Source of the DNA: a virus
Direction: 5' to 3' (one strand)
Length of the DNA stretch: 59,957 bases
Virus record (IMG/VR): IMGVR_UViG_3300047160_003019
Coordinates: 1-59,957 of that record
Position 1 is the stretch's first letter. Every line of letters starts with the position of its first letter. The notes under the pieces were generated by a model. The model had not been told where the DNA came from. It worked only from the letters and a program-made list of their open reading frames with translations, and made no database searches. The translations under genes were made by a program, and so were the position numbers. This document shows, in pieces, positions 1 through 59,957 of the stretch.

Positions 1-31
1 TTTTGGAGTAAACCAAAGGTTTACTCCAAAA
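1..31. repeat. 31-bp perfect palindrome TTTTGGAGTAAACC-AAA-GGTTTACTCCAAAA (same locus as 59860-59890)
   Basis: 14-bp arms are exact reverse complements with a 3-nt loop. Confidence 0.9.
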
Positions 32-32
32 T

Positions 33-45
33 CAGACTGCACACC
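33..45 (+). repeat. 13-bp direct-repeat unit CAGACTGCACACC (wrap copy of 59892-59904)
   Basis: Exact match to four other copies at 59644, 59783, 59820 and 59843. Confidence 0.9.
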
Positions 46-47
46 GA

Positions 48-269
48 TTAAAAGGGCTGGCGGCCCGCAGGGGCAGTGGGAGGATGGGGCTCACGCCCAC
101 CCCCATCTGCCGGGTTATGGATTGGCTCGACTCTGAATGGCATGTTCCGGGTTCCTGGGAATTGCTCCCTATTATCCTGCCACCAGTCAGCAGCGTCAAT
201 CTCATTGTCGAACGGCCCGAAATAGACCGGGCCGATATTGTCAGACTCGACCACCAAAATATAAAGCAT
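48..269 (-). CDS. hypothetical protein (73 aa)
   Basis: Protein-like composition (MLYILVVESDNIGPVYFGPFDNEIDAADWW...) and same strand as neighbours. The SD is weak. Competing ORFs in other frames are Arg/Pro/Ser-rich and look like artefacts. Confidence 0.45.
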   Translation of the reverse strand: MLYILVVESDNIGPVYFGPFDNEIDAADWWQDNREQFPGTRNMPFRVEPIHNPADGGGREPHPPTAPAGRQPF

Positions 270-314
270 CTGCGGTATCGGGCCGCCCTTGCGAGCGGCC
301 CGCCCTTCCCTTTG

Positions 315-629
315 TTAGTTGTCGATTTCAGCCTTTTTGCGCGGCGGTGCAAGGGTCTTTGGTGCGTTCGCCTCGTCCCATCCCTTGCGGCGGAGGAATT
401 CGGAGAGTACCGCGCCCAGGTCTGAGCCTTTGGCGTGAACGTCCCAGTCCCCGAGCCGGTAGGAGACGAGCAACTCGTCAATCTCGGTCTCGGTCGTTAC
501 CCGACCCGAAACCGTGATAGTCAGCTCCATGTTGCGAACCATCGCGCGGTTGCAATCCTCAGCAACCACCCGAGCCGCCACTTTCACTTCCTTTTGCAAG
601 ATAGCGAAATGCTCATTACGCATAGCCAT
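315..629 (-). CDS. hypothetical protein (104 aa)
   Basis: Internal ATG at 629 is preceded by GAAAGGA. The longer ORF to 719 would run into intergenic hairpins. Confidence 0.6.
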   Translation of the reverse strand: MAMRNEHFAILQKEVKVAARVVAEDCNRAMVRNMELTITVSGRVTTETEIDELLVSYRLGDWDVHAKGSDLGAVLSEFLRRKGWDEANAPKTLAPPRKKAEIDN

Positions 630-678
630 AGTCAGGCATCCTTTCCCGGTTGAAACCGACCGGGCACGGTTCGTATGC

Positions 679-719
679 ATTAGGCATACGCCTAATTGGC
701 CCGGCGAGTGCCGGGCCAA
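679..719 (-). other. two adjacent stem-loops (ATTAGGC-ATAC-GCCTAAT and TTGGCCCGGC-GAGT-GCCGGGCCAA) between two leftward genes
   Basis: Exact 7-bp and 10-bp inverted repeats with no T-run. Confidence 0.5.
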
Positions 720-731
720 TTGAGCGGATGT

Positions 732-1454
732 CTAAGCTGCCGGGCGCTTGACCAACCCGAACTGAGCGGCGGATGTTGCCTTTTGTGGCGCGGCCTTTGG
801 GGCTTTGACCACATTGGCCAGTTCGTCAACCCGTGCTTGCGCCCGCTCGCGAAGATGTTCGCCGCGTGAACGACCATCCTCGTAAAGCGGTTCGCCGTTG
901 CCGTCGTGGGTAGCTGCCGCGAATGAGGCGCGCAAGTCCGCGCGAGTCCACGGTTCGCCGTCCAACGTGATGGTATCGGTATCATTGCGCGGAACAACGA
1001 TCGCCTTGTCGGTATCGTCTTTCCACCCTTTGAATGCGTCCGAAACCACCTTGTCGAGGAGGAGGTAGTATTCCCGGTCCACCGGGTCAAGCCGGGGGCG
1101 ATCCGTCTCGGTGATACCGCCGGGGGTCAAGATGAGTTTCCACATCTTATCCGTGGTTTCACGAAACGTTTCGTTGTATGCGTCCGGGTTGGCCTCGCGA
1201 TAGGCTTTCATCTTCTCGCGAGTCTGTTCTTTGGTGTCCCCATCCGCCAAACCCGCGGCTTCCTTCACCGCGTTTTGTACCGCGGTGTAGCACTCGTTGC
1301 TCAACTTGTGCTTGATGGTGCGCTTGACCATCGCAAGCACATTGTCAAAGGGGATGTCATCGAACAGGGTAACGTAGGCGTCGCCAACCGGGGGCGCGAA
1401 AACCAACTCAGGGTTTGCGCGCTCGATTGGAGTAGGCGTGCGAGATTGAGCCAT
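732..1454 (-). CDS. hypothetical early protein (240 aa) ending in ATSAAQFGLVKRPAA
   Basis: AAGGAG SD upstream of the ATG at 1454 and a long clean ORF. The C-terminal motif is shared with three other leftward genes. Confidence 0.8.
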   Translation of the reverse strand: MAQSRTPTPIERANPELVFAPPVGDAYVTLFDDIPFDNVLAMVKRTIKHKLSNECYTAVQNAVKEAAGLADGDTKEQTREKMKAYREANPDAYNETFRETTDKMWKLILTPGGITETDRPRLDPVDREYYLLLDKVVSDAFKGWKDDTDKAIVVPRNDTDTITLDGEPWTRADLRASFAAATHDGNGEPLYEDGRSRGEHLRERAQARVDELANVVKAPKAAPQKATSAAQFGLVKRPAA

Positions 1455-1880
1455 TTGGCTCTCCTTTGGTTTGAGATAGACATAGTACGGGAACCTTTAG
1501 CGTCTTTCGGGTGCCTCGCGACACATTTCTTTTGTGCCGCTTGCGGTTTGCCCGGGGAGCGCGAGATTTGGTTCCCACCTTGGGGAGACCGGGCCTTGCC
1601 CGGCGAAACCATCAACCAACCATCACCTCATCAACATCAAACCCAAAAGGATAATGCGCTTCCCAGGCCCGACAAGCAACTCACAAATGCACGCGTTTGT
1701 GCATGGGAGCCATGCACCGGACGCGGGGCTCGGGGTACAACCTCGGCGTGTGCCGGTGCTCGGCATGGTTGCAGTCCGCGGTCCACAACTGCAGGTTGTG
1801 GCTGCAACTGGTCGGCGAGATCGAGGTCGGAGACGCTCGCCGGAGTTGCACAACCTCGGGTTGAGTGTGGCAGCTGGGTT

Positions 1881-1902
1881 ACTGTGGCAAAAATGCCACA
1901 GT
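1881..1902. other. perfect 9-bp stem / 4-nt loop hairpin ACTGTGGCA-AAAA-TGCCACAGT in the non-coding region
   Basis: Exact inverted repeat. Confidence 0.6.
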
Positions 1903-1941
1903 AAAGTGCCGGGGGACTGGCCCGCAGGGGCCCCTGAGACC

Positions 1942-1961
1942 GGGCGGGGGGGTAGGGGGGG
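1942..1961 (+). other. G-tract GGGCGGGGGGGTAGGGGGGG (possible G-quadruplex former)
   Basis: At least four runs of three or more G within 20 nt on the + strand. Confidence 0.35.
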
Positions 1962-1993
1962 CGAACTTGCTTTATGAAAATTTACAAAACACT

Positions 1994-2013
1994 ATGGCCA
2001 TTATTCAGTAGAA
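1994..2013. promoter_or_regulatory. degenerate copy of the TGGCCAT...TTCA motif (ATGGCCATTATTCAGTAGAA)
   Basis: Partial match to the motif family listed at 2032, 3186, 10466, 20370, 36123, 46213 and 59311. Confidence 0.35.
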
Positions 2014-2031
2014 TTTTTTACCCAAACACCT

Positions 2032-2053
2032 TGGCCATCATTCATTCAATAAA
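2032..2053. promoter_or_regulatory. conserved intergenic motif copy TGGCCATCATTCATTCAATAAA
   Basis: Matches TGGCCAT-N2-TTCATT-N-AATGAA with one mismatch. Lies upstream of the first rightward gene. Confidence 0.6.
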
Positions 2054-2077
2054 ACAAGCACTTCCAGTGCTTGTTTT
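2051..2077. terminator. bidirectional terminator-like hairpin AAAACAAGCAC-TTCCA-GTGCTTGTTTT
   Basis: 11-bp perfect stem flanked by A- and T-runs that are part of the stem. Confidence 0.4.
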
Positions 2078-2201
2078 ACTCACCACTCTCACATGCCTTC
2101 GGCACCCCCATTATGGCCATAAGATTGTCTTGTGTTTGACACAAAACCATGATAAGGTTGGTGCGTCAATGCGGCCGCATTGACTCTCAAGGGAGACTAG
2201 T

Positions 2202-2849
2202 ATGAAAAGAATGTTGACATTTGGTGCGCTGGCGGCTTTGCTAACCGCTAGTGTTCCGGCGCAAGCGGACCTTATTGCGGACGGGATTGATTACTCACTG
2301 TCCGAGGCGTCAACCGCGAACCCTTTGGTGGACCGGTTTACCTTGACCATAACGGGTATAAATGCCGCCACAGACACAGAAGGTGGCCGGTCCGGGGTGA
2401 ATGCTATCGCACTCAATACGCCTCTCAACTTCTCATCCGCCCAGATGATCACACCACCGACTGGGTACACCTTTGATCCGGGGGGACTCAACTCGTCGGG
2501 GTGCGACGGGAACGGTGCGTTCTATTGTTTTGATAACGGGGCCATCCCACCAACCCCTTCGACCCCGTTCCCAGCCGGTTCATCACTAACCTTTGTGTTT
2601 GATGTAACTACTACTGCCCCCGGCTCATTCGCTGGGTACGATCCGGCGTTCAAGATCGACTGGGTGGGGAGTCAGAATAACTATGATCTGGTGTCCCGGG
2701 AGTTGGCGCCGACTACCGTTACCAATGTACCGGAGCCAGGGTCGCTGGCCATCTTCGGAACCGGACTCATCTTGACGGGGCTGTTGCCCTGGTTTGCCCA
2801 GCGACGTAAACGGTCTGGCCTTCGGCACACTGACGGTCTGCCAGCCTAA
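2202..2849 (+). CDS. secreted PEP-CTERM domain protein (215 aa)
   Basis: N-terminal signal peptide MKRMLTFGALAALLTASVPAQA. C-terminus VPEPGSLAIFGTGLILTGLLPWFAQRRKR gives a PEP motif, a hydrophobic helix and a basic cluster. GGGAGA SD. Confidence 0.85.
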   Translation: MKRMLTFGALAALLTASVPAQADLIADGIDYSLSEASTANPLVDRFTLTITGINAATDTEGGRSGVNAIALNTPLNFSSAQMITPPTGYTFDPGGLNSSGCDGNGAFYCFDNGAIPPTPSTPFPAGSSLTFVFDVTTTAPGSFAGYDPAFKIDWVGSQNNYDLVSRELAPTTVTNVPEPGSLAIFGTGLILTGLLPWFAQRRKRSGLRHTDGLPA

Positions 2850-2851
2850 AC

Positions 2852-3172
2852 GTGCCCCTGCGGGTTAAGCCCAACAGCTTAACCTGCATGAAGCTTGGGC
2901 AATTCCTACACCTTACTCTAGGCGGGTTTGAGCCTCCCCCTCCACCAGGGCGGCTCAACCCGATTTACTACTCCCCTAGGCTAATCGCCGCGATCCGGCG
3001 GATCGCACTCGATCCGCACCCGACTTATGGGGATTGGGCACGGCTCGCAGAGGCGTATAATCGACCGATCAGCAGCCTGTATGTAACCGCGACCATTATC
3101 CGCCGACGGGCAGGTCTCGAACCGTACCAAGGTGGGTATTACCGTTCGAGATGGAAAAGGAGGAAGCAGTAG
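2852..3172 (+). CDS. hypothetical protein (106 aa, GTG start; true start uncertain)
   Basis: The ORF ends inside a strong terminator. There is no clear SD. It has a possible HTH-like segment, WARLAEAYNRPISSLYVTATIIRRRAG. Confidence 0.45.
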   Translation: MPLRVKPNSLTCMKLGQFLHLTLGGFEPPPPPGRLNPIYYSPRLIAAIRRIALDPHPTYGDWARLAEAYNRPISSLYVTATIIRRRAGLEPYQGGYYRSRWKRRKQ

Positions 3173-3187
3173 CTTCCTCCTTTTTTT
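3155..3187 (+). terminator. rho-independent terminator AAAAGGAGGAAGC-AGTA-GCTTCCTCCTTTTTTT
   Basis: Stem of at least 9 bp followed by T7. Confidence 0.7.
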
Positions 3188-3207
3188 CATTGAATGAATC
3201 ATGGCCA
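3186..3207. promoter_or_regulatory. conserved intergenic motif copy TTCATTGAATGAATCATGGCCA
   Basis: Exact TTCATT-G-AATGAA core plus ATGGCCA, 11 nt upstream of a TTGACA box. Confidence 0.65.
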
Positions 3208-3218
3208 CAAAAAGAGAC

Positions 3219-3247
3219 TTGACAATCCGCCGAGTTTGTGATCCAAT
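3219..3247 (+). promoter_or_regulatory. sigma70-type promoter candidate TTGACA-17-TCCAAT
   Basis: Perfect -35, 17-nt spacer and a 4/6 -10. Upstream of the gene at 3353. Confidence 0.45.
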
Positions 3248-3352
3248 TTTGTGCCGCCCGGTCCTAGCCATGTTCCGCCACATCCGCCGCACGGCTGACG
3301 GTACAATACAGACTGGTATCGGGCGGCACCATGAGTGGGAAGGACAAAAAAG

Positions 3353-3760
3353 ATGAAAGATGTTGACCGGTTGATTAAATTGATCTGTGAACGGGTGGAG
3401 GAGTTGTGGCCGCTGCGCGCCGAGCCCAATCCTGACAACCTCAAGGCGAACGGTCACAGCATCCAGCAATTACACACCGAAACCGATCTCGAGATTAAGT
3501 ACGGTCTGCTGTACCAGCGCGGGAAATGTATTTCGGATAAAGATTTCCTGGCCCGGTACATTGATCCTGGTATAACTTTCCTTAAGAGTTCCGCCGAAAT
3601 CGCTGGCGGTTCGTTAATGGAGCTGGAACTCCCAAGGGGAGTTGAATTCTCGGGGATGGTCGGACCCACCAGACTCGTCGTTATGTATGCAATCCAAACT
3701 GATGATTTCGTCTACCGGTTCGACATCCTAGTACGAGAGTCTCCAAGGGGCTTTGTATGA
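3353..3760 (+). CDS. hypothetical protein (135 aa)
   Basis: ATG at 3353 follows GGAAGGA. A GTG at 3335 is also possible. Confidence 0.7.
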   Translation: MKDVDRLIKLICERVEELWPLRAEPNPDNLKANGHSIQQLHTETDLEIKYGLLYQRGKCISDKDFLARYIDPGITFLKSSAEIAGGSLMELELPRGVEFSGMVGPTRLVVMYAIQTDDFVYRFDILVRESPRGFV

Positions 3761-4398
3761 ATTTGCCAGAGGACCAATCTGGGCTAGTGGACTGCCCATT
3801 TGACCGCCTTCCTACTGGGCGCGGGGGACGGTCCGCCCGCCGAGTCAAATGGACCGTGGTACGGCCCCTGCGGGTGCCTGAGGATATGGATCTGTTGTTC
3901 GAGCGGCACTCCAAACGGCCCCAGACCCTCAAGCATATCCGGCACAATCATCACCAACTCGCACGTCTGATGGCTACTGGGGTGCCCCAGGAAGAAATCG
4001 CCCTCATCACCGGCTACAGCCCCACATACATCTCCCGCATCAAGTCCGACCCGACCTTTGAGGCGCTGGTGGACTACTACCATAACCAGCGAGACGAGGT
4101 GTTTGTTGATGTAGTGGAGCGGATGAAAACGCTGGGGCTATCGACCCTGGACGAACTCCAGCGTCGCTTGGATGATGAGCCTGATGAGTGGTCGCGTCGG
4201 GAGCTGATGGAACTCACCGAGCTGATGCTAATCAAACCGGCGGCCGCCCGGACTCCGATGAACACAACCCAGGCTCAAGCACCTGTGAATGTCGCTGTCA
4301 ACTTCATCACCGCTCAGCCCAAGCCACAGATCATAGATTCGGGGTCACTGCAAGTGACCCCGAAGGTGATTGAGCACGAACCGTCTCGAACTGAATAG
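3757..4398 (+). CDS. HTH-containing protein (213 aa), possibly a DNA-binding regulator or small-terminase-like protein
   Basis: ATGA start/stop overlap with the upstream gene. The segment LARLMATGVPQEEIALITGYSPTYISRI looks like a helix-turn-helix. Confidence 0.6.
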   Translation: MNLPEDQSGLVDCPFDRLPTGRGGRSARRVKWTVVRPLRVPEDMDLLFERHSKRPQTLKHIRHNHHQLARLMATGVPQEEIALITGYSPTYISRIKSDPTFEALVDYYHNQRDEVFVDVVERMKTLGLSTLDELQRRLDDEPDEWSRRELMELTELMLIKPAAARTPMNTTQAQAPVNVAVNFITAQPKPQIIDSGSLQVTPKVIEHEPSRTE

Positions 4399-4407
4399 GG
4401 GGAGTTT

Positions 4408-7053
4408 ATGAATAGGCGTTGGCTGGAGTCCGTCTCTGCGATTGCACTTGGGCTTGTGCTAACGCCGCCCGTGCCAGTGGCCCTGGCACAAAACTTTGGG
4501 AATATCCCTCCTGGTGACATTATCGGGAACCCAACCGCATCACCTGCCCCTGCGCGGCCGATGCCGTTCCCCCTGGGGGCCTTGAACCTAGCGACCACTA
4601 AGGCTGATCTGCAAACCAAGTCAACCGCGACCAGTACTACAGTCGTCCGGACCGGGTTTTATGCTCCTGGGGATGTACCTGCACTTACGTACACGGCCAG
4701 TAACGGTCCATGCACGATTTCGGGGGGTGACGGCGGTTCCCAGGTGCCGTCCGCGGACGGTAAGTGCTGGCTGGCTCAAACCACAGATCCGCTACAGTTC
4801 GGTGCGCGGCCGGGTACGGTAGGGTTTCAGACCGTTACGACTACCGCCGGCAACCCTAACATCACGTTCACTGGGGCTTCATACACATCCGCGGACGTTA
4901 ACAAGTACATAACCATCCTTGGTGCTGGGGGGTTCGAGCAGCGGCTTATTACCCAGATCACTAGCGTATCTGGTCCCAACTCTATTGTGGTGGCCACCGC
5001 TCCAAGCCAGGCGATGAGTGCGTTCTCGACCATAGTTTATAGTGGGTTCGATAGCTCCGGTGCTATCAACGCGGCCATTGTGGCCGGGAACGGTTTCAAG
5101 TCGCCTGTGGTGATCCCCGCTGGCATTTTTATGGCAGCATCTCCGATTCAATGTACCGTTATAAACTATAACAACTTCAATATGGACTCTCCTGGATGCG
5201 TTGGGGTGTCTGGGGCGGGTGCGACCATTATGGCAGTCGCCAATATGGCAGCATCCACGCCCAAGTCTGGTGTTTTGTTTACCATCGGCGGGTTTGCTAA
5301 CAGCGGGGATTTCAGCCAATTCATTCGGAACGGTCAATTTGATGGGCATGGACTCACGCTTGACGCTAACTTTATCGCTAATACTGCGTTCTTTATGCCC
5401 TTTTTCCAGGACTCACACGTTAGTCATTACAACACCAAGAACGCAACCATCGCCAATTTCCGGCTCGGGATGACTGGATCTCCGGTTACGAGTGCAGGGG
5501 TGACATTCAATGAGAACTCCTCGCAACGTGACCTGTTCAATGTTCCGATCACTGGTATTAGCTGTGCGAGTGGGGTGCCCACTATCACTACAACAATAGA
5601 TCATGGCATCGCTACTGGCAGAATAGTCGTCGCGTCCAATGTCAACAGTATCCCTGGGTCTGTTACTGGTGAGGGTCCAACCTTCTTGTTGTGGACCTCG
5701 ACGGGAGCACGGACTGGGACGCTTCATGGAGTCAACTGTACAAGCTGGCCCGCGTATACTGGTGGCGGGTGGTTGAACCTGACGTTCCCATCCAATGCAC
5801 TTATACATACCGTAACTAATGTGACTGGTGCCAACCCAGCCCAGGTCTCGATCTCCCCCGGTAACATAAACATGGCCAATGGTCAGATTTGGTGTGTTTA
5901 TGGAGTTGGCGGAGCGACTACACCGTTTGTGCTTACGAAACCAGCACCTGATGGGTGTTCCACTATTAATAATGTTAGTGGGTCCGGTGCGGATGGCCCT
6001 AATAGCTTCGGATTTACCGCAACTAATAGCACTGGGTTTACCTTTCAGGGTGGTGGGATCGCGTTCCAGCGGATGACACTCGGGTCGATGGGTGTCTACG
6101 AAGAGAATATGTCGGATGTGAACGCATCAAACAACTTTATAACCGGCTCTGAGTATGCTTTCTACGCTGACCCCAACTCTAACGGGTACGATGGTAAATA
6201 CACTAACAACCACGTTTACAACCTCAGTCACGGTTGGTTGATAGCTGGTCATTACTTGGGCGGACACAATACACTGACAGGTGAGCAGTGTGATGCACCG
6301 TTAGTGTTTTGTGGGCAATTCTTTCACGGTGGAAGCAGCTCACAAGGTAGTTCGCTACAAGGTGGCACCTTCGGATTCATTCTCGATAATGCGACCTGGT
6401 TATGGCGTCTTGATACTTGCAGTGGTTCTGACTGCGTGTTTAACAATGTCAGTGATTTCACTTCGACCGGGGATAAGTTGTTTGGGCGGAGCAATACTCT
6501 TCGGGTCAATGAGCTTTCTAATCTGTACCTGTCTGGGAATGTAGCGTATTACGCCTCGATCCCGAACTATCATTCGTTTGGTAATCAGCCAGGCGGGTTT
6601 GTTCTCTATTCGATGCCTGACAGCGCGATCGGAACCTCAACCCAAAAGAATACTGGTCTAGGGCCATTTAACTTCACTAGCACGACTGCGGTAGCGGCAG
6701 GGTTCGGTCCTAGCTGCTCTTTCATACCTGTCTACCATACCGGTGGCACTTTCACAATGACTGGAACCATCGGGAATAATACTGTGGGGGACGGGGCGTA
6801 TGGAGGACTCTACCTGTTTACGACGCCACCAGCGGCTGGCGGGTCTTTGAGTGGGAGCTTCGCGATAACCGGGGAGTCTGGTTTGGCGGCAACCGCGTCA
6901 ACAACCACACGCTACCCGTTCACATTTACCGGTAGCCTACCGCAAACAACCCTTAAGCCAGGGACAACGTACTATATGGATGCGGGGGTTCGTGTGACCG
7001 GTGGCGGCACCGGCTCGATCCAAGACATTACCTGCACACTGACCGAGAACTAA
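4408..7053 (+). CDS. beta-helix (pectate-lyase-fold-like) protein: tailspike/depolymerase candidate with a signal-peptide-like N-terminus (881 aa)
   Basis: GGGGGAG SD. N-terminus MNRRWLESVSAIALGLVLTPPVPVALA|QN. Long G/T/S/N-rich strand repeats and an LQFGARPG segment, as seen near the start of pectate_lyase_3-type domains (from memory). Confidence 0.7.
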   Translation: MNRRWLESVSAIALGLVLTPPVPVALAQNFGNIPPGDIIGNPTASPAPARPMPFPLGALNLATTKADLQTKSTATSTTVVRTGFYAPGDVPALTYTASNGPCTISGGDGGSQVPSADGKCWLAQTTDPLQFGARPGTVGFQTVTTTAGNPNITFTGASYTSADVNKYITILGAGGFEQRLITQITSVSGPNSIVVATAPSQAMSAFSTIVYSGFDSSGAINAAIVAGNGFKSPVVIPAGIFMAASPIQCTVINYNNFNMDSPGCVGVSGAGATIMAVANMAASTPKSGVLFTIGGFANSGDFSQFIRNGQFDGHGLTLDANFIANTAFFMPFFQDSHVSHYNTKNATIANFRLGMTGSPVTSAGVTFNENSSQRDLFNVPITGISCASGVPTITTTIDHGIATGRIVVASNVNSIPGSVTGEGPTFLLWTSTGARTGTLHGVNCTSWPAYTGGGWLNLTFPSNALIHTVTNVTGANPAQVSISPGNINMANGQIWCVYGVGGATTPFVLTKPAPDGCSTINNVSGSGADGPNSFGFTATNSTGFTFQGGGIAFQRMTLGSMGVYEENMSDVNASNNFITGSEYAFYADPNSNGYDGKYTNNHVYNLSHGWLIAGHYLGGHNTLTGEQCDAPLVFCGQFFHGGSSSQGSSLQGGTFGFILDNATWLWRLDTCSGSDCVFNNVSDFTSTGDKLFGRSNTLRVNELSNLYLSGNVAYYASIPNYHSFGNQPGGFVLYSMPDSAIGTSTQKNTGLGPFNFTSTTAVAAGFGPSCSFIPVYHTGGTFTMTGTIGNNTVGDGAYGGLYLFTTPPAAGGSLSGSFAITGESGLAATASTTTRYPFTFTGSLPQTTLKPGTTYYMDAGVRVTGGGTGSIQDITCTLTEN

Positions 7054-7054
7054 G

Positions 7055-7348
7055 ATGATGAAATCTCTGATTGCACTTCTGTTTGGGTTGTGGCCAGATC
7101 TGGCGTCAGCAGACTATCCGATGAGTATGCCTTGTGATAGTGCGTCGAGTGGGCAAACTCATATTGTAGCCCGACCGCCAACCGAAGCCGAGTTGGCAGC
7201 CGAGCCGGCACCGGCCCTGGGTCAACCGTCTGTGTTGCAGATGATGAATGATTATGTTGCGTGCGACGGGTCGGCCTGGAACCTGACGCAGACCATGAAG
7301 CAGTACAAGGGAGCGCCCCTGCCGACCTTCGTCCCAAACACCAAATAA
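7055..7348 (+). CDS. small secreted protein (97 aa)
   Basis: Signal-peptide-like MMKSLIALLFGLWPDLASA and tightly packed after the upstream gene. Confidence 0.6.
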   Translation: MMKSLIALLFGLWPDLASADYPMSMPCDSASSGQTHIVARPPTEAELAAEPAPALGQPSVLQMMNDYVACDGSAWNLTQTMKQYKGAPLPTFVPNTK

Positions 7349-7354
7349 CTACTA

Positions 7355-7885
7355 ATGGATAAGACCGTAAGACCCGCGGATACTATTTATTGGGCGCGGC
7401 CCATCAACCGACCTGGTTTCATTCCTGTTGCGCGTCCGAAAGGGGCAAAGGCTGTTGGACTGAGATATGAGAGGGCTTTCGCCAAGTACCTGGCCCCAAT
7501 GGGTTGTATTCATGGGCAGTGGTTTGAGTTCGAGGATAAGTCAGGTATCAGATATTGTCAGACCGATTTGATTTACCCGATCTCTAAATGGCTGTTCGCG
7601 CTGATGGAGGTCAAGTATACGCTGGTGGACCGGGCCTACGACCAACTGCTGGACCTATACGGACCTGTGGTTGAGGCAGCCTACAATACACGAGTGGGGC
7701 TGGTAGCTGTGTTCAAGAATAGCCGAGAGGATCTCAGTAAATCGGCATACTTCCGTGATATACACTCGGCCTGCCAGTGGTCAGTGGATACGGGCGGGGT
7801 CGGGTTGTTGCGGTGGGTGGGGCAACCAATAATCCAGGCGCCAAATAAGCGCCTGGATTCGATATTGGAAGAGATCAGAAGCTGA
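7355..7885 (+). CDS. hypothetical protein with a possible PD-(D/E)XK nuclease motif (176 aa)
   Basis: CQTDLIY...ALMEVKYT gives a D...E-x-K pattern. The functional call is weak. Confidence 0.5.
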   Translation: MDKTVRPADTIYWARPINRPGFIPVARPKGAKAVGLRYERAFAKYLAPMGCIHGQWFEFEDKSGIRYCQTDLIYPISKWLFALMEVKYTLVDRAYDQLLDLYGPVVEAAYNTRVGLVAVFKNSREDLSKSAYFRDIHSACQWSVDTGGVGLLRWVGQPIIQAPNKRLDSILEEIRS

Positions 7886-8130
7886 TGGCAGGTCGCTCAT
7901 GGACACTATGGGAAGAAGATCAGGTCAGAGAGTTGGTCCGCTGTGGCAAAACAATAGCTTTCATAGCAATGCGGCTGGGTCGAAGCCGCTACGCAGTGGC
8001 ACACCGGAAGTCCGAGATGCGAGTAAAGTCCCGGCGTGGTCGCCCACCCGGTGCGTTATCGACTGGGACAAAAGACCGCCGCCGTGGAATAAGATTGGGC
8101 CAGCTTTCAAGCGAGAGGTCATCAATATAA
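7885..8130 (+). CDS. GcrA/Myb(SANT)-like HTH protein (81 aa)
   Basis: RSWTLWEEDQVRELVRCGKTIAFIAMRLGRSRYAVAHRK resembles the GcrA N-terminal domain pattern SWT..E...L...G.s..IA..LG.sRnAV. The start overlaps the upstream stop. Confidence 0.6.
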   Translation: MAGRSWTLWEEDQVRELVRCGKTIAFIAMRLGRSRYAVAHRKSEMRVKSRRGRPPGALSTGTKDRRRGIRLGQLSSERSSI

Positions 8131-8185
8131 TGAAGGGTCACAGATGACTAGACCGTGGGGCGGCTAGTTAGGGAGGGCCAAAGGC

Positions 8186-8446
8186 ATGCCTGAGATGAAG
8201 GTTATCGAGCTAACCAAGAACCGGTCTGATATTGAGAACATGCTGGGGATGCTTGATAAGCTGAAGGCTCGGGTGAATGCTGGGGAAATTGAAGCAATCT
8301 GGGTTCAGGCGTGGACCACTGAGAAGAAGCTTATCTCAGCTGAGCGCGGGAAGGTTATGGGAAGGTTGGAAAAGATTGGGATGGTTGAGTGCTTGAAATA
8401 TGATATTATCAATGCGATGGATAGTGGTGACGAAGCAGGGCTCTGA
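8186..8446 (+). CDS. hypothetical protein (86 aa)
   Basis: AGGGAGGG SD and a clean ORF. Confidence 0.7.
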   Translation: MPEMKVIELTKNRSDIENMLGMLDKLKARVNAGEIEAIWVQAWTTEKKLISAERGKVMGRLEKIGMVECLKYDIINAMDSGDEAGL

Positions 8447-8450
8447 ATGA

Positions 8451-8708
8451 ATGAGCGACCGTGAGGGAGCGAATGGAACACCCACCAGCAAACTACCTTC
8501 CCACCCAGCTGGTGCTAACGGGGGCAGAAACGGTACTGGTGTTATCGGGCGCGCACTTGCTGTGCTTGCGACGCTGCCCCCGGCTTTTTTGGCACTCTTG
8601 GTTCTCAACTTCGCCTTTATTGGGATGATGGGGTGGGTACTGGATGCGCATTCGGAACGTCGGGCGGAATTGATTGAACGGATCATAGAGAGTTGCATGA
8701 AGAAGTAG
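8451..8708 (+). CDS. small membrane protein (85 aa), the only holin-like candidate seen
   Basis: One long hydrophobic stretch, LAVLATLPPAFLALLVLNFAFIGMMGWVL. Confidence 0.6.
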   Translation: MSDREGANGTPTSKLPSHPAGANGGRNGTGVIGRALAVLATLPPAFLALLVLNFAFIGMMGWVLDAHSERRAELIERIIESCMKK

Positions 8709-8717
8709 GAGTTCATC

Positions 8718-8885
8718 ATGGCCAAAGGAATGGGTTTCAAAGCAGCAGCCAAATCGGTTGAGAAAAAAGAAGGTGTCTCAGAAGAGGCAGCAGACCGGAT
8801 CATCGCGGCTGGTGCTAGGGGTGCCAGTGCCAAGGCCAAACGAGCGAACCCAAACCTGAAAAAGGTGAAAGGGAAGGCAAAATGA
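8718..8885 (+). CDS. small basic protein (55 aa, below the ORF-track cutoff)
   Basis: TAGGAG SD, then ATG. Translates to MAKGMGFKAAAKSVEKKEGVSEEAADRIIAAGARGASAKAKRANPNLKKVKGKAK. ATGA overlap with the next gene. Confidence 0.55.
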   Translation: MAKGMGFKAAAKSVEKKEGVSEEAADRIIAAGARGASAKAKRANPNLKKVKGKAK

Positions 8886-9121
8886 AGACCACTGACAAAG
8901 GACGGTTTGGACCCTGGGAACCCATGCAGGGTGCTCGGGGGCGCGCAGAAGCCCTCCAGACCGAGAACTCGGTGGCCCCGAGTGCGGACCGTAAAAATAG
9001 GAAGTATAAGGAGGCGGTGGCGAACCCTACCAGAGTCAAGCCAGAGCAGATGAGGCGAAGCCGGAATATGGCCCGACGCGGTCTGTCAGCCGGGTCAAGC
9101 CCCAACGGTCCAGATAGGTGA
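8882..9121 (+). CDS. hypothetical basic protein (79 aa)
   Basis: ATGA coupling to the upstream ORF. Confidence 0.5.
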   Translation: MKTTDKGRFGPWEPMQGARGRAEALQTENSVAPSADRKNRKYKEAVANPTRVKPEQMRRSRNMARRGLSAGSSPNGPDR

Positions 9122-9147
9122 GTCAGGCCAACCGAAGGGAGGACTGA

Positions 9148-9645
9148 ATGGCTGCCAAGAAGACACTCTGCGTTGATTTTGATGGCGTTCTGCACTCGTA
9201 TACCAGCGGGTGGGCTGGGTTGGAAGTTATCAAGGATGCCCCGGTGTCAGGGGCGATGGAGTTCTTGTATGATGCGGTGCGTGTGTTCAATGTCTGTGTG
9301 TTTTCGTCGCGGTCAGCGACCCCACAGGGCATCAAGGCGATGCAACAGTGGCTTGATTGGCACGCATCGGAATGCAACTTTGACTACGGGAGGCCATGGT
9401 GGCTCCAAATTGAGTGGCCAATCCACAAGCCCGCGGCGTTTGTGACTATTGATGATCGGGCGATCCAATTTACGGGGAGTTGGCCAAGTATGAATGAGCT
9501 TTTTAACTTCAAGACCTGGTTCGAACAACAGAAAGCGGGTCATGAAGTTAGCGAGCAAGAACTTTTGGCCGCTATGGCTAAGCCTGGGACAATGCAAGAG
9601 GCGCTGTCTCATGCTACGGATCTGTTGAAGAAGGGAGAAGTGTGA
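9148..9645 (+). CDS. HAD-superfamily phosphatase / 5'-nucleotidase-like protein (165 aa)
   Basis: Motif I CVDFDGVLH (DxDxV) and motif IV-like TIDDRA. GAAGGGAGG SD. Confidence 0.75.
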   Translation: MAAKKTLCVDFDGVLHSYTSGWAGLEVIKDAPVSGAMEFLYDAVRVFNVCVFSSRSATPQGIKAMQQWLDWHASECNFDYGRPWWLQIEWPIHKPAAFVTIDDRAIQFTGSWPSMNELFNFKTWFEQQKAGHEVSEQELLAAMAKPGTMQEALSHATDLLKKGEV

Positions 9646-9869
9646 TGGCAGCAGGAGCAGGTGGAATGGGCGGAAGCGGAAAGATTTGGGGGCCGAAGCC
9701 TCCTATGGGTTCTCGGAACCAAGGGAGTGTACATAGTCAGGGACTCGGCGGCGCGGTAGGGCACCTGCATGAGGAGCACCCGCACCATGTGCAGGGTGAG
9801 GGGCTCCAGCACAAGTCGACGGCCAAGATCCACTACCCAATCTCGGAAGGCACCTACAAAGGAAAGTAG
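9642..9869 (+). CDS. hypothetical Gly/His-rich protein (75 aa)
   Basis: 4-nt overlap with the upstream stop, followed by a hairpin at 9863-9890. The composition is odd. Confidence 0.4.
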   Translation: MMAAGAGGMGGSGKIWGPKPPMGSRNQGSVHSQGLGGAVGHLHEEHPHHVQGEGLQHKSTAKIHYPISEGTYKGK

Positions 9870-9902
9870 GAAGCCCTGGCTTCCTACTTTCGGAGCGAAG
9901 CT

Positions 9903-10088
9903 ATGGCAGACGAACAAGAGGAGTTCGACCCGTTCTCTGTGGGCGGGTTTGCAGAGGCCGATGAGATTGCTCAGCAGGACTATCAGTTTTACATGAAAGC
10001 ACTTCGTCGGCCTCTTAGTAAGACAGAGCGACAGCGTGAACTCGTACAGCGAGCCTGGATGGTTCAGGCCGACCGAAGGGAGGACTGA
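9903..10088 (+). CDS. hypothetical acidic protein (61 aa)
   Basis: GGAG SD. The 3' end carries the initiation cassette of the next gene. Confidence 0.55.
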   Translation: MADEQEEFDPFSVGGFAEADEIAQQDYQFYMKALRRPLSKTERQRELVQRAWMVQADRRED

Positions 10089-10445
10089 ATGAAGTATGAG
10101 AATGGGACTTGGGGGCGGCCAGACCCGCCCCGACTGAACGATACGGGGGCGCTGGTGCGGAAAGGGACGTATCCGTACGCTCTCAAGACTGACACGTACT
10201 GTGGGCAGATGCCCTGCGAGACTCCAATGATCCCGGAGAATACCTTTAACAAGAAGTCGCCAAGTGTCTGTATTACCCCGCCTTACGGGGCCGGGATGGC
10301 AGTGATATCCAGGGACCGAAACGGTAATGGGGGTAGGGGCGGTTCTCCGGATCGGAATACTAGTGTTCCTGGGAATGGGAATAGCTTGGCTGGCGGGGTG
10401 ACGGAGGTTAGGCGGAGCGGGACTCCTAATAAGTGGGGCCGCTAA
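10089..10445 (+). CDS. hypothetical protein (118 aa)
   Basis: Same 27-nt initiation cassette as the gene at 9148. Confidence 0.6.
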   Translation: MKYENGTWGRPDPPRLNDTGALVRKGTYPYALKTDTYCGQMPCETPMIPENTFNKKSPSVCITPPYGAGMAVISRDRNGNGGRGGSPDRNTSVPGNGNSLAGGVTEVRRSGTPNKWGR

Positions 10446-10446
10446 T

Positions 10447-10470
10447 GGACATGACGCAAGCGTCATGTCC
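10447..10470 (+). terminator. stem-loop GGACATGACG-CAAG-CGTCATGTCC directly after the stop codon
   Basis: 10-bp perfect stem, followed by ATTATTCATT (only moderately T-rich). Confidence 0.4.
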
Positions 10471-10488
10471 ATTATTCATTCGATGAAA
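10466..10488. promoter_or_regulatory. conserved intergenic motif copy TGTCCATTATTCATTCGATGAAA
   Basis: Same layout as the copy at 36123, read on the - strand. It is followed about 10 nt later by CAGTAAATCGGAG and the start codon. Confidence 0.55.
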
Positions 10489-10516
10489 CGCAACGTTCAG
10501 TAAATCGGAGCGAAAG

Positions 10517-10732
10517 ATGGCTGAAGGCGAAATGAACCAAGACCAGATCAATGAGAAGCTGGTTGAGCTGGCGAAGGTGGCCAGTGAGATCAAGACAGCA
10601 GACACAACCTTGTCGGCGATGCTGGAGACGATCTTGAACTCACCCCTTGTTGCCCACGCGAGGGCAGCAGTAGAGGGGTCCAAAGAGGCATCAGCACCGC
10701 CACCCAAGGCGGAGACTCGCGAACGTAGGTAA
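10517..10732 (+). CDS. small coiled-coil protein (71 aa); small-terminase candidate by position only
   Basis: Immediately upstream of the large terminase. SD GGAGCGAAAG. Confidence 0.5.
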   Translation: MAEGEMNQDQINEKLVELAKVASEIKTADTTLSAMLETILNSPLVAHARAAVEGSKEASAPPPKAETRERR

Positions 10733-10739
10733 GCGAGTC

Positions 10740-12077
10740 GTGCAAGTCTCTGCGGATTTCCCCGCACCGTTCCAGATATTGTTTCAACCGCGGCGGTACA
10801 AAGTACTGTATGGAGGGCGCGGTGCGGGAAGATCATGGGCATGCGCCAGGGCTCTGCTTATTAAGGGGACCCAGGCGCCATTACGCGTGCTATGTGCTAG
10901 AGAGTTACAAAATTCGGTCGGGGACTCTGTGCATAGACTACTCGCTGACCAGATTTCTGGACTTGGGCTTGACAGCTTTTACGAAGTCCAAGCATCGAGG
11001 ATCTTGGGGCAGAACGGTACAAACTTCAGCTTTGAAGGAATAAAAAACAACATTACCAAGATCAAGAGTTATGAAGGTATCGACATCTGTTGGGTTGAGG
11101 AGGCTCACAAGGTCAGTCGCAATTCGTGGGGGATACTGATACCAACCGTACGGAAGGAGGACTCCGAAATTTGGATGACCTTCAACCCGGAATTGGAAAC
11201 TGATTATACCTACAAGAGGTTTGTGAAGGAGGCGGATGAAAGTCTTAGTTTAGTCATCAAAACCACCTGGCGAGATAATCCGTTCTTTCCAGACGTGCTG
11301 ATGAAGGAAATGGAGGCTGAAAAGGCTCGAGACTATGACTCGTATATGAACATTTGGGAAGGGTTCTGTCGACAGGTACTAGAAGGGGCAGTTTACGCCA
11401 AAGAACTGCGGAAGGCACAGGAAGAGGGGCGGATCACCAGAGTTCCATGGGGTCGCGAAGCGCCGGTCGATGTGTTCGTGGATTTGGGTCGGGCAGATGC
11501 TACCGCAATGTGGTTCGCGCAGCGGCTTACCATGCAGTATAGGTTGATTGATTTCTATAGTGCGACGGGGGAGGATATAATACACTATATCAAGTATTTA
11601 CAGAACAGGGAATATATTATTGGTAAGGTTTGGTTACCCCACGATGCGTTTGCTAAGCAGCTAGGGAGTAAACGGTCTATACAAGAGATTTTCAAGGAGT
11701 ACGGGTTCAAAATTGAGAGGGTTCCCAAGCTAAGTTTGACGGATGGGATCAATGCTGCCCGCCTAATATTCCCAAACTGCTGGTTTGATGAGGACCGGTG
11801 TGAAGAGGGTATTCAGGCCCTGCGGCATTATCGGTATCGGATCGTTGATGGACAGTACTCAAATGAACCTTTGCATGACAAGGCGTCGGACCCAGCGGAT
11901 GCGTTCCGATACCTGGCGGTTGGGTTCCGTGACCGTCAGACAGGGGTGGCCACCAAGGTTCTGGAGAAGTTGGTGGCTCTGAGTGAGCAGAGGGATCAAA
12001 GGAAGAGGGATGAGTACGATGAGTGGATGATGGGGGGCCGGGAGACTAGGGCACGGGGCACCAGCTGGATGAGATGA
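10740..12077 (+). CDS. terL: terminase large subunit (445 aa, GTG start)
   Basis: Walker A-like YGGRGAGRSW and Walker B-like DICWVEEAH. The C-terminal half carries acidic nuclease-type motifs (VDLG..DAT, HD). Size is right. Confidence 0.9.
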   Translation: MQVSADFPAPFQILFQPRRYKVLYGGRGAGRSWACARALLIKGTQAPLRVLCARELQNSVGDSVHRLLADQISGLGLDSFYEVQASRILGQNGTNFSFEGIKNNITKIKSYEGIDICWVEEAHKVSRNSWGILIPTVRKEDSEIWMTFNPELETDYTYKRFVKEADESLSLVIKTTWRDNPFFPDVLMKEMEAEKARDYDSYMNIWEGFCRQVLEGAVYAKELRKAQEEGRITRVPWGREAPVDVFVDLGRADATAMWFAQRLTMQYRLIDFYSATGEDIIHYIKYLQNREYIIGKVWLPHDAFAKQLGSKRSIQEIFKEYGFKIERVPKLSLTDGINAARLIFPNCWFDEDRCEEGIQALRHYRYRIVDGQYSNEPLHDKASDPADAFRYLAVGFRDRQTGVATKVLEKLVALSEQRDQRKRDEYDEWMMGGRETRARGTSWMR

Positions 12078-12097
12078 TATAGGGGAGAGCGAACGAA

Positions 12098-13465
12098 GTG
12101 AGCGATCTGGTACTGAACGCTGAACAGACGTTTTTAGACCAAAATGGTGACCCGTTGTCTGGTGGGCGGGTCTATTTTTATGCGGTTGATACCGATACGT
12201 TGGTACCCACCTGGAAGGACTCGCAACAGTCTGTTGCCAACACAAATCCGGTTGTGCTGGACCAAGCTGGTCGAGCGACAATCTGGGGGGTCGGGCGTTA
12301 CCGGCAAGTGGTCACGGACCAATTCGGTACGGTACAGTGGGATAAGGTTACTGAGGCCGGGGTTGACTTCTCTGATGTGGTTGGCCCGGTGAATGTGAAT
12401 GGGGCGTTCACAGTTAACGGTCTTAGTACGTTCAATGGGGATACCGTAACTAACGGAAACGCCACGGTTAATGGTAGCGAAACGGTCCAGTCATTGAGGG
12501 TGACTGCTGACGCGACCGTTGTTGGGAACTTGAGTGCGGCCAACATCAGTACCGGGACTGTGACCGCTGCTAGTGAGACTATTAACGGTCCATTGACTGT
12601 TAATGGTGATGCGACTGTTAGCGGGAACATAACGGCTGGAAGCCAGACTGTCACAGGGACGTTTGGTGTCAATAACCTGAATGTTACTAATGATCTGGGA
12701 GTCGGACATAACGTTACGATCAACAACGATCTGGGGGTGGGGGACCGAGTCACTACGAATGAGTTGAGCGTTAATGATACGGCTGGGATTGCTACTGCTA
12801 ATATCACCACTCTCAATGTTGGGTCTGGTGGGATCACCAACACCGGGCCGACTACGCTGGCAGACGCGACGGTCAATAATCTGACTGTGAACGGGAATGA
12901 GGACGTTCACGGTGCCACGCATCTGTTTGGTAATGCTCAGATTGATGGTAACCTGACCGTTACCGGTACGATTACTGGTGGGGGTGGGGGTGGGGGTGTG
13001 GCCCCGGAGTTCCCGGTCAATGTTGTTAGCCTGTTTGAGATGGTGCCAGGGACTGCTCCGTCTCCAGCACCACCGCCAGCGAGTCCAGTGTCTACGAGCG
13101 TTACGTTCCCTGGCAACGGCTATTACCTGTTTTGGGAACCGTTCGATCCAAGTATGAATGTAGGATCAGGACATTACAACTCGTTCTCGATCACATTCAA
13201 TCTGCCAGACACGCCAGCGGTAGGGTTCACTATTGAGTATCGGATTGGGAACCCAGCAGCAGCTAGCGGTACGTTTGTGTTGACAGCCTTTTTCGTTCCA
13301 GTGTCTGGGTTTGTGAACGCAAGCCCCATTTACAGGACTTCGGATACGTGGAACACTGGTGGACCGACCCCGGTGAGTAACAATGAGGCGTACGGAACCA
13401 GTGGGAAGCTGGTTCATTTGGGCGGAAACGTCTGGAGACTGATGGCACATGCACCAGCAGTCTGA
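12098..13465 (+). CDS. fibre-like protein with a beta-helical (x)VNG repeat region and a poly-Gly hinge (455 aa, GTG start)
   Basis: The N-terminus (GGRVYFYAVDTDTLVPTWKD...NPVVLDQAGRA) resembles phage fibre N-domains, from memory. Many TVNG/TVTG repeats, then GGGGGGG. Confidence 0.75.
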   Translation: MSDLVLNAEQTFLDQNGDPLSGGRVYFYAVDTDTLVPTWKDSQQSVANTNPVVLDQAGRATIWGVGRYRQVVTDQFGTVQWDKVTEAGVDFSDVVGPVNVNGAFTVNGLSTFNGDTVTNGNATVNGSETVQSLRVTADATVVGNLSAANISTGTVTAASETINGPLTVNGDATVSGNITAGSQTVTGTFGVNNLNVTNDLGVGHNVTINNDLGVGDRVTTNELSVNDTAGIATANITTLNVGSGGITNTGPTTLADATVNNLTVNGNEDVHGATHLFGNAQIDGNLTVTGTITGGGGGGGVAPEFPVNVVSLFEMVPGTAPSPAPPPASPVSTSVTFPGNGYYLFWEPFDPSMNVGSGHYNSFSITFNLPDTPAVGFTIEYRIGNPAAASGTFVLTAFFVPVSGFVNASPIYRTSDTWNTGGPTPVSNNEAYGTSGKLVHLGGNVWRLMAHAPAV

Positions 13466-13495
13466 TAGGCAAACGCGACTGAAAGGAGCGTTTGG

Positions 13496-15790
13496 ATGAG
13501 GGGGCAAGGAGCACCTGATCCAAGTGTGGCCGCTCTGAGAAGTATGGGCGAGCTGGACATAATGGAGGAGATGAGGGAGCGGTTTAAGCAGTGCTCTGAG
13601 TGGGAAGCGACGTGTCGAAAGAAGATGATGGAGGATCTGAAGTTTGCGGATGCTGACGCTTTCAATGGATACCAGTGGCCCGACAACATCAGACGTACCA
13701 GGGATCTGTCAGACAAGCCGTGCCTGACCCTCAATGTGGTCCGCCAGCACAATCTCAAGATTATCAATGATATGCGGAAGGCGAAGGAGTCATGTAAGAT
13801 ACTGGGGATGGGGAATGGAGCTACCCAGGAGTCGGCAGAGGTTATTAAGCAGATAATCCGGCATATCGAGTACAACTCGAAGGCGCAACGGAACGCCTAT
13901 ACGCCTGCGCGTGGGTATCAGGTTAAGTGCGGGATCGGGTGGTGGCGTATCATAACGGACTATGAGTCCAACGACTCGTTTGATCAAGAGATTTATATCA
14001 AATCAGTCCCTGACCCGTTCTCGGTTTATATGGACCCTGACTGCCAGGAACCTGACTGTTCGGATGGGCGGTTCGCATTCGTTTTCAGTTTCATGCCTAG
14101 GGAGCTGACGGAAGCGTTGATACCTGACTATCCGTGGCAGGTTGGTGCCCCGCGGATGCCAATCGGGATCGCACCTGGGGAGTCTTTCTTTATTGAGAAG
14201 GACCATTGGCTGGTAGCGGAGTATTTCCGGAAGGTCCCGGTCCAAGACACCCTGATAAGTTTCATCACCCCAATGGGGGAGCGACTGACTATCAGGGAAA
14301 GCCGTTTACCAGCACAGGTCGCGAGCGAGCTGAAACAGAACGAGAGGGTGATGGTTCGGAAAGTTACGGATCAGCAGGTTGAGTGGAAGCTGGTGGTTGG
14401 GGATGAGATTGTAGATGAGACTATCTGGCCGGGCAAATACATCCCACTGATCCGGTGTATTGGAGAGGAAACGGTCACGGAAGGGATATTGGACCGGAAG
14501 GGTCATACTCGGGCGTTAACAGACGCGCAACGGATGTTCAACTACAATGCGTCGGCGAGTGTTGAGTTTGGGGCGTTGCAGACCAAGACCCCTTGGCTAG
14601 CGGCGGCCAAGTCCATTGAGGGACTGGAAGGATTGTGGAATACAGCCAACACTGAGAATCATAGCGTGCTGGTTTGGAACCATGTGGATGATGACAACCC
14701 AGAAGCAGTAATCCCCCCACCGCAGCGGATTGAGCCGCCAAGCTCAAGCTCGGCGTTTGAACAGGGGATGCAAACCGCTTTCATGCAGATGATGATGACT
14801 AGCGGACAATATGCCAATCAGCAGGGGCAGATGGGGAATGAGCGGACGGGGACTGCCATTCAGGAAAGGTTACGAGAGGGTGAGAGCGCAACGTACCATT
14901 TTACCGATAACTATGAGGACGCCCTGGTATACACCTACCAACAGATCATTGATCTGATCCCCAAGGTGTATGACACGAGAAGAGTTAAGCACATATTGGC
15001 GGATGACGGGATTGAGATGGAGATTGAGCTTGATCCAACTGCTATGCAGCCGTATATGCAGCAGATGGATCGGCAGAATAACATTATCCGCCGGGTACTC
15101 AACCCGACTATGGGCACGTATGAAGTGGCAGCATCAATCGGGCCGAATGTGGAGACCAAGCGGCAGGAGGCAGTTGAAGACCTGACCCAGATATTGACCG
15201 AGGCTCCAGCACTAACGGCTATCATTGGAGACATACTGCTGCGGAATATGGACTTTGATGATGCGCAGGAAGCAGCGATGCGGCTGCGCAGGATGGTGCC
15301 GCCGCAAGCACTAGGACAAGGACCGTCACAGAACGAACAGCAGATGGCGCAACAGCTCCAGGCACTCCAGGCCAATCTGGCTAAGGCGCTTGAGCAGCAT
15401 GGGAAGGATGCGATCAAGCTGCAAGGTAAGGACCAGATGCGTGAGATTGATGTATATGAGGCGGAGACTAATAGGATTAAGGCGTTGGCCCCAATGCTGC
15501 CGATGGATCAGCCGGGACTCGAGCATCTCATTCACCAGTTAATCTCGGACTCTCTTGAAACCACTCTAATGCCCATTTTGGATGCGAATATACATGGGGT
15601 AGGCTCAGGAGCAGCTGCGGAGCAATCTGGTGGGGTGGGGGAAGGGGATGCTCCCCCTATTCCAGGGGCGCGGAAAGCACCTGACGGGGAATGGTACATT
15701 CTTGATCCGACACGTCGGACCAGGTACTTGAGGATTGGACCGCTGGCACAGGAGAGGCCACCGCCAGGATCCGGGAGTACAGGGAGCTAA
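13496..15790 (+). CDS. portal protein (764 aa)
   Basis: Size and position support the call. The N-terminal segment W..D..FADADAFNGYQWPDNIRRTRD..KPCLTLN resembles P22-gp1-type portals, from memory. Confidence 0.85.
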   Translation: MRGQGAPDPSVAALRSMGELDIMEEMRERFKQCSEWEATCRKKMMEDLKFADADAFNGYQWPDNIRRTRDLSDKPCLTLNVVRQHNLKIINDMRKAKESCKILGMGNGATQESAEVIKQIIRHIEYNSKAQRNAYTPARGYQVKCGIGWWRIITDYESNDSFDQEIYIKSVPDPFSVYMDPDCQEPDCSDGRFAFVFSFMPRELTEALIPDYPWQVGAPRMPIGIAPGESFFIEKDHWLVAEYFRKVPVQDTLISFITPMGERLTIRESRLPAQVASELKQNERVMVRKVTDQQVEWKLVVGDEIVDETIWPGKYIPLIRCIGEETVTEGILDRKGHTRALTDAQRMFNYNASASVEFGALQTKTPWLAAAKSIEGLEGLWNTANTENHSVLVWNHVDDDNPEAVIPPPQRIEPPSSSSAFEQGMQTAFMQMMMTSGQYANQQGQMGNERTGTAIQERLREGESATYHFTDNYEDALVYTYQQIIDLIPKVYDTRRVKHILADDGIEMEIELDPTAMQPYMQQMDRQNNIIRRVLNPTMGTYEVAASIGPNVETKRQEAVEDLTQILTEAPALTAIIGDILLRNMDFDDAQEAAMRLRRMVPPQALGQGPSQNEQQMAQQLQALQANLAKALEQHGKDAIKLQGKDQMREIDVYEAETNRIKALAPMLPMDQPGLEHLIHQLISDSLETTLMPILDANIHGVGSGAAAEQSGGVGEGDAPPIPGARKAPDGEWYILDPTRRTRYLRIGPLAQERPPPGSGSTGS

Positions 15791-15793
15791 GTT

Positions 15794-17014
15794 GTGGCTA
15801 ACGGCGATGACAGTGGTAATGCATTAGTACCCGGCGGGATGGGGTCTCAATTTGACCCTGCTTCTATAGCCCTGTCGATGGACCCGGTGTTGAGGAAGAT
15901 CAGTCCATTTGGTCAGCCGTATAACTCATTGAACCCGTTGGGTCTACCGACTGCGCCGTTTGGTACTGAAACTTCTGGGCCAAATGTTATGACGGTCCCC
16001 CCGCACCAGGATTTGCCACCTGGGTCTTTGCCACCAGTTAATCTGATCCCTGGGGGTGCTTTGTCACCAACACGGGCACCGCCAGTTCGCGCAGCGGCCC
16101 CGCCGAATGCGTTGGCCCCAACAGGAGCAGTTGGGGCACCAGCCCCAACTGCTGATCCGGATGCAGGGTTGGTGATGGCGGATGGGACTCCGGTGAGTGT
16201 GGCGAAGCGGTTCATCAGACAGTATGATGCTGGACCGCAAGGGTACAATGCAGCATGGGGGTACAGGTATGGGTTGCCAGCGGGGACTCCAGCCAATGAT
16301 GTTGGGTTCCCGATATTTGAGGGGAGACCGATACCAGATAGTATGTATGGGGGTAAGTACCATGGAATGGTAAGTCATGCGTTTGGGATAGGACAGTTCC
16401 AGGAAGCTACGTGGAGAAGGGCGGCGGAAGGGCTGGCAAAAGAAGGGACGGTTATCAAGGACTACAGTCCGGAAAGTCAGGAGAAAATTAAGACGTGGTT
16501 GCTGATGCATGATGGGATGAGCCACTGGATTGGTGGTGATCCTCCTTATAATGCAGCTATGAAGGCTGCGTACGATGAGTATAAACGGACAGGGAAAGAG
16601 CCTACATTTAGTGGGCCATTAGCGTACTGGGAGCCAGGATATAAGCCTGGAGCGGCCACGTTTTCGAGGCCGTCTGGGGCATCAACTAGGTTGCCATTGT
16701 CTGTGACGGCACCGGAAACCAAACCTGGAACAGAAACGGAAACAAAGCCTGAGCGAGAGTATGATAAGCCGCCGTCACCGGAAGAAATTGAAGGGACAAC
16801 GATTAGATCATTGAGGGGATTGTATCTGCTGAGTATGTTTAATCAGATGGCACAAGGGAGGAAGTTAACTCCTGTGCCAGTAGACTATGACCCTTGGAAG
16901 GTGCGGGAGGTAGCGCGCGGCGGGCAACCTTCAAATTATGGGTTGAGTGTTGGAGTGCAAGGGATTGGGACAGGGGTCGGACCGTTTACTAAGTTCGGTG
17001 TATACGGATCGTAG
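15794..17014 (+). CDS. virion-associated protein with a possible lytic-transglycosylase-like segment (406 aa, GTG start)
   Basis: The N-terminus (M)ANGDD is shared with the next two genes. HAFGIGQFQEATW weakly resembles the SLT GLMQ..T motif. Pro/Ala-rich linkers. Confidence 0.7.
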   Translation: MANGDDSGNALVPGGMGSQFDPASIALSMDPVLRKISPFGQPYNSLNPLGLPTAPFGTETSGPNVMTVPPHQDLPPGSLPPVNLIPGGALSPTRAPPVRAAAPPNALAPTGAVGAPAPTADPDAGLVMADGTPVSVAKRFIRQYDAGPQGYNAAWGYRYGLPAGTPANDVGFPIFEGRPIPDSMYGGKYHGMVSHAFGIGQFQEATWRRAAEGLAKEGTVIKDYSPESQEKIKTWLLMHDGMSHWIGGDPPYNAAMKAAYDEYKRTGKEPTFSGPLAYWEPGYKPGAATFSRPSGASTRLPLSVTAPETKPGTETETKPEREYDKPPSPEEIEGTTIRSLRGLYLLSMFNQMAQGRKLTPVPVDYDPWKVREVARGGQPSNYGLSVGVQGIGTGVGPFTKFGVYGS

Positions 17015-17042
17015 GGTCAAGCGGACGAAAGTGAGCGAGAAG

Positions 17043-18572
17043 ATGGCTAACGGTGACGATCAATATAGTGACCTGAGAGCGGAAGGGCTTGGGACGGAGG
17101 CTGGTAGATATGCCCAAGGCTGGGGCTATGGGTCAGGTGTGTTCAATCCGCTGATGCCGACGCAGCAGAGTACGAACCCGTTAAAACGAATGAGTCCGGA
17201 ACAGGCGGCGGCTATGTATTCGGGAGGGTACGGGCCTGATTTCTTTAGTGCAGAACTGATAAAGAATATGGTACAGGGAATGTATGGGTTGGCGAGTAAG
17301 CCGAGCCAGGTAATATCGGGTGAGTTCCCAGTCAGGCCAGGATCAACTGATGTAAGTGATGTTAAACCGATTACACAGTATGGAGGGGAGTTGGCACTTG
17401 CGGGTATGGGTGTTGGTATGGCCGCGCCTCCGACCAGTGCCGGTATGTTCGCTAGTATCGGATCGAGGACTGCTCGACTGACCCCAGACAGATTTGCTAA
17501 AATTGGATTGGGGGAGGGGTCAGTTGTAGAAGCAATGGATATGGCTAAGAAAGGAATACATAGGGATGAGGTGTTTGCCAGGACTGGATGGTTTCAGGAT
17601 GCAGGTGGCAATTGGTTGTCTATTATAAATGACCGGAATGCAAGGATGAAGTTGCATAATCTGGATAACCTTGGGACTGATCCGAATTATCCCCAGTATG
17701 GGGATCTTTATGGACCTAAAGCGCCAAATATTATGAAGCCGGGGACACAGAAAGTAGGAGATGTATTTGACCATCCAGAGTTGTACGAAGCATATCCGTT
17801 TCTGAAGGACATCCCAATTGAGTATATACCTCCTGAGATGGTAACGGGAGCGGGTGGGTATAGAATGAGTGGAGGTTATCATCCTCCCATGGGTTCAACG
17901 CCTCATAAACTTGCATTGGCACCTAACACCCCAGAGGGTTTACAGAGTGTGTTAGTGCATGAGTTGCAACACGCTATACAATATAGAGAACTGCACGGTA
18001 GAGGCGGAAGCGCAGGGGAGTTTTTACCACCTGGGTTTGAAGAAGGGCTTGCACATCTGGAAAATGGGAAGAATGACATTGAGAATCTTTTCCATCAAGC
18101 TGGATTAGATCCTAATGATGTTCAGCGGTATCATGGGATAGGTCCATATAGCCATTTAGGGCCTGAGAGAGGGTTTTTGAGTCCTATGGAAGAATACCTT
18201 ATGAAAGCAATACCCTCAGATATGATTAAAAGTTATGGTAATCTACTGAACATGCACGATTATGCGTCAATGGTTAATAACCGGGCGTTCAAAGATTATC
18301 TAAATTTGTCAGGGGAAGTTGTATCTAGAGCAGCACAATCACAAGGGGCCTTGAAGGATTGGAGTCAACCACTCTGGAGGATACCAGACTTCACAGGAAC
18401 TATGGGTGTTGGTGGGTATCCTGCGTTTTGGTATCCGGTGGAGTATGGTAATCAGTTATCTATTCATCCATATCGTCCTCCGTATGAAGGAGGCTTACTG
18501 GATCATCCGACTGTCAAGGGTAGAAAACTGCCTGGTATAATACCACCGGGTATGTTTCCAGCGCCAGAATAG
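17043..18572 (+). CDS. HExxH zincin metallopeptidase-like virion protein, paralogue 1 (509 aa)
   Basis: MANGDD start after GAGCGAGAAG. Carries VHELQHAIQ, GWFQDAGGNWLSIINDRNARMKL and YLNLSGEVVSRAAQ. Clearly homologous to the next gene. Confidence 0.8.
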   Translation: MANGDDQYSDLRAEGLGTEAGRYAQGWGYGSGVFNPLMPTQQSTNPLKRMSPEQAAAMYSGGYGPDFFSAELIKNMVQGMYGLASKPSQVISGEFPVRPGSTDVSDVKPITQYGGELALAGMGVGMAAPPTSAGMFASIGSRTARLTPDRFAKIGLGEGSVVEAMDMAKKGIHRDEVFARTGWFQDAGGNWLSIINDRNARMKLHNLDNLGTDPNYPQYGDLYGPKAPNIMKPGTQKVGDVFDHPELYEAYPFLKDIPIEYIPPEMVTGAGGYRMSGGYHPPMGSTPHKLALAPNTPEGLQSVLVHELQHAIQYRELHGRGGSAGEFLPPGFEEGLAHLENGKNDIENLFHQAGLDPNDVQRYHGIGPYSHLGPERGFLSPMEEYLMKAIPSDMIKSYGNLLNMHDYASMVNNRAFKDYLNLSGEVVSRAAQSQGALKDWSQPLWRIPDFTGTMGVGGYPAFWYPVEYGNQLSIHPYRPPYEGGLLDHPTVKGRKLPGIIPPGMFPAPE

Positions 18573-18589
18573 GTTAAGGTGAAGCTGAG

Positions 18590-20008
18590 ATGAATGGGGA
18601 CGGGTCATACGCAACTGACCGTGGGTATGGGTACGGGTCAGATGTGTTTAATGCACTGGCACCGCCGCCAGCTCGTTCAGCGTTGAGTCCGTTTGCGAAG
18701 CCATTTGTGAATATGAGTCCGGAAGAGGCGTTGGCGGTATATAGTGGTGGGTACGGTCCGGACCCGATGGGTGCTAATATGCTGTGGGGAGCTTTGAAGG
18801 GTTTTGGGAATTTTGTGAGTACGCCGGAACGTATTGTGAGTGGGGAGGCGACACCGTATCCTGGATACTCGAACACGGTTAACCCGGCTGCGTATGCTGC
18901 TGAAATGGCGGGGTATGGGCTCGGGATCGCTGGGTGGGGGCCACGGAATCCTACCAGTATGTTTGGTGGGATTAAAGCGGAAACAGCGAAACAGGTAAGC
19001 CCAGGTGATATTTATTCGGCGGCTAATCCAAATACTAATAAGACGTTGAGAGAGGCTTTGGACTTAGAAATGGCTGGAAAGGATAGGGATGAGGTATTTC
19101 GCGGTACTGGGTGGTATAGATTGCCTGATGGTAACTGGTCTTTTAATATAAATGACCGCCCGGCGAGACTAAATCTGAAGAACTTCGATAGGTATCCAGG
19201 TACGGGTGGTGGCCCTACCCTTTACGGCCTTTCAGCTATGCAGAGGTTGAGAGGAGATGTGAAAGTAGGTGATTTGTATAATAATCCTGAGTTGTATGCA
19301 GCATACCCACATCTAAAGGATATACCAGTTAGAGTGAGCCCTCATTTCGGGCCTAGAGAAGCAAGCTATAACCATAATAATAATACTTTAACGATAGGTA
19401 CTGGTACAACAGCTGATGATTTGATGGACTCATTTGGACATGAGTTGGGACATAGTGTTCAATTCTATGAAGGCTGGGCTAGGGGAGGAGCCCCTATGGA
19501 ATTTAGGCGGCCTAACTTCGGACAAATAGCAGGTCAAGTAACACAGTCTAGAAATACTATGGAGCAGGCTTTTAGAGATGCTGGTATTGAGCCTCTTCAT
19601 GTTCGACAGATCCATGGGTTTGGTGAGTTTATGAGACCTACCGATCTTCCTGGTGTTGATCCTACATATGTAAATTTTATAAAGGGATTAGATCCAGCTA
19701 CAATTGGTCCATATAGAGATCTGATAAATTTTTATAAAGAGTTGGGTATGGAGCAAATAAAATCTAATCAGAGTTATCTCAATTTGGCAGGGGAAGTACA
19801 ATCTAGAGCAATTGAGGCGCAGAGAGCTACTAAGAGATACGATCAGCCACTTTGGGAGATACCAGATGTTGTGGCCTATGATTGGGCAACCAAAAAGCCT
19901 GTTCTTGGTTCTCCAGTACCTTATGAACGACAAATTATCTTTCCGTTTGATAGACCTATAACAGCTGGTGGAGGTTTGCAGCCGTGGTCACCGAAACCGA
20001 ACCCATGA
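18590..20008 (+). CDS. HExxH zincin metallopeptidase-like virion protein, paralogue 2 (472 aa)
   Basis: MNGDG start. Carries GHELGHSVQ, GWYRLPDGNWSFNINDRPARLNL and YLNLAGEVQSRAIE. Confidence 0.8.
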   Translation: MNGDGSYATDRGYGYGSDVFNALAPPPARSALSPFAKPFVNMSPEEALAVYSGGYGPDPMGANMLWGALKGFGNFVSTPERIVSGEATPYPGYSNTVNPAAYAAEMAGYGLGIAGWGPRNPTSMFGGIKAETAKQVSPGDIYSAANPNTNKTLREALDLEMAGKDRDEVFRGTGWYRLPDGNWSFNINDRPARLNLKNFDRYPGTGGGPTLYGLSAMQRLRGDVKVGDLYNNPELYAAYPHLKDIPVRVSPHFGPREASYNHNNNTLTIGTGTTADDLMDSFGHELGHSVQFYEGWARGGAPMEFRRPNFGQIAGQVTQSRNTMEQAFRDAGIEPLHVRQIHGFGEFMRPTDLPGVDPTYVNFIKGLDPATIGPYRDLINFYKELGMEQIKSNQSYLNLAGEVQSRAIEAQRATKRYDQPLWEIPDVVAYDWATKKPVLGSPVPYERQIIFPFDRPITAGGGLQPWSPKPNP

Positions 20009-20012
20009 CCTG

Positions 20013-20351
20013 ATGGTAATGACAATGATAGCGAATGGAGTCTCGACTGGTCAGAGAGCTTGCCACAAGCAAGTACGCGAGATTGCAATGGAGGCCGCTG
20101 GCCAGATGTATCAGAGTTTGATGAGCAATGATATGTATTACAGAGTGTGGCGGGAACAGAACCCAGGGGCCAACGCCCAGCAACTAGAGAAGCGGTTCAT
20201 AGACCGGAACTGGCCCAAGTGCATTGAGTTTGCGAGGGCAACCCTTGTGGAGATGCTGAAGAGGCCGGATATAAGTGAGGAAATGAAAGAGGACATTATG
20301 GACATACTGGAGAAGGACCAGTCACTCCAAGGCAAGATAGTGGTTGGATGA
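20013..20351 (+). CDS. hypothetical protein (112 aa)
   Basis: First ATG after the upstream stop. The longer ORF from 19968 would overlap the upstream gene by 41 nt. Confidence 0.6.
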   Translation: MVMTMIANGVSTGQRACHKQVREIAMEAAGQMYQSLMSNDMYYRVWREQNPGANAQQLEKRFIDRNWPKCIEFARATLVEMLKRPDISEEMKEDIMDILEKDQSLQGKIVVG

Positions 20352-20369
20352 GCGACTGAAAGGAGCGAA

Positions 20370-20392
20370 TTCATTGAATGAATGTTGGCCAT
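20370..20392. promoter_or_regulatory. conserved intergenic motif copy TTCATTGAATGAATGTTGGCCAT
   Basis: Exact core, 2 nt upstream of a TTGACA box. Confidence 0.65.
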
Positions 20393-20394
20393 TA

Positions 20395-20423
20395 TTGACA
20401 CGGTTTCGCAATGGTGGTATGGT
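20395..20423 (+). promoter_or_regulatory. sigma70-type promoter candidate TTGACA-17-TATGGT
   Basis: Perfect -35, 17-nt spacer and a 4/6 -10. About 20 nt upstream of the scaffold gene's SD. Confidence 0.5.
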
Positions 20424-20446
20424 GACAGTGCCGAAAGGTGGATGAT

Positions 20447-21271
20447 ATGTCTGACAACCGAAGCACAGCAGATCCAACCCCTCCGCAGGAGCAGCCACAA
20501 CAGCCTCCTGTTGAGCTGCCAGTCCCTCCGACTGAGCCAACGGAGCCAACATCTCCGCCACAAGAACCGGAACAGCAACCGCAACAACAAGAGCCTGTGG
20601 CGGCGCCTCGGTCTGACTGGAGAGACAGGCGGATTGGAGAGCTTACTCAACGGTCGAAGGAACTGCGGGACGAGAATGCACGGCTACGTGCGCAAATAGG
20701 TAGTGATCCAGCAGCTGCTCGTGGACCGGATGGTAGGTTCCAGCAACCAGCAGGTTACAATGGACCTCCCAGTCAAGAGGCTATTGATGCTGAAATAAAC
20801 AACCGCGCAATGAATATTGCAGCCAATCAAGATTTCAATAGGCGCTGCAATGAAGTAGCTGAAGTCGGCCGAAGGAATTACGCGGATTTTGATAGTAAGG
20901 TCCAGAGTCTAGTGGGACTGGTTGACGCGAACGATCCGCAGAGTGTTTTCACTTACAATGAATTCCTGCAAGCAGCGATAGAGACTGGAGAAGCTAGTCG
21001 TCTGATCCATATACTTGGTGGGGATTTGGACGAAGCCAGTCGCATACTGAGTATGACTCCAAGAAGGATGACGGTTGAGCTAACAAGGATGGCGGCGAAA
21101 CCTGTCCAGGAGTTGAGTCGGACACCAAGACCGATTAATCCTGCACCCACCAACGGGATGGGTCAGAGAACATCTGCCAGCCCTGACGATCCAGGGTCGG
21201 ATAGTATGAGTACGGAAGAGTGGATGCGGCGTCGGAACGAGCAGATAGCTGCAAGGACCGTTCGCCGGTAA
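20447..21271 (+). CDS. scaffolding protein candidate (274 aa)
   Basis: Pro/Gln/Glu-rich N-terminus and a helical charged body. Directly upstream of the major capsid gene. ATG at 20447 after AAAGGTGG; a GTG at 20438 is also possible. Confidence 0.7.
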   Translation: MSDNRSTADPTPPQEQPQQPPVELPVPPTEPTEPTSPPQEPEQQPQQQEPVAAPRSDWRDRRIGELTQRSKELRDENARLRAQIGSDPAAARGPDGRFQQPAGYNGPPSQEAIDAEINNRAMNIAANQDFNRRCNEVAEVGRRNYADFDSKVQSLVGLVDANDPQSVFTYNEFLQAAIETGEASRLIHILGGDLDEASRILSMTPRRMTVELTRMAAKPVQELSRTPRPINPAPTNGMGQRTSASPDDPGSDSMSTEEWMRRRNEQIAARTVRR

Positions 21272-21433
21272 TTTGCCGGTAATTGGTTTCCTCGGACCTA
21301 AACCGAGTGTTGAGTCCCCATCCTCCCGATGATGGGTGTTGGCTTCCCCGGCAGCCGAAGGTCGGGTGTTCACCTCCAAGGCGGTTGCAAAGCCTGGAAA
21401 ATGCAACCTGTGCCTTTTTTAGGGAGATGAACA

Positions 21434-22666
21434 GTGGCCAATCAACTGCTTACAATCAACATGATTACCCGAGAGGCGGTCCGTCTCTGGAAGAACGCGA
21501 ATGCATTTCTACAGAACGTAGATATGCAGTACGATGACAGCTTCGCTGTCACCGGGGCTAAGATCGGTTCCTCGCTTCGGATAAGGCTGCCCAATGATTT
21601 CACAGTCACCACCGGGCCTGCCCTTAATGTGCAGGATACCTCTGAGCAGTCCACAACCCTGGTTCTCGCGACACAGAAGCATGTGGACGTTGCTTTTAGC
21701 CTTGCCGATCGGACTATGTCTTTGGACGATTATAGCCGCCGCGTGCTGGCTCCTATGGTCAATAACCTTGCCGGTCAAGTAGCAGTTGATCTGATCGGCG
21801 GTGGTGAAGGTGGCATCTGCAACATCGCCGCCAACCTGGACTCGTCCGGAAACATTATCGCACCGATTGCCTCGACGTACCTGCGGTCGGGGGCCACACT
21901 CCGGAACAACTCGAGTCCGGTTGCGAATTGGAAGATTGTTAACAGCCCAGACACCGAGGCGAGCGTGGTTGCGAGCCTTAGCGGGCTGTTGAACCCGGCG
22001 CCGGAGATCAGCCGCCAGTATATCACCGGCCGGATGTATGATGCCCTTGGGTTCATCTGGATGGCGGACCAGACTGTTATCACCCACACCAACGGGGCGC
22101 TGGCCCAGGGGTCTGCGACCGTGAACGGGGCGGGTCAGACAGGCCTCAGTCTGACCGTCAATGCCCTGGCAGCTGGCATCAACATGGGCGATATTCTCAC
22201 CATCGCCGGTGTCCGTGCGGTCAATCGTATTACCAAGCAGTCATACGGACGGTTGCGGACGTTTGCGGCGACTGCCAACGTTCCGTCTGGTGCTACCTCC
22301 ATCCCGATCTATCCTGCTATCATCCCGGCACTGTCGCCAGGGGTGCCCCAGCAGTACCAGACGGTTGATGTGAGTCCCGCGAACACCGCGGCGGTCAACC
22401 CAGCACTGGGCCTGGCAGCGAGCACTCAATACACCAAGAACTTTGCGTATGCACCGGAGGCAGTCACGCTGGCGACCGCGGATCTGGAGATGCCCAGGAA
22501 TGTCCATGAGGCTGCTCGTGAAGAGTTTGACGGAGTGTCCATGCGAATGGTTACCGATTATTTCATCGGCACCGACCAGCTTATCACTCGTCTGGATGTC
22601 CTCTACGGGTATTTGTGGATTAGACCAGAATGGGCGTGTATTGTCGCTGACCAAGTGTACCAATAG
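21434..22666 (+). CDS. major capsid protein (410 aa, GTG start)
   Basis: Strong SD TAGGGAGA, right size, follows the scaffold. The N-terminus (ITREAVRLWKN...YDDSF...GAKIGSSLRIRLP) resembles P22-type coat proteins, from memory. Confidence 0.85.
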   Translation: MANQLLTINMITREAVRLWKNANAFLQNVDMQYDDSFAVTGAKIGSSLRIRLPNDFTVTTGPALNVQDTSEQSTTLVLATQKHVDVAFSLADRTMSLDDYSRRVLAPMVNNLAGQVAVDLIGGGEGGICNIAANLDSSGNIIAPIASTYLRSGATLRNNSSPVANWKIVNSPDTEASVVASLSGLLNPAPEISRQYITGRMYDALGFIWMADQTVITHTNGALAQGSATVNGAGQTGLSLTVNALAAGINMGDILTIAGVRAVNRITKQSYGRLRTFAATANVPSGATSIPIYPAIIPALSPGVPQQYQTVDVSPANTAAVNPALGLAASTQYTKNFAYAPEAVTLATADLEMPRNVHEAAREEFDGVSMRMVTDYFIGTDQLITRLDVLYGYLWIRPEWACIVADQVYQ

Positions 22667-22695
22667 TTGGTCTGAGCGACCGAAAGGGAGCGAGG

Positions 22696-23211
22696 ATGAA
22701 CTGGCGGCAGCGGATCATTGCTGATTGGCCTAACGATTTGCAAAGGCAACATAAGTGCCGCGAGGCACTTATGTTGATAGAGGAAGCCCTGTCACAGCTG
22801 GCAAGCTTGGGGCACCCTCTGCACTTGGAGGAGGGCTACTGCCCTCCCCCAAGACCTGAATGGCCACAGGTCTGGTTCCACATTTATCAGGGAGCAAGGG
22901 ACTTTCACTGCCAAGAGGATGTGGACGAAGCTGGACCTGACTGGTATCCTACAATGGAGGAGGCCAGACATGCCGCGGGTGTCACAAAGCAGAACCAACG
23001 CGGAGGTATCTTTACTAAAGCTTTACCGGCAGTCCCCATCCAAGACACGCTTACGGCGATTGCTGATAGAGTTAAGGAAGAGGAAGCGGAACGAGCCGCT
23101 GCTATCGCCAAACGACAGTTCGTTGCTGAAGCCAGGGCTGAATACGTTGCCAGAAACGGAGCCTGGGGAAACATAGCTACTGAGAAGAGAAATGCCCGGA
23201 CTTTGGACTAA
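22696..23211 (+). CDS. hypothetical protein (171 aa)
   Basis: GGGAGCGAGG SD and a clean ORF. Confidence 0.7.
   Translation: MNWRQRIIADWPNDLQRQHKCREALMLIEEALSQLASLGHPLHLEEGYCPPPRPEWPQVWFHIYQGARDFHCQEDVDEAGPDWYPTMEEARHAAGVTKQNQRGGIFTKALPAVPIQDTLTAIADRVKEEEAERAAAIAKRQFVAEARAEYVARNGAWGNIATEKRNARTLD
22747..22776 (+). other. perfect 13-bp stem with a GCGA tetraloop (CAACATAAGTGCC-GCGA-GGCACTTATGTTG), 80 nt downstream of the capsid stop
   Basis: Exact inverted repeat with a GNRA-type loop, lying inside the next CDS. Confidence 0.6.
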
Positions 23212-23383
23212 ATCAGGCCGTCCGCGCCAATTACATTGTAAGCGTGGGCATTCACTTGATGATGCGTATGTAGTTTACACTACGAAAGGTATCAAACGTA
23301 CCTGTCGTAAGTGTCGATATATACGCCACAGACAATACATTGGATGTCTCTCAAATAGGTCTAAAAATGCCATCCAAGTCTAA
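23192..23383 (+). CDS. possible zinc-ribbon protein (63 aa)
   Basis: HCKRGH...RTCRKCRY. Overlaps both neighbours, so uncertain. Confidence 0.35.
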   Translation: MPGLWTKSGRPRQLHCKRGHSLDDAYVVYTTKGIKRTCRKCRYIRHRQYIGCLSNRSKNAIQV

Positions 23384-23534
23384 AGCCCAACAGGAGTTTA
23401 TGGGTGCGGACCTGAGACGGGCTCGGGAAGGCAAGAAGACTCGGACAGGGATGAGTGAGTCTCAATTGGAGGACTTTGCCGCTACTAAACGTAAGGGACT
23501 CCCACAGAAGGTTAAGCAGAAAGGGAAGAAGTGA
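23367..23534 (+). CDS. small basic protein, DUF3008-like (55 aa)
   Basis: MPSKSKAQQEFMG...LEDFAATKRKGLPQKV resembles the DUF3008 family, from memory. The start was chosen at an internal ATG. Confidence 0.55.
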   Translation: MPSKSKAQQEFMGADLRRAREGKKTRTGMSESQLEDFAATKRKGLPQKVKQKGKK

Positions 23535-24022
23535 TGGCCAACGCGCGTAGGACTCGGTTCACAATCTATGATGTGATGGAAAGCCAGGGGGTTTTTGAGG
23601 ACAACCCGGCCAATGCATCGAGTGGGAACTATAGAGGTCCCCAAGAGTACCCAAAGATGTTCTATCACCCGGAAGGGCGTGAGAACACTATCCAGCGGGC
23701 CGAGATCATTGCGACTCCAATGGGGCCTGAGAAGGTTGGGGAACTCAAGGAATTGATCTATCGGCCAGCAGCGGATGCGGATGAGGAAGCTGCGTTGCGT
23801 GAGTTGGGATGGCACGATCACCCAGCTAAGGCAATGCACGCGGCAGGGAAAGAGATGCCGCAGATGGTGGCCCTTAACAGGGAGTCTGAACTGGAGCGGC
23901 AGATCGCTGAACTGACCAAGCAACTGGCCGAGGCTCGGATGATTCCGAAACCGCCGCCGCATCCAGACGCTAAATTTGAGCCGCAACCGAAGACGGTTGC
24001 GGCTCCTAATAAAGCGGCCTGA
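23534..24022 (+). CDS. hypothetical protein (162 aa)
   Basis: The ATG overlaps the upstream TGA. Confidence 0.7.
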   Translation: MANARRTRFTIYDVMESQGVFEDNPANASSGNYRGPQEYPKMFYHPEGRENTIQRAEIIATPMGPEKVGELKELIYRPAADADEEAALRELGWHDHPAKAMHAAGKEMPQMVALNRESELERQIAELTKQLAEARMIPKPPPHPDAKFEPQPKTVAAPNKAA

Positions 24023-24038
24023 CCGCTAGGGAAGGCCG

Positions 24039-24926
24039 ATGAGCTACCTCGAACCGCAGAACACTACGATGGGCGACATTTGCCGCGCTGCGCTCAAAGA
24101 GTGTGGTGCGGTTGGGGTGGGACAGACGCCACTGGCCGAGGACATAAATGATGCATGGGCGCGGTTGCAGTGGATGCTCATGCAGTGGGAGCGTAAGCGG
24201 TGGCTCCTATACCATCTGGTCAGTCTTTCGAAGATTAGCACTGGTGCTATTTACTATACTGTTGGCCCTGGCGGCGATTTTGATACTGGCCAGCGAACTA
24301 TGCGGCCGGGACGGTTGTCAAGCGCGTTTGTGAGACAGCAGTTTCTAGGGTCGTTGACTGATCCGCAGAGCGTCTGGGACGCTAAGCAAGGGACGGTACA
24401 AGACCCGCTAGCGTACTCGACCTGGGACGGCGGGCAAAGTTTGTGGGACGACACTCCAGCCAATATGCAGCCGAACAATAATGCGGTGGACTACAACCTG
24501 GAGATTCTGGACAGCAAAGAGGACTATAATCGGATTACACTTAAAACCCTGTCCGCTGGGCCGGGTGAAGCAGCGTTCTTGGATACAGACTGGCCACAGG
24601 CGTTGCTGTATGTTTGGCCCATCCCTCAAGCGGGTATTTACGAGATACACATCTCGGTCTATATGCAGCTTCAGGTCCAGTTCATAAACCCTGCGGATAT
24701 GTTTGACATTCCGTGGGAATACTACAACGCCATGATGACCAATCTGGCGATACGTCTGCGGCCGAAGTATCGGATGGGAACGTACCCTGGTGATCCGTTG
24801 CCGGGGATTGCTAAAGACAGTTTGGCTGTGCTACGGAGTGGTAATACTCAGGTTGCACGGTTGAGGATGCCCAACTCTATCAGGAGAAGAGGGCTTTACA
24901 ATATCTTCTCCGACAGACCGTACTAA
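24039..24926 (+). CDS. head-completion / adaptor protein candidate (P22 gp4-like N-terminus, 295 aa)
   Basis: The N-terminus ICRAALKECGAVGVGQTPLAEDINDAWARLQWMLMQWE resembles the gp4-type pattern, from memory. Position is downstream of the capsid gene. Confidence 0.6.
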   Translation: MSYLEPQNTTMGDICRAALKECGAVGVGQTPLAEDINDAWARLQWMLMQWERKRWLLYHLVSLSKISTGAIYYTVGPGGDFDTGQRTMRPGRLSSAFVRQQFLGSLTDPQSVWDAKQGTVQDPLAYSTWDGGQSLWDDTPANMQPNNNAVDYNLEILDSKEDYNRITLKTLSAGPGEAAFLDTDWPQALLYVWPIPQAGIYEIHISVYMQLQVQFINPADMFDIPWEYYNAMMTNLAIRLRPKYRMGTYPGDPLPGIAKDSLAVLRSGNTQVARLRMPNSIRRRGLYNIFSDRPY

Positions 24927-24941
24927 CCAAGGGAGCGAGTG

Positions 24942-25358
24942 ATGCAGGGACCGGGCGGACCAAATCCTAGTGGTATTCCGGGCTTTAATGCTCAATATGG
25001 GATTACCGCACACGCGGGCGGTGGCCAAGCGCAAGCCACCCAACTCAACGGGTGGTTGAATACTATTACCACCGTTGCGACCGCGGCGGACTCAGTGCAG
25101 TTGCCGCCGGGGTACGCGGGTATGGAGGTGACTGTTATCAATCACGGTGCCAACTCCTGTCAGGTGTTCGGGTTCCAGAGCACCGTGCTGGGAGATGTGG
25201 TGACTGATACCATTGCGCCCGTCGGAAGTGCGGTGCAGGGCACAGTTGGTGTGGCACTGGCAGCATTGGCGGTAGGTTTGTTCTACTGCATGACTGGCCA
25301 AAGCGGTCCCAGCAACGCCATCGTCCCAGCACAGTGGCAATTTAAGTTGATTGCGTAA
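24942..25358 (+). CDS. small fibre-like paralogue 1 (138 aa)
   Basis: Segment SVQLPPGYAGMEVTVINHGANSCQVFG is shared in pattern with the genes at 25396 and 26539. Confidence 0.7.
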   Translation: MQGPGGPNPSGIPGFNAQYGITAHAGGGQAQATQLNGWLNTITTVATAADSVQLPPGYAGMEVTVINHGANSCQVFGFQSTVLGDVVTDTIAPVGSAVQGTVGVALAALAVGLFYCMTGQSGPSNAIVPAQWQFKLIA

Positions 25359-25373
25359 TTACGCAATCAACTT
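25344..25373 (+). other. 30-bp perfect palindrome AAGTTGATTGCGTAA|TTACGCAATCAACTT spanning a stop codon
   Basis: Exact self-complementarity. Confidence 0.7.
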
Positions 25374-25395
25374 AGCAATCGAAGGGAGACTCTAA

Positions 25396-25839
25396 ATGCC
25401 TGATGCATCATCTCCACCGAGATTTATGATGGACCTTGCTCCATCTCTGCAAGCAGGGTATCGACTTGTTGACGCAGGAGAGCTGCAAACTCTGTTCCAG
25501 AATATCTTCGGGATCATCGGCGGGTACGTAGCTGCTGGTACGATCCAATCGACCGGTACGCCGCTCAGGTCTGGGATCAGTACCTATACACCGTCAGCGG
25601 GTAATACAGGTGTGATTTTGCCGCCTGGATTGCCGGGGCAAGAGGTCACAGTTGTAAACGGTTCAGGGACCGTGGCCGGTGTGCTGTATGGAAACGGTGG
25701 AGACCAAATTATTCCGTTGGCGTCGGCGACAGCAGCTGGGTCGTTGGCTATGCCAGCAGGGACAACCGCGGTCCTGATTTGTGTGGCCAAGAACCCTGCA
25801 ACTGGGGTGGCGACCTGGAAGGTCACATCCCTGGGATAG
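25396..25839 (+). CDS. small fibre-like paralogue 2 (147 aa)
   Basis: GVILPPGLPGQEVTVVNGSGTVAGVLYG. AAGGGAGA SD. Confidence 0.75.
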   Translation: MPDASSPPRFMMDLAPSLQAGYRLVDAGELQTLFQNIFGIIGGYVAAGTIQSTGTPLRSGISTYTPSAGNTGVILPPGLPGQEVTVVNGSGTVAGVLYGNGGDQIIPLASATAAGSLAMPAGTTAVLICVAKNPATGVATWKVTSLG

Positions 25840-25850
25840 TGGAGTCCGTT

Positions 25851-26162
25851 ATGGCACTGGTATCCAATGCGGCTATCGTTGTGACTGACCTACTGAATGG
25901 TACGGTGTATGGATATGCTGCTGCTCACGATCTGTTAGGTGCAGGGACGACGCTCAATATGAGCAACTTCCCCAAGTCAATATTTCAGATCGTGAACAAT
26001 ACTGGGACTCCGATCCCGGTTAATGTGCCGAACGGACCTCTCGTGACTGTGCCAGCTAACGGATCGGCAGCCTTGTCCACACACTCGAATATTGCTCCAG
26101 GGAAGTCGGTTGTAGGCAAGATTGGACCGAACGGCAGTAGTCAAGGTTATTCCTTTAGCTAA
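25851..26162 (+). CDS. small structural-module protein (103 aa)
   Basis: Internal ATG after GGAG. The longer ORF would overlap the upstream gene. Confidence 0.65.
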   Translation: MALVSNAAIVVTDLLNGTVYGYAAAHDLLGAGTTLNMSNFPKSIFQIVNNTGTPIPVNVPNGPLVTVPANGSAALSTHSNIAPGKSVVGKIGPNGSSQGYSFS

Positions 26163-26177
26163 TAGGAGCCGAAGGCC

Positions 26178-26534
26178 ATGGCAGTCCAAGTTGGTACTCT
26201 CTATCCTCTTGTGAGAAGCCCTGGTCTGGGTGACCACGTTGATACCTTTTTGACTGCCGCAACGTGGGTTGATGTGGCACAATTGGCGGCTAACACTGCC
26301 AACCCGTATACGCTGGCAGTAGGGGCTAATGTATTCCGTGTGATCTCCAGTGTTTTCCCGACCTATGGTAATTTGAACGGAGCGGCAGCGATACCAGTAG
26401 CTGGAGTAACTAATGGAACGGCTTCGTTCATTATTCCTGCATCCGGTTTATATATGTTGAGGCCCGCGGGTTTAAGTGTTCTCAGCCTAATCTGTGCTAG
26501 CGCGGCTTTCGTAACTATTGAGGCGTGGAACTAG
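26178..26534 (+). CDS. small structural-module protein (118 aa)
   Basis: TAGGAG SD. Confidence 0.7.
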   Translation: MAVQVGTLYPLVRSPGLGDHVDTFLTAATWVDVAQLAANTANPYTLAVGANVFRVISSVFPTYGNLNGAAAIPVAGVTNGTASFIIPASGLYMLRPAGLSVLSLICASAAFVTIEAWN

Positions 26535-26538
26535 TACA

Positions 26539-26970
26539 ATGACTAGCCAGATCGACCCGACAGTACCGGTGTTCGGGACGCCAACAACTGCCTCGGTCCG
26601 TAATAATTTTTTGATTGCGAAGCGAGAGATTGAGGCGATCCAGGGACTCATTGGAGGGACTCCCTCCGGTAGTTTTGGGCCCCCTATCATAGTTTCGGGT
26701 TCTGGTCCGATTGCGTTGCCGTCGAGTGCAAACTACTTCGTTTTTGTGGGTAACACTACAGGCGGTCCGATAAGCTCAGCACTCCCAGCTGCTGGCCTTG
26801 TGTTGGGACAACAGATCATCATAAAAGATACCCTCGGAAACGCTGGGACTTTCAACATTACGGTGACTGCTTCGGCTGGGATTGATGGTTTCCCCACATA
26901 CGTTCTGGTAGCCAACTATATGTCAGTGTCACTGGTGTGGATGGGAGGAAGTGGGTGGGGCACCTTCTGA
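26539..26970 (+). CDS. small fibre-like paralogue 3 (143 aa)
   Basis: The N-terminus IDPTVPVFGTPTTASVRNNFLIAKREIEAIQ is typical of phage fibre N-termini, from memory. Also carries LPAAGLVLGQQIIIKDTLGNAGTFNITV. Confidence 0.7.
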   Translation: MTSQIDPTVPVFGTPTTASVRNNFLIAKREIEAIQGLIGGTPSGSFGPPIIVSGSGPIALPSSANYFVFVGNTTGGPISSALPAAGLVLGQQIIIKDTLGNAGTFNITVTASAGIDGFPTYVLVANYMSVSLVWMGGSGWGTF

Positions 26971-26992
26971 TGAGCGACTGAAAGGAGCGAAT

Positions 26993-27142
26993 ATGGCCAG
27001 TAACGGAAACAAGGTCCGGGCTGGAGTCCATGCCCACGAAGATAAGATGCACCCTGGGAAGCCCAAAACTAAGATGCCCCCGTCCGTGATGCGGAACGGA
27101 AAGAACAGTAAGAAGGGCAACAAGGGCAAGGGCAACTACTGA
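26993..27142 (+). CDS. small very basic protein (49 aa)
   Basis: ATG directly after the conserved cassette GAGCGACTGAAAGGAGCGAAT. Confidence 0.55.
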   Translation: MASNGNKVRAGVHAHEDKMHPGKPKTKMPPSVMRNGKNSKKGNKGKGNY

Positions 27143-28671
27143 TGCGACTGCCACTGGTCGGTGGCTCATACACAACTCGCAGTATAATTGCGTCCGCCCA
27201 GCGGTGTATCAACTACTATAGTGAGGTCAACCCAAGGGGGAACATCGTACCAACTACTCATTACCAGAGGCCCGGTCTCGGGATGCTCAAGCAGATTGGT
27301 CCTGGGCCAATCCGTGGACTGTTTAGGGCATCTGACGAGACTGGATACTGCGTGAGTGGGAACCAGTGGATTAAGATCGAGGATGACTTCACACCAACAC
27401 TTCTCGGGCCGATTAATACCAACAGTGGCCCCGTCTCAATGGCTGACAACGGTAGTATGTTGGTACTGGGAGATGGGTCTGAGAAGGGTTACCAAACTAC
27501 CCTCGGCCAATCTGATTTCGGAGAGATAAACGACCCGACAGGCTCATTTACAGGGACTACTCATTGGGCATACATTGACACGTATTTGCTGTGGGCCATT
27601 CCAGACAGTGTTTTCTTCGGTTCTACGTTGTCGGACCAACTAGCGTTTGATACCTCATTCTTTGCTGGGAAGGTTTCGTATCCAGACAATCTGAAATCAC
27701 TGTTCATTAATAGGCGAGAGATATTCCTGCTGGGAGATGTTAAGTCCGAAGTCTGGTACAACTCTGGTGGAACGTCTCAAACACCCTTTGCGTTCTCTCA
27801 GCTGCCGGGAACGTACATTGAGAACGGAATTGCGGCACCATACTCGATAGCCAGTCATGACATAACGGTATTCTGGCTGTCTCGCAACTTGCAGGGAGAG
27901 GGGGTGGTGTTATCGTTCCGGGGGTACTTTGCCAGCCGGATTTCGAACCATGCACTGGAGGATGCGATCCGGAAGATGCAGAAGACAGTGGGAATAAGTG
28001 ATGCGTTAGGGTTCACTTATCAGTTGGATGGGCATCTGTTCTATATGTTGGTGTTTCCGAGAGGCAACCAGACATGGGTCTATGATGCAACACAACCAGA
28101 TCCAACGGCAGCGTGGCACCAGGAATGTTGGACTCATCCTACTCGCGGGACTCTCGATCGTAGTCGTATTAATTGCATGTCTTTTATAAACGGAAAGCTG
28201 GTGGCTGGGGACTGGGAGAACAATACGATCTATGAACTGGACATGGATCGGTACACAGATCAGGTCATCGCGGACAAGGAGACTAATACATTCGAGGAAT
28301 GTCCGATAGTTTGTGTTAGAGCGTTCCCGCACATTGGCGCTGCCCGGATGGCTGGTGGGCAGGGACTTACAGAGATTGATGGGCGTCGTATACAGTTTGC
28401 TGCCTTCCGCGCCGACATGGAATGCGGTATGGGTCCGGTGGACTCAAATGGGAGACCAGCCCAAGTCAGTTTGAGATGGAGTGATGATAGGGGGCGGACA
28501 TTCGGTAACGCACTGTTGCAGACAACCGGGATGCCTGGTGAGTACCTGACACAACCGCAGTGGTTAGGGATGGGAGTGGCCCGAGACCGCATATTCGAGT
28601 TGAGTCACAACATAGCTGGACCTGCTGCACTCAACGGTGCATGGGTTGATGCAGAGGTCTTGGGCACTTAG
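27142..28671 (+). CDS. tail hub / DNA-stabilisation protein candidate (gp10-like, 509 aa)
   Basis: The start overlaps the upstream TGA. The N-terminus LVGGSYTTRSIIASAQRCINYYSE...YQRPGL fits the pattern of podoviral hub proteins, from memory. Confidence 0.65.
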   Translation: MRLPLVGGSYTTRSIIASAQRCINYYSEVNPRGNIVPTTHYQRPGLGMLKQIGPGPIRGLFRASDETGYCVSGNQWIKIEDDFTPTLLGPINTNSGPVSMADNGSMLVLGDGSEKGYQTTLGQSDFGEINDPTGSFTGTTHWAYIDTYLLWAIPDSVFFGSTLSDQLAFDTSFFAGKVSYPDNLKSLFINRREIFLLGDVKSEVWYNSGGTSQTPFAFSQLPGTYIENGIAAPYSIASHDITVFWLSRNLQGEGVVLSFRGYFASRISNHALEDAIRKMQKTVGISDALGFTYQLDGHLFYMLVFPRGNQTWVYDATQPDPTAAWHQECWTHPTRGTLDRSRINCMSFINGKLVAGDWENNTIYELDMDRYTDQVIADKETNTFEECPIVCVRAFPHIGAARMAGGQGLTEIDGRRIQFAAFRADMECGMGPVDSNGRPAQVSLRWSDDRGRTFGNALLQTTGMPGEYLTQPQWLGMGVARDRIFELSHNIAGPAALNGAWVDAEVLGT

Positions 28672-29940
28672 ATGGTAAAAGCGGTAGCCAGGAGGAATGG
28701 AGCCGGACCGTTGACGGTCCGGCTCATGGCTGTGCCTCCGGGGACAGGTCCGTTCCCAAGTCCTGGCAACCAGCCTGACTGGGATACCGTACCGTCCTAC
28801 AATGCACCCATTATGAATGTAGACAATGGGTCGATAGGTATCCCCTGGAACAGTTTGCTCAATTTCATTTCGTCGCGGGCTGCATTCATCCAACAGCTTA
28901 ATCAAGACGTAGTAGTCCTGCAAGGACAGGTCTCCACTATCCAAGCCCAAATCGCGACCATCAACTCCGATATTGCTACCCTCAAAGGACAGGTAACGGT
29001 ACTGCAAGGGCAGGTTGCAGCTTTACAGGCGCAGGTCGCAACCCTCCAGACGCAAGTAGCTACCATCCAAGCACAAATTGCAGTCATCCAAGATCAGATT
29101 TCGTCTTTGCAATCCAGTCTTGCTGCTGAGATAATCGCGCGGACCAAGGCTGATGTTACGTTACAGGATAATATTGATGCTGAGGCGAATGCACGGGCAA
29201 AGGCTGATGCACTGTTGGCACCGATTGACTCGCCTCATTTCGTGGGTAATCCGACAGCACCAACACTTCCAGTAGCTGACAACACAGATAGCCTTGCTAC
29301 TACCGCGTTTGTCCATTCAGCTGGCGTGGTTGGTCCACCAGGACCAACAGGCGCAACGGGTCCGACCGGTGCAACCGGGGCAACCGGACCGACCGGCGCA
29401 ACCGGTCCGACTGGAGCAACCGGCGTTACCGGCGCAACCGGGCCGGTCGGAGCCACTGGACCCACCGGAGCCACCGGTCCTATAGGAGCTACCGGACCTG
29501 TAGGACCGGTGCCTGCTGTCAATCTGCAAGTCAATCTGAATACGGCTCAGAGCCTGACCAGTGGTGTCTACGCGACGATCCTATTTGATACGGTCCAGAT
29601 TGATAACACGTCAGCATACAGTACAAGTACGGGGCGGTTTACCCCACTGACTGCTGGTACGTATTTGGTTTCGGCTACGGTCGATGTCTCGGCCAGTCCT
29701 TGGACCGCTGGTAACTCGTTAACAATCGCAATGCAAAAGAACAGTGGGACTGTGAATATTGGTCTCCCAGTTCAGTATACAGCTGCTGTTAACGGTACTT
29801 TCACAATCGCCTCAGTTGGGATTTTTACAATGAACGGGACCACCGATTACATATCGGTGGCGGTATCGGCAACCGGAACGTCCCCAGTGGTGGTTGGGTC
29901 GCATGAAACGTCTCTCACTATACACAGGGTTAGTGCATGA
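28672..29940 (+). CDS. tail fibre with a heptad coiled coil, a collagen-like G-X-T region and a C-terminal globular domain (422 aa)
   Basis: About 9 heptads ([15 protein letters not shown]...). The fibre motif [28 protein letters not shown]. 59 uninterrupted Gly-X-Y triplets. Confidence 0.9.
28909..29121 (+). repeat. 21-nt (heptad) periodic coding repeat
   Basis: Repeated QxQ(V/I)AT(I/L) units. Confidence 0.8.
29332..29508 (+). repeat. 9-nt periodic collagen-like coding repeat (GGN-CCN/GCN-ACN)
   Basis: [25 protein letters not shown]...GPVGP. Confidence 0.9.
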
Positions 29941-30527
29941 GTTTCATAGTATACTGTCTGCCGAGGAGCCGGTCGGCTTGGTTAGCATACTATCTGAACT
30001 ATCCGTTTGCGGTCCCGCTCCAGCCAGTGGGACATGATGTGGCCCCGCTGTGCAAGTCTGTTGAGGCGTTTGTTAAGGCGTACAAGGATAAGGAGTTGTT
30101 TGGGTCTGTTGAGCTGAGTGGGATGATTGGGTGGCAGGTCATCCGGCAAGAGTTGCCAGACCTGAAAGTGGTGGTAATGAGGAGGCCACTGCAAGAGGTT
30201 TACAACTCAATCACTATGCTTGGGTATGATGCCCACCTAACCAACCTGGCTGAACTCAACGAAACCCTCAATATGATTTCGGAACAGCCTGGAGTTTTCT
30301 CAATCAATTCATCTGATTTGGATGCACCGGTGACGGGGAAGTGGCTATTTGAGTATTTGCTCGAACAAGAGTTCGATTTCGACTGGTGGAATAGCATGAT
30401 ACAGACCAATATTCAGGTTAACATGAAAGAGGCTATAGCAGTCAAAGATGAGACTGATGCCAGGTACGCACTCTATCATAAAGATGTGTTAGAGAGAATG
30501 AAGAACATCAAGAGTGTCCTTCATTGA
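29937..30527 (+). CDS. sulfotransferase-fold-like protein (196 aa)
   Basis: ATGA overlap with the upstream gene. The N-terminal [10 protein letters not shown] resembles the 5'-PSB loop and [13 protein letters not shown] the 3'-PB motif. This is a motif-level call only. Confidence 0.45.
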
Positions 30528-30979
30528 GCCTCGAAATCAAATTCGAGTCCATTCGGGAGAGTTGGCAAGACTTCGAGAGGCTTGCTCTGCAAGAGCAAGC
30601 CGAGATTAGTGAACAGAGACCGTTCCGGCCTGACTGGGAAAGTATGCAGGCTTTGAATGAAAAGGGCATATTCCAGGTACTGGTGGCAAGGATTGACGGC
30701 AATGTGGTCGGATACTTTACATGGTTATTGGACTTTGATCTGGAGAGCAAGGGTACATTGATTGCAAACCAGTTGGCTTGGTACGTAGAACCTGGGCACC
30801 CTATCATCGCGGTAAGGATGCTGGACAGGGCTATTGAAGAACTGAAGAAAATTGGATGTGAGTTTGTTTACTTTCACCATACCGTTCATGGACGGGGTGC
30901 CAGTCTAGGACGCCTGTTTGAACGGAAGGGTGCTGAGCTTCTTGGATATAACTATGTCCTGAAGCTCAAGGGAGAATAA
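30524..30979 (+). CDS. GNAT-family N-acetyltransferase-like protein (151 aa, TTG start)
   Basis: Size and pattern (VGYFTWLL...QLAWYVEPGHPIIAVRMLDRAIEELKKIGCEFVYF) fit the acetyl-CoA-binding core. Confidence 0.55.
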   Translation: MSLEIKFESIRESWQDFERLALQEQAEISEQRPFRPDWESMQALNEKGIFQVLVARIDGNVVGYFTWLLDFDLESKGTLIANQLAWYVEPGHPIIAVRMLDRAIEELKKIGCEFVYFHHTVHGRGASLGRLFERKGAELLGYNYVLKLKGE

Positions 30980-30982
30980 GAG

Positions 30983-32047
30983 ATGGGACTCGGACCGTTT
31001 ATCCTTGGCGCGGCTGGTATTCAGGGTGCCACGTCATTGGCTGGTGGCAAGAAGGGTGCCAGTGCAGCTACCGACGCAGCATCAATCCAAGCCCAATCGG
31101 CGATGGCTGCGTTGGCTGAACAGAAAGCGGTACGGGATCAGAACGTAAATCTTTTGAGTCCGTTTGTGAACTATGGTACTGGAGGCATCCCGGCTCTGAC
31201 TTCGACTGTCGACGCGTTCGCTGGGCAGCCTATCGACACGTCGCTTCCACAGTTCACTCAAGCCGCGCCTCAGTTTGCTGGGCTACCACCGTTCACACTC
31301 CAAGCACCAACCGTGCCAGATGTAGCAGCACTGAAACAGACTCCAGGCTACCAGTTTGTCTTCGATCAGGCGTTGAAGGGTGCCCAATCACAGATCGCTG
31401 CGTCTGGTAGGGGACGGGGTGGGCCAGCGATCCAGACCGCTAACTATACAGCTGGTGGGATCGCAGCGTCTACGTGGCCACAAGTCTACAATGCAATGTT
31501 ACAACAGTTTGGGGCCGGGGTAACAGGCTACCAGACCGGTAATCAAGCAACACTCCAAGATTTCGGTGCGCGGACTACCGGATACCAGACCGCACGGGAC
31601 ACATTCCTATCCAATACACAGAACCTGCTGGCTAGCAAGACTCTAAACCTCAATCAGCGTCAACAGATACTGGCAGCACTCCAACAGCGGGTTGGAACTG
31701 GACTGACGGCTGGTGGTGCGCTGGCTGGGGCCAACTTGCAGTATGCCAATGCGGCTGGTAACTACCTAACCGGTGCTGGTGCAGCCACTGCTTCTGGTAT
31801 AGTGGGGTCTACTAATGCATTGACTGCTGGACTGACCGGAGTTGGGAATGCTGCCACAGGTGGGGTTGGGCAGTATTTGGGCTACAACCTGGCTCAGCAA
31901 TACCTGAGTAATCAAGGGAATAGTTTGTCTAATCCGTATGCGTTTGCGGGTGGGCCTGGTGGAGTCGTCCCGTCTGGAGCTGATGCTGGTGGGTTCTATT
32001 ATCCGAACGTGAACCCAACTGGGACGGGGCCAGTAGCAAGTGTGTAA
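30983..32047 (+). CDS. internal virion / ejection-type protein (354 aa)
   Basis: Gly/Ala/Gln-rich, positioned after the fibre genes. Confidence 0.65.
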   Translation: MGLGPFILGAAGIQGATSLAGGKKGASAATDAASIQAQSAMAALAEQKAVRDQNVNLLSPFVNYGTGGIPALTSTVDAFAGQPIDTSLPQFTQAAPQFAGLPPFTLQAPTVPDVAALKQTPGYQFVFDQALKGAQSQIAASGRGRGGPAIQTANYTAGGIAASTWPQVYNAMLQQFGAGVTGYQTGNQATLQDFGARTTGYQTARDTFLSNTQNLLASKTLNLNQRQQILAALQQRVGTGLTAGGALAGANLQYANAAGNYLTGAGAATASGIVGSTNALTAGLTGVGNAATGGVGQYLGYNLAQQYLSNQGNSLSNPYAFAGGPGGVVPSGADAGGFYYPNVNPTGTGPVASV

Positions 32048-32061
32048 TGGGAAGGTGAGTT

Positions 32062-32721
32062 ATGCAGGGCAATGGGCTTATGCCTGGTATGGGTGACCCT
32101 GGTGGGTCACCTACACCACCCACGGATCAAGGTCCGAGAGTGACTGGTGTTGCACCGGGGGCGGGTGCGTCTATAGGAGCACCCCCTCCGGGTCCAGGTC
32201 CAAGCGGACCTGGAGCAGGTCCTGGACCTGTACCTCCATCGAAACAGGGGCAACCGTTTGCGGATGTCCACCAGAACCTGAAGTATATTAGTAACCAGTA
32301 TAATCAGAATATGAAGGCACAGCAGGTACTGGATCATATCCGAGTCGAGTTGGATCAGTTAATGGAAATGGGGGATATGGTTCGGCCAGAGAACGTGATT
32401 GAGGCGGCTGGTAGACTGGTAGGTCACGGCTTGGGGGCGGCCCAGCTGGCTCAGATTATGGCTGATATGCCAGCGCAAGGTGGGGAGGGGTTGGCTAGCT
32501 GGATACGGATGCATGATGTGACCATTACTCAGGCCGAACAGCAGCTTATCCAAAGCACTAAGGTGATTGGTGGTAGGATGGGAGCGGCAGCCCTTCGGTC
32601 GCTAGCAGCAACTCACATAGAACAAAATACTGCTCCGCCTACAGCTTCACCTCCTAGTTCAGCGGGTGCAGGTGGCTCATTAGTAGGTGGTCCATTAGGA
32701 GTTCCCAATGCCAGATACTAG
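32062..32721 (+). CDS. internal virion / ejection-type protein (219 aa)
   Basis: GGAAGGTGAG SD and a Pro/Gly-rich N-terminus. Confidence 0.65.
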   Translation: MQGNGLMPGMGDPGGSPTPPTDQGPRVTGVAPGAGASIGAPPPGPGPSGPGAGPGPVPPSKQGQPFADVHQNLKYISNQYNQNMKAQQVLDHIRVELDQLMEMGDMVRPENVIEAAGRLVGHGLGAAQLAQIMADMPAQGGEGLASWIRMHDVTITQAEQQLIQSTKVIGGRMGAAALRSLAATHIEQNTAPPTASPPSSAGAGGSLVGGPLGVPNARY

Positions 32722-34684
32722 CCCTTACACTGTTGCGCTAGGGGTTAAAGGGCCAGGAGAGGTTGCTCCCCCTGGTGGGGGTGCTAACTTCCTCCAAACT
32801 GGTCTTGATTTGCTGCGTATGCAGCAACTCATGAACCAGAACACCACGTTCAATTTGCAGCTGAGAGGGAATGCTTATGCTGCTGATGTGATGGCTAATG
32901 CTAATAGTTTAGATGAAGGACTGGACACTATTGCAAAGAGTTCATGGGGGCCTTATACACTCCCCTACCAAAAGGACATGAGGGATATTATAAAGTTGAA
33001 GGCAGAAACTGAACAGGCGTATACCAAGGCGGGGGCCGAGACTCTAACAGCGCAGAACTCAGGGCTGCAAAACCTATTGCATACTATCCTGCCAAATATG
33101 TATACAGGCGTTGCAGCAGGCTACACTACTGAGCAACTAAACGACCAGTATCAGAAACTGAGGACTAGTGGGCTAGCTGTAATACCAGAGAGATTTAGAA
33201 CAGCCACTGCTTATGGGTTGGATAAGTGGTGGGAAGCCATGCATGCTGGTATTACACCAGATACTCCAGCTGACCAACAAGCCTCTATTGTCACTAAAAA
33301 CATGATAAGCTCGTTTCCAGCAGCGAATATTGGAGAAAAGGAGGCGGCAAGTCTGGTGGGGACTCCACACGAGTATGTGGGTGCAGATGGTTACAGACAC
33401 ATTGGTCTTATTCTTCCACCACAACTTGGCCGGAGGTTTGTAGAGACTGATGTCATACCTGAAGGCATCCCACCGGGTCTTAGAAGTCCAGGTCAGACTA
33501 TTGGAGGTGGTTGGGACCCAAGGACTCCACTACCGAAATATACACCAGAGGATTTGGGGCCAAGAGGGCCATTAGGTCCAGGGGGGCCAATGGGACCGTC
33601 TGGCGAGGGATCGGGTGGGTCATTAGCGCCAGGAGGTGCAATGGATCTTTCTGCTGGAGGGTCAGGAGGGTCAACAAACCCGTTGATGCCTCCAACGATA
33701 TTGCCTGGTTACCGCAATCCGAATGCTATCCCACCAGTACCTACACCAGCAGTGCCAACACTACCGCCAGCTCCTAAGCCACCTATGGAGTTTAGTTACG
33801 CAGGTGACGAGAGGCCAATGTATAATCCGAGTGCTGCTATTAGACCGTTCTTGCCTGGACACTATGATGTGCAAGGGGCATGGAATTTTGATAAAGCTGC
33901 GCAAAAACAAGTCGATGACGCACAAGAAGCTTTTGTTAAAGGGGCAGAGTCAGCTGAGGCGGCACAAAACACTAAGGCCGAAGTTCATTATATGAACTCA
34001 GAGTTCGATCACCTTAAAGGTACTGTGCTGGTGCCAGGGTATGCTGGTGAAATAAGGACGCGGCTGTCAATGGCCTACAACACTGCATTGGATTGGCTCA
34101 AGACGCAAGATCCTACATTCGATCCAGCACAGTACAAGGTTAGTGAGCAATCAACTGCGGCGGCTCAGGGTATTCTCAAGTCAGCCATCCGGCTCGGTTA
34201 CAGTTACACCAAGTTGTCGTTTGGGGCGCAACGCGAGGCGGCTCAGACTATCAATACGTCACTCAAGGCTGTACCGGGGCTTGAGAACTCGTATTATGCT
34301 GGTAAGCTGCTGTTGTCTATGGTTGAGTCTGGGGCTGATAGGGAGCTGGATCTTCGCAACTTCCAGAATGTATGGCAAGCTGATCCTGCTAATCACGGGA
34401 GCTTGGCAGGCTCGGTTGATGAGTTCAATAGGCAACACCCAGCTACGGGTTATGCCGAGAAGGTACTCAGAAGGTTTGGCCTTGATGAACAGGGCTTCAC
34501 TAACGGAGCCGCTATAAACAAGGCACATGCTGATGGGCTCATTGATGCTCCTACAGCAGAAGCAGCTAGGATGAAGCTGTGGGATAGGGAGCATCCGAGA
34601 CCACCCAAAGGAGCAACACCTTCAGGTGTTGCTCCTTCACCAGCTGGTACGATACCCGGTCCAGATATAGGTATACCACCATGA
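32708..34684 (+). CDS. large internal virion / ejection-type protein (658 aa)
   Basis: AGGAG SD, a central Gly/Pro low-complexity linker, and size and position. Confidence 0.65.
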   Translation: MPDTSPYTVALGVKGPGEVAPPGGGANFLQTGLDLLRMQQLMNQNTTFNLQLRGNAYAADVMANANSLDEGLDTIAKSSWGPYTLPYQKDMRDIIKLKAETEQAYTKAGAETLTAQNSGLQNLLHTILPNMYTGVAAGYTTEQLNDQYQKLRTSGLAVIPERFRTATAYGLDKWWEAMHAGITPDTPADQQASIVTKNMISSFPAANIGEKEAASLVGTPHEYVGADGYRHIGLILPPQLGRRFVETDVIPEGIPPGLRSPGQTIGGGWDPRTPLPKYTPEDLGPRGPLGPGGPMGPSGEGSGGSLAPGGAMDLSAGGSGGSTNPLMPPTILPGYRNPNAIPPVPTPAVPTLPPAPKPPMEFSYAGDERPMYNPSAAIRPFLPGHYDVQGAWNFDKAAQKQVDDAQEAFVKGAESAEAAQNTKAEVHYMNSEFDHLKGTVLVPGYAGEIRTRLSMAYNTALDWLKTQDPTFDPAQYKVSEQSTAAAQGILKSAIRLGYSYTKLSFGAQREAAQTINTSLKAVPGLENSYYAGKLLLSMVESGADRELDLRNFQNVWQADPANHGSLAGSVDEFNRQHPATGYAEKVLRRFGLDEQGFTNGAAINKAHADGLIDAPTAEAARMKLWDREHPRPPKGATPSGVAPSPAGTIPGPDIGIPP

Positions 34685-35649
34685 CACCGGAAGAAGAACA
34701 GTACGAGCAAGACCGTCAAGCCCAGCAGCAGTACTGGCATAAGTATTATGGTGGGCAGCCATCAGTGCCTGCACCTGGTGTCAAGGCTGGTGGCCCACCA
34801 GAGTCATCGGCGACAGCACCAGAGTTAAGGACTCCGGTGTTAGATGAGGAAGGGAAACCGGTTGATCAGTGGTTCCTAGGTACAGGTAGAGCAGACCCAA
34901 CTATGCGTAATATTTCTATTGGTGCGGATCGGTTCGTTAACGCTCTAGCAGTACCTTTTGCAAATATCGCTCAATCTGGTAAGAGTGCTCTACATTCATT
35001 GGCTCCAAATATGGTTGCGGACCCAACAGGGGATTGGGGGAAAGACTGGATGAACTATGCAACCTTCCCACAACTGACACCCCAAACACCTTCAGAAAGA
35101 ATTATTGCAGCAGGTGCGACCGAAGCGGGCGGAAATGTTCCTCTATCAGTCCTGACTAGAAGCTTGACACCTATGATAGCTGGTGGAGCGTTTGGTGCGG
35201 GGGCACAGGCTGCAAGAGAGTATGGTGGACCAATTGGGCAGAAAGCTGCACCGATAATAGAGGGTGTTGGGGGAGTAATATCGGCATGGCCAGTTGGAAA
35301 TATCTTCAACAGGGCAGCTGCACGGGCAGCAGGTGTATCTGAAGCAGAGTACGTTAGACGCTTGTGGCGCGGAGATCAGGGCGAGGCATGGGGGAATGTG
35401 GCTGGAAGCTTAATAGAAGCTGGAGCAGGAGCGCAATGGGGATCGCCGCGTTCGATTGCTGCTGGTTTAGGTGCTGCTGTAAGGATAGTCGCTGGTAGCG
35501 GTCATGCTATAGGTGGGGCTCTCAGATCAATTATTGATCCACGGACGTATCTGAGAGCCGGGACTGCATATTGGGGAACCGTCCCACAGATGCAGACGGA
35601 AGGGCAATGGAACTTGCCACCAGCTAGACCGGAGGCAGCTCTCCAATAG
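34681..35649 (+). CDS. internal virion / ejection-type protein (322 aa); last rightward gene
   Basis: ATGA overlap with the upstream gene. Gly/Ala-rich, with hydrophobic stretches. Confidence 0.65.
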   Translation: MTPEEEQYEQDRQAQQQYWHKYYGGQPSVPAPGVKAGGPPESSATAPELRTPVLDEEGKPVDQWFLGTGRADPTMRNISIGADRFVNALAVPFANIAQSGKSALHSLAPNMVADPTGDWGKDWMNYATFPQLTPQTPSERIIAAGATEAGGNVPLSVLTRSLTPMIAGGAFGAGAQAAREYGGPIGQKAAPIIEGVGGVISAWPVGNIFNRAAARAAGVSEAEYVRRLWRGDQGEAWGNVAGSLIEAGAGAQWGSPRSIAAGLGAAVRIVAGSGHAIGGALRSIIDPRTYLRAGTAYWGTVPQMQTEGQWNLPPARPEAALQ

Positions 35650-35839
35650 GTATCCCACCAGTGGACCGCTCGAATATTTCTGCGAACTCTTCAATAGGCA
35701 TCTTGAGTATGTAGTTGGTAGGTTCTCTAGCGGTTCGTGTTGATATAACTACCATGATCTTCTTGGGGCCTAATACATGCACTCTAGTGATGTATATGGG
35801 GTTTATAAGTTCTCCTGTTGCTAGTGCTATCAGCTTCAT
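35624..35839 (-). CDS. hypothetical protein (71 aa); last leftward gene
   Basis: ATGA coupling to the upstream gene. The 3' end overlaps the convergent gene by 26 nt. Confidence 0.6.
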   Translation of the reverse strand: MKLIALATGELINPIYITRVHVLGPKKIMVVISTRTAREPTNYILKMPIEEFAEIFERSTGGIPIGELPPV

Positions 35840-36090
35840 AGCTTGAGCCCCATTGATTTCCTATGGTCTGTAAAGGTTTGCTGCTCAAGAACAGCTCTCC
35901 CAGCCATTGTTATGCCCCATATCCGTAAACGGACTGGGGTGCGGTGGCCGTGGAACGCACTGAAGTCGCGGGCCAGGCCCATAGTCACCAACCGCTGAAC
36001 TCGTGCGATCTCATCATCGTCCATCTCAGGAGCCGCCAGCGGTCGCGGTTGGAGCTTGGACAACATCTTGAAGTCCTGCTTGGTTATCAC
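35836..36090 (-). CDS. hypothetical protein (84 aa), possibly winged-helix
   Basis: SD GGAG within the AGTAAATCGGAG cassette. Confidence 0.65.
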   Translation of the reverse strand: MITKQDFKMLSKLQPRPLAAPEMDDDEIARVQRLVTMGLARDFSAFHGHRTPVRLRIWGITMAGRAVLEQQTFTDHRKSMGLKL

Positions 36091-36122
36091 ATGATTTACT
36101 CCGATTTACTGGACAAAGACGT

Positions 36123-36145
36123 TTCATTCGATGAATGATGGCCAT
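36123..36145. promoter_or_regulatory. conserved intergenic motif copy TTCATTCGATGAATGATGGCCAT
   Basis: Intergenic, about 33 nt upstream of the ATG at 36090. Confidence 0.6.
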
Positions 36146-36167
36146 CATCACTTCCCCACCCACCCAG

Positions 36168-36449
36168 TCATCTCGCTTTCCCCCGCAGATTTAATGGCGC
36201 TTCTCGCACCATCCTCATAACCTTCTCCATTTGCTCACGGTTCTTAGGATGCAGTCTATTAAGCTCGGCCTGTGACATCTTCTGCCATTGCCCCTGATCG
36301 CTCATGACAAGCGGTTGAGCACAGCTAAAACACACAGACGTGTCGCCTGGGTCCGGTGCCTCCTCAACTCCTGGCTCCGTATTGGAAGCAGCGTCGAGGT
36401 TATAGCCGCACCACGGACAGAGCTGTAATTCTAGCCTATGGGTCTTCAT
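36168..36449 (-). CDS. zinc-ribbon protein (93 aa)
   Basis: CPWCGY...CFSCAQ. Confidence 0.7.
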   Translation of the reverse strand: MKTHRLELQLCPWCGYNLDAASNTEPGVEEAPDPGDTSVCFSCAQPLVMSDQGQWQKMSQAELNRLHPKNREQMEKVMRMVREAPLNLRGKAR

Positions 36450-37715
36450 TTATTCTACTCCATGCTGATGCCTTGGTCTCGGATACCATGTCTCAGTTCC
36501 AGCAAACCGAGTGATAACATTTGCACCCTCCGCGATCCCAATAACTCGGGCTATCTTGTCTGCCGGTACGCGAGTGGATAGGAAATGAACTATTGAACTC
36601 GTCGGGATGGGTTTCTTCCCATTCCTAATCCATAGTTCCATCATATGGTAGTGTAATTCATCAATAACCGCCGCGTCTGATTTCCCCTGCATGGCGCGGA
36701 AGATGTCGGGCATATGTTTTTCAACATCTATTAACCACCCGATAGACCGCTCCACATCCTCCAGCTCAATTACAAAGTCCTGGGTACGCGAGAAGGCGCT
36801 TATCATACTCAACTTAACTGCGAACTCGGTGCGTGACGTATTGTAGACCTGCAACTTGGTATGGCCTGGTTCTGGCGGGCACCCAGCCATGTGCCACTCA
36901 TTGATCTTATCTGCCGCCTCTGACTGCCATTTCATCTGACCATAAAGAAGGGATACTTGACCTAATCGGTCAAGTATCCTCTTCTTTGCCCTGGCAGCCC
37001 CATTATTATCCACAAATAGCGGCTTCAGTCGCTTTTCGGAACTGTATACCATGATAATGCGGCGGATGAGACCGGTGTTCCAGGTCGCGTCAGGGAAGTG
37101 TTCCGCCAGGTAAGAGGGTTGCATCCCACCCAATATATTTAACTGCGGCATCGCTATCTTGACGCTCTTGGCAGGGCCATGTCGTCTTGACTCTGAATGG
37201 TGGTCACGGTTGTTCCATAGTGCATTGAGGATTGCAACCATGTTAGGGTCATAAGCCGGGAGCAGGACTGCGAACTCTTCGGACGCGACCAGCAGTGAAT
37301 GATGAATGAGGGGCGGACCGTCTTTGGTTATGGTCACATTCTTGGCTTCAGCCAACTCGTCTATTATGGATGCCCTAGTCACACTATCAGACGCGACATT
37401 GAAGGCGTGACCACCAGTCGGGTCCATAGTCTCGGCCCACATTGCTTTAACATCCTCGATTATGCCCTTACCTGTCCCTGGTGGGCCAACCAACATGGTG
37501 TACAGGTTTGGGTACGTTCTTTTTCCACCAACCGCCCTGGTCCATATCCTTCGCCCCATCGCACCACCAACCAGAGCAATCCCGCTCCATAATCGGTGGA
37601 TGTCTGTTGTAACTGAAGAATCAGTGTAACTTAACCAATCTGATACCAGATCGGTCCAGTGACCATTGAGCACGGAAGCCTCACTACCATTGAGGGTTCC
37701 ACTTATCCAACCCAC
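36450..37715 (-). CDS. P-loop NTPase, probable replicative helicase (421 aa)
   Basis: Walker A LVGPPGTGKG and Walker B-like LLVASEEF. Adjacent to the polymerase gene. No primase domain was recognised. Confidence 0.7.
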   Translation of the reverse strand: MGWISGTLNGSEASVLNGHWTDLVSDWLSYTDSSVTTDIHRLWSGIALVGGAMGRRIWTRAVGGKRTYPNLYTMLVGPPGTGKGIIEDVKAMWAETMDPTGGHAFNVASDSVTRASIIDELAEAKNVTITKDGPPLIHHSLLVASEEFAVLLPAYDPNMVAILNALWNNRDHHSESRRHGPAKSVKIAMPQLNILGGMQPSYLAEHFPDATWNTGLIRRIIMVYSSEKRLKPLFVDNNGAARAKKRILDRLGQVSLLYGQMKWQSEAADKINEWHMAGCPPEPGHTKLQVYNTSRTEFAVKLSMISAFSRTQDFVIELEDVERSIGWLIDVEKHMPDIFRAMQGKSDAAVIDELHYHMMELWIRNGKKPIPTSSIVHFLSTRVPADKIARVIGIAEGANVITRFAGTETWYPRPRHQHGVE

Positions 37716-39183
37716 GAGAATTGGTCTTGGACTTGTATCCCCAATTGTACCCTACCTTAGCGTCACTGGGGACTTCAAATGTTCGTCCACTCTTCGGGTC
37801 TACCATCTGGTGCCGTATCAAACTGCGCACTTCGTGCACAGTTTGATCAAACTTGTCATCGTCCACCACTTGGAACGTGATTGAGTCATATCCCTGTCCC
37901 AACAACTGTACTCGTGGTCGAAGCTCCTTCCATGTTTTCCAGAACCCCAGGTTGGTACGGTCCGATGTGGTAGACTGTGGAATGTAAGCGATGCCCTCTC
38001 GAAGAGTGACATCGCTTGAGGTGTCCCCGAAGAAGTGGCGTTCGCGACCAAAGGGTGTTATGAGCCGATAATTGGTCTGTATCTCGTTAGAGACCCACTC
38101 CCAGTAGCGGGGGATTGAAGGGAAAGCTGCGTTGTGCCCTCGACAGAACCGATCCTGGAAGTCTTCGGCGACCTGTTGAGTGATCTTGAGGTGACGAGCC
38201 ATTGTCCATGCGGTTCCCATATAGTCAGACAAATGTGCACCACGCTTTGCCATATCACGATAACTGAATTGGCGGTAGAAACTTCTGTCGGCAGTTGCAC
38301 GGTCCCCCACCTTATCTCCCGGCCATGGTAGTTCGGGCCACACAAGTTTTGCAACGTTTGTATGCAAATCACCAGACTCGCAGGCGTCTAGGAATGACCA
38401 GTCCTGGAAGATGCACCCGATGAGGAACCCGAGGTCTCGGGCTTCCGACTGCTCAAAATCAACGACACAAAGCCGGAACCCAGGGTCGGCAACAAAGATA
38501 TAACGCAGTCCAGGTGAGATGTTCTGAGCATTCCCACCTGTTCCAAATGCGTTCTCAGAAGATGAAGGTCTTCCCGACTCAGTTCCAGCGATATTGTAAG
38601 ACGATCGGAACCTTCCATCTGGGTCAACATCGTGACTGAGTACTTCATGCTGTTTGGAAAGGTCGCGGATAGCGAGGATGTGGGAGATGAAGGGGCGGGC
38701 GTAGAGGTAGGTTTCATATAGCTTCTCCAGTGCGGTACGGTCCATACTCAGCTTGCGGACCCCCTTCTTGCTTGTCCACTGCTCCGGGAGCCTCAGCACT
38801 TCATAAAATAGTCTCGGCAGTTGACTTGTAGACGATCTCGGTAGGGCTTCGTCAAAGGGCTTCTGGCTAGGTTGCAAAATCGCGTTACACAGTAACATCA
38901 GCTGGTTTCGGAGCTTCCGTATTCGTTGTTCCAGTCCCAGGATCGCTTCCTGTCTGGCGTTCATATCAATCCGGAACCCACGCTGCATTACCTCCAGGTA
39001 TGGTGCTTGCAGCCCACGCTCAAAATCATAAATCATCGAGGCATGAGGTCGAGATGATAGCATCTCGATCTCTATTGGTAGGCACTCTGCGGTCACACAA
39101 TTGTCGAGGCCGCAGTAAATCTGGTGGATTTCGCTAGGACTTAGCTTGGCTAGGTCCATCTTCGCGCTGTCTATTACTGGCAT
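37684..39183 (-). CDS. family A DNA polymerase, polymerase domain only (499 aa)
   Basis: Motif A VVDFEQSEAR (compare DYSQIELR), motif B RDMAKRGAHLSDYMG and a motif C region QGYDSITFQV. Confidence 0.85.
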   Translation of the reverse strand: MPVIDSAKMDLAKLSPSEIHQIYCGLDNCVTAECLPIEIEMLSSRPHASMIYDFERGLQAPYLEVMQRGFRIDMNARQEAILGLEQRIRKLRNQLMLLCNAILQPSQKPFDEALPRSSTSQLPRLFYEVLRLPEQWTSKKGVRKLSMDRTALEKLYETYLYARPFISHILAIRDLSKQHEVLSHDVDPDGRFRSSYNIAGTESGRPSSSENAFGTGGNAQNISPGLRYIFVADPGFRLCVVDFEQSEARDLGFLIGCIFQDWSFLDACESGDLHTNVAKLVWPELPWPGDKVGDRATADRSFYRQFSYRDMAKRGAHLSDYMGTAWTMARHLKITQQVAEDFQDRFCRGHNAAFPSIPRYWEWVSNEIQTNYRLITPFGRERHFFGDTSSDVTLREGIAYIPQSTTSDRTNLGFWKTWKELRPRVQLLGQGYDSITFQVVDDDKFDQTVHEVRSLIRHQMVDPKSGRTFEVPSDAKVGYNWGYKSKTNSRGLDKWNPQW

Positions 39184-39406
39184 CTTCGACCTCTTGAATG
39201 AGTTTGACAGCTTTCTTCGTTACGGTCCAAATATCTTGGTCAGGCATATCTGGATACATCTTATGGCAGGACAAAAAACCAGCTTCCTCCAAATCTTTTA
39301 CAACAGGTCTATAGCTCATTGGCAATCCAACGTACTCGCACGGCTTTGTGGATATGAATTTCAATAACTGATACAAGAATAGTGGAGACCCGGATGATAC
39401 TGCCAT
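39134..39406 (-). CDS. hypothetical protein (90 aa)
   Basis: Internal ATG immediately after the upstream stop. Overlaps the polymerase start by about 50 nt. Confidence 0.5.
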   Translation of the reverse strand: MAVSSGSPLFLYQLLKFISTKPCEYVGLPMSYRPVVKDLEEAGFLSCHKMYPDMPDQDIWTVTKKAVKLIQEVEDASNRQREDGPSQAKS

Positions 39407-39407
39407 C

Positions 39408-39755
39408 TCAAGACTCCATAAGGTCACGAATGTTTTTCCAGGTTGCAGCATTATCAACATGCTCTAAATAGAATATCTTTTTCTGCCGAAGTTTTGCCCA
39501 TTTGATTTCTCGAGCAGTGGACTCCCCTATGTATCCATCTTTGTTTAGTACTAAAATCGCATCACTTTCCTCTATCTTGGCTAGATGGGCAAGGTCCAAA
39601 GTCCATTTCTGATCTTCCGTGTACCAGGATTTGTCACCTTCAACAGAAGGGAAGGTCATCATAGAGTATGATATATGCCCCATAAGTCCTAATCGTTTGT
39701 TCCACTCATGCCAGAGAGCTTCAAATCTAGCAGAACCACAGATAGTAATCTTCAT
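39408..39755 (-). CDS. nucleoside 2-deoxyribosyltransferase-like protein (115 aa)
   Basis: MKITICGSARF... and ILVLNKDGYIGESTAREIKWA fit the NDT/Rcl-type pattern (Rossmann-like start; D.G...E...A). Confidence 0.55.
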   Translation of the reverse strand: MKITICGSARFEALWHEWNKRLGLMGHISYSMMTFPSVEGDKSWYTEDQKWTLDLAHLAKIEESDAILVLNKDGYIGESTAREIKWAKLRQKKIFYLEHVDNAATWKNIRDLMES

Positions 39756-39757
39756 GG

Positions 39758-40954
39758 TTATTCATCCCTCTTCTCGGTATCCGATTTGGCAGTGCGGAGA
39801 CGTTTCCAAGCCACATCGTTTGTGAGAATGGAGCCCAGGAACCCCAAACCTTTCGGTAGCTCAGGGTAGAGTGAGTGCCATGCCAACATAGTATCATCCC
39901 CCATGTTGTTTGGTATCCCTAAGATTTTCATCAGGTATTGTATGTCATAGATACCATTCTGAAAAGATTTAGGAATGGGCGAAGCCAGCATCTCCCATAC
40001 CAAACGCCAGACTTGGACTTCTTCCTCTACAGACCAATAAGAAGTGACCCGTTTGCCATTACGTTCGGGATAGATGACAACGTAACCCGCACCGCGCTTG
40101 ACTCGGTGCGGCCCAAACGGGATCACTAGACTATCATCTGAGCTTCGAGCGAACCCACAGGTGTCAATCATTCCGCCACTAGTCTCAACATCAATCGTGA
40201 GAGACGCTGGCGGACTCGCCAGCGTCTCCCTGATCCATTGCTCGACCTCTTGCAGGGTTGGATTGATTATAATCTGGCGAGAGGGACGGCGTATCTCAGG
40301 GTATTCAGACTCACGGTACGCCTTGATGTAGTCCGCAATAATGATGGGGCGCCGACTCCACATCCCCTCATACAGCAGTGACGCCGGATGGAATGTGGGG
40401 AGACATTTGACTCCATACGTCTCAGACCATGTGGTGGTCCCGCGGAGGGCTGTGATGTTGGTCATACCAAGCATAGCCCAGCAAGCAGTGTTACCCATCA
40501 AACAACAAACGTTTGGTTTCAGTACCGATATGTCTCGGCCCAACCGTTCCAACTGATCCAGGTACTCTGGCCGCAAGTAGCGACCTTTATTAATAGGGGG
40601 GTACGGGTAATTGGCTCCACCAACTTCAGACTTTGTCCCTGATATTGCGCCCAGATCGTTGTTGGGGGGTCGCATGTTAAGGACGTTAGTGAAACCGATC
40701 CCTGCTGCGTGCATCCACTCGTCTCGTTGTCGAACCCACGCCAGCATCCCATAGTCCCAGGAGATTTCGCGTTGGGCTTTAGCATGAAGGTCTGGATAGA
40801 CATCTGGGAAAGCCTCCCCTAGCATACCCCAATGCATCTTACCACTACCACCCACCAGCGGCATCTTCATCTTGTCCTCATCAGCTCCCCACGCCTCCCC
40901 GATCATCAGCATCTTTGGGTTTGGTGGCCCTGAGTATCCCGGAAGGAGGGACAT
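39758..40954 (-). CDS. UDG-like domain fused to a DnaQ-type 3'-5' exonuclease (398 aa); the N-terminal part of a split family A polymerase
   Basis: UDG family-4-like motifs MIGEAWGADED and TFHPASLL. Exonuclease motifs LTIDVETSG (ExoI) and FQNGIYDIQYL (ExoII). Confidence 0.8.
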   Translation of the reverse strand: MSLLPGYSGPPNPKMLMIGEAWGADEDKMKMPLVGGSGKMHWGMLGEAFPDVYPDLHAKAQREISWDYGMLAWVRQRDEWMHAAGIGFTNVLNMRPPNNDLGAISGTKSEVGGANYPYPPINKGRYLRPEYLDQLERLGRDISVLKPNVCCLMGNTACWAMLGMTNITALRGTTTWSETYGVKCLPTFHPASLLYEGMWSRRPIIIADYIKAYRESEYPEIRRPSRQIIINPTLQEVEQWIRETLASPPASLTIDVETSGGMIDTCGFARSSDDSLVIPFGPHRVKRGAGYVVIYPERNGKRVTSYWSVEEEVQVWRLVWEMLASPIPKSFQNGIYDIQYLMKILGIPNNMGDDTMLAWHSLYPELPKGLGFLGSILTNDVAWKRLRTAKSDTEKRDE

Positions 40955-42291
40955 TACAATGTCCCTCCTTCTCGCTTTGAGCCTCTAAAAAGGCGAGCTT
41001 CTTTCAGCTTGAGGCGAGCACTCTTACAGTACCCTTCATTGATCTCCAGTCCCAGCACGGTTTTGGCTCCCAACGCCTCAGCGGCTCGGAGAGACGAGCC
41101 GCTTCCACAGGTAGGATCAAGCATGGTTGTGTGCCCGTCCACTAACATACCCATAAAATACTTCAGCATGGCTTCTGGCTTGGTTGACGGGTGTATCTGG
41201 GTGTCCACTGGACACGCGAATACATCTGACAGCACCTTGAGGATGAACCGGTTACGAGTCCCCAACATGCAGGTATCATAGACGTGCTTGGGCCGTCGCC
41301 TATAGTCAGGCGTTATGCCTGACTCAGCATGAACCCAAATGAGTGGGTGGGGTATCCACATCACACCACCGATACGACTCAGATAGCGTTCTACCTCGGC
41401 CCGGTTCTTGTCGGAGTACCAGAACATGATGTGTCCTGACATCTCGAATAGTCGAGATATGTTATTGACGAAACAATCGAGTAGTAAGGTTGCGGTTTCG
41501 GCTGAGTCTTCATAAAAGGTATGCTCATTGCCCTGTCCAACCGGGCCGTCGGCAACACCGATCCCATACGGGAAGTCACAATGGATAAAGTTGAAGCGGG
41601 GACCGTCATAGGTTGGTGCCCAATCCAAGAAGGAACTATTGAGTATGGCATTGTCGGCATTGGATGTGTCCAGTTCCTCTGGTGCAGGTTTCCGTCTCAG
41701 GAAGACTGACATATCATGGCTGCGTTTGCGGGACTCAGTGCGCTCGATCATGGTGAGCGCCTCAGTCATAGTTTTGCATTCTGCAACCCGACTATCAGAG
41801 AGTTTCTCTGCAATTTTGAGATGGTTGGTGACAACGGCGGGGACCACTGACAGGCTCTCAGCCGTGTCGATCTGTTTCCAACTTGGATCCAGTTGCGTTC
41901 TGAGTTGGTGAATACGGTTGGTGGCCGCGGCGGACTCCTGCCACGTCAGGTCTTTCCGCTTGATATTCTCTTCCAACTCAACGATCTGAAGCTCGATGGG
42001 ACTCAAATCTGTTGTGTACCGTACTGGGACGGAGTCCCATCCTAGATTTTTGCAAGCGGTGTACCGTCGCTCGCCAGCAACCAGTACGTTATCCGGGTTG
42101 ATGATTATGGGGTTGAGCAGGCCCAGGGTTCGGATGGACTCTTGGAGTCCGTTCAGGTCATCTACCTTTTTGCGCTGGCGCTCATCTCGGTTTATGACTA
42201 TTGCGTCAATGGGGAGTCGCAGCACGTCATCCATTATAACGGACATAACTTTCAGTTCCCTGTCAAAAAGAGAAGGGGTGCCAGATGGCAC
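40954..42291 (-). CDS. ParB-like nuclease domain fused to a beta-class N6A/N4C DNA methyltransferase (445 aa)
   Basis: ParB N-domain GLLNPIIINPDNVLVAGERRYTAC. Motif IV HCDFPYG precedes motif I LDPTCGSGSS. Confidence 0.85.
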   Translation of the reverse strand: MPSGTPSLFDRELKVMSVIMDDVLRLPIDAIVINRDERQRKKVDDLNGLQESIRTLGLLNPIIINPDNVLVAGERRYTACKNLGWDSVPVRYTTDLSPIELQIVELEENIKRKDLTWQESAAATNRIHQLRTQLDPSWKQIDTAESLSVVPAVVTNHLKIAEKLSDSRVAECKTMTEALTMIERTESRKRSHDMSVFLRRKPAPEELDTSNADNAILNSSFLDWAPTYDGPRFNFIHCDFPYGIGVADGPVGQGNEHTFYEDSAETATLLLDCFVNNISRLFEMSGHIMFWYSDKNRAEVERYLSRIGGVMWIPHPLIWVHAESGITPDYRRRPKHVYDTCMLGTRNRFILKVLSDVFACPVDTQIHPSTKPEAMLKYFMGMLVDGHTTMLDPTCGSGSSLRAAEALGAKTVLGLEINEGYCKSARLKLKEARLFRGSKREGGTL

Positions 42292-42308
42292 CCCTCAAAG
42301 ATAATGTA

Positions 42309-42776
42309 TTATTTGTAGTCTTCGTTTGGTCCCATAACGCGACCGACTTGGTTGCCGATCTCGTTGGTGTTCTGGTTGAGGTACTGCTGGACCTCAATGT
42401 TTACGTCTGCCCCAATGACCTGCGGGCAGACCTCACCGTACTCCTTCCCCTCCGGCTCAATGTCACAGGACCGGAGGAACTCGTCGAGACGCCACAGGGC
42501 GTCGTCCGTCAGGTAGAAATCCCTGCGCAACCGCACACGTTGCAGGTTGATGGGAACCATGTTCCCCTCGCGGTCTTTGAAGTACCGCTTTTCTTCCGGG
42601 ATCGAGTCCGGCCAAGCGGACAGACTCAGTTGATACCGGACATACGGGGTCTTGTTGGTGTTGTTGTCCCCGTACTCGTAGGACTGTACCTTCCCAGGGT
42701 ACGTCTCGACTGGCAGTGGCGGGGGACGAACCGCCTTCCCTGCGGGCCGCGACAACCAAGCAGTGAAATCAGGCAT
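42309..42776 (-). CDS. hypothetical protein (155 aa); ssDNA-binding role possible, by synteny only
   Basis: Sits between the RecA-like ATPase and the methyltransferase, as DUF669/DUF2815-type genes do in similar modules. Confidence 0.6.
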   Translation of the reverse strand: MPDFTAWLSRPAGKAVRPPPLPVETYPGKVQSYEYGDNNTNKTPYVRYQLSLSAWPDSIPEEKRYFKDREGNMVPINLQRVRLRRDFYLTDDALWRLDEFLRSCDIEPEGKEYGEVCPQVIGADVNIEVQQYLNQNTNEIGNQVGRVMGPNEDYK

Positions 42777-42808
42777 GACTTTCTCTCTTTCGTGAGTGAG
42801 TAAGTAAG

Positions 42809-43771
42809 TTAGCTACGCTGAGTGAGTTGAGTAACGTTCGTTTCGGGTGGCGCCTCCTTTGCAGTTGTTTCGTCTCGAAGAGCCTGAGGTAGTCCTGCAC
42901 GGTAATCTCGGAAGTACTCTGCAAGCCCAGTTTCAAGGTTGTATTCAGGTTTGATCGTGAACGGGGCTGGATTAATCAATTCCACGTTATCGTCGTTATT
43001 GGTGAGGATTTGACGTTTGATAGAGGGATGGTTTCCCACAGATGTAGCTCGGATTGAGTGTGCAAAGAACTGACTGATCTGTGGAGAGATATTAGCACGT
43101 CCAAAGACCTGAGGGAATCCGCGAGCTTGGCGATTAGCACTAACCTGTGGACCTGGGGGTTCCATGAATACGATGTGGCAGATGATAATGACATTACACT
43201 TGATCTCGTCAGACTTCAACAGTTGAAGCTGGCTCCGGATATAATTGTAGGCGTGAGAGTAATCATTGTTGCCAATACTGCCGACTTGGGGACCCTGGGT
43301 TAGATGTCCTGTCAACGATAGCTGATAATACATTGCAGCTTCACAATATCTTGAGAACGAGTCGATGACCAGCACATCATCTGGTCCCCACTTGCTCAGG
43401 TTGCCAGGATGGTCATCCCCATCCTTCCAGTCATTGAGCATCTTACTGATTTTGTACCAGCTGTCACCTTTGGGGACAGCTGTGGCTCCCTGGATGTTAT
43501 AGCCCTCAGTCATAGTGACATAGGAGATGTTGTTGGCAGTTTGGGCAGCCTGTTCTGCGGTCCACAAGCCGGGACGCTGGCGCAAGTACATGCTCTTAGG
43601 GTTAGTGACAAAGTCCCGGATAATCCCTGCCTTCCCATCTAGGTCAATGATCCTGACCTTGTACCCGGCTGCGGCCAGGCTCACCAGTGATCCGGTTTTA
43701 CCGGCCCCGCTGTGGCCCAGGTAGAGCATTTTGATAGCTGGTGTCGCGTTGTATTGGGTGAATTTCGGCAT
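42809..43771 (-). CDS. RecA-like AAA_24-type ATPase (320 aa)
   Basis: Walker A GHSGAGKTG and Walker B VLVIDSFS. Confidence 0.8.
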   Translation of the reverse strand: MPKFTQYNATPAIKMLYLGHSGAGKTGSLVSLAAAGYKVRIIDLDGKAGIIRDFVTNPKSMYLRQRPGLWTAEQAAQTANNISYVTMTEGYNIQGATAVPKGDSWYKISKMLNDWKDGDDHPGNLSKWGPDDVLVIDSFSRYCEAAMYYQLSLTGHLTQGPQVGSIGNNDYSHAYNYIRSQLQLLKSDEIKCNVIIICHIVFMEPPGPQVSANRQARGFPQVFGRANISPQISQFFAHSIRATSVGNHPSIKRQILTNNDDNVELINPAPFTIKPEYNLETGLAEYFRDYRAGLPQALRDETTAKEAPPETNVTQLTQRS

Positions 43772-43792
43772 TGTTCTCTCACTTTAGCTTGC

Positions 43793-43894
43793 TCACCTAT
43801 TGCAGTCCCAATAACCACAGCGTCCCCAAGCACATTTGCACTCTGGGCACCGCCAGCGGATCATGTAGAGAAGTTTGTTGAACCAGTGTTTCAT
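43793..43894 (-). CDS. possible Cys-rich micro-ORF (33 aa: MKHWFNKLLYMIRWRCPECKCAWGRCGYWDCNR)
   Basis: Fills the gap between two genes. Only a weak SD-like GGG/GAAAG stretch is upstream. Below the ORF-track cutoff. Confidence 0.3.
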   Translation of the reverse strand: MKHWFNKLLYMIRWRCPECKCAWGRCGYWDCNR

Positions 43895-43917
43895 TCTTTC
43901 AACCCTTTGCTGTCATA

Positions 43918-44886
43918 TCAGTAGTCTAGCCTCTCGAAGGTTGGGTCCCACACCCTACGCTTGTACTGGGTTTTTAGTAGTAAGTTGGCTGCGTTGGTGG
44001 AGGGTGCTGCGCACACCTGGCGGAAGGGGCAGCCGCCATACATACCGCAAGCACTATCGTTCATCGGCCAATTGTCATGGAAGGCGCAATCTTCCAGCTG
44101 TTCCAACCAGAACCCCAGGTTGCGATGCCACTCGTCCAACATGGAGTCAGTACGTTGGACGATACCACGGGCGAAGACAGAGAACGATTGGACAACCTGG
44201 CAAGCATCAACCAGTATGCCTTCTGTGTCAACGCCGAATGCATTGCGGGCTGCGATAGTGTAGATAGTAAATTGGTTGTCAGGTGTGAACTTGGCAAACC
44301 AATACTCACCAATGGTGTGTTGGGTAGTTTTAACGTCTGTAACGTACCGCGCCCCATTAAGTTCACCTATGCGGTCAAGGCGACCGCATAGGATGAACTC
44401 CTCACCGGTGGTTGCGGACTTGTAACCGGTCCCAATGCGGAACGGGAGTTCGACCGCCAGACGGTCCGAATTACCGACACGGACTGTTTGGATCGGGTCA
44501 TCTTGGTACTTATCCAAGTACCATACTATGGTTCGGATTAGGGTGTACCGATTCTTGGCCTTGTTGTCAGAGTCCCAGGGTCTGTTCCGTTCCTTGTCCC
44601 AGGTCTCGATCATGATCTGTTTTATGACTTCCAGCTGGGCTTCACGGTGCGCCAGCTGGTTGTTGAGACGGAGGGTCCAATACAACTCAACGGCACGGTG
44701 AAGCATGGTCCCGAATGTCAGGTGGACAGATTCCATTGCGGGTTGGAACCCATAGACTATGCTATAGTAGTAACGCCTCGGGCAGACCTTGAACTCATTG
44801 AGGCTACTGGAGTCCAGAAAGGTTTGCAGCATCTTGTTGGCCTTCGAGAACGAACCGTTCTCAAAGGTCTCAAAGGGGAAACTCAT
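43918..44886 (-). CDS. Cas4/RecB-like PD-(D/E)XK exonuclease with a Cys4 cluster (322 aa)
   Basis: N-terminal CPRRYYY, YVTDVKTT (D-x-K) and C-terminal CGMYGGCPFRQVC. Confidence 0.85.
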   Translation of the reverse strand: MSFPFETFENGSFSKANKMLQTFLDSSSLNEFKVCPRRYYYSIVYGFQPAMESVHLTFGTMLHRAVELYWTLRLNNQLAHREAQLEVIKQIMIETWDKERNRPWDSDNKAKNRYTLIRTIVWYLDKYQDDPIQTVRVGNSDRLAVELPFRIGTGYKSATTGEEFILCGRLDRIGELNGARYVTDVKTTQHTIGEYWFAKFTPDNQFTIYTIAARNAFGVDTEGILVDACQVVQSFSVFARGIVQRTDSMLDEWHRNLGFWLEQLEDCAFHDNWPMNDSACGMYGGCPFRQVCAAPSTNAANLLLKTQYKRRVWDPTFERLDY

Positions 44887-45158
44887 GACGGTTTCCTAAC
44901 CAAACCCAGCTGGGCTGCACTAGTTAGTCTTTTAGGTGGTCCGATGGGTGCCGAAGGCGATGCGGATGGCTGTCGGACTCGGACTTGTCTGACGGTTTCG
45001 GTGGCTGCCAACCGATCTCGCAACTCTTGCATGTGAGTTACGATGTCCATCAGGGACTCCCCCAGAGTTTCCGGGTCGCGGGAGAATAGCTCCTGGAGCG
45101 ACAGCCGATCCACCTGACGAAGTGCGTTGGACTGAGGGATGGGATAGTCATCAGACAT
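44883..45158 (-). CDS. small early protein (91 aa) ending in LTSAAQLGLVRKPS
   Basis: The start at MSDDYP overlaps the upstream stop. Carries the shared C-terminal motif. Confidence 0.7.
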   Translation of the reverse strand: MSDDYPIPQSNALRQVDRLSLQELFSRDPETLGESLMDIVTHMQELRDRLAATETVRQVRVRQPSASPSAPIGPPKRLTSAAQLGLVRKPS

Positions 45159-45390
45159 CTTCCAACTCCTCTTCATCATCCTCCAGGTCGAAGTCTTGGG
45201 CAGTGTGTTCGGCAATCCGCTGGCGGAGTTCCATCACACCTTGGTGGATGTATTCGCGGCAGACATGACCACATCCGACTCTTCGATGCCTCGGGGCACC
45301 AGCCCCGAAATAGCGTTCCAAGAACTCCCAATCTTCGTCATATATTAAGACGTGACGTGGAGTTGTTGGTCGATCAGTCTTCTTTACCAT
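45151..45390 (-). CDS. possible ribbon-helix-helix protein with an acidic tail (79 aa)
   Basis: RHVLIYDEDWEFLERYF looks like an RHH strand-helix. The C-terminus is DFDLEDDEEELEDV. Confidence 0.6.
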   Translation of the reverse strand: MVKKTDRPTTPRHVLIYDEDWEFLERYFGAGAPRHRRVGCGHVCREYIHQGVMELRQRIAEHTAQDFDLEDDEEELEDV

Positions 45391-45661
45391 GCTCGTTCCC
45401 TTCGGTCACTCGCTCCTCCTCTGTCGGCCGCTTGAACTGGTGATAGATGGCGACACCAGAGGATTTGATACTGATAATTAGGTCTTGTAGAAGTGGTTCC
45501 TTCTGCTTCGCCCTGTTCAGATACTCTATTAGGAGTTCTGGTTCGTCAGACATGACTAGGAGCCCGACCTCGGGGTATTCAGTGGCCAATGCCTCCATCA
45601 TCAGTGTTTGGAGGGCTGCTAGCTGTTGGGCGCCTTCAGCCCAGCTGATCTTTTCACCCAT
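45374..45661 (-). CDS. hypothetical protein (95 aa)
   Basis: The AGTAAATCGGAGCGAAG cassette lies before the ATG. Confidence 0.7.
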   Translation of the reverse strand: MGEKISWAEGAQQLAALQTLMMEALATEYPEVGLLVMSDEPELLIEYLNRAKQKEPLLQDLIISIKSSGVAIYHQFKRPTEEERVTEGNEHGKED

Positions 45662-45726
45662 CTTCGCTCCGATTTACTAGAAGTCGCTCAGCTTTTTTGC
45701 CTAATGAAGGAACAAATCGTGAACGA

Positions 45727-46164
45727 TCACCCAATCCGATCCCATCCACTGTATATGGAGTTGAGGTTGGCAATAAGCTGCTCTCGCGCTTTCTCTAAAT
45801 TGGCAGGATCACTCATAGCTGCTGCTATGTTAGCTTCTTTTAAATCCTTATAATTTAGAGACTTCAACACTATTTGCATGAGTGTGTGGTTGAAGGCTGG
45901 GAGTTTGGGCGCTTCGCGCATGGACAGAGTATATTCACTGTCTAGCTTGTCGATTGCTTTGGTGATCAGTTCCAGCTCCGGAATTGTGAGGACTCCGTCC
46001 TCACAAGCGTCTTCGGCCTCAATTATCCAACGGATAGCGATCTTCCGGATCAGGTCTGCACGGTAGAAGTTGAGGGCTGTTGCTTCAAGCTCAGTCATGA
46101 CATGACCAGCCTGCCAAGGGTCCCGGAGTACGAACTGGTACTGGGACAGATTGATTTTAGGCAT
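45727..46164 (-). CDS. hypothetical protein (145 aa)
   Basis: AGGAG SD, downstream of a strong promoter candidate. Confidence 0.75.
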   Translation of the reverse strand: MPKINLSQYQFVLRDPWQAGHVMTELEATALNFYRADLIRKIAIRWIIEAEDACEDGVLTIPELELITKAIDKLDSEYTLSMREAPKLPAFNHTLMQIVLKSLNYKDLKEANIAAAMSDPANLEKAREQLIANLNSIYSGWDRIG

Positions 46165-46182
46165 TCTTAGCTCCTGTGGTGG

Positions 46183-46212
46183 ATTTTAACATATGTCATG
46201 GGCGCGTGTCAA
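46183..46212 (-). promoter_or_regulatory. sigma70-type promoter candidate TTGACA-18-TAAAAT
   Basis: Perfect -35, 5/6 -10. The motif copy abuts the -35 box. Confidence 0.55.
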
Positions 46213-46234
46213 TGGCCATCGTTCATTCAATGAA
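46213..46234. promoter_or_regulatory. conserved intergenic motif copy (- strand reads TTCATTGAATGAACGATGGCCA)
   Basis: Exact core, immediately upstream of the TTGACA box. Confidence 0.65.
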
Positions 46235-46238
46235 ATTA

Positions 46239-46274
46239 ATTGAAGAGTCACACACTTGTGTGTGACTCTTCAAT
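46239..46274 (-). terminator. 16-bp perfect stem-loop ATTGAAGAGTCACACA-CTTG-TGTGTGACTCTTCAAT overlapping the stop of the gene at 46270
   Basis: Exact inverted repeat. On the - strand it is followed by TAATTTCATT. Confidence 0.5.
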
Positions 46275-46476
46275 CCTCTTCGTCCTCTCCAACTAACCAA
46301 CTCCCCGGTGGCCTCCCATTAATATCAATCTTGAGCCCACCCCTCCGCAGCTGTTCTTCAACTTCATCCGCGACACGCGACGGTAGTGCAGTCCGCATAC
46401 CGCGGCGGCCCAACTGTGAGGTACTTATACAGTACCTCACAGCCTCTTCAATTATCCTTCGCAACATATCATTCAT
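46270..46476 (-). CDS. hypothetical protein (68 aa)
   Basis: ATGA-type overlap with the upstream gene. Confidence 0.6.
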   Translation of the reverse strand: MNDMLRRIIEEAVRYCISTSQLGRRGMRTALPSRVADEVEEQLRRGGLKIDINGRPPGSWLVGEDEED

Positions 46477-46697
46477 CGGGGCTCCTTTATAATCTTCTCA
46501 TTAATTTCTAGGAACACATGACGTTCTGCTTCCACTGGGATGAATTGGTTGGTGCCGATCATTGCCCAACCACCACCTTTCAAGGCTCCAGCGTTGGCGT
46601 CCCACGACGCTGGTTCCCAGTGGACCTCCTGTCGCGGTCTGCCGCGAGAGGGCCAATCGAATTTGACCCAATAATAGCCTGTGACACGTTTACTCAT
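46473..46697 (-). CDS. hypothetical protein (74 aa)
   Basis: ATG after the CCGAAGGGAGCTGAAA cassette. Confidence 0.6.
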   Translation of the reverse strand: MSKRVTGYYWVKFDWPSRGRPRQEVHWEPASWDANAGALKGGGWAMIGTNQFIPVEAERHVFLEINEKIIKEPR

Positions 46698-46699
46698 TT

Positions 46700-46921
46700 T
46701 CAGCTCCCTTCGGTTGCCTCGACCGTACCAATGGGCTCGAAGAGAGTAGCGTCGGGGCCACAAGCCCCGACGGCACGCATGGATTGCGCTGACTGGACAG
46801 TGTTACTAGCCGTGCCTAAGAAATAGTTTGGGATTTCCACCCTCGATTGAGGGTGGAAACACATTGGACTTGGCCGCAACTCACAATACTTACAGTCCTT
46901 GCACGCGATCATGCTTCGCAC
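46700..46921 (-). CDS. Cys-rich small protein (73 aa)
   Basis: CKDCKYC...C cluster near the N-terminus. Confidence 0.6.
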   Translation of the reverse strand: MRSMIACKDCKYCELRPSPMCFHPQSRVEIPNYFLGTASNTVQSAQSMRAVGACGPDATLFEPIGTVEATEGS

Positions 46922-46923
46922 TC

Positions 46924-48504
46924 CTACTGGAATTGCTCCAAATCTGCGTTGACCAGGGTATGCTTGGTCCTGGTCTCGGTGACGTAGTGCAGGTTGTTCT
47001 CCTGTTCAAGCGGTTTCGGGTCGCCCAAAGCCATCGCTGTCATAGACTGCTTGGACGGTATCCGCCACGGGTCCAAGTGAACTACCAGCGGCCATTCCAG
47101 ACCTTTGGAGCGGTGGCTCGAAGAGAGCAGGATGGGGTTCCCTTCCCTTGAGAACAGCTTCTCCAGCACCGCTCTCAGATCACCCACCGTACGCGGCGAA
47201 GCCCCCTCCATAGTCGATCTCAGACATTCGGTCTGGTCGATGACTTTGTCGGCCCGTTCGGGCTTCTGGTTGATGTTAGCTAGATCACACTCACGCCCAC
47301 ACCATTCTGTTAAGATGGCTGCAAATTTGGTTATCTCCAACTCATCAGACGGAGCTAACTTTTTGGTCAGTTGAACCAAACCACGGCCAATGTCCCGTCC
47401 TTGCATCTGGCAACCGATCCCGGCCCTTATAAGACGGAACGCCATAGTTAACAGAGGGGCATTATTCCTACATAATATCGCGGTAGAGGGGCCGCTGCGC
47501 GCCGCTGGCATCAGGTCTAAAGGAATTGCTTGCAGCAGTTCCTTCAGGTCGGACCAACCCCAGACCTGCTGATTCTCAACAATGCGGGTCGGTCCAGTAA
47601 CAAGACCCTCATGGTTGTTTTCATGCGCCCGGTAGCCCGGTGCGTGCTCCTGCTGGCGAGCCACAACAGACTTCGGGCAGCGGAACGTCATCGTGAGTTT
47701 CAGGTCTTCCCACCCGTCTTTGATACGTCTGATCTTTTCCATTGAGTTGGTGTCGGCACCGCGGAATGCGTAGATAGCTTGTTTGGTATCCCCTACCGCG
47801 TTGATAAGGCCATCGTCTCGGGAACATAGCTCCAGTTCCCGGTGGTTAAGTGGGTTGAGGTCTTGCGCTTCATCTATAAAGACACGGGGGTATTTGACCC
47901 ATCTCCCACCGAGTATGACAGGGCAATAAATCTGGTCGTCAAAGGAGATGTGACCCTGCTTGGCCAGTGCGATATCAGCTTCGAGGGTCTGGCGGGCCAG
48001 GTCATAGATCATGGGGATTTCGTCAGCGGACGGTACGTCTATGAGATCGGCCCAATTCTCGTAAACATCTGGAGTCAAGGGACTCCCGATGTTTCCAGGA
48101 CTAATACCAGCTTGCATAGCTTTGGTGACCGCCTCACGAACCGCGTCCCACTGCCAGGACTGGAGATGGATACGGTTCTCTTGAGCTATAGACGTGACGA
48201 GTTTGCCCAGCTTCTGCTTGTCCAGTTTAACCGATTGCCCGTTAAGGGTCTTCAACCAAGCCAGATGACCAGCCCCGTTCAACGACTTCACAGCGAAATT
48301 CGCTGGAAGTCGCCCAGCGAGTTCGTCGGTGATCTTACGGTTAAAGGCGAGTGCCAGTGCAGGCTCCTTGACCCGCTGCGCGCTGGCTTCGATGGTACTG
48401 GTCTTGCCGGTCCCGGCGTAGGCACCTACCATGATGGATTTGGTGCCGCGGGCAGTAGCGTCACAGATTTCGATCTGTTCGTCTGTTAGCTTGTAATCAG
48501 GCAT
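46924..48504 (-). CDS. UvrD/Rep-like superfamily 1 helicase (526 aa)
   Basis: Walker A GAYAGTGKTS, Walker B VFIDEAQDL and a motif VI-like SSHRSKGLEW. Confidence 0.85.
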   Translation of the reverse strand: MPDYKLTDEQIEICDATARGTKSIMVGAYAGTGKTSTIEASAQRVKEPALALAFNRKITDELAGRLPANFAVKSLNGAGHLAWLKTLNGQSVKLDKQKLGKLVTSIAQENRIHLQSWQWDAVREAVTKAMQAGISPGNIGSPLTPDVYENWADLIDVPSADEIPMIYDLARQTLEADIALAKQGHISFDDQIYCPVILGGRWVKYPRVFIDEAQDLNPLNHRELELCSRDDGLINAVGDTKQAIYAFRGADTNSMEKIRRIKDGWEDLKLTMTFRCPKSVVARQQEHAPGYRAHENNHEGLVTGPTRIVENQQVWGWSDLKELLQAIPLDLMPAARSGPSTAILCRNNAPLLTMAFRLIRAGIGCQMQGRDIGRGLVQLTKKLAPSDELEITKFAAILTEWCGRECDLANINQKPERADKVIDQTECLRSTMEGASPRTVGDLRAVLEKLFSREGNPILLSSSHRSKGLEWPLVVHLDPWRIPSKQSMTAMALGDPKPLEQENNLHYVTETRTKHTLVNADLEQFQ

Positions 48505-48505
48505 G

Positions 48506-49120
48506 TTATGATACTCCCAAAAGCTTCTTGATTTGCTTAGACTTGTCCTCTAAACGCTCCGCAGCAGCCACCAAACGGTCCTTTGAGGCATGGTTTGTGT
48601 CCTCTATTGAGATCCACATTGCCTCGCGGGTGAATGATACTGCGTAACCCATGAGGATTTGGCACTGTCGAAAGACACTACCTACCGTCTTGTCATCAAG
48701 GCGCATGGAGGTTGGTAGCTCATCATCCCAGGGTAAGGATTCGTTGGACTTTGATGATGTTTTGGGGAATATTTCGGCTATCTCAGGACGAACCTTCCCG
48801 TCCCTGCCTACTTGATGTGTTAATTGTACCTCAATCTCCATATTAACTAGTTCCAAGATCGCCTCATTACCCTCCTCAACGTCTAGACGGCTCTTGAACG
48901 CGTACGGTGGTTGTCCAACCCCTGAGTACAGCTTCTGGACGAATGATGACATAGTTTTGATGGCACGTCCTGATAGGAAAACGGTGTGCCAGAAGGTAGC
49001 CGTCCCATCAGGCTTGTCAAACTTTATACCTATATTTGGACGGCCATGTGATGGGTTGGCTATAGTATCAACGATGACAACCATTTGCCTACCGTTGCTA
49101 AAGCCAGTTTCCGAGTCCAT
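48506..49120 (-). CDS. hypothetical protein (204 aa)
   Basis: Clean ORF, tightly packed. Confidence 0.75.
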   Translation of the reverse strand: MDSETGFSNGRQMVVIVDTIANPSHGRPNIGIKFDKPDGTATFWHTVFLSGRAIKTMSSFVQKLYSGVGQPPYAFKSRLDVEEGNEAILELVNMEIEVQLTHQVGRDGKVRPEIAEIFPKTSSKSNESLPWDDELPTSMRLDDKTVGSVFRQCQILMGYAVSFTREAMWISIEDTNHASKDRLVAAAERLEDKSKQIKKLLGVS

Positions 49121-49137
49121 ATCGAGTCTCCGATTGG

Positions 49138-49323
49138 TTAGACGTAGATGACGATAGTGGATGCAGGGAATTTGTCTGGGTCTATCCTGGCTTGGTTCAG
49201 GAAGTAGGCGATGGCTTTGGCCTGATCCAAGTTCTGGCAGATGACACGGTATGCAGGATCGTCACGGTGCTGGACTACATGCCAATCCTTGACCTTGACC
49301 CAATTGGCAAACCACTTATCCAT
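49138..49323 (-). CDS. hypothetical protein (61 aa)
   Basis: Compact ORF on the same strand. Confidence 0.55.
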   Translation of the reverse strand: MDKWFANWVKVKDWHVVQHRDDPAYRVICQNLDQAKAIAYFLNQARIDPDKFPASTIVIYV

Positions 49324-49336
49324 GGGACTGACTCCC

Positions 49337-49792
49337 TTATTGAGTAGGGGTTACAATCTGAACTAGAACCTGGCCCATCGGCGAGAACGTCAGAGTTGCT
49401 CTCCAATCGGGCTGCCCGATGATCTGGCCGATCTCTTTGTTGCCGAGAGATGGCTCGCCATCAATCTTGGCAGTCTTTGCACCGGACCGGGGGACATACC
49501 CCAGATGCAGGATGGGGTCTTCGACCAGCTCTCCGAACTCATCCTTCTGCAAGTCCTCCCAGGTACACCCGTACCGCATGAGTTCGTCCCGGATGCGTTC
49601 CACATCGGACTCGGGGACCATGATCGAGTTCAGTTTGACACCGATCTTGATGGCATCCGAGTCATAGGGGTTATCGGGCTCGGGGTCCAATATAAGTTCA
49701 TGGCCCGCACTGAGTAGGCTCAGGATAGTCTTGGCTGGTGGTCTATAGAACGCGCCAACTATTGGGGACAGAAAGATATTCATGCTTTGCAC
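49337..49792 (-). CDS. HIRAN-domain-like protein (151 aa)
   Basis: IVGAFYRPP...GHELILDPEPDNPYDSDAIKIGV fits the HIRAN signature. Confidence 0.6.
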   Translation of the reverse strand: MQSMNIFLSPIVGAFYRPPAKTILSLLSAGHELILDPEPDNPYDSDAIKIGVKLNSIMVPESDVERIRDELMRYGCTWEDLQKDEFGELVEDPILHLGYVPRSGAKTAKIDGEPSLGNKEIGQIIGQPDWRATLTFSPMGQVLVQIVTPTQ

Positions 49793-50136
49793 TCCTTATC
49801 AACTACAAACCCGTAGGTACGCCAGAATACACGCCTGGGATGGAACTGTCGTTCGTCCTCCTCATTCTTTGCTGCACAATAAGAATCGGCAGCGGCTTCG
49901 GTTGAGAAGATTGCGGATGGGTAGTCATTACTCATCACGACATAGTACGTGGACACCCGCATCGGACGGCGGTTTGCAACCGACTCCATTGCCTCGTGCG
50001 CAGTACCCAGTATGATGCCGAGGGCAAAAGCGAATCGGGAGTCTATGTCGGTATCGGCTGGGAAAGGGTAAGAATCCATGATCTTTGCCTTAGCTTTCAG
50101 TAGGAAACCAAGGCAATCGGCGTTAGTCTTTATCAT
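49780..50136 (-). CDS. hypothetical protein (118 aa)
   Basis: Internal ATG chosen to avoid a long overlap. Confidence 0.6.
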   Translation of the reverse strand: MIKTNADCLGFLLKAKAKIMDSYPFPADTDIDSRFAFALGIILGTAHEAMESVANRRPMRVSTYYVVMSNDYPSAIFSTEAAADSYCAAKNEEDERQFHPRRVFWRTYGFVVDKECKA

Positions 50137-50380
50137 GTTCAAGCCTCTCCAGTTTGAGGAACTCGTATCCAAGCTGTCGCATCTCCCTTTCAAAGTTCTG
50201 TAGAGCTTCAAAAGAGGTCGAGACTGCTTGGGCCGGGACCGATTCTTCAGGGTGCTTCACCACCAGCCGGTACGAGTAAACCGGGGCCGGAGGCGCTGGG
50301 GGCAACGGGTCACGGTTCCAGACTTCGGAGCCGTACAAGGGACGGCTCCGCACTTCTCCACCACTGTACTTGATAGTCAT
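50123..50380 (-). CDS. hypothetical protein (85 aa)
   Basis: ATG after the GGCGACTGAAAGGAGACTAGAA cassette. Confidence 0.65.
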   Translation of the reverse strand: MTIKYSGGEVRSRPLYGSEVWNRDPLPPAPPAPVYSYRLVVKHPEESVPAQAVSTSFEALQNFEREMRQLGYEFLKLERLEHDKD

Positions 50381-50393
50381 TTCTAGTCTCCTT

Positions 50394-50783
50394 TCAGTCG
50401 CCTCGAACCAGTTGCTGTACAATCTTCTTCAATAGGTTTTGCCGATTGCTGTCTGGCAATGCTGCACCGCGTAATAACAGCAGTAGGTCCACTAATTCCT
50501 CAACCGAGAAAGGACTGATAATCATAGGAGGAGTCTGGACTTGAGCTGCTGCGTGCTGGAGTACAGAGTTGTTTGTCATGACTCCCTGCAAGCTGCGGAG
50601 TGCCTTAAGTGGGGCTTCGCCCTTATCCTTGAATTTATAACTGGTATTACTCCCGGTCCACCCCGCGTCGTCCCAAATCTGCTGGTCCTCTTTACCAGTG
50701 TAATTGTGGATAAGGACCAATGCCTCTTCTATGGTCTTCCAAGGCACCATTACCTGATGGTTCATTCTGTTAGCTGCTCTCAT
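50394..50783 (-). CDS. hypothetical protein (129 aa)
   Basis: The ATG at 50783 follows GGAGGGG. The ORF-track start at 50831 lies inside the promoter candidate. Confidence 0.6.
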   Translation of the reverse strand: MRAANRMNHQVMVPWKTIEEALVLIHNYTGKEDQQIWDDAGWTGSNTSYKFKDKGEAPLKALRSLQGVMTNNSVLQHAAAQVQTPPMIISPFSVEELVDLLLLLRGAALPDSNRQNLLKKIVQQLVRGD

Positions 50784-50821
50784 TACTGCCCCTCCAAGGC
50801 TAGTTCTGTTTGAACGACGAC

Positions 50822-50850
50822 ATTGTATCATGTCTTTGGCACAATGTCAA
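50822..50850 (-). promoter_or_regulatory. near-consensus sigma70-type promoter TTGACA-17-TACAAT
   Basis: Perfect -35, 5/6 -10 and a 17-nt spacer. Directly downstream of two strong stem-loops. Confidence 0.6.
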
Positions 50851-50858
50851 CATGCGTA

Positions 50859-50933
50859 ATCACGGGTGCGTTACTCGCACCCGTGATCCTTCCCACTTGC
50901 GGATTAGGGGATCGCTAGTTGCGATCCCCTAAT
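50859..50933 (-). other. two tandem perfect stem-loops (12-bp ATCACGGGTGCG/CGCACCCGTGAT and 13-bp ATTAGGGGATCGC/GCGATCCCCTAAT)
   Basis: Exact inverted repeats at 50859-50887 and 50903-50933, with no T-runs. Confidence 0.65.
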
Positions 50934-51018
50934 ACTTATGTTCTCCTCGTCCTCGTCGTCTTCCGGGTCGGTCATATGGCATCACACTCCTTTCTGGTTT
51001 GGGGCTTCGAGGAATGTT

Positions 51019-51195
51019 CTACTCGTTCAACTCCACGTCCCACCAGCCGAGAAACTCTTCCAGATCAGAGTTATCCTGGCTCTTAGCCAGGGCTTCCAGG
51101 GCTTGTCTTTTCTCTGCCCATGTCGCCCCATGCACCTGGATAAGGTTTTGGAGGCACTCCAAAACCTTATCACATGCAGTACCCAAATCATTCAT
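51019..51195 (-). CDS. hypothetical protein (58 aa)
   Basis: Internal ATG after AAGGAG. Confidence 0.5.
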   Translation of the reverse strand: MNDLGTACDKVLECLQNLIQVHGATWAEKRQALEALAKSQDNSDLEEFLGWWDVELNE

Positions 51196-51208
51196 GCTTC
51201 GTACTCCT

Positions 51209-51397
51209 TCACGGTTGTGCAATACGAAACATACCAAGCAGGGCTACAGCCAGGAACCCTGCTAGCAGTACAAACTTGACTATCGCTCTAACAGCACGGA
51301 ATCGTGGAGTGCGTTTGCACTCCACGATTGCACTCCTTGGGGCACGGTTATAGATTTCCCGCTCTTGCCAGACTTCATCATTGACCCACCTGGCCAT
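51209..51397 (-). CDS. small membrane protein (62 aa)
   Basis: C-terminal hydrophobic helix IVKFVLLAGFLAVALLGMF. Confidence 0.55.
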   Translation of the reverse strand: MARWVNDEVWQEREIYNRAPRSAIVECKRTPRFRAVRAIVKFVLLAGFLAVALLGMFRIAQP

Positions 51398-52187
51398 CTC
51401 CCCCTCCGATCTTTTCTGATGATGTTATAGAAGCCAATTGAGAGGCTAGCTGCTCACACTCTCCGATAACGTACTCAAGGGTGCGGTATTCGTCGTATGT
51501 GGGAACAGGGGAGTCGAGTGATTTCAATCTCGCCTCTATGGCTGGTACACGGTCCCCCGCATGAGCACAGTCAAACCCAAAAAGCCAGATGTCATCGTCA
51601 GGCGGATCAAAGCAGATGCAGTTCTGTTGTAAGATCCGCTGGAACTCTTCAAAAGAGTGTTCAGCTGGCCCCCATTTCTTGAGCCATTGAGCTGCATCCC
51701 CTAAGGGAAATTGCAGAGCAATTTCCCTTGCCTTTGGGAAATCAGCTATGAGTTCTCGCCAGCTGGCCTCGGTTATTGGGTGTGGGCTACCAGAATAGGT
51801 CAACCCGCCGTGAACTCTGATGCTGTTGATAGCCTGACCTATTGGCCCCAGCTCAGGCTCCTTGGTCATTCCGAGCTGAACATCTGGGAAACCGTTTTTG
51901 GTTTTGGGATACCCACGTGCGGCCCATTCCTTCATATTATCTCGGTTCTGTGCCGATATGATGTCGGCGATCATCTGAGAGTAACCGAGATATGAGTAAC
52001 CATATGTAGGGTGCCCCTGCGGGCACCCTACATATCCACAAAAAGCTCCGTGATAGATACGGAGTATCAGGCACGGGTATCCCGTGCCTGATACAAATTG
52101 GATTTTGTCAGGTTCGTTCAGCCATGGACCTGGAAACCAATCCCGCTTGTTAAGGCTGAGATCGTCCCACTCCTTATATTCGATCAT
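51378..52187 (-). CDS. hypothetical protein (269 aa)
   Basis: Clean ORF. Contains WLFGFDCAHAGD, a motif I recall from uncharacterised phage proteins. Confidence 0.75.
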   Translation of the reverse strand: MIEYKEWDDLSLNKRDWFPGPWLNEPDKIQFVSGTGYPCLILRIYHGAFCGYVGCPQGHPTYGYSYLGYSQMIADIISAQNRDNMKEWAARGYPKTKNGFPDVQLGMTKEPELGPIGQAINSIRVHGGLTYSGSPHPITEASWRELIADFPKAREIALQFPLGDAAQWLKKWGPAEHSFEEFQRILQQNCICFDPPDDDIWLFGFDCAHAGDRVPAIEARLKSLDSPVPTYDEYRTLEYVIGECEQLASQLASITSSEKIGGGDGQVGQ

Positions 52188-52202
52188 GTTTCAGCATCCT
52201 AG

Positions 52203-52430
52203 TTAGTTGATATACGAATCAGACCGCATTCCCCACAGCGTGCTTTTAAAGCAAAGCCAGCTGTCATCATACGGTACACAACCGTTAGCAAGTGCTTTCT
52301 CAATGAACCTTTTACCGGCAGTGTAGTGTCCAAATTCGTTCCCACATGCCGCGCCTACGATGAACGCGGCAGTTAAGCACAAGTAGAGATAAAATTTTGG
52401 CAATGCTTTATCTACTCTATGCTCAATCAT
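52203..52430 (-). CDS. small membrane-anchored Cys-containing protein (75 aa)
   Basis: N-terminal hydrophobic segment FYLYLCLTAAFIVGAAC. Shares a 22-nt start cassette with the gene at 52187. Confidence 0.6.
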   Translation of the reverse strand: MIEHRVDKALPKFYLYLCLTAAFIVGAACGNEFGHYTAGKRFIEKALANGCVPYDDSWLCFKSTLWGMRSDSYIN

Positions 52431-52491
52431 GTTTCAGCATCCTAGTTGGTTGCAAAATTGATCGGACGCAGAGCGTCCGATCTATTTGCAA

Positions 52492-53079
52492 TCAGGCGGA
52501 TTGGCCGGTCACGAGTTCGAGTTTGGTTTTAGCCATCTCGATAGCCTTTTTCGTCTTCTCGTCATACTCGTCTTGCAGACGCTTGGTGTAGCGGACAGCA
52601 TCATCTGCATCAACCCGGCCGGAGTTATAACGGTGGCGGTTCACGTCCATCTCCAGCCCGTCCAACCGCTTCGCCAGCTCACTGCGTTCCTTGGTAATCT
52701 CAGCGAACCGCTTGACTGCCTCCCTAACCCAAGGCACATTGGGGTACATTTTGGCGGACCGTCCCACGAGAGCCGGTGCGTCTTCCAGTCCAACCAGATA
52801 GCCGTTGCGGCGGTTGATCTTATCGACTACGTGGAAACGATTTTCTTCGTCGATGACTTCCAGGTGGAGATGGATCTTGGCAGCCTCGAACTTCTCCTTC
52901 TCGTGGAGAGCGGTTTGGATGGCTGCCCTGGCGTCAACCAGAGACAGGAACATCCGCTTCCGCATCTCAATGTGATTGAACTCAGGACCGGTCACGGTGA
53001 ATGACCAGTCCGCATTCAGTTCGATGGTATGGCCACTAAACTCTTTCGGCTCAACGATATTAACTACTTCAGCCATCAT
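52492..53079 (-). CDS. hypothetical protein (195 aa)
   Basis: Clean ORF with a helical C-terminal half. Confidence 0.75.
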   Translation of the reverse strand: MMAEVVNIVEPKEFSGHTIELNADWSFTVTGPEFNHIEMRKRMFLSLVDARAAIQTALHEKEKFEAAKIHLHLEVIDEENRFHVVDKINRRNGYLVGLEDAPALVGRSAKMYPNVPWVREAVKRFAEITKERSELAKRLDGLEMDVNRHRYNSGRVDADDAVRYTKRLQDEYDEKTKKAIEMAKTKLELVTGQSA

Positions 53080-53080
53080 A

Positions 53081-53755
53081 CTACTCCTTTTCCACTGCTT
53101 CTTGGTTGGTGAGCGATCTTTCGCTCACCAAATAACCACCGATGGGTGGGTTTTGGGTTACAAAGCTCAGTTCCTCATATCCATCCTTTCTGTCCGTTTT
53201 CATGATCCTGCCTTGACGTAATATGCCGTTGTGCAGGTGGAGGATTGGAGCGTTGTGACGGTTCCCAGCTGGTAGTATACGGATGTCATTGCATCCGTCT
53301 GCTACCAACTCGCCAACGATTTGGTTTATTTTGCTGTTCTGGTCATCCAGGCTACCAGATTTGATGGCATCAAAGATGTTGACGGTGGCTGAGTACCGAC
53401 TAACGATGGGGCCAGGGTCATACCCAAGCTGGGCCTTATCATACTCAAAGGGTGCGTAAATGGTGACCAGAACTCCAGATCGGTCCGGCCGAAACTCGTC
53501 AGAGCCCATCCCCGCCAACCACCCACAATAGTAATGTGAACATGCCCGCGGGCGATGCGAGTAGATGGTGCATCGGACAGTCGGCCCCGATGCACCATCT
53601 AGGTGGCGGCAGGACTGACCGGGCCACTTCTTCAGTTCCTCAATCCCGAGATGCACACAGCACGCATAGCATTCCCCGCAACTGCGGCCGGTGATCTCCA
53701 GGATTTTGTTGATGGCCGCAACGTTCTCATCTGTATTCGGAACTACATCATCCAT
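53081..53755 (-). CDS. CxxCxxCC (YkgJ-type) putative metal-binding protein (224 aa)
   Basis: CGECYACC...C...C...CSHYYC. Start set at MDDVVPN; the upstream extension of the ORF is GC-rich hairpin sequence. Confidence 0.7.
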   Translation of the reverse strand: MDDVVPNTDENVAAINKILEITGRSCGECYACCVHLGIEELKKWPGQSCRHLDGASGPTVRCTIYSHRPRACSHYYCGWLAGMGSDEFRPDRSGVLVTIYAPFEYDKAQLGYDPGPIVSRYSATVNIFDAIKSGSLDDQNSKINQIVGELVADGCNDIRILPAGNRHNAPILHLHNGILRQGRIMKTDRKDGYEELSFVTQNPPIGGYLVSERSLTNQEAVEKE

Positions 53756-53784
53756 AATTATATACTCCACTATTACATAACGAA

Positions 53785-54017
53785 TGACAGGTGCCGCTGC
53801 GCGAACAACGCATCGGGGCGTGTTCGCGCAGCGGGGCGGCCGCGGACTCCTGGATGCCTTGGAGTATCGGAGTCCCGCCGCCGGTCGTGGTTCTTTCAAG
53901 GTAGCACGCTAGCGTGCTACCTTGGGGACACTCGACGACTTGTCCCAGGCGAATGGTCACACGCTAAGACCGGGTCGCCCACCCTAATTTGAGTTGCGCT
54001 TTCAGTGCAACTCAAAT
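53785..54017 (-). other. highly structured GC-rich non-coding spacer with a 14-bp stem (53794-53834), a 28-bp palindrome (53897-53924) and an 11-bp stem (53987-54017)
   Basis: Exact inverted repeats. No plausible ORF. Confidence 0.6.
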
Positions 54018-54457
54018 CCGCCGCATGTACGCAAGAAGTCTGCGAACTCCTGTATGGTTGAAACGTTGAATGTATACATAGTCTCGAATGGACGGACCTT
54101 CCCAGCACCGTCACACTTGTTGCATTTCATGTTTTTGTGACCTGTGTTCCAGTCATTGCGAGTGCCACTAGCCCTACAGAGATCACACGGTTCATCTGGA
54201 AGCGCACTGATACGCGCTTCTCGATCTTTAGCATACTGCTTAGTACGGTCCATGTTGAGTTCGGTTTGAAGCACAGAGGCCAACTCTTTGGCCTCTGTGC
54301 TTGTCATACTGCCATTATTGAAACCCCAATAGCCCTGATGGTCGGAGTTCTCACAGACCTGCGGGGCGACCTCGAAGCAGTAGATTGCGATGGGCCGCCA
54401 ACTCCACCAGGATCTGCTGAAGATGGTTCCGTTCTGTCCGATTACATCCACTCCCAT
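54002..54457 (-). CDS. protein with DnaJ-type CxxCxGxG zinc-finger motifs (151 aa)
   Basis: CDLCRASGT and CNKCDGAGKV. ATG after the GGCGACCGAAGGGAGACTCGA cassette. Confidence 0.65.
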   Translation of the reverse strand: MGVDVIGQNGTIFSRSWWSWRPIAIYCFEVAPQVCENSDHQGYWGFNNGSMTSTEAKELASVLQTELNMDRTKQYAKDREARISALPDEPCDLCRASGTRNDWNTGHKNMKCNKCDGAGKVRPFETMYTFNVSTIQEFADFLRTCGGFELH

Positions 54458-54549
54458 TCGAGTCTCCCTTCGGTCGCCTCGACCCACCATTAGGTCACAG
54501 CGTGATGCAGTACACACGGTACTGCATACCGCTTAAACCTAAATAGATG

Positions 54550-54834
54550 TTATTTCGTCTCGACCCACTCTCCATCAACGTTTATTAACTTGTCGCGGAT
54601 AGAGTCTTCTATGAAGTTCTCCCATGCACGGATGTCTGAGGCAGAGGCACCGTTATCTAAGAGTTCCTTGGTCATCTGGTCGATTGCAAACTGCTTCTCG
54701 GTTTGCGATCCCCAAATACCTTGGTATATAGCGGTCTCTGAGAAATCCCAGGCTTTGGTGCCGGGTCCGATTGGGTCACTCATACGTACGAAGATGTTGA
54801 AAGGATCATTAGAATCATCAGGGATGTAACTCAT
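54550..54834 (-). CDS. hypothetical protein (94 aa)
   Basis: AAGGAG SD. Confidence 0.7.
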   Translation of the reverse strand: MSYIPDDSNDPFNIFVRMSDPIGPGTKAWDFSETAIYQGIWGSQTEKQFAIDQMTKELLDNGASASDIRAWENFIEDSIRDKLINVDGEWVETK

Positions 54835-55017
54835 TGGGATGTACTCCTTACTGATTTATCTTAATGCAGTGATAGTCTAAATGTACTTCGTTTTTGACTT
54901 GCTTACCTACGTTTTCGCATTGCTCTCGCGTGTCCCAGTGAATGGGCCACACACTCGGGCTCGTGCCTGATGCTCCCATTCCGACTGTATAACCTAAGAT
55001 AATCAAGAACCATGAGT

Positions 55018-55266
55018 TCACTGGGGTGCCCTCCTCTCAAGCTGGAACTTCACGATCTTGGTAACGTCGCTTTTGGTGATCGGCATTTCGTAGACCAGAC
55101 GAAGGAGTTGGCACACTGGATCAGCTGTGTCTGGGTGTACGTTGGCTGCAAAAAAGTTCATGATAATGATCCAGTCTTTGACGGTCACGGGTTCGCGCCC
55201 TTCAAGCATCCGCTCGCGAGCAGCTTTCAGCATCTCATTGGGGGAAACAAGCTTAGACTTACTCAT
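55018..55266 (-). CDS. hypothetical protein (82 aa)
   Basis: GGAGGA SD directly after a 16-bp hairpin. Confidence 0.7.
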   Translation of the reverse strand: MSKSKLVSPNEMLKAARERMLEGREPVTVKDWIIIMNFFAANVHPDTADPVCQLLRLVYEMPITKSDVTKIVKFQLERRAPQ

Positions 55267-56168
55267 TGTGCATCCTCCATTTCAGAGATTTCCGAAACGG
55301 AAATCTCTGAAATCGGCTGGTAAGCGTTGAGGTAATCGAGTGCCTTCTGCGCCCGGTTAGCAGCAGTGAAGATGGCTTTTTTGTCTTGTTTCAGTACCTT
55401 AAGCCATGAATTAAGGTACTGTGCATGGTCGATCCGCGGTTCGTTGTCGATACCGAGTTGGGCGCAGAGGAAGGCCGCGCCCAATTCGGCGACCAACTCT
55501 TCAAACGCATACGCACTATCACCGAAGCGAGTGGTTTGCAGCTCACGATTGAGGCGCGTCTGGTGTCCGGTCCAATGGATGTGTTCGTGTCCTAGAGTGG
55601 CATAGTATGAGTAGGCGTCTTTGAAGGTGGAGAACTCAGGGATGGCGATGAAATCGTGTGTGGGGGAGTAGTAGGCGCGTTGGCCACCGCTTCGGACCTG
55701 AGCATCCGTGACATTGTTGAAATACTCTTCCGCCACTGTGACACGGTCTCCCACACCAATAGCCTCCGGCTTCGGAGGCTCTTGATAGCCGTCCACCTGC
55801 TGGGAGTTGAACACGAAGAAAGCCCGGATCATCAGGCGCTCCTCGTCCTTGTTCTCCATTATGTTGTAATGGTTCATTTTCTTGTAGAATACCACCAGCT
55901 CGGCCTTCTCGCCGCGGCGGACCTGGCACCCGTGACGAGACCATTGTTTGTATGTGGCCCATACCGGGCTCAGATAGTTTTTGTCCATGGCCGCGGCCCA
56001 CAGGGTGATGATGTTGACTCCGCGGTAGGGGCGACCGTCAGCGGATCGAGGCAGTCCATCACCGATGCTGGGCCTGTACCAGGGGCACGCCCAAGTACCA
56101 AGCTCGTCTTTGTTCATCTCCAATTGAGTGATGATTTTGTTGGTAACAGATTGGTATAGATCAGGCAT
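55263..56168 (-). CDS. ArdC-like protein: N-terminal ssDNA-binding domain plus a C-terminal HExxH zincin (301 aa)
   Basis: GRPYRGVNIITLW (ArdC-N pattern), GHEHIHWTGHQTRLNRE and YAFEELVAELGAAFL. Confidence 0.8.
   Translation of the reverse strand: MPDLYQSVTNKIITQLEMNKDELGTWACPWYRPSIGDGLPRSADGRPYRGVNIITLWAAAMDKNYLSPVWATYKQWSRHGCQVRRGEKAELVVFYKKMNHYNIMENKDEERLMIRAFFVFNSQQVDGYQEPPKPEAIGVGDRVTVAEEYFNNVTDAQVRSGGQRAYYSPTHDFIAIPEFSTFKDAYSYYATLGHEHIHWTGHQTRLNRELQTTRFGDSAYAFEELVAELGAAFLCAQLGIDNEPRIDHAQYLNSWLKVLKQDKKAIFTAANRAQKALDYLNAYQPISEISVSEISEMEDAQ
55279..55313 (-). other. perfect 16-bp stem / 3-nt loop hairpin inside the last codons of the ArdC-like gene
   Basis: ATTTCAGAGATTTCCG-AAA-CGGAAATCTCTGAAAT encodes ISEISVSEISE. 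Confidence 0.7.
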
Positions 56169-56250
56169 CCGATTTACTCCAGAGTGTTGCAACCAGGGAA
56201 GGCGGTTGCCAGATGAGGCATACAATTGTATGCCTCATCAAGCAAACGTC

Positions 56251-56646
56251 TTACTTGCGTTTTAGCCCCAATTGGGCGGCGCTAGTTAACGGTCCTTTAT
56301 TGACAGGTGCCGCTGCGCGAACTGGCGGTTCATTGGCGGTGCGCAGCAGCCCCTGCCCGGATGTGTAAGGGCGTGCATGTTTGGTATAGTATTCACCAGC
56401 AGGCCGCGCGTTCTTGATTGGTAGTTTGTAATACGGTGCGTCTGCTGGCCGTGCCCTGTTGATGGCGGTCTCGAATGCCATCAACAGTCCGCCCATACCG
56501 ATACCGCCGTGGATGAGTGGGGATGGGTCCGCAGTGAATATGAACTGTCCGTTGCGGTCAAGGATTGCGAGGTCACCGGACTCGAGGGGGACCACAATAC
56601 AGGAACAGGTGGAAAGAGCGGCTAGAGCTTCTTCTTTCGGGGTCAT
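56251..56646 (-). CDS. small early protein (131 aa) ending in LTSAAQLGLKRK
   Basis: Start set at MTPKEE. Carries the shared C-terminal motif. Confidence 0.7.
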   Translation of the reverse strand: MTPKEEALAALSTCSCIVVPLESGDLAILDRNGQFIFTADPSPLIHGGIGMGGLLMAFETAINRARPADAPYYKLPIKNARPAGEYYTKHARPYTSGQGLLRTANEPPVRAAAPVNKGPLTSAAQLGLKRK

Positions 56647-56810
56647 GGGGCTTCGCCCTCCTAGTGGAGATGTGGATACTGATAGTAGTTGCGGTAGAAG
56701 CGAGGGCGAAGGCCCCACCAATAGATAAGATGGTAGCCGACTCGGAGACCACGGTAATCGGTACGGAGACCGACACGGTAGCGTGATATGCCAATGTGTT
56801 TCATGATCCG

Positions 56811-57497
56811 TTACCTCAATTCGTATGCGGTTCGCTCGTTGATGAAATCTTCTGATGCGTTAATGAAGGTTGGCTCGATCCAAACCTGACGCACCTGAGC
56901 ACGTCCAGTTCCGACGCGGGCATTACGGATGTGCCCGCGACGAAGATGCGGACGGGGAGAGGCGTGATGTCCACCACCTGGCTCAAGAGATGAGGCAGGT
57001 GGGGTTCTGAGGATAACAGTTCGATAGATGCCACGTTTCGCGGCCTTTCCGATACCGAGACGTGCGGCCTTATGGAGTTTCTCTTCTCGGATGACGTTGC
57101 GGGTGGCGAGGGCTACGATCAGGAACTGATATGCGTTGGCCGCACATATTGATCCCATATCAGAATTATTTTTGTTAAGGGTATGTGTTACATCTTTCCA
57201 TCCGTCGCGGTTCTCGGTCTCTATAAAGTAACCCTCGAACTTGTAATTGGTGAACTTTATTTTGGTTAACCAGCGGGATAATCTGTAGTTGGCCTCATCT
57301 TGCAGACGAGATCCCCATCCCTCAAGCACAACATTGAGAAATATGTTTGTGGGGCCAACGATGTCAAAGTCTGGGTATGGTGGCCTAGCAATACCGAGCG
57401 TTACCATGTCATCCCAAGTTGCTTTGACCTCTTCAACAGAGAAGGCCTTGATAAAGGCCTCAGAGATGATGAACTCGGTGCGATCGAACCTGCTCAT
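56811..57497 (-). CDS. hypothetical protein (228 aa)
   Basis: ATGA overlap with the upstream gene and an AAGGTGG SD. Confidence 0.75.
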   Translation of the reverse strand: MSRFDRTEFIISEAFIKAFSVEEVKATWDDMVTLGIARPPYPDFDIVGPTNIFLNVVLEGWGSRLQDEANYRLSRWLTKIKFTNYKFEGYFIETENRDGWKDVTHTLNKNNSDMGSICAANAYQFLIVALATRNVIREEKLHKAARLGIGKAAKRGIYRTVILRTPPASSLEPGGGHHASPRPHLRRGHIRNARVGTGRAQVRQVWIEPTFINASEDFINERTAYELR

Positions 57498-58006
57498 GGG
57501 GCCACCTTTTTGATCCCGAGTTGGGAGGCGGATTGGATACGGCCCTTAATGAGATTGCCCCTGGTGTCAAACTTGCGAGATTTCGGAGGCCCCGCGTCTG
57601 CACGGGCTTCCGAAATGCAGAAGGGGCAATTGGATTGGAGTTTGGTTTTGGCTGAGCGTCCACTGTGGTTTTCCCAGTGACGAATTTGGGCCTCGGTTGG
57701 GTGCCCATCTTCACCCAAACACATGACCTCATCATGAAGGATGAGTTCCCGCCGGAACTCAAGGATGCGGCGTAGGGACTCAAGGTCATTGATTTGGACA
57801 ACATGACGGAGAGGTGAACCCTTCTCATGGAGTTCAGCCTGAATGTGACCTGTGGATGGGTTGAGGGTCACAAAGATATAGAGCTGTGGTGGGTGCTTCG
57901 ACTTCGGACTGAGATGGTCCGAAGTCGTAACGCGCAGCGGCTCCTGATTGGGTTTGGTCTTTTTGTGCCGAGCGACTGATAAGGAGCGAGAGGAGCGAGA
58001 GGGCAT
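57494..58006 (-). CDS. early protein (170 aa) ending in IQSASQLGIKKVAP
   Basis: CCTTGGAGTAACCCAATG start cassette. Carries the shared C-terminal motif. Confidence 0.75.
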   Translation of the reverse strand: MPSRSSRSLSVARHKKTKPNQEPLRVTTSDHLSPKSKHPPQLYIFVTLNPSTGHIQAELHEKGSPLRHVVQINDLESLRRILEFRRELILHDEVMCLGEDGHPTEAQIRHWENHSGRSAKTKLQSNCPFCISEARADAGPPKSRKFDTRGNLIKGRIQSASQLGIKKVAP

Positions 58007-58044
58007 TGGGTTACTCCAAGGGCTTGGTAAATGGATGGGTGGGG

Positions 58045-58308
58045 CTAAGCCCCACCCCCCATTTGGGTGAGATATTGCTTGAACTGCGCGTGAGTATATC
58101 TCGCGCAGTTGAGAAGGTCGAGAGCGGTACGCAGGGAACAGAGGCGGTTGGCCCGGATTGTTTTGACTGCCGCGACCGAACCGTGCTCAACGTATGCACG
58201 GATCTCGTCGCGGGTGAGTGGGCAATCAGCACCAACCCGCTTACCGCGACGGATGTTGTTCTTGACCATTACTAGACGATCTTGGAAGGTTTCGCCTACC
58301 TGGGTCAT
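58045..58308 (-). CDS. hypothetical protein (87 aa)
   Basis: ATGA overlap with the upstream stop if the start is MTQVGE. The ORF-track GTG start at 58338 is less likely. Confidence 0.6.
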   Translation of the reverse strand: MTQVGETFQDRLVMVKNNIRRGKRVGADCPLTRDEIRAYVEHGSVAAVKTIRANRLCSLRTALDLLNCARYTHAQFKQYLTQMGGGA

Positions 58309-58550
58309 GGTACAACGGTCCACATGAATGACTGCCACCGACCCACGGTTGGTGCGCCGGGGAGATCGGACCGAAGGCGGACAGTGTATCCGCCCGCAGG
58401 GGCATCGCCCGTGTGGTGTTGGCGGAGGGACTCGGAGATAGCTGAGGCCGACTCGGTGTCAATGGGATGACAGGCGTCATAACGAAGCATGTCGGTGGGG
58501 AAGGGAAAGCGTGATTTGACGGTGAAGGTTTTGGATTTGGTACGAGGCAT
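58305..58550 (-). CDS. hypothetical protein (81 aa)
   Basis: Start at MPRTKS after CCTTGGAGTATCCAATG. Confidence 0.6.
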   Translation of the reverse strand: MPRTKSKTFTVKSRFPFPTDMLRYDACHPIDTESASAISESLRQHHTGDAPAGGYTVRLRSDLPGAPTVGRWQSFMWTVVP

Positions 58551-58603
58551 TGGATACTCCAAGGCGGGTTACTAACGGCAGGGCGGGAGTGCCCCACGCG
58601 CGT

Positions 58604-58632
58604 ATTTTACGCTTGGCCAGGGCGCATGTCCA
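58604..58632 (-). promoter_or_regulatory. sigma70-type promoter candidate TGGACA-17-TAAAAT
   Basis: 5/6 -35 and 5/6 -10 with a 17-nt spacer. Preceded by a small hairpin, TGCGACA-ATT-TGTCGCA. Confidence 0.55.
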
Positions 58633-58662
58633 TGCGACAAATTGTCGCACCTGTTTAGTTGG

Positions 58663-59250
58663 TTAACACTCCTCCTCCTCGTCATCGTCGAGTTCCCCGA
58701 TTACACCGCGCCGCGGTGTTTTGTGAGTTTCTAAGGCTTGCTTCAATGACGCTTCCTCTTCTGCAAGGTAGTCAGCGTAGGTGTCGTCTTGAATAGTACC
58801 TTCTGTGATGGCTTCTTTGTACGCTTCATTGAACTCATTTTGTATTTCTTCACGGCTCATGCGAGGCTCTGGTGTTGCGACGCCGCGGGTTGTTATTGAA
58901 ATCTCAACGGTTGGGTTCATAAGCTCGGCTGTTGTACTAAGAGGTAGACGCACATGCTGACGTGGCACAGCACCACGAGACTCACGCAGTTTAGCCATGC
59001 GCTCCTTTGCGCTTCGGTTGGCAGACTCATTAGATTTGAACCGGTAAAATTCTGTCTCAATTGCTGCGCTATATATGGAGTCTATATCAGCAATTTGATG
59101 ACCGATTATAGCTGCGCAGTATGCCAAGTCTTGTTGATCGCGCGGTTTACGTGCTTCGTCTGACAGTGCTTTCTGAATTGATAGGGTTATGTTGCGGTAT
59201 GCGAATGATGCGTTGATTAAGGTGATGATGCGTTCTCTACGGACAGCCAT
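58663..59250 (-). CDS. first gene of the leftward early arm; protein with a strongly acidic C-terminus (195 aa)
   Basis: The ATG at 59250 follows AGGAG. The ORF is open to 59316. The C-terminus is GELDDDEEEEC. Confidence 0.7.
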   Translation of the reverse strand: MAVRRERIITLINASFAYRNITLSIQKALSDEARKPRDQQDLAYCAAIIGHQIADIDSIYSAAIETEFYRFKSNESANRSAKERMAKLRESRGAVPRQHVRLPLSTTAELMNPTVEISITTRGVATPEPRMSREEIQNEFNEAYKEAITEGTIQDDTYADYLAEEEASLKQALETHKTPRRGVIGELDDDEEEEC

Positions 59251-59310
59251 ATCAACTCCTGGGGTTGGCGCGGTTAGTGGGGGCAACCGCTGGTTTGCTA
59301 GTGGGCCGAA

Positions 59311-59341
59311 GGCCATGTTTCATTGAATGAATGATGGCCAT
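59311..59341. promoter_or_regulatory. full palindromic version of the conserved motif: GGCCAT-GT-TTCATT-G-AATGAA-TG-ATGGCCAT
   Basis: Both half-sites carry the GGCCAT flank. Lies about 60-90 nt upstream of the first early start codon. Confidence 0.65.
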
Positions 59342-59399
59342 GGTTGCAAACGTTCGCAAACGTTTGGTGGGTACGTTATCAAATGTAAGGGTGGAATGC

Positions 59400-59599
59400 A
59401 AGGGGTTTACGTTCATACATCAAAGGACGAACGTTCGGGTCAGGGTGTTCAGTAGGTGGGTGGGGTACTGTGCTCCCCCTCCCCCTCCCTTCCCTTCTCT
59501 TAGTAGTATAAAAAAAAAAATAGAAAGAAACTAAGAGAATAACGCAGTAATAGCGGGAATTACTGGAGGGGGTGTGAGATGTATGAACGTAAACCCCTT
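59400..59599. repeat. 22-bp perfect inverted repeat (AAGGGGTTTACGTTCATACATC at 59400-59421 and its reverse complement at 59578-59599) bracketing 156 bp
   Basis: Exact reverse complements. The interior holds a polypyrimidine tract, an A11 run and the CGAACGTTCG palindrome. Confidence 0.85.
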
Positions 59600-59643
59600 A
59601 TATTCCATTGGTACATTAGATAATGTTTACCCTAACATTAGAT

Positions 59644-59904
59644 CAGACTGCACACCAATCAATTACTGCACCTTTCGTTCACGATTTGTTCCAATCTCAG
59701 GCACAAAAAAAGCCCGGGGAGCCAACTGCGGCTCCCCGGCTTCATTCATACTAAGTGAGTTGAGTTGAGTTGGTAAGTAAAATCAGACTGCACACCGCTT
59801 CGCGCCAAATACTATGAAGGCAGACTGCACACCAAATAAAAAACAGACTGCACACCAATCTTTTGGAGTAAACCAAAGGTTTACTCCAAAATCAGACTGC
59901 ACAC
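59644..59904 (+). repeat. array of five perfect 13-bp direct repeats CAGACTGCACACC (59644, 59783, 59820, 59843, 59892)
   Basis: Exact copies, all in the same orientation, in a gene-free region. Confidence 0.9.
59705..59739 (-). terminator. rho-independent terminator for the short leftward operon (1454 to 48)
   Basis: 10-bp GC-rich stem CCGGGGAGCC/GGCTCCCCGG with a 6-nt loop, followed on the - strand by T7. Confidence 0.6.
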
Positions 59905-59957
59905 CGATTAAAAGGGCTGGCGGCCCGCAGGGGCAGTGGGAGGATGGGGCTCACGCC
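59860..59957. repeat. second copy of the terminal overlap (identical to 1-98)
   Basis: Verbatim identity. Confidence 0.9.

Follow-up and report, generated by a model that had tools for sequence, protein, structure and literature searches.

Unrelated early proteins of a complete phage genome share a C-terminal tail whose form differs between related genomes

Four minus-strand genes with a common C-terminal peptide

Four minus-strand genes, named here A, B, C and D, end in a near-identical peptide. They lie in a window of 59,957 nucleotides (the whole stretch of DNA analyzed, IMG/VR record IMGVR_UViG_3300047160_003019), which holds a phage genome in full (~59.86 kb, assembled as a circle, with an exact 97-bp overlap of its ends) and originates from soil-type metagenomes. 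The four genes, their tails and the neighboring modules are as follows.

732..1454, minus strand: gene A, 240 aa, without known domain; tail ATSAAQFGLVKRPAA, coding span 735-779
2.2-35.6 kb, plus strand: P22-like head module (terminase, portal, coat)
36450..43771, minus strand: replication/recombination module (DUF3987 helicase-like protein, PolA, UDG-like protein, ParB-methyltransferase, 155-aa possible SSB, Sak4/AAA_24-like protein)
42309-42776: putative SSB, the 155-aa ORF of this module, without the tail
43918..44886, minus strand: PD-(D/E)XK nuclease (Pfam PF12705, E=1.2e-19), translationally coupled to gene B
44883..45158, minus strand: gene B, 91 aa, with an N-terminal helical domain joined to the tail by a coil linker; tail LTSAAQLGLVRKPS, the final 14 residues, coding span 44886-44927
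56251..56646, minus strand: gene C, 131 aa, without known domain, immediately upstream of an ArdC-like gene; tail LTSAAQLGLKRK, coding span 56254-56289
57494..58006, minus strand: gene D, 170 aa, with a conserved segment HWE[DN]H...CPFC; tail IQSASQLGIKKVAP, coding span 57497-57538

A close relative is absent from the GenBank phages (megablast of 8 kb, 0 matches), an exact look-up of PolA was empty, and the best PolA match was that of Caulobacter phage Kuura, at 36% identity. The genome contains no tRNAs. Besides the replication/recombination module, none of whose proteins carries the tail, the minus strand encodes a UvrD-like helicase, a HIRAN-like protein and the ArdC-like protein. The SSB assignment of the 155-aa ORF hangs on the SSB PHROG match of one homologue (in locus L020), and the ORF itself had no PDB match. 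Once the genome is circularized, the leftward unit opens with gene A. Gene B and the nuclease gene share the tetranucleotide ATGA, in which the stop codon of B overlaps the nuclease ATG; the stop codon of gene D likewise overlaps the next ATG, and the ArdC-like gene follows downstream of D and C. The sequences of A to D gave no matches in Pfam, PHROGs or PDB. The four are real genes, each having homologues elsewhere. In the AF2 model of B, helices were confined to residues 11-53, with coil from residue 54 to the C-terminus; the model of D was poor (pLDDT 51) and unfit for a fold search.

Exactly four matches to [ST]A[AS]Q[LF]G[LI] turned up in a six-frame translation of the whole window, always on the minus strand and always ending 3-6 residues short of a stop codon, with a chance expectation of 0.013 matches on average in mononucleotide shuffles. 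The tail is absent from every plus-strand (structural) ORF, the scaffold included. These four ORFs had been picked out by a sequence-only reading of the same DNA, and their coordinates and C-termini were confirmed, as were its further statements on the rest of the proteins, on the level of conservation and on the linker. With the last 16 residues removed, A to D had no significant similarity to one another (BLASTP, best E-value 0.3). The 21-nt tail cores agreed at only 11-15 of 21 positions (52-71%) between genes, and the codon differences were mostly synonymous, Ser being encoded by TCC, AGT or AGC and Leu by CTG, TTG or CTA. Conservation is therefore at the peptide and not the DNA level, and the tail is under selection as a peptide. 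The Pro/Lys-rich linker described earlier is present, with Pro, Ala, Arg and Lys abundant in the 20 residues that precede each tail. The window tails have a net charge of +2 to +3 and continue for 3-6 residues after the core, and the extreme C-termini vary within this one genome (PAA, KPS, KRK and VAP).

Generic short linear docking motifs (SLiMs) are defined by a length of at most 12 residues, a place in a disordered region, conservation while the flanks diverge, and unrelated carriers. The tail fits this definition, having a core of 9-12 residues behind a linker modeled as coil, and it is conserved in four families whose members in the window are mutually unrelated. Two other ideas were dropped: that the tail is a half helix-turn-helix look-alike, since the protein stops before any recognition helix, and that it is a cleavage site for the ArdC-like metallopeptidase, for which evidence was lacking.

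Tails in homologues and in related phages

Homologues of A (39-48% identity) keep the tail as SSASQFGLVKKAAA, VTSAADMGFSKVRAA and NVTGSAQIGLVKRPKAA, and the C homologue in locus L014 (42% identity) has NVTSSSQLGLVRRPK. The D homologue in L014 has NVTSSAQMGLVRRT followed by 18 further residues, and four more distant D homologues end in TVTDPSQLGF, Gln being kept in the D family. The closest B homologues carry LGTAAAFGITKKK, VNSASEMGFVKVRK and VSSASQMGFVKVKKD; more distant ones end in [DE]LG[LIF] (NPEDLGL, DLSDLGF, SIEDLGL), and further distant ones in LDFDDVDFSGA and LDFDEDFFDEA. Across homologues at 39-68% identity, the tail was retained while the linkers diverged. The tail is conserved in homologues of all four families, the point that the sequence-only reading had proposed to check by a survey of related phages.

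The Gln of the core is not conserved. Orthologous tails replace it by D, E or A (SAADMGF, SASEMGF, TAAAFGI and [DE]LG[LIF]): D in the A homologue of L013, E in P0010, A in P0009, and mostly D or E in the B family. TDLSDLGF of L016 aligns with TSAAQLGLVRKPS of the window (TSAAQLGLVRK type), Gln standing opposite Asp or Glu. By this alignment, the window tail is a neutralized and extended version of an acidic tail. Some B homologues (L074-L080, L060) have a tandem double tail.

L016-L021 have a B-like ORF upstream of the nuclease, as do many, though not all, IMG/VR loci, and in most relatives where this small ORF was readable it carries the genome's tail. Scanning IMG/VR with back-translated tail patterns gave one chance match and no real tails, and a tail-only profile run against 5.8 billion proteins gave 70 candidates, none with an E of 10 or less, the query being very short. 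The divergence of the B-family alignment was too high for a genome scan. The nuclease served as the anchor for finding relatives, with 327 of them in IMG/VR, and tails were surveyed in 80 loci and in contigs with B homologues. A search with the nuclease alignment added one MAG contig, binned as Ca. Saccharibacteria.

Each related genome, that of the cultured Caulobacter phage Kuura included, has 2-4 unrelated proteins, early or middle, with a common C-terminal tail of their own. The genome-specific versions include LxLDDLGL, DFDDVDFSxA, IKRRKL and IDDL[FL], and were distributed as follows.

L014: three proteins with a shared tail
47-kb genome (L013 + L021): A, TSAADMGFSKVR; B, SASQMGFVKVK
L017: FDDVDFS[KG]A, two proteins
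L019: LDFD[DE], two proteins
L020: L[SN]LDDLGL, two proteins
L051: DDSITLEDLGL, two proteins
L032: ATTLEDLGLG, two proteins
L062, L031, L035: additional shared tails
L088: IKRRKL, three to four proteins
L052: EELSP[DS]DF, two proteins
Kuura: [DE]L[SN]IDDL[FL], in Kuura_036 (upstream of the nuclease) and Kuura_051

The Kuura peptides are ...AELNIDDLFSE and ...ADLSIDDLLSTL. LDLDILGIAKK and DFSDLGI also occur among the relatives' tails, and moderately related phages, whose PolA is 62% identical, carry DFDDVDFSGA. As in the window, the DNA of the relatives' tails differs at synonymous sites.

The tails of one genome co-vary and evolve in concert. Among three window-clade genomes (the window, L014 and the 47-kb genome), tail identity was 59% within a genome, as against 42% between orthologues of different genomes (p=0.003 by permutation). 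In the 47-kb genome the tail of A was read first, and that of B then showed the same MGF-x-KV signature, as predicted. Within-locus tail pairs scoring at least 40 numbered 15, compared with 3 in the null. Covariation statistics across the wider group are weak because the tail classes track nuclease phylogeny. Old gene conversion among tails may have contributed to the resemblance, and we count this against the explanation preferred below.

A recognizable domain was present in only 2-3 of ~30 carriers. An HNH_3 endonuclease in L052 bears the resident tail (HNH_3 E=1.1e-11), a carrier in L028 matches HNH_3 weakly, below the Pfam cut-off (E=9e-4), and an AAA_24/Sak4-like protein in L099 shares only a short KRR-type end, possibly by chance. 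The HNH carriers and the AAA_24 carrier, together with the nuclease-adjacent B, point to a hub in DNA replication or recombination, and this set of carriers makes capsid loading and a degradation signal less likely. Placing A, C and D in DNA metabolism follows from carriers found in other genomes. In the relatives, newly acquired homing endonucleases bear the resident tag, which suggests that the tag is readily acquired and helps its bearers to reach DNA in replication or recombination.

The common partner and competing explanations

The tail probably addresses its carriers to one common partner, which is not clearly the host sliding clamp. Taken as a whole, the observations are best explained by a short linear docking motif that tethers unrelated proteins to one candidate replication/recombination hub, an explanation to which we give somewhat better than an even chance. 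The docking core would be T-x4-[Q/D/E]-hydrophobic-Gly-hydrophobic, with a basic extension in the window clade, and would sit at the end of a flexible Pro/Ala/Lys-rich linker. Through it, unrelated early and middle proteins would be tethered to one shared binding pocket, which must be on the hub since the motif is carried by the clients. The hub would act in phage DNA replication or recombination, possibly as a DNA-associated platform, and B would be an adaptor whose helical domain holds the nuclease while its tail holds the hub.

A phage-encoded or fast-evolving host protein is likelier as the hub than a conserved DnaN pocket, because the tails diverge quickly and in concert. The proteins of the module at 36450..43771 are candidate phage-encoded hubs. 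Two genomes with window-type tails were compared with four acidic-tail genomes for seven replication proteins (nuclease, SSB-like, ParB-methyltransferase, UDG-like, PolA, DUF3987 and Sak4-like), and in none of these did a clustered charge reversal track the tail type. Between genomes of different tail type, the SSB-like protein and PolA remain 82-88% identical. This result suggests that a phage-encoded hub is not obviously in this module, or that the charged flanks may be irrelevant to binding. The hub could be a phage protein of the early region or a host protein, or its pocket could read only the T...hydrophobic-Gly-hydrophobic core.

The sequence-only reading had proposed that the tails tether several early proteins to host DnaN or to a common hub. 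The idea of a shared hub is supported by the conservation of the tail and its concerted change; the specific assignment to DnaN is not supported. As a beta-clamp-binding motif, the tail would recruit its carriers to the fork or block host replication, which we consider unlikely. Pol IV docks on the clamp via a C-terminal LGL (QLVLGL) and Pol II via QLGLF (PMC3716654); QLGL[V] is similar to the latter, and it is with its C-terminal LGL that Pol IV occupies subsite 1 of the clamp (PMC3716654). Beta-clamp motifs are, like the window tails, short, often C-terminal and borne by many clients of one pocket, and clients with a motif facing a hub with a pocket is the clamp arrangement. Typical clamp clients include nucleases and recombinases, and MuC of phage Mu employs the host clamp. 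In agreement with the earlier reading, no recognizable clamp or clamp loader was found by Pfam and PHROGs among the leftward ORFs and the ten largest rightward ORFs, a scan that a very divergent clamp could escape; this counts in favor of the host clamp.

The residues themselves fit the clamp motif only in part. With Q as position 1, A (QFGLV) and B (QLGLV) are acceptable, but in C (QLGLK) and D (QLGIK) position 5 is Lys and position 6 is basic. In the Pol IV register xxQLGL, LGL fits and Q1 and L2 are missing; in the family-wide alignment, too, Gln falls on position 3 of a Pol IV-like register and not on position 1. Beta-clamp motifs (QL[SD]LF, QLxLxL) have a conserved Gln at position 1, in contact with subsite 2, and hydrophobic residues at positions 4 and 5 (L-F) or 4 and 6 (LxL) that fill subsite 1, whereas Gln is D, E or A in the tail orthologues and two of the four window tails have Lys/Arg in place of a hydrophobic residue. 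The T-S-A-A that is conserved ahead of the core plays no part in clamp motifs, and the acidic or basic tails of the relatives (DFDDVDFSGA, IKRRKL, EELSPDDF, LDDLGL and IDDLF) neither look like clamp motifs nor suit one conserved DnaN pocket. Concerted change that includes the flanks is also unexpected for a conserved pocket tolerant of diverse motifs.

The earlier remark that a docking tail shared by several proteins would be unusual in a phage leaves out of account the precedent of phage T4, in which gp43, gp55 and gp33 have interchangeable C-terminal clamp-binding tails on divergent linkers (PMC2988020). This is the closest known system, with unrelated phage proteins, a short C-terminal tail, a divergent unstructured linker and one hub. 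It differs in that T4 encodes its hub (the gp45 clamp) and a loader, neither of which is recognizable in this complete genome, and in that the T4 tails are acidic and hydrophobic, whereas those of the window are neutral to basic. To our knowledge, rapid genome-specific diversification has not been described for the T4 tails.

Quite improbable, in our judgment, is that the tails imitate a host hub peptide or compete with it, the SSB C-terminal tip (DDDIPF) or the FtsZ C-terminal peptide (LDIPAFLRK) for example, and so occupy the pockets of host partners. The relatives' tails are acidic, with two hydrophobic residues around Gly at a free C-terminus, and we take LDFDDVDF, DFSDLGI and LDLDILGIAKK to resemble the SSB tip and FtsZ peptides. 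However, the window tails are neutral to basic and have 3-6 trailing residues (18 in the D homologue of L014), and recognition of a free carboxylate as at the SSB tip is impossible where residues trail the motif. The diversity of the tails is also at odds with the near-universal SSB tip. The acidic C-terminal tails of T7 gp2.5 and gp4 dock on the gp5 polymerase, and the comparison with these holds only in part: the relatives' tails are similarly acidic with a terminal hydrophobic or aromatic residue (DFDDVDF, LDDLGL) in phages with PolA and a primase-helicase, whereas the window clade has lost the acidic residues, its tail is not at the free C-terminus, its net charge is basic, and its carriers are neither SSB nor helicase. 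PolA proteins from window-type and acidic-tail genomes are 82% identical and have no compensating charge cluster.

Highly improbable is that the tails direct their carriers to a host protease, for docking or degradation, as an [LIV]-G-[FL] loop mimic that binds ClpP pockets or as a tether to the ClpX N-domain, with timed removal of early proteins or inhibition of the protease as the result. The hydrophobic-Gly-hydrophobic core presumably corresponds to the IGF/IGL/LGF tripeptide of Clp ATPases, and the basic ends are, we assume, akin to MuA-type and SspB-type ClpX signals. Against this, the C-terminal ends differ in one genome as listed above, the motif can precede 18 residues or be repeated, and the tripeptide is missing from DFDDVDF-type and IDDLF-type tails.

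Encapsulin cargo peptides are C-terminal, linker-borne, shared among cargos and co-varying with their partner. By analogy, the tails would load their carriers onto the inner face of the HK97-fold (P22-like) coat for packaging and injection with the DNA, a reading whose probability we put as remote. The common C-terminal position, the flexible linker, the sharing among several cargos and the occasional tandem copies are in its favor, as are the P22-like head and the position of C and D next to an ArdC-like anti-restriction gene, and the tails presumably resemble cargo peptides such as DLGIRK and SLGIGSLKR (Leu-Gly-Ile/Leu plus basic type). Yet the genome has no encapsulin gene, its sole HK97-fold protein being the P22-like coat, and the structural-strand proteins, scaffold included, lack the tail. 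The carriers belong to early and replication units; one is coupled to a recombination nuclease, and those of the relatives include HNH endonucleases and, as weaker evidence, an AAA_24 recombinase.

A functionless similarity, whether a relic of short gene-conversion patches or a by-product of a 3'-end DNA element such as the hairpins with a common AGGCATAC after A and C, is barely credible and largely refuted by the synonymous-site pattern in DNA cores only 52-71% identical and by orthologue conservation, the tail being kept in homologues at 39-68% identity and recurring in many genomes, while B and D have no such hairpin and their stops overlap the next start.

Meaning for this group of phages

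Few model phages are known to have shared docking tails, namely T4 (clamp tails) and T7 (acidic tails), and the same logic is now seen across a large, mostly uncultured phage group. A tag that differs between genomes and changes in concert on all its carriers is not known to have been described before. As a more speculative and doubtful extension, the tails may be a private docking code, in which a non-homologous, clamp-like phage platform recruits a changing set of clients via a genome-specific tag, and hub and tags co-diversify, so that neither co-infecting relatives nor host defenses can use them. If so, the nuclease adaptor B would be one client, along with homing endonucleases, recombinases and host-takeover proteins, and the code would be in use in a widespread group of uncultured phages, with the 327 nuclease relatives in IMG/VR and Caulobacter phage Kuura among them. 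If the tail is a genome-specific tag that changes in concert, any ORF ending in its genome's version would be a member of the same interaction network, and the tag would serve as an annotation tool. It would also give a functional handle on otherwise unannotated proteins and a pointer to a hub protein, for which Caulobacter phage Kuura offers a cultured system for an experimental partner search.

Genome ends and neighbours of the tail genes

Comparison of both ends of the window revealed an exact 97-bp direct overlap between positions 1-97 and 59861-59957; the window is a complete genome of ~59.86 kb, assembled as a circle. Features of this genome are as follows.

16947-18572 and 18590-20008: two ORFs with LPD23 'polyvalent protein' domains, between the portal and scaffold/coat genes
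55263-56225: ArdC-N + MPTase-PolyVal protein, directly downstream of tail gene C
45151-45390 and 58663-59316: ORFs with strongly acidic C-termini
680-735 and 56194-56257: inverted repeats directly 3' of the stops of tail genes A and C

The LPD23 ORFs and the ArdC-N/MPTase-PolyVal protein are possibly injected anti-defence proteins. The acidic ends read ...DFDLEDDEEELEDV (45151-45390) and ...GELDDDEEEEC (58663-59316). The former ORF lies directly upstream of B, the small protein preceding the PD-(D/E)XK nuclease, and its acidic end is kept in the related phages L016, L017, L021, and L023.

The inverted repeats 3' of A and C have arms of 26 nt and 32 nt with 85% and 81% complementarity, respectively, and have AGGCATAC in common. 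When the four tail genes were compared, no such repeat was found past the stops of B and D. The repeats may be terminators or operators.

Gene replacement, HNH_3 matches, and a doubtful host assignment among the relatives

Loci of related phages contributed the following features.

L017 11276-11830 and L018 7952-8485: exonuclease-family protein (phrog_7838), 177-184 aa
L052 12195-12791: HNH_3 homing-type endonuclease with the resident tail
L028 649-1194: protein with a weak HNH_3 match and a tail-type end

In both L017 and L018, the phrog_7838 gene adjoins the nuclease, in place of the Sak4/AAA_24-like gene. These two genomes also have tails of the DFDD type, not the Leu-Gly-hydrophobic type. 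The L052 endonuclease ends in QEELSPSDFLPD, compared with KEELSPDDFA on the B counterpart of that genome, while the L028 protein ends in ITLDDLTGV, compared with LSLDDLGL on its B.

The only relative detected among GTDB species genomes was L020 (CAZWFX010000021.1), a 37-kb contig within a MAG labelled Ca. Saccharibacteria. The contig appears to be that of a phage, which makes assignment to a Saccharibacteria host doubtful.

C-termini in Kuura and Tiera, and tandem tails

Caulobacter phage Kuura (OQ067476) 7787-8113: Kuura_036, which precedes nuclease Kuura_035, 108 aa
Kuura 1056-1721: Kuura_051, 221 aa
Polaromonas phage Tiera 9086-9523, 1867-2286, and 8711-9076: SSB and two further ORFs
L074-L080 (e.g., L074 2683-2910) and L060 957-1196: two tandem tail copies on the small protein that precedes the nuclease

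Tail sharing is also present in a cultured phage, Kuura, in which Kuura_036 ends in AELNIDDLFSE and Kuura_051 in ADLSIDDLLSTL. Tiera is without the B-nuclease pair; its SSB has the canonical DDDIPF at the C-terminus, and two non-SSB ORFs end in ELPSDF and APTSDF. These SDF ends may represent tail sharing on a small scale. The tandem tails read DLLKELGLASSGDLLKDLGLK and DLLSDLGL...PLDELGLK, which suggests that the protein binds an oligomeric partner multivalently.

Follow-up and report, generated by a model that had tools for sequence, protein, structure and literature searches.

Through in silico analysis of the complete circular genome, about 59.9 kb, of an uncultivated soil phage (the window, i.e. 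the whole 59,957-nt stretch analysed), a 22-mer of the form TTCAT-NNN-ATGAA-N3-TGGCCA has been identified at exactly seven sites. The element is composed of a 13-bp palindromic core in a 5-3-5 arrangement, TTCAT-NNN-ATGAA, and a TGGCCA box placed three bases away on one side only and frequently extended to ATGGCCAT. The arms of the core are fixed and its centre is variable (TGA, TCA, TCG, CGA, TGG, CCG and CGG in the window and its relatives), so the 6-1-6 core, TTCATT-N-AATGAA, proposed in an earlier sequence-only reading gives way to the 5-3-5 form. Fixed arms around a varying centre are expected of a dimer contacting two half-sites; against a dimer model, only 8 bp separate the centres of the half-sites, a distance that leaves little space for two helix-turn-helix units. 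The genome was scanned with the pattern TTCATTSRATGAATNNTGGCCA, allowing at most three mismatches, and the eight matches obtained correspond to the seven sites, since the one at 59311-59341 is counted in both orientations; the chance expectation is 0.01 copies (100 shuffles). A weight matrix derived from the seven sites scores them at 37-45 bits, and, barring the second orientation of the 59.3-kb site (19.8 bits), the next best position in the window remains below 12 bits. All seven copies listed by the earlier reading were recovered in place, and their intergenic character is borne out: each falls in the non-coding 6.9% of the genome (as defined by our own ORF set), for which the chance probability is 0.069^7, ~7e-9. 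The single other core-like match, TTCATTATATGAA at 33984, is intragenic and devoid of the flank.

Copy 1 (2032-2053, minus strand), in which the distal arm reads TTTAT, is located within a long divergent control region (1455-2200), after a 15-bp hairpin of the minus strand. The nearby "degenerate copy" formerly assigned to 1994-2013 consists instead of a half-site, (C)TGAAT-AA-TGGCCAT, embedded in a box CAAAACACYATGGCCA that is conserved separately; this half-site (1994-2006, minus strand, GAATAATGGCCAT) lies in the conserved box ACAAAACACTATGGCCAT, which is kept in the related loci L150, L152 and L154. A half-site remnant at 2110-2120 (plus strand, ATTATGGCCAT) aligns with a complete motif and TTGACA promoter in L029 and L034, where the aligned sites are situated upstream of the homologue of gene 2202. 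Copy 2 (3186-3207, plus strand) immediately follows an intrinsic terminator hairpin with a 13-bp stem and U7 tract (3155-3184, plus strand; -21 kcal/mol, z = -4.4), and is itself followed by a TTGACA box (3219-3224) and a weak -10 element, TCCAAT (3242-3247). In copy 3 (10466-10487, minus strand) the flank reads TGTCCA and forms, on the plus strand, the 3' arm of a 14-bp terminator-like hairpin (10443-10474, plus strand; -22 kcal/mol, z = -4.6), with the core next to it; the ATG at 10517, opening a small gene and the large terminase gene, is found 29 nt past the core. Copy 4 (20370-20391, plus strand) lies upstream of the sigma70-type promoter of the scaffold and capsid genes (20395-20423, plus strand; TTGACA-17-TATGGT, TG-extended). 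Copy 5 (36123-36144, plus strand) carries its flank distal to the gene, and its core ends 32 nt upstream of the GTG at 36090 that starts a winged-helix gene on the minus strand. Copy 6 (46213-46234, minus strand) comes directly after a terminator hairpin with a 17-bp stem (46238-46275, minus strand; -29 kcal/mol, z = -4.9) and abuts the -35 box of the sigma70-type promoter of a DNA-metabolism operon (46183-46212, minus strand; TTGACA-18-TAAAAT, TG-extended; TTGACA-17-TATAAT in L054). Copy 7 (59310-59341, plus strand), AGGCCAT-GT-TTCATTGAATGAA-TGA-TGGCCAT, with its core at 59319-59331, possesses a good right flank and, on its left, a weaker one in mirror image; the first leftward gene (ATG at 59250) begins 68 nt downstream of this copy.

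Two layouts had been described for these sites. The first, a TTGACA box downstream of the motif, has been confirmed with spacings of 11, 3 and 0 nt for copies 2, 4 and 6, respectively. In the second, CAGTAAATCGGAG is indeed located 10-11 nt past the core, at 10498 and 36099; the start codon that should come next is an ATG on the plus strand at copy 3, as proposed, while at copy 5 the gene begins with the GTG at 36090, and the ATG, after which comes a TGA, is not its start. The CAGTAAATCGGAG sequence represents a leader/RBS module, which has a third copy at 45667 without the motif and is not kept in the relatives. The terminator-like hairpin said often to precede the copies holds for four of the seven, all with strong hairpins, and fails for the other three. 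At these four sites the T-rich tail of the hairpin is supplied by the motif, which is not itself the hairpin.

This arrangement invites a reading in terms of transcription termination or RNA processing: the preceding hairpin would draw its U-tract from the T-rich 5' arm (TTTCATT), and the weak hairpin of the core would function in RNA stability or as an RNase element. At each of the four copies lying directly behind a strong hairpin (z about -4.5), the core is the first sequence past the stem in the direction of transcription, and several relatives (L026, L028 and L039) share the layout. Nevertheless, the reading is considered highly improbable: a hairpin is missing at three window copies and at those of L033, L043 and L045, a U-tract needs neither an exact palindrome nor a TGGCCA box conserved at 91-100%, and the RNA hairpin of the core amounts to only five A-U-rich pairs. 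Moreover, the orientation of the flank with respect to transcription is mixed; the TGGCCA box faces the gene in copies 2, 4 and 6 and faces away from it in copies 3 and 5. The occurrence of both orientations relative to the downstream gene favours an element acting at the DNA rather than the RNA level.

The suggestion that the motif is a promoter did not survive closer inspection. The motif itself lacks a -35/-10 geometry, both of its orientations relative to genes are encountered, and separate TTGACA-17/18-TAnnnT promoters are found downstream at a variable distance. Neither manual checking nor scans revealed a -35/-10-like hexamer pair at proper spacing within or anchored on the motif, in either direction. 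With TGGCCA taken as a -35 box or CATNAT as a -10 box of a sigma70 promoter, a plausible partner is present in copy 3 only (TGGACA-18-CATTAT). A sigma54 (-24/-12) site is rejected on spacing and GC element, and a T7-like promoter of ~23 bp on the palindromic core and the mixed direction of the flank. No family match to a phage RNA polymerase was obtained among the ~60 proteins scanned (Pfam/PHROGs); the 881-aa ORF at 4408-7053 has no matches at all, and a very divergent RNA polymerase is conceivable there.

The fragments of relatives, ~70-79% identical to the window, retain the motif at homologous intergenic positions (59311, 20370 and 36123). At these positions the 22-mer is 91-100% identical, compared to 16-67% for the 60-nt flanks, which is the footprint of purifying selection. 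The 22-mer of copy 7 is 100% identical in L026, L043 and L028, with flanks at 16-49%; its left flank is not conserved, and the "master operator" envisaged at 59311 finds no support in the relatives, the two-sided form being absent in all three that keep the site. Copy 5 is maintained in L033 and L045 (95% identity, flanks 40-53%), and L039 preserves copy 4 with its motif, 3-nt gap and TTGACA. In L152 and L154 intact TTCAT copies are present; L150 has degenerate ones only, among them the equivalent of copy 1. The pattern TTCAT-NNN-ATGAA-N3-TGGCC also occurs in more distant relatives from other samples, whose homologue of the 3757 protein is 63-64% identical. Relatives of the TTCAT type are represented in Ga0126379, Ga0126370, Ga0126380, SRR14194062 and SRR27594701.

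A sister clade, with a portal protein 83% identical, lacks the TTCAT motif and carries at seven intergenic sites the sequence TTTGA-NNN-TCAAA-N3-TG(G/T)G(T/C)(G/A), for instance TGGGTG. Variants of the TTTGA type have been found in L009, L011, L055-L057, L125, L137 and L160. The same architecture with another arm specificity is what would be expected of a co-evolving regulator/operator pair. Together with the footprints in the relatives, this clade-specific variant upholds the core of the earlier proposal, namely a selected intergenic palindromic element at transcription-unit boundaries that fits a dimeric DNA-binding protein. One close relative counts against the regulator/operator reading: IMGVR_UViG_3300010358_000004 (polA 87% and winged-helix protein 72% identical) shows a degenerate copy only within the 40 kb seen. 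A de novo search for 5-3-5 palindromes in ~160 loci indicated that arm pairs are common by chance; at least three copies of one arm were found, bar two other repeats, in the window and in IMGVR_UViG_3300010376_000040 (contig and sub-loci) only. The two other repeats are TCGCC in a tandem-like cluster of seven in L098 and CAGTT in three copies in L013.

The 5-3-5 palindrome is typical of the sites of bacterial dimeric regulators, and the phage-encoded binder discussed below is a candidate only; the motif might thus be bound by a transcription factor or nucleoid protein of the host, which would tie the phage programme to host physiology. A PEP-CTERM moron points to a Gram-negative host possessing an exosortase. 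However, a search with TTCATTSRATGAAYNNTGGCCA returned a single exact match in total among 185,579 bacterial and archaeal species, each represented by one genome, the pattern requiring the TGGCCA flank and a core-only host site lying outside its reach. A match at chance level makes a common host-factor site unlikely. In addition, the arms read TTTGA instead of TTCAT in related phages, several of which come from the same soil project, a difference better explained by a phage-encoded partner. The host-factor reading is therefore held to be very unlikely. In a comparison by eye, none of the consensus sequences of IHF, FNR/CRP, ARG-box, LexA and CtsR appears to fit the motif. A relaxed scan of 2.9 million viral contigs in IMG/VR yielded single background matches only. 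No close isolate was found in the phage GenBank collection by near-identity and protein searches, Rfam and tRNA scans of the whole window returned nothing, and for most early proteins no family was found in PHROGs and Pfam.

An element unrelated to transcription has also been considered: a site-specific nicking site, methylation-dependent marking by a ParB_N-methyltransferase fusion, a recombination hot spot at module boundaries, or a replication or packaging signal. Site positions do shift between close relatives, L030 and L048 having copies in intergenic gaps other than those of the window, and the phage encodes a fusion of ParB_N with an N6/N4 methyltransferase (40954-42291). The strict intergenic placement and the close association with terminators, -35 boxes and start codons speak instead for a role in transcription, the bare TGGCCA is common inside genes (27 of 36 occurrences), and the iteron-like repeats at 59639-59908 fit an origin better. 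This possibility, too, is held to be very unlikely.

Taken as a whole, an operator present in several copies, recognised by a dimeric regulator that the phage encodes and that co-evolves with it, seems somewhat more probable than all other readings together. That a protein binds, which protein this is and whether it represses or activates are inferred. According to this model, a phage-encoded sequence-specific protein would bind the palindrome as a dimer, and either this complex or another dimer would make contact with the TGGCCA box. The copies mark the joints of transcription units; in the model they are placed after the terminator of the upstream unit and then either just 5' of a strong sigma70 -35 box or over the -10/+1/leader region of the following unit. 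The bound protein would act mainly negatively, by occluding or roadblocking host RNA polymerase, and most operons would be switched together. The strong promoters at 50850 and 58632, which lack a full motif, count against the regulator model.

As for the sign of regulation, a phage dimer on the palindrome could alternatively recruit host RNA polymerase through the alpha-CTD or sigma region 4 and turn on the middle and late operons. Such activators are known from the dyad at about -55 of the P2/186 late promoters (Ogr/B) and from Mor/C of phage Mu. Three window copies, and those of L029, L034 and L039, do lie just upstream of a -35 box, with centres around positions -51 to -62, and the structural-gene promoter bears the motif. 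Nonetheless, the linked promoters are already near consensus (TTGACA-17/18-TAAAAT or TATGGT, with extended TG) and should manage without an activator, and the gap to the -35 box varies (0, 3 or 11 nt for the window copies, as much as 35 nt for those of L152 and L154), without the helical phasing of Class I or Ogr-type activation. For copies 3 and 5, and likewise in L033 and L045, the distance from core to start codon is only 24-32 nt (23-32 nt with L030 added), leaving no room for a downstream promoter. In the sister clade the copies are located 2-50 nt from start codons with no -35/-10 after them, and the asymmetric flank is oriented either way with respect to the gene. An activator site is thus regarded as unlikely. 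Extra TGGCCA boxes within promoter spacers (P58632 in the window; ccATGGCCATcc in L029 and L034) likewise point to negative control, and repression or insulation is a more probable role for the regulator than activation. A dual role as repressor and activator, in the manner of p4 of phage phi29, is also conceivable.

The best candidate binder is an 84-aa protein encoded at 35836-36090 on the minus strand, predicted to adopt a PadR/MarR-like winged helix and missing from the earlier list of candidates. The AF2 model has a pLDDT of 68, and the top Foldseek matches are PadR/MarR proteins with TMq 0.6-0.7 and E about 1e-2, a result of moderate confidence; the protein has no Pfam match and lacks the ligand or dimerisation domain typical of MarR. 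Its gene is linked to a motif copy in five of nine relatives, from both clades, and in a further case, L160, a copy overlaps the 3' end of the gene; where adjacent, the copy lies upstream in L033 and L045 and immediately downstream in IMGVR_UViG_3300010376_000040 (sister clade) and L055, L056 and L057. No motif adjoins the gene in L054, L158, L159 and L161, the sole copy of L159 being ~5 kb away. The putative recognition helix is clade-specific, QRLV..GLARDF versus Q(D/E)LV..GYARDF; its opening with an acidic run (DDDE) counts against a binder role. All candidate regulators co-vary with clade, and the correlation with motif type is thereby confounded by phylogeny.

The three binders suggested previously fare less well. 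The Myb-like protein (7885-8130) has no homologue in the relatives examined, including the syntenic L150, L152 and L154, and is disfavoured; L152 and L154 carry intact TTCAT copies and L150 degenerate ones. The HTH protein (3757-4398, plus strand; helix at about residues 77-97), conserved across the family, is probably a DNA binder; its putative recognition helix is near-invariant among 96 homologues, including those of phages with other motifs, and it probably does not set the motif specificity. The small protein at 45151-45390 (minus strand) displays a putative RHH-like sequence pattern, with an uninformative AF2 model (pLDDT 61), no Foldseek match and a best PDB profile match at E=0.057. 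Homologues sharing its beta-strand pattern, RH[VIL]xIYDEDW, are present in L143-L146 and L149, where no TTCAT/TTTGA palindrome was seen in 9-12 kb; they give no independent support for this binder.

Control of early, middle and late operons by one and the same repressor would be more in keeping with a temperate phage, which counts against the repressor model. No integrase, recombinase or ParA was found by Pfam among the ~60 proteins scanned, ~25 small ORFs being outside the scan and many ORFs unannotated. A stronger version of negative control would see in these sites immunity-like repressor operators, a palindromic counterpart of stoperators silencing nearly every operon, with the clade specificities as immunity groups; this is judged quite unlikely. 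The family, large and uncultivated, would then comprise podoviruses with a P22-type portal and no integrase, which might persist as carriers or in a plasmid-like state, and operators placed exactly at terminator-promoter joints would silence and insulate operons at once.

Comparable dispersed elements are known from other phages. The Cluster O mycobacteriophages, Corndog and its relatives, contain the repeat 5'-TGTTCGG-NNN-CCGAACA, with 7-bp arms and without an asymmetric flank box, in more than 30 copies per genome, mostly intergenic or near gene starts, and these genomes also use host SigA-type promoters (PMC4351075). Both elements have invariant arms, a variable 3-bp centre and a dispersed, mainly intergenic location, a resemblance in form only. 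In contrast to the Cluster O repeat, the window motif has 5-bp arms, a TGGCCA box and seven copies at terminator-promoter joints, with no relationship in sequence or phylogeny. No binder is identified for the Cluster O repeat, and the window motif has a candidate only. The stoperators of Cluster A, bound by the L5 gp71 immunity repressor, are asymmetric, monomer-bound sites of temperate phages, mostly in one orientation relative to transcription (PMC6550527, PMC9283540). The common features are one regulator acting at many intergenic sites genome-wide and the joint divergence of motif and regulator, the latter being a putative one in the present case. Unlike stoperators, the seven window copies have a palindromic core and mixed orientation, and no lysogeny genes were found among the proteins scanned.

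The C1 repressor of P1 acts at more than 10 operators scattered over a non-integrating phage genome and controls many operons; these are 17-bp asymmetric sites, some of them two-sided ("bivalent"). The two-sided site at 59311-59341 recalls the bivalent form, whereas the window core is palindromic. PadR/MarR proteins are dimeric winged-helix repressors acting on inverted repeats at or near promoters, usually with more widely spaced half-sites. The predicted fold of the candidate binder and the palindromic site agree with this family; the length of 84 aa, the absence of a Pfam match and of the MarR-typical domain, and the closer half-sites do not. The p4 protein of the Bacillus phage phi29 is a small dimer bound to inverted repeats next to promoters of the host type, of which it represses some and activates others; it drives the early-to-late switch from few sites in one control region. 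The window sites are instead genome-wide, and neither protein nor motif is related.

The motif is an ordinary kind of regulatory element, expected for a phage dependent on host RNA polymerase; what is new is the phage family, with more than 130 related capsid-bearing contigs in IMG/VR. For this uncultivated soil family the motif provides a map of the transcription units, and the proposed regulator/operator pair, open to testing, offers two natural specificity variants, the TTCAT and the TTTGA type. Once its binder is confirmed, such a pair could serve in studies of the drift of operator specificity in phages and might supply small orthogonal repressor/operator parts.

All seven copies of the palindromic motif described in the sequence-only reading were found at its positions: 2032-2053, 3186-3207, 10466-10487, 20370-20391, 36123-36144, 46213-46234 and 59310-59341. 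The 22-mer TTCAT-NNN-ATGAA-N3-TGGCCA, with up to three mismatches, matches only these seven sites (0.01 expected), and with a weight matrix the copies score 37-45 bits while everything else in the window reaches at most 20 bits. The intergenic placement was also described correctly, as 7/7 copies lie within the 6.9% non-coding part of the genome. When every copy from the window and its relatives is compared, the core proves to be a 5-3-5 palindrome, TTCAT-NNN-ATGAA, with fixed arms and a free centre (TGA, TCA, TCG, CGA, TGG, CCG or CGG). Three bases past one arm of the core stands the flank TGGCCA, often as part of ATGGCCAT, which is itself palindromic. TGGCCAT is intergenic in 7/9 occurrences and ATGGCCAT in 5/5; these boxes occur without a core at 1994, at 2113 and in the spacer of the promoter at 58632, and the relatives L029 and L034 have a second ATGGCCAT within a promoter spacer downstream of the full motif. 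The two-sided form of copy 59311, proposed as a master operator, is not conserved in any relative, so the relatives lend such a role no support.

The exact 97-nt terminal repeat (positions 1-97 and 59861-59957) indicates that the window is a complete, circularly closed contig of ~59,860 bp. The rightward gene block (~2.2-35.6 kb, + strand) carries an accessory PEP-CTERM gene, unknown genes, the large terminase (10740-12077, +), a P22-like portal (13496-15790, +), scaffold, capsid and tail. The leftward block (59.25-35.6 kb, - strand) includes early genes and encodes an ArdC-like protein, UvrD helicase, PD-(D/E)XK nuclease, a ParB_N-methyltransferase fusion, a UDG-like protein, DNA polymerase A and a DUF3987 protein; a short leftward unit occupies 1454-32 (-). 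Pfam/PHROGs scans of ~60 window proteins detected no RNA polymerase, integrase or recombinase. No close isolate is present among GenBank phages, and the capsid protein is 71-95% identical in more than 130 IMG/VR contigs. The fusion of a ParB N-terminal domain to an N6/N4 DNA methyltransferase (40954-42291, -) is kept in relatives L158 and L162. Two adjacent paralogous genes (16947-18572 and 18590-20008, +), both with an LPD23 domain, share 76-86%-identical DNA stretches (17190/18713 and 18296/19774). Three otherwise unrelated proteins (732-1454, 44883-45215 and 57494-58006, all -) end in a common peptide, SA(A/S)Q(L/F)G(L/I)(V/K)(R/K)(K/R/V)(P/A), which could serve all three for docking to a host protein and which we take to resemble a sliding-clamp-binding motif.

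The claim that the copies often stand right after terminator-like hairpins holds for four of the seven, 3186, 46213, 2032 (-) and 10466 (+), and not for the rest; the hairpins directly before these four have -19 to -29 kcal/mol (z about -4.5). The deviating flank of copy 10466, TGTCCA, is accounted for by its second role as the hairpin's 3' arm. The usual order along transcription is terminator hairpin, core, and promoter or gene start. Host-type promoters are located at 46212 (-, TTGACA-18-TAAAAT), 20395 (+, TTGACA-17-TATGGT), 50850 (TTGACA-17-TACAAT), 58632 (TGGACA-17-TAAAAT) and, in a weaker form, 3219 (+). The motif lies just upstream of three of these five (46212, 20395, 3219) and no full copy accompanies 50850 or 58632; its reported spacings to TTGACA (11, 3 and 0 nt) and to CAGTAAATCGGAG proved correct. 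In copies 10466 and 36123, 29-32 nt separate the core from the start codon, and any promoter must therefore overlap the motif or be upstream of it; at 10466 a TGGACA-18-CATTAT pair would place the transcription start within the core. The motif was rejected as a promoter of its own, since separate host-type promoters follow it at 0, 3 and 11 nt, and as a T7-type promoter, since no RNA polymerase was detected among the ~60 scanned proteins.

Negative control by a motif-bound protein is favoured, because the promoters linked to the motif come close to consensus as they are, the gaps to the -35 box (0, 3, 11 and 35 nt) lack helical phasing, several copies overlap the presumed start region or follow it closely, and extra TGGCCA boxes are found within promoter spacers. 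The first two features also led to the rejection of an Ogr-type activator site; at the upstream-type sites an activator, or a dual role, is possible. As copies directly follow terminators, the bound protein would also stop read-through and thereby insulate transcription units.

A metagenome scan for the motif gave 28 matches, 11 of them phage fragments 67-79% nucleotide-identical to the window. The motif occupies homologous intergenic positions in L026, L028 and L043 (site 59311), L033 and L045 (36123) and L039 (20370), and in L029 and L034 it stands upstream of the gene-2202 homologue. At homologous sites the 22-mer is 91-100% identical, against 16-67% for the 60-nt flanks; at 20370 the 3-nt gap and TTGACA are conserved along with it. 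A function at the RNA level or a non-transcriptional one is less likely: copies are found in both orientations, the hairpin formed by the core is weak, and it is the exact palindrome plus flank that is conserved. Some copies in L030 and L048 occupy gaps where the window has none, hence motif sites turn over. In the close relative IMGVR_UViG_3300010358_000004 the promoter is kept with only a degenerate copy, and the motif is absent at two other homologous junctions. More distant relatives with the motif, from unrelated samples, are L152/L153, L154 and L159; L152/L153 and L154 encode a homologue of the HTH protein 3757-4398 (63-64% identical), with one copy ~140 nt upstream, then a hairpin and a TTGACA-16/17 promoter.

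The syntenic sister-clade phage IMGVR_UViG_3300010376_000040 (54.6 kb; portal 83% and capsid 93% identical) contains no TTCAT copy and carries TTTGA-NNN-TCAAA-(A/G)GG-TG(G/T)G at seven intergenic sites, with the centre flipped in one. Forms of this motif that differ in the centre are found in L009, L011, L055, L056, L057, L125, L137 and L160. Aligned position-wise, both motif types consist of a 13-bp 5-3-5 palindrome, three bases and a hexamer beginning TGG. The still more distant relative L155 has a different repeat, GGCTGGCGAAGCC, clustered at the control region. The 881-aa ORF 4408-7053 (+) has no match in Pfam, PHROG or GenBank phages; in the sister-clade relative two shorter genes share ~160 aa with it (36-39% identity), both directly preceded by the TTTGA-type motif. 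An unrelated capsid-family contig (L098, 8748-10389) contains seven copies of ctaaRctcgggRTCGCCTAKGGCGAtt, spaced mostly by multiples of ~126 nt.

With regard to a host factor, the full pattern, flank included rather than the core alone, matched once across 185,579 species (one genome each), and a relaxed pattern gave single background matches only in 2.9 million viral contigs. Among the phage proteins proposed as binders, the Myb-like 7885-8130 is disfavoured: the ORF is real, its match to Myb is weak, and no homologue was found in any relative examined, including L150, L152 and L154, which span the syntenic region and keep TTCAT copies intact (L152, L154) or only degenerate (L150). A helix-turn-helix is clearly recognisable in protein 3757-4398, which also matches HTH_3 and Hin weakly. 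Across 96 homologues, including those of phages with TTTGA or GGCTG motifs, the putative recognition helix (ITGYSPxYISxxK) hardly changes, and its one variable position is R in the window and V in L152, though the motif is common to both. In simpler relatives the homologue comes first in the rightward operon, adjoining the conserved control region. This protein probably binds something conserved family-wide and not the motif. Protein 45151-45390 shows an RHH-like pattern whose putative strand differs by clade, a poor structure model and no structural match; homologues with the window-type strand also exist in relatives where no such palindrome was seen.

The best candidate is 35836-36090 (-), a protein of 84 aa with 14 homologues and no Pfam match. 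Its model (pLDDT 68) comprises helix, helix, beta-wing and helix, and its best Foldseek matches are PadR/MarR regulators throughout (TMq 0.6-0.7, E ~1e-2). The motif lies directly upstream of its gene in the window and L033/L045, and directly downstream of the homologue in four TTTGA-type relatives; in L160 a copy overlaps the 3' end of the gene, and in L054, L158, L159 and L161 no motif adjoins it. The putative recognition helix differs systematically between motif clades (R vs D/E, L vs Y) and the wing is invariant; this clade correlation is confounded by phylogeny, and model confidence is moderate.

Further repeats were observed. Beyond the 59311 motif, non-coding region 59639-59908 (and 28-48) holds five to six iteron-like direct repeats (A)ATCAGACTGCACACC adjoining a strong minus-strand terminator (59714-59739), and may be a replication origin. 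A 34-nt repeat (82%) containing TCGTTCACGATTTGTTCC has one copy in this origin-like region (59675-59708, +) and an inverted one (45693-45726) in the intergenic gap before gene 45374-45661. Inverted repeats of 49 nt (59373-59421/59578-59626, 84% complementary) surround a 156-nt segment with a long polypyrimidine run, CCCCCTCCCCCTCCCTTCCCTTCTCTT, and an A11 tract. Directly after the motif, 59344-59367 reads TTGCAAACGTTCGCAAACGTTTGG, tandem or palindromic AAACGTT boxes of LacI/PurR-like look; relatives have other palindromes there (e.g. ATGGCCACGATAACGTGGCCAT in L026), a sequence pattern that suggests a second, fast-evolving operator. A long non-coding divergent control region is conserved (window 1455-2200, L150 3946-4709, L152 9403-10000, L154 3043-3677), with a G-tract GGGGGGGTAGGGGGGGCGA, then TATAAAAAA-like runs and repeated CAAAACACYATGGCYA boxes, and tandem half-sites TTTCATCCG in L152/L154. 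Simpler relatives have the 3757 homologue immediately after this region; in the window the two are separated by the PEP-CTERM gene pair 2202-3172, which ends at terminator 3155-3184, and by ORF 3353-3760. Near-identical 13-30-nt leader/ribosome-binding-site modules (CAGTAAATCGGAG, GATGAGCGACTGAAAGGAGCGAAT, TCAGGCCRACCGAAGGGAGGACTGAATG) are reused before unrelated genes, in a first group at 10498-10510, 36099-36111 (-) and 45667-45679 (-), a second at 20347-20370, equal to 26969-26992, and 13470-13493, and a third at 9123-9150 and 10064-10091 with minus-strand copies at 46697, 50381 and 54457. The 11-13-mer CCGCTGCGCGAAC or its complement is present 5-7 times, mostly within genes (positions 3409, 11516, 16088, 47491, 53793, 53822, 56309, 57931), including a 24-nt inverted pair (16078-16101/56306-56329, 96% complementary); GCCCCTGCGGGC occurs six times in the window.

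Genome-wide operators with a logic resembling that of the motif are the C1 operators of phage P1. Cluster A stoperators are alike in this logic and are defined by an asymmetric site, in one orientation and in many copies, in temperate phages (PMC6550527, PMC9283540). Asymmetry, single orientation and high copy number are not shared by the motif. Both known systems belong to temperate phages; among the ~60 window proteins scanned, no integrase or recombinase was detected. The motif is a genuine operator-like element, under selection and specific to its lineage; it falls in a familiar class and has a plausible candidate binder. A phage regulator co-evolving with its operators would produce a common architecture with clade-specific sequence.

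Follow-up and report, generated by a model that had tools for sequence, protein, structure and literature searches.

The replication origins of lambda, P1, RK2 and R6K are as a rule built from iterons, an AT-rich element and inverted repeats, and in lambda transcription through the origin is also required. Clustered direct repeats are also known in the pac sites of SPP1 and P1, and arrays of same-orientation repeats at a single locus are characteristic of centromeres of types Ib and II; binding at a single locus is typical of origins, centromeres and pac sites alike. Headful pac sites (SPP1 pacL/pacR, P1, P22/F116) contain repeat clusters that are bound by an oligomeric small terminase, and they lie in or beside the terminase genes. 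The array described here belongs to an uncultivated soil phage (IMG/VR record IMGVR_UViG_3300047160_003019, positions 1 to 59,957; this whole stretch of 59,957 nucleotides is referred to as the window), where it is part of the principal non-coding control region. Like lambda ori, P1 oriR, RK2 oriV and the R6K gamma ori, it has several same-orientation repeats in the size range of 13-19 bp at one locus, close to inverted repeats and AT-rich DNA; it is set in transcribed DNA, as the lambda origin is, and neighbouring copies in relatives are packed 18-19 bp apart. Unlike these origins it comes with no recognisable initiator gene, with irregular spacing, with no DnaA boxes that we could see and with a replisome of the PolA/primase type. 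The large terminase of the phage is of the headful kind, but the array lies 4-11 kb away from the terminase genes. It is a known kind of element, an iteron-like array, here found in a poorly sampled soil phage group.

Caulobacter phage Kuura (OQ067476) has the same two-arm layout as the window and a homologous replication module (32-36%). In its inter-arm region, which separates the first early genes from the late arm, Kuura likewise has an A12 run, a palindrome, an inverted repeat and short direct repeats. The motif of these repeats, GGGCAGT, is unrelated, however, and the whole set adjoins a direct terminal repeat of 606 bp. Since the packaging genes of Kuura are not homologous to those of the window, its terminal-repeat arrangement cannot simply be carried over. 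The clade combines packaging genes of the F116/P22 type with a replication module of the Kuura/LUZ24 type.

Positions 1-97 of the window are the same as 59861-59957, so that the unique sequence amounts to 59,860 bp. The genes between about 2.2 and 35.6 kb are encoded on the plus strand and include the large terminase (10740-12077, plus strand; Terminase_3, PF04466, 2e-43) and a P22-type portal (13496-15790, plus strand). Among characterised phages, the large terminase is closest to that of the F116-like phages (42%), which have terminally redundant, circularly permuted genomes and headful packaging that begins close to the terminase genes (PMC5217972). A long early/replication operon runs leftward on the minus strand from 59250 to 35624 and encodes ArdC, a UvrD helicase, a PD-(D/E)XK nuclease, a Sak4-like protein, a ParB-methylase, a UDG-family protein, a family-A DNA polymerase (PolA) and a DUF3987 primase-like protein; the start codon of its first gene is at 59250-59248. 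A second, short leftward operon (1454 to 48) consists of three small minus-strand ORFs. From the stop codon of the short operon (48, the same position as 59908), a non-coding stretch of about 650 bp extends to where the early/replication operon starts. It contains an A11 run (59510-59520) and is richer in AT than any other part of the genome neighbourhood: between 59500 and 59890 the GC content is 27-47% in most 60-nt intervals, several of them with 27-45%, compared with about 53% for the genome overall, the exception being the G+C-rich stem of a terminator with 58%. The GC skew is confounded with gene orientation and gave no independent origin signal.

The 13-mer CAGACTGCACACC is present in five distinct perfect copies, all of them on the plus strand of the window, with start-to-start spacings of 140, 37, 23 and 49 bp. 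Read on the early (minus) strand, the repeat is GGTGTGCAGTCTG. The proximal copy 1 is located at 59644-59656, the distal cluster comprises copy 2 (59784-59796), which is upstream of the terminator on the minus strand, copy 3 (59821-59833), copy 4 (59844-59856) and copy 5 (59893-59905, the same DNA as window 33-45). A degenerate half copy at 59665-59672, GGTGCAGT on the minus strand and ACTGCACC on the plus strand, lies 18 bp from copy 1 and has the same GTGCAG core as the repeats of the relatives. With the half copy included, the spacings are 23, 37, 49 and 122+18 bp and are out of helical phase. Over the whole window and on both strands, no further copy was detected with zero or one mismatch, and the two scattered matches with two mismatches (6280 and 25678) are at chance level (1.9 expected). 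The observed total of eight sites with up to two mismatches was attained in none of 100 shuffled sequences. Since the two-mismatch sites elsewhere do not exceed chance, a protein that binds the repeat would act at this single locus.

Copy 5 is located 2 nt beyond the stop codon of a 73-aa ORF (48-269) beside the array, which is lineage-specific and missing from the variant contig L025. The array itself was considered as coding DNA and rejected, since the spacings are not multiples of three and the overlying ORFs are not conserved. A search for promoters near the copies, done partly by eye, revealed no consistent -10/-35, sigma-54 or ECF pattern at a fixed distance on either strand.

Between copies 4 and 5 lies a perfect palindrome with two 14-nt arms and a 3-nt centre, TTTTGGAGTAAACC-AAA-GGTTTACTCCAAAA (59861-59891, equal to window 1-31), for which a DNA hairpin energy of -13 kcal/mol (z = -7.1) was calculated. 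It is not an intrinsic terminator, since no T-run follows the stem: on either strand the run before the stem is T4 and the one after it A4. A protelomerase target (telRL) was rejected on account of the non-palindromic 3-bp centre, the lack of a match to a protelomerase family and the contigs that read through the site. The centre GTAAACC-AAA-GGTTTAC resembles the gix/hix sites of the Gin and Hin invertases (…AAACC-AA/GA-GGTTT…); the hix/gix centre is 2 bp long and the one found here 3 bp, the palindromes of the relatives are unlike hix, and all contigs have the same orientation. Invertase systems of the Hin/Gin type use two inverted 26-bp sites and a serine invertase, and an invertase site was rejected here in view of the single site, the 3-bp core and the lack of a recombinase gene; a comparison of the 213-aa HTH protein with the Hin DNA-binding domain was not significant (E = 0.74).

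The leftward intrinsic terminator (59705-59742, minus strand) consists of a stem at 59714-59739 with 11 pairs, nine of them G-C, followed by T7, and with an energy of -15.5 kcal/mol (z = -4.7) it has the properties of an intrinsic terminator. The hairpin and the T-run are kept in the related contigs L022, L087 and L088, while the stem sequences differ. These results agree for the most part with the sequence-only reading, which had described five perfect same-orientation 13-mers (a count over the genome and both strands, with none at zero or one mismatch, bears out its remark that no copy was noticed elsewhere), a perfect 31-bp palindrome between copies 4 and 5 and a leftward terminator (59705-59739) between copies 1 and 2. 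Its position for copy 1 was right, those for copies 2-5 and for the palindrome were one base too low, and the first spacing, given there as 139 bp, was measured as 140 bp.

Just upstream of the terminator lies an (AACTC)3-ACTTAGTA tract (59749-59771, minus strand), which is kept in L087/L088 and absent in L022. Directly past the terminator T-run we found a GAAC-N7-GAAC box, GGAACAAATCGTGAACGA (59675-59692, minus strand), and on the early strand copy 1 of the repeat lies downstream of both the terminator and this box. The GAAC-N7-GAAC motif proper (59677-59691, minus strand; 45710-45724, plus strand) has five sites genome-wide compared with 1.8 expected. L022, L087 and L088 retain both GAAC halves; the N7 spacer shows a single change in L087, and in L087 and L088 an A replaces the flanking G before the first GAAC. 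A direct repeat of this kind (GTTC-N7-GTTC on the other strand) in a promoter region marks LexA (SOS) boxes of the alphaproteobacterial type. GAAC-N7-GAAC is the form of the Caulobacter LexA operator (PMC9578287, Table 1), which may not be that of the host of this phage. It might also be possible that the box is a phage-specific site instead of a LexA box, since its second copy in the window (45709-45726, plus strand) is an identical 18-mer.

Closer to the early operon, an imperfect inverted repeat with arms of 49 nt (59373-59626) encloses 156 nt and folds into a hairpin of about 250 nt. It contains the A11/T11 run at 59510-59520 and a G-run/C-run at 59473-59494, and its core of T-run, ATACTACTA and G-run is kept in all three lineages. 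Approximately 70-90 nt upstream of the first early gene lies a dispersed motif copy, TGGCCATCATTCATTCAAT (59322-59340, minus strand), with the dyad TTCATT-C-AATGAA. The Rfam search returned no family at the gathering threshold and only noise at E values up to 5.

Relatives of this phage are few: for the two flanking proteins, only one or two other clusters exist among 5.8 billion proteins, showing that the phage group is rare. Searching IMG/VR with these two proteins returned nothing, and motif patterns run against IMG/VR, GTDB genomes and JGI metagenomes gave only chance single-copy matches and the same population. Protein searches led to just two further lineages, on contigs of 1.3-3.9 kb: L022, in which the flanking first early protein is 67% identical, and L087/L088, in which the flanking 240-aa protein is about 50% identical. 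The order of elements on the early strand is common to all. The last stop codon is followed by the same-strand repeat cluster with its palindrome or palindromes, then (in L087, L088 and the window only) by an (ACTCA)n tract, then by the hairpin and T-run terminator and the box (G/A)GAACAAA(T/C)CGTGAACGA. Proximal, often degenerate copies come next, followed by the long inverted repeat around a T11-13 run, ATACTACTA and the G-run, and finally by the first early gene, which is also visible in L022.

The motifs in L022 and L087/L088 are ATTGGTGTGCAGTCTGATTTT and AAAGGTGCAGCCA(A/T)T. The window carries GGTGTGCAGTCTG, L087/L088 carry AAAGGTGCAGCCA(A/T)T and L022 carries both kinds. In the four sequences, 1576 nt in all, we counted 24 GTGCAG cores on the early strand and none on the opposite strand; the genome background would predict 0.43. 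In the relatives, neighbouring copies are often 18-19 or 22 bp apart. Palindromes are found amid the repeats in every lineage, but their sequences are lineage-specific: GGAGTAAACC-AAA-GGTTTACTCC in the window, CCAAATA-N10-TATTTGG in L022 and, in L087/L088, the loopless perfect dyad ATTAACAT|ATGTTAAT, which occurs two or three times. The outer TTTTGGA...TCCAAA is common to the window and L087/L088. Because the array is conserved across diverged lineages, we regard it as a selected feature and not as a recent local duplication.

The best reading of the five 13-mers is that they are this lineage's version of a conserved, one-stranded, iteron-like array with a GTGCAG core. We predict that the array probably consists of protein-binding sites on DNA. 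The identity over 13 bp, the single orientation, the restriction to one locus and the packing at 18-19 bp in the relatives suggest candidate sites for a monomer, and the lineage-specific perfect dyads point to a second, dimeric binder. The iteron-type array proposed from the sequence alone is upheld in that the array is conserved, one-stranded and confined to a single locus in three lineages; the role as an origin that was proposed along with it met with no initiator gene.

That this locus is the replication origin of the phage is the interpretation that we favour, tentatively. It is an AT-rich site between operons, one of them the replication operon; repeats and dyads occur here together with a T/A run suited to melting, transcription comes in from upstream, and the sites are unique in the genome. 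Five same-orientation repeats and the half copy are confined to it. Against an origin speak the irregular spacing in the window and the lack of an initiator family: among about 60 ORFs, Pfam and PHROG scans revealed no cognate protein of the initiator type (Rep, lambda O/HTH_36 or the P4 alpha C-terminal domain), and a tblastn search with an HTH_36 initiator from IMG/VR gave no match in the window. PDB sequence searches with the 881-aa, 213-aa, 240-aa and 104-aa proteins returned nothing significant, and the AlphaFold models of the adjacent conserved 240-aa and 104-aa proteins (pLDDT 59 and 56) were too poor to use; the phage may still encode an unrecognised initiator. In addition, phages with a PolA and primase-helicase module usually start replication from transcripts and not from iterons, and we know of no replisome of the PolA and primase type that uses iterons.

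If the locus is an origin, a sequence-specific protein would coat copies 2-5 (the distal cluster) as well as one or more proximal copies, and a second, dimeric and lineage-specific protein would occupy the palindrome. Together they might build a nucleoprotein complex beside easily melted DNA, namely the AT-rich spacers and the T11/A11 run within the inverted-repeat element of 250 nt. This DNA could be opened or primed with the help of transcription, which would come either from the upstream operon or from a promoter at the GAAC-N7-GAAC box. Such a locus would serve as replication origin and possibly also in episomal maintenance.

The 13-mer itself has a counterpart among iterons. In 14 IMG/VR contigs (L001-L014), 24-bp tandem iterons within a gene for an HTH_36 initiator-like protein contain CAGACTGCACACC, and with copy 4 of the window the identity reaches 17 nt. 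These iterons have an exact 24-bp period, lie in coding sequence and belong to an unrelated phage family, and the initiator-like gene has no homologue in the window. A comparable chance match was found in a Planctomycete tandem repeat. The identity is thus probably a coincidence; the contigs show that the 13-mer can serve as an iteron, while the match itself may be due to chance.

A purely transcriptional role would fit the sequence equally well, since operator-like dyads and a LexA-type box are present in the same region. An operator array for early-region transcription, acting in immunity or in a switch from early to middle expression, is a possibility nearly as likely as the origin. Here a regulator would bind to the repeats and a dimer to the palindrome, and by occupying or looping the DNA around the terminator and the GAAC-N7-GAAC box they might switch the long early operon. 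The region is evidently a hub of transcription. The conserved terminator, the box of the Caulobacter-type SOS form and the TTCATT-C-AATGAA dyad upstream of the first early gene are in line with this, as are the copies to either side of the terminator and the box, an arrangement found in the window, in L022 and, in degenerate form, in L087. Furthermore, the palindromes vary between lineages as heteroimmune operators do, and the F116-like phages, to which the terminase is related, are temperate and episomal. For this phage, however, the genome scans recognised no repressor, integrase or other lysogeny gene, and neither tRNA nor attP was found in them. Five to nine monomer sites in the same orientation would be unusual for an operator, no copy overlaps a recognisable promoter, and the sites are absent from the other promoters of the genome. 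Should the array be an origin or a master operator, it would provide a handle for finding the binding protein and an insight into how the early programme starts in this uncultivated clade of soil podophages.

Four of the five copies follow a stop codon and precede the terminator of its operon, so that they are transcribed and might function at the RNA level. In this case the 3'-untranslated RNA of the upstream operon would include the distal repeats and the hairpin, which would bind a protein or fold and in this way govern read-through of the terminator (by nut-like antitermination or by attenuation), processing or stability. The distal cluster and the palindrome have this position, after the last stop codon and before the same-strand terminator, in each of the three lineages, the strict 24:0 orientation is what an RNA signal requires, and the hairpin is kept while its sequence varies across lineages; a weak match to a Q-like antiterminator (54002-54517, E = 0.0013) would also be compatible. 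On the other hand, the loopless perfect dyads that recur two or three times in L087/L088 are typical of DNA operators, the proximal copies lie beyond the terminator, a linear 13-nt motif in five copies is unlike known nut, put and RAT sites, and no Rfam family matched even at E values up to 5. We therefore regard an element at the RNA level as unlikely.

A more speculative proposal, to which we give rather little credence as a whole, extends the origin reading to all 650 bp: the one-stranded GTGCAG repeats, the lineage-specific palindrome, the terminator, the SOS-type GAAC-N7-GAAC box and the 250-nt hairpin element, with its T-run and then its G-run, would together make up a phage origin of a kind not described before, in this uncultivated soil podophage clade. 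A damage-inducible transcript would cross the T-run/G-run and the resulting stable RNA-DNA hybrid would prime the family-A polymerase, by analogy with ColE1, T7 and mitochondria. The repeats would load an unrecognised phage protein that sets copy number or ensures episomal maintenance.

A pac site, on whose repeats the small terminase would oligomerise and direct the first headful cut, is improbable. The clustered direct repeats recall SPP1 and P1, and an HTH protein encoded at 3757-4398 is homologous to a Kuura protein annotated as 'putative small terminase', but this annotation has no PHROG support. Candidate small subunits are encoded at 10517 or 3757, and the array is 3.9 kb from the gene of the HTH protein (3757) and 10.8 kb from the large terminase gene (10740), whereas pac sites of the F116, P22 and SPP1 types are found in or beside the terminase genes. 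In addition, five assemblies cross the locus unbroken.

Less probable again is a centromere-like partition site of an episomal prophage, with an adaptor of the ParR or ParB type coating the repeats. The layout is like that of type Ib and type II centromeres and F116-like phages can persist as episomes, but no ParA or ParM ATPase was found, the sole ParB_N domain is fused to a DNA methylase and no par-like operon is located downstream of the array.

The window begins and the assembly breaks exactly at the first base of the palindrome, as had been pointed out from the sequence alone. Fragments of the same population from other samples were retrieved by exact-protein look-ups, and five contigs cross the junction: L025 (JGI Ga0310916) and L026, L027, L028 and L031 (ENA, k141 assemblies). 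The bridging contigs are 100% identical through the palindrome and all five repeats, and all five have one extra C in the C-run at window 96-98 (C3/C4 polymorphism). Two further contigs, L016 and L030, have their breaks at 96 and 98; the end of the window is at 97. The C3 and C4 alleles first differ at base 99, a base that is first included in the 99-mer beginning at base 1. We infer that the forked 99-mer ending at 98 was dropped, leaving a contig end at 97 and an overlap of k-2 for k = 99. The start of the window at the first base of the palindrome is accordingly accidental, a consequence of the C3/C4 polymorphism and k = 99.

A physical end, with the array flanking a T7-like direct terminal repeat and the 97-bp overlap being real, is thus very improbable: Kuura, with which the replication module is shared, does have four GGGCAGT copies, the A12 run and the palindrome just outside the boundary of its 606-bp terminal repeat in the equivalent inter-arm region, and a collapsed longer repeat would be compatible with the assembly alone, but five contigs read through the junction, the right end falls on the polymorphism where other contigs also break, 97 equals k-2, and terminase and portal are F116/P22-like and not Kuura-like. 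The 97-bp overlap was rejected as a true terminal repeat on these grounds. Taken together, the array is very probably neither a terminus nor a pac site. The genome terminus or T7-like terminal array suggested by the sequence-only reading does not hold, given the bridging contigs and the explanation of the end by polymorphism and k; its packaging site is not supported, the terminase being closest to those of F116-like headful phages and encoded 10.8 kb away, and nothing supports the idea that this DNA enters the cell first.

A contig end at a striking palindrome thus mimicked a terminus, a coincidence that a length polymorphism of one base and the k of the assembler explain. For other metagenomic 'terminal repeat' calls, it can likewise be checked whether other assemblies cross the junction and whether the overlap equals k-2. 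Contig ends also recur at 59351/59352 (L024, L025 and L027), where they fall on a tandem AACGTTTGC(G/A) duplication that L026 and the window read through. This is probably another polymorphic site, like the C-run, and not a physical end.

A dispersed motif, TGGCCATCATTCATTCAAT(GAAA), which contains the dyad TTCATT-C-AATGAA, was found at seven sites in the window when up to three mismatches were allowed, compared to an expectation of 0.03. These sites are located at 2032-2050(+), 3189-3207(-), 10466-10484(+), 20373-20391(-), 36126-36144(-), 46213-46231(+) and 59322-59340(-), and two further sites, 1996-2007(+) and 20387-20398(+), are listed with them. The sites appear to be intergenic, several of them are followed within about 10 nucleotides by a hairpin, and the first early gene as well as the first late-arm gene are each preceded by a perfect copy. 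The motif is also present in L022, a contig of a diverged lineage with a homologous control region. It is probably the main operator or a promoter-associated site of the phage, or a mobile promoter/stem-loop cassette.

The 18-mer GGAACAAATCGTGAACGA occurs in two identical copies, at 59675-59692(-) and 45709-45726(+), both with a T-run directly before them. Its form, GAAC-N7-GAAC, is that of SOS operators of the Caulobacter type, and it is kept in three lineages, with an altered spacer in L087, a contig of the second diverged lineage. This hints at SOS control, with a host LexA that recognises GAAC-N7-GAAC. Such a host could belong to the Alphaproteobacteria or, going by what Mazon et al. (2006) reportedly found, to the Acidobacteria. 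The samples containing this phage may be soil metagenomes. The first ORF of the late arm, 2202-2849(+), encodes a signal-peptide-like N-terminus and, at the C-terminus, a weak PEP-CTERM match that just missed the Pfam cut-off (E = 8.6e-4, 19.8 bits versus 20.7); such a motif would indicate that the host possesses an exosortase system.

A second large non-coding region, which is G+C-rich (window 1455-2000; L022 1-340), separates the short leftward operon from the late arm. It shares blocks with L022, such as CGCCCCCCTACCCCC and CCACAACCTGCAG, and contains several hairpins; a search of Rfam returned no match for it. In a further element (window 59373-59626; L022 2474-2700; L087 2280-2371), a T11-13 run lies together with ATACTACTA and a G-run between the arms of an imperfect inverted repeat of 49 nucleotides. 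The element forms a hairpin of about 250 nucleotides (RNA z = -9.0 in the window and -6.7 in L022), inner hairpins are maintained by different sequences, and the consensus fold is better for the + strand (-51 versus -37 kcal/mol). It may act as a structured RNA, as a cruciform or a site of unwinding, or as a region where a primer forms.

Four early proteins that are otherwise unrelated, encoded at 732-1454(-), 57494-58006(-), 56251-56721(-) and 44883-45215(-), have the common C-terminal motif SA(A/S)Q(L/F)G(L/I)(K/V)(K/R), followed by 0-3 residues. Among the homologues of the 240-aa protein in three lineages, S-A-x-Q-F-G-L-x-K is invariant. The motif looks like a peptide with which all four would dock to a single partner, such as a clamp or a hub protein.

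The 213-aa HTH protein (3757-4398(+)) is homologous to Kuura_002 of a Caulobacter phage (33% over 96 aa, E = 1e-17), whose annotation as 'putative small terminase' is not backed by PHROG. The next protein, of 881 aa (4408-7053(+)), had no matches in Pfam, PHROG or PDB.

The 14 IMG/VR contigs L001-L014, from a phage family unrelated to this phage, carry an initiator gene (HTH_36 and a weak DnaT-like match) with internal 24-bp tandem iterons, the unit CAGACTGCACACCAGCAGTGCAAA occurring perfectly two or three times, accompanied by degenerate copies. For many of them this array is the break point or close to it.

Within the phage's own population, the C-run at 96-98 is C4 in five other contigs (C3/C4 polymorphism, 96-99), and L025 has a 51-nucleotide deletion (window ~235-285) through which the 73-aa ORF 48-269 loses its start. 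Three assemblies (L024, L025, L027) share a contig end at 59351/59352, which falls on a tandem AACGTTTGC duplication (window ~59345-59365).
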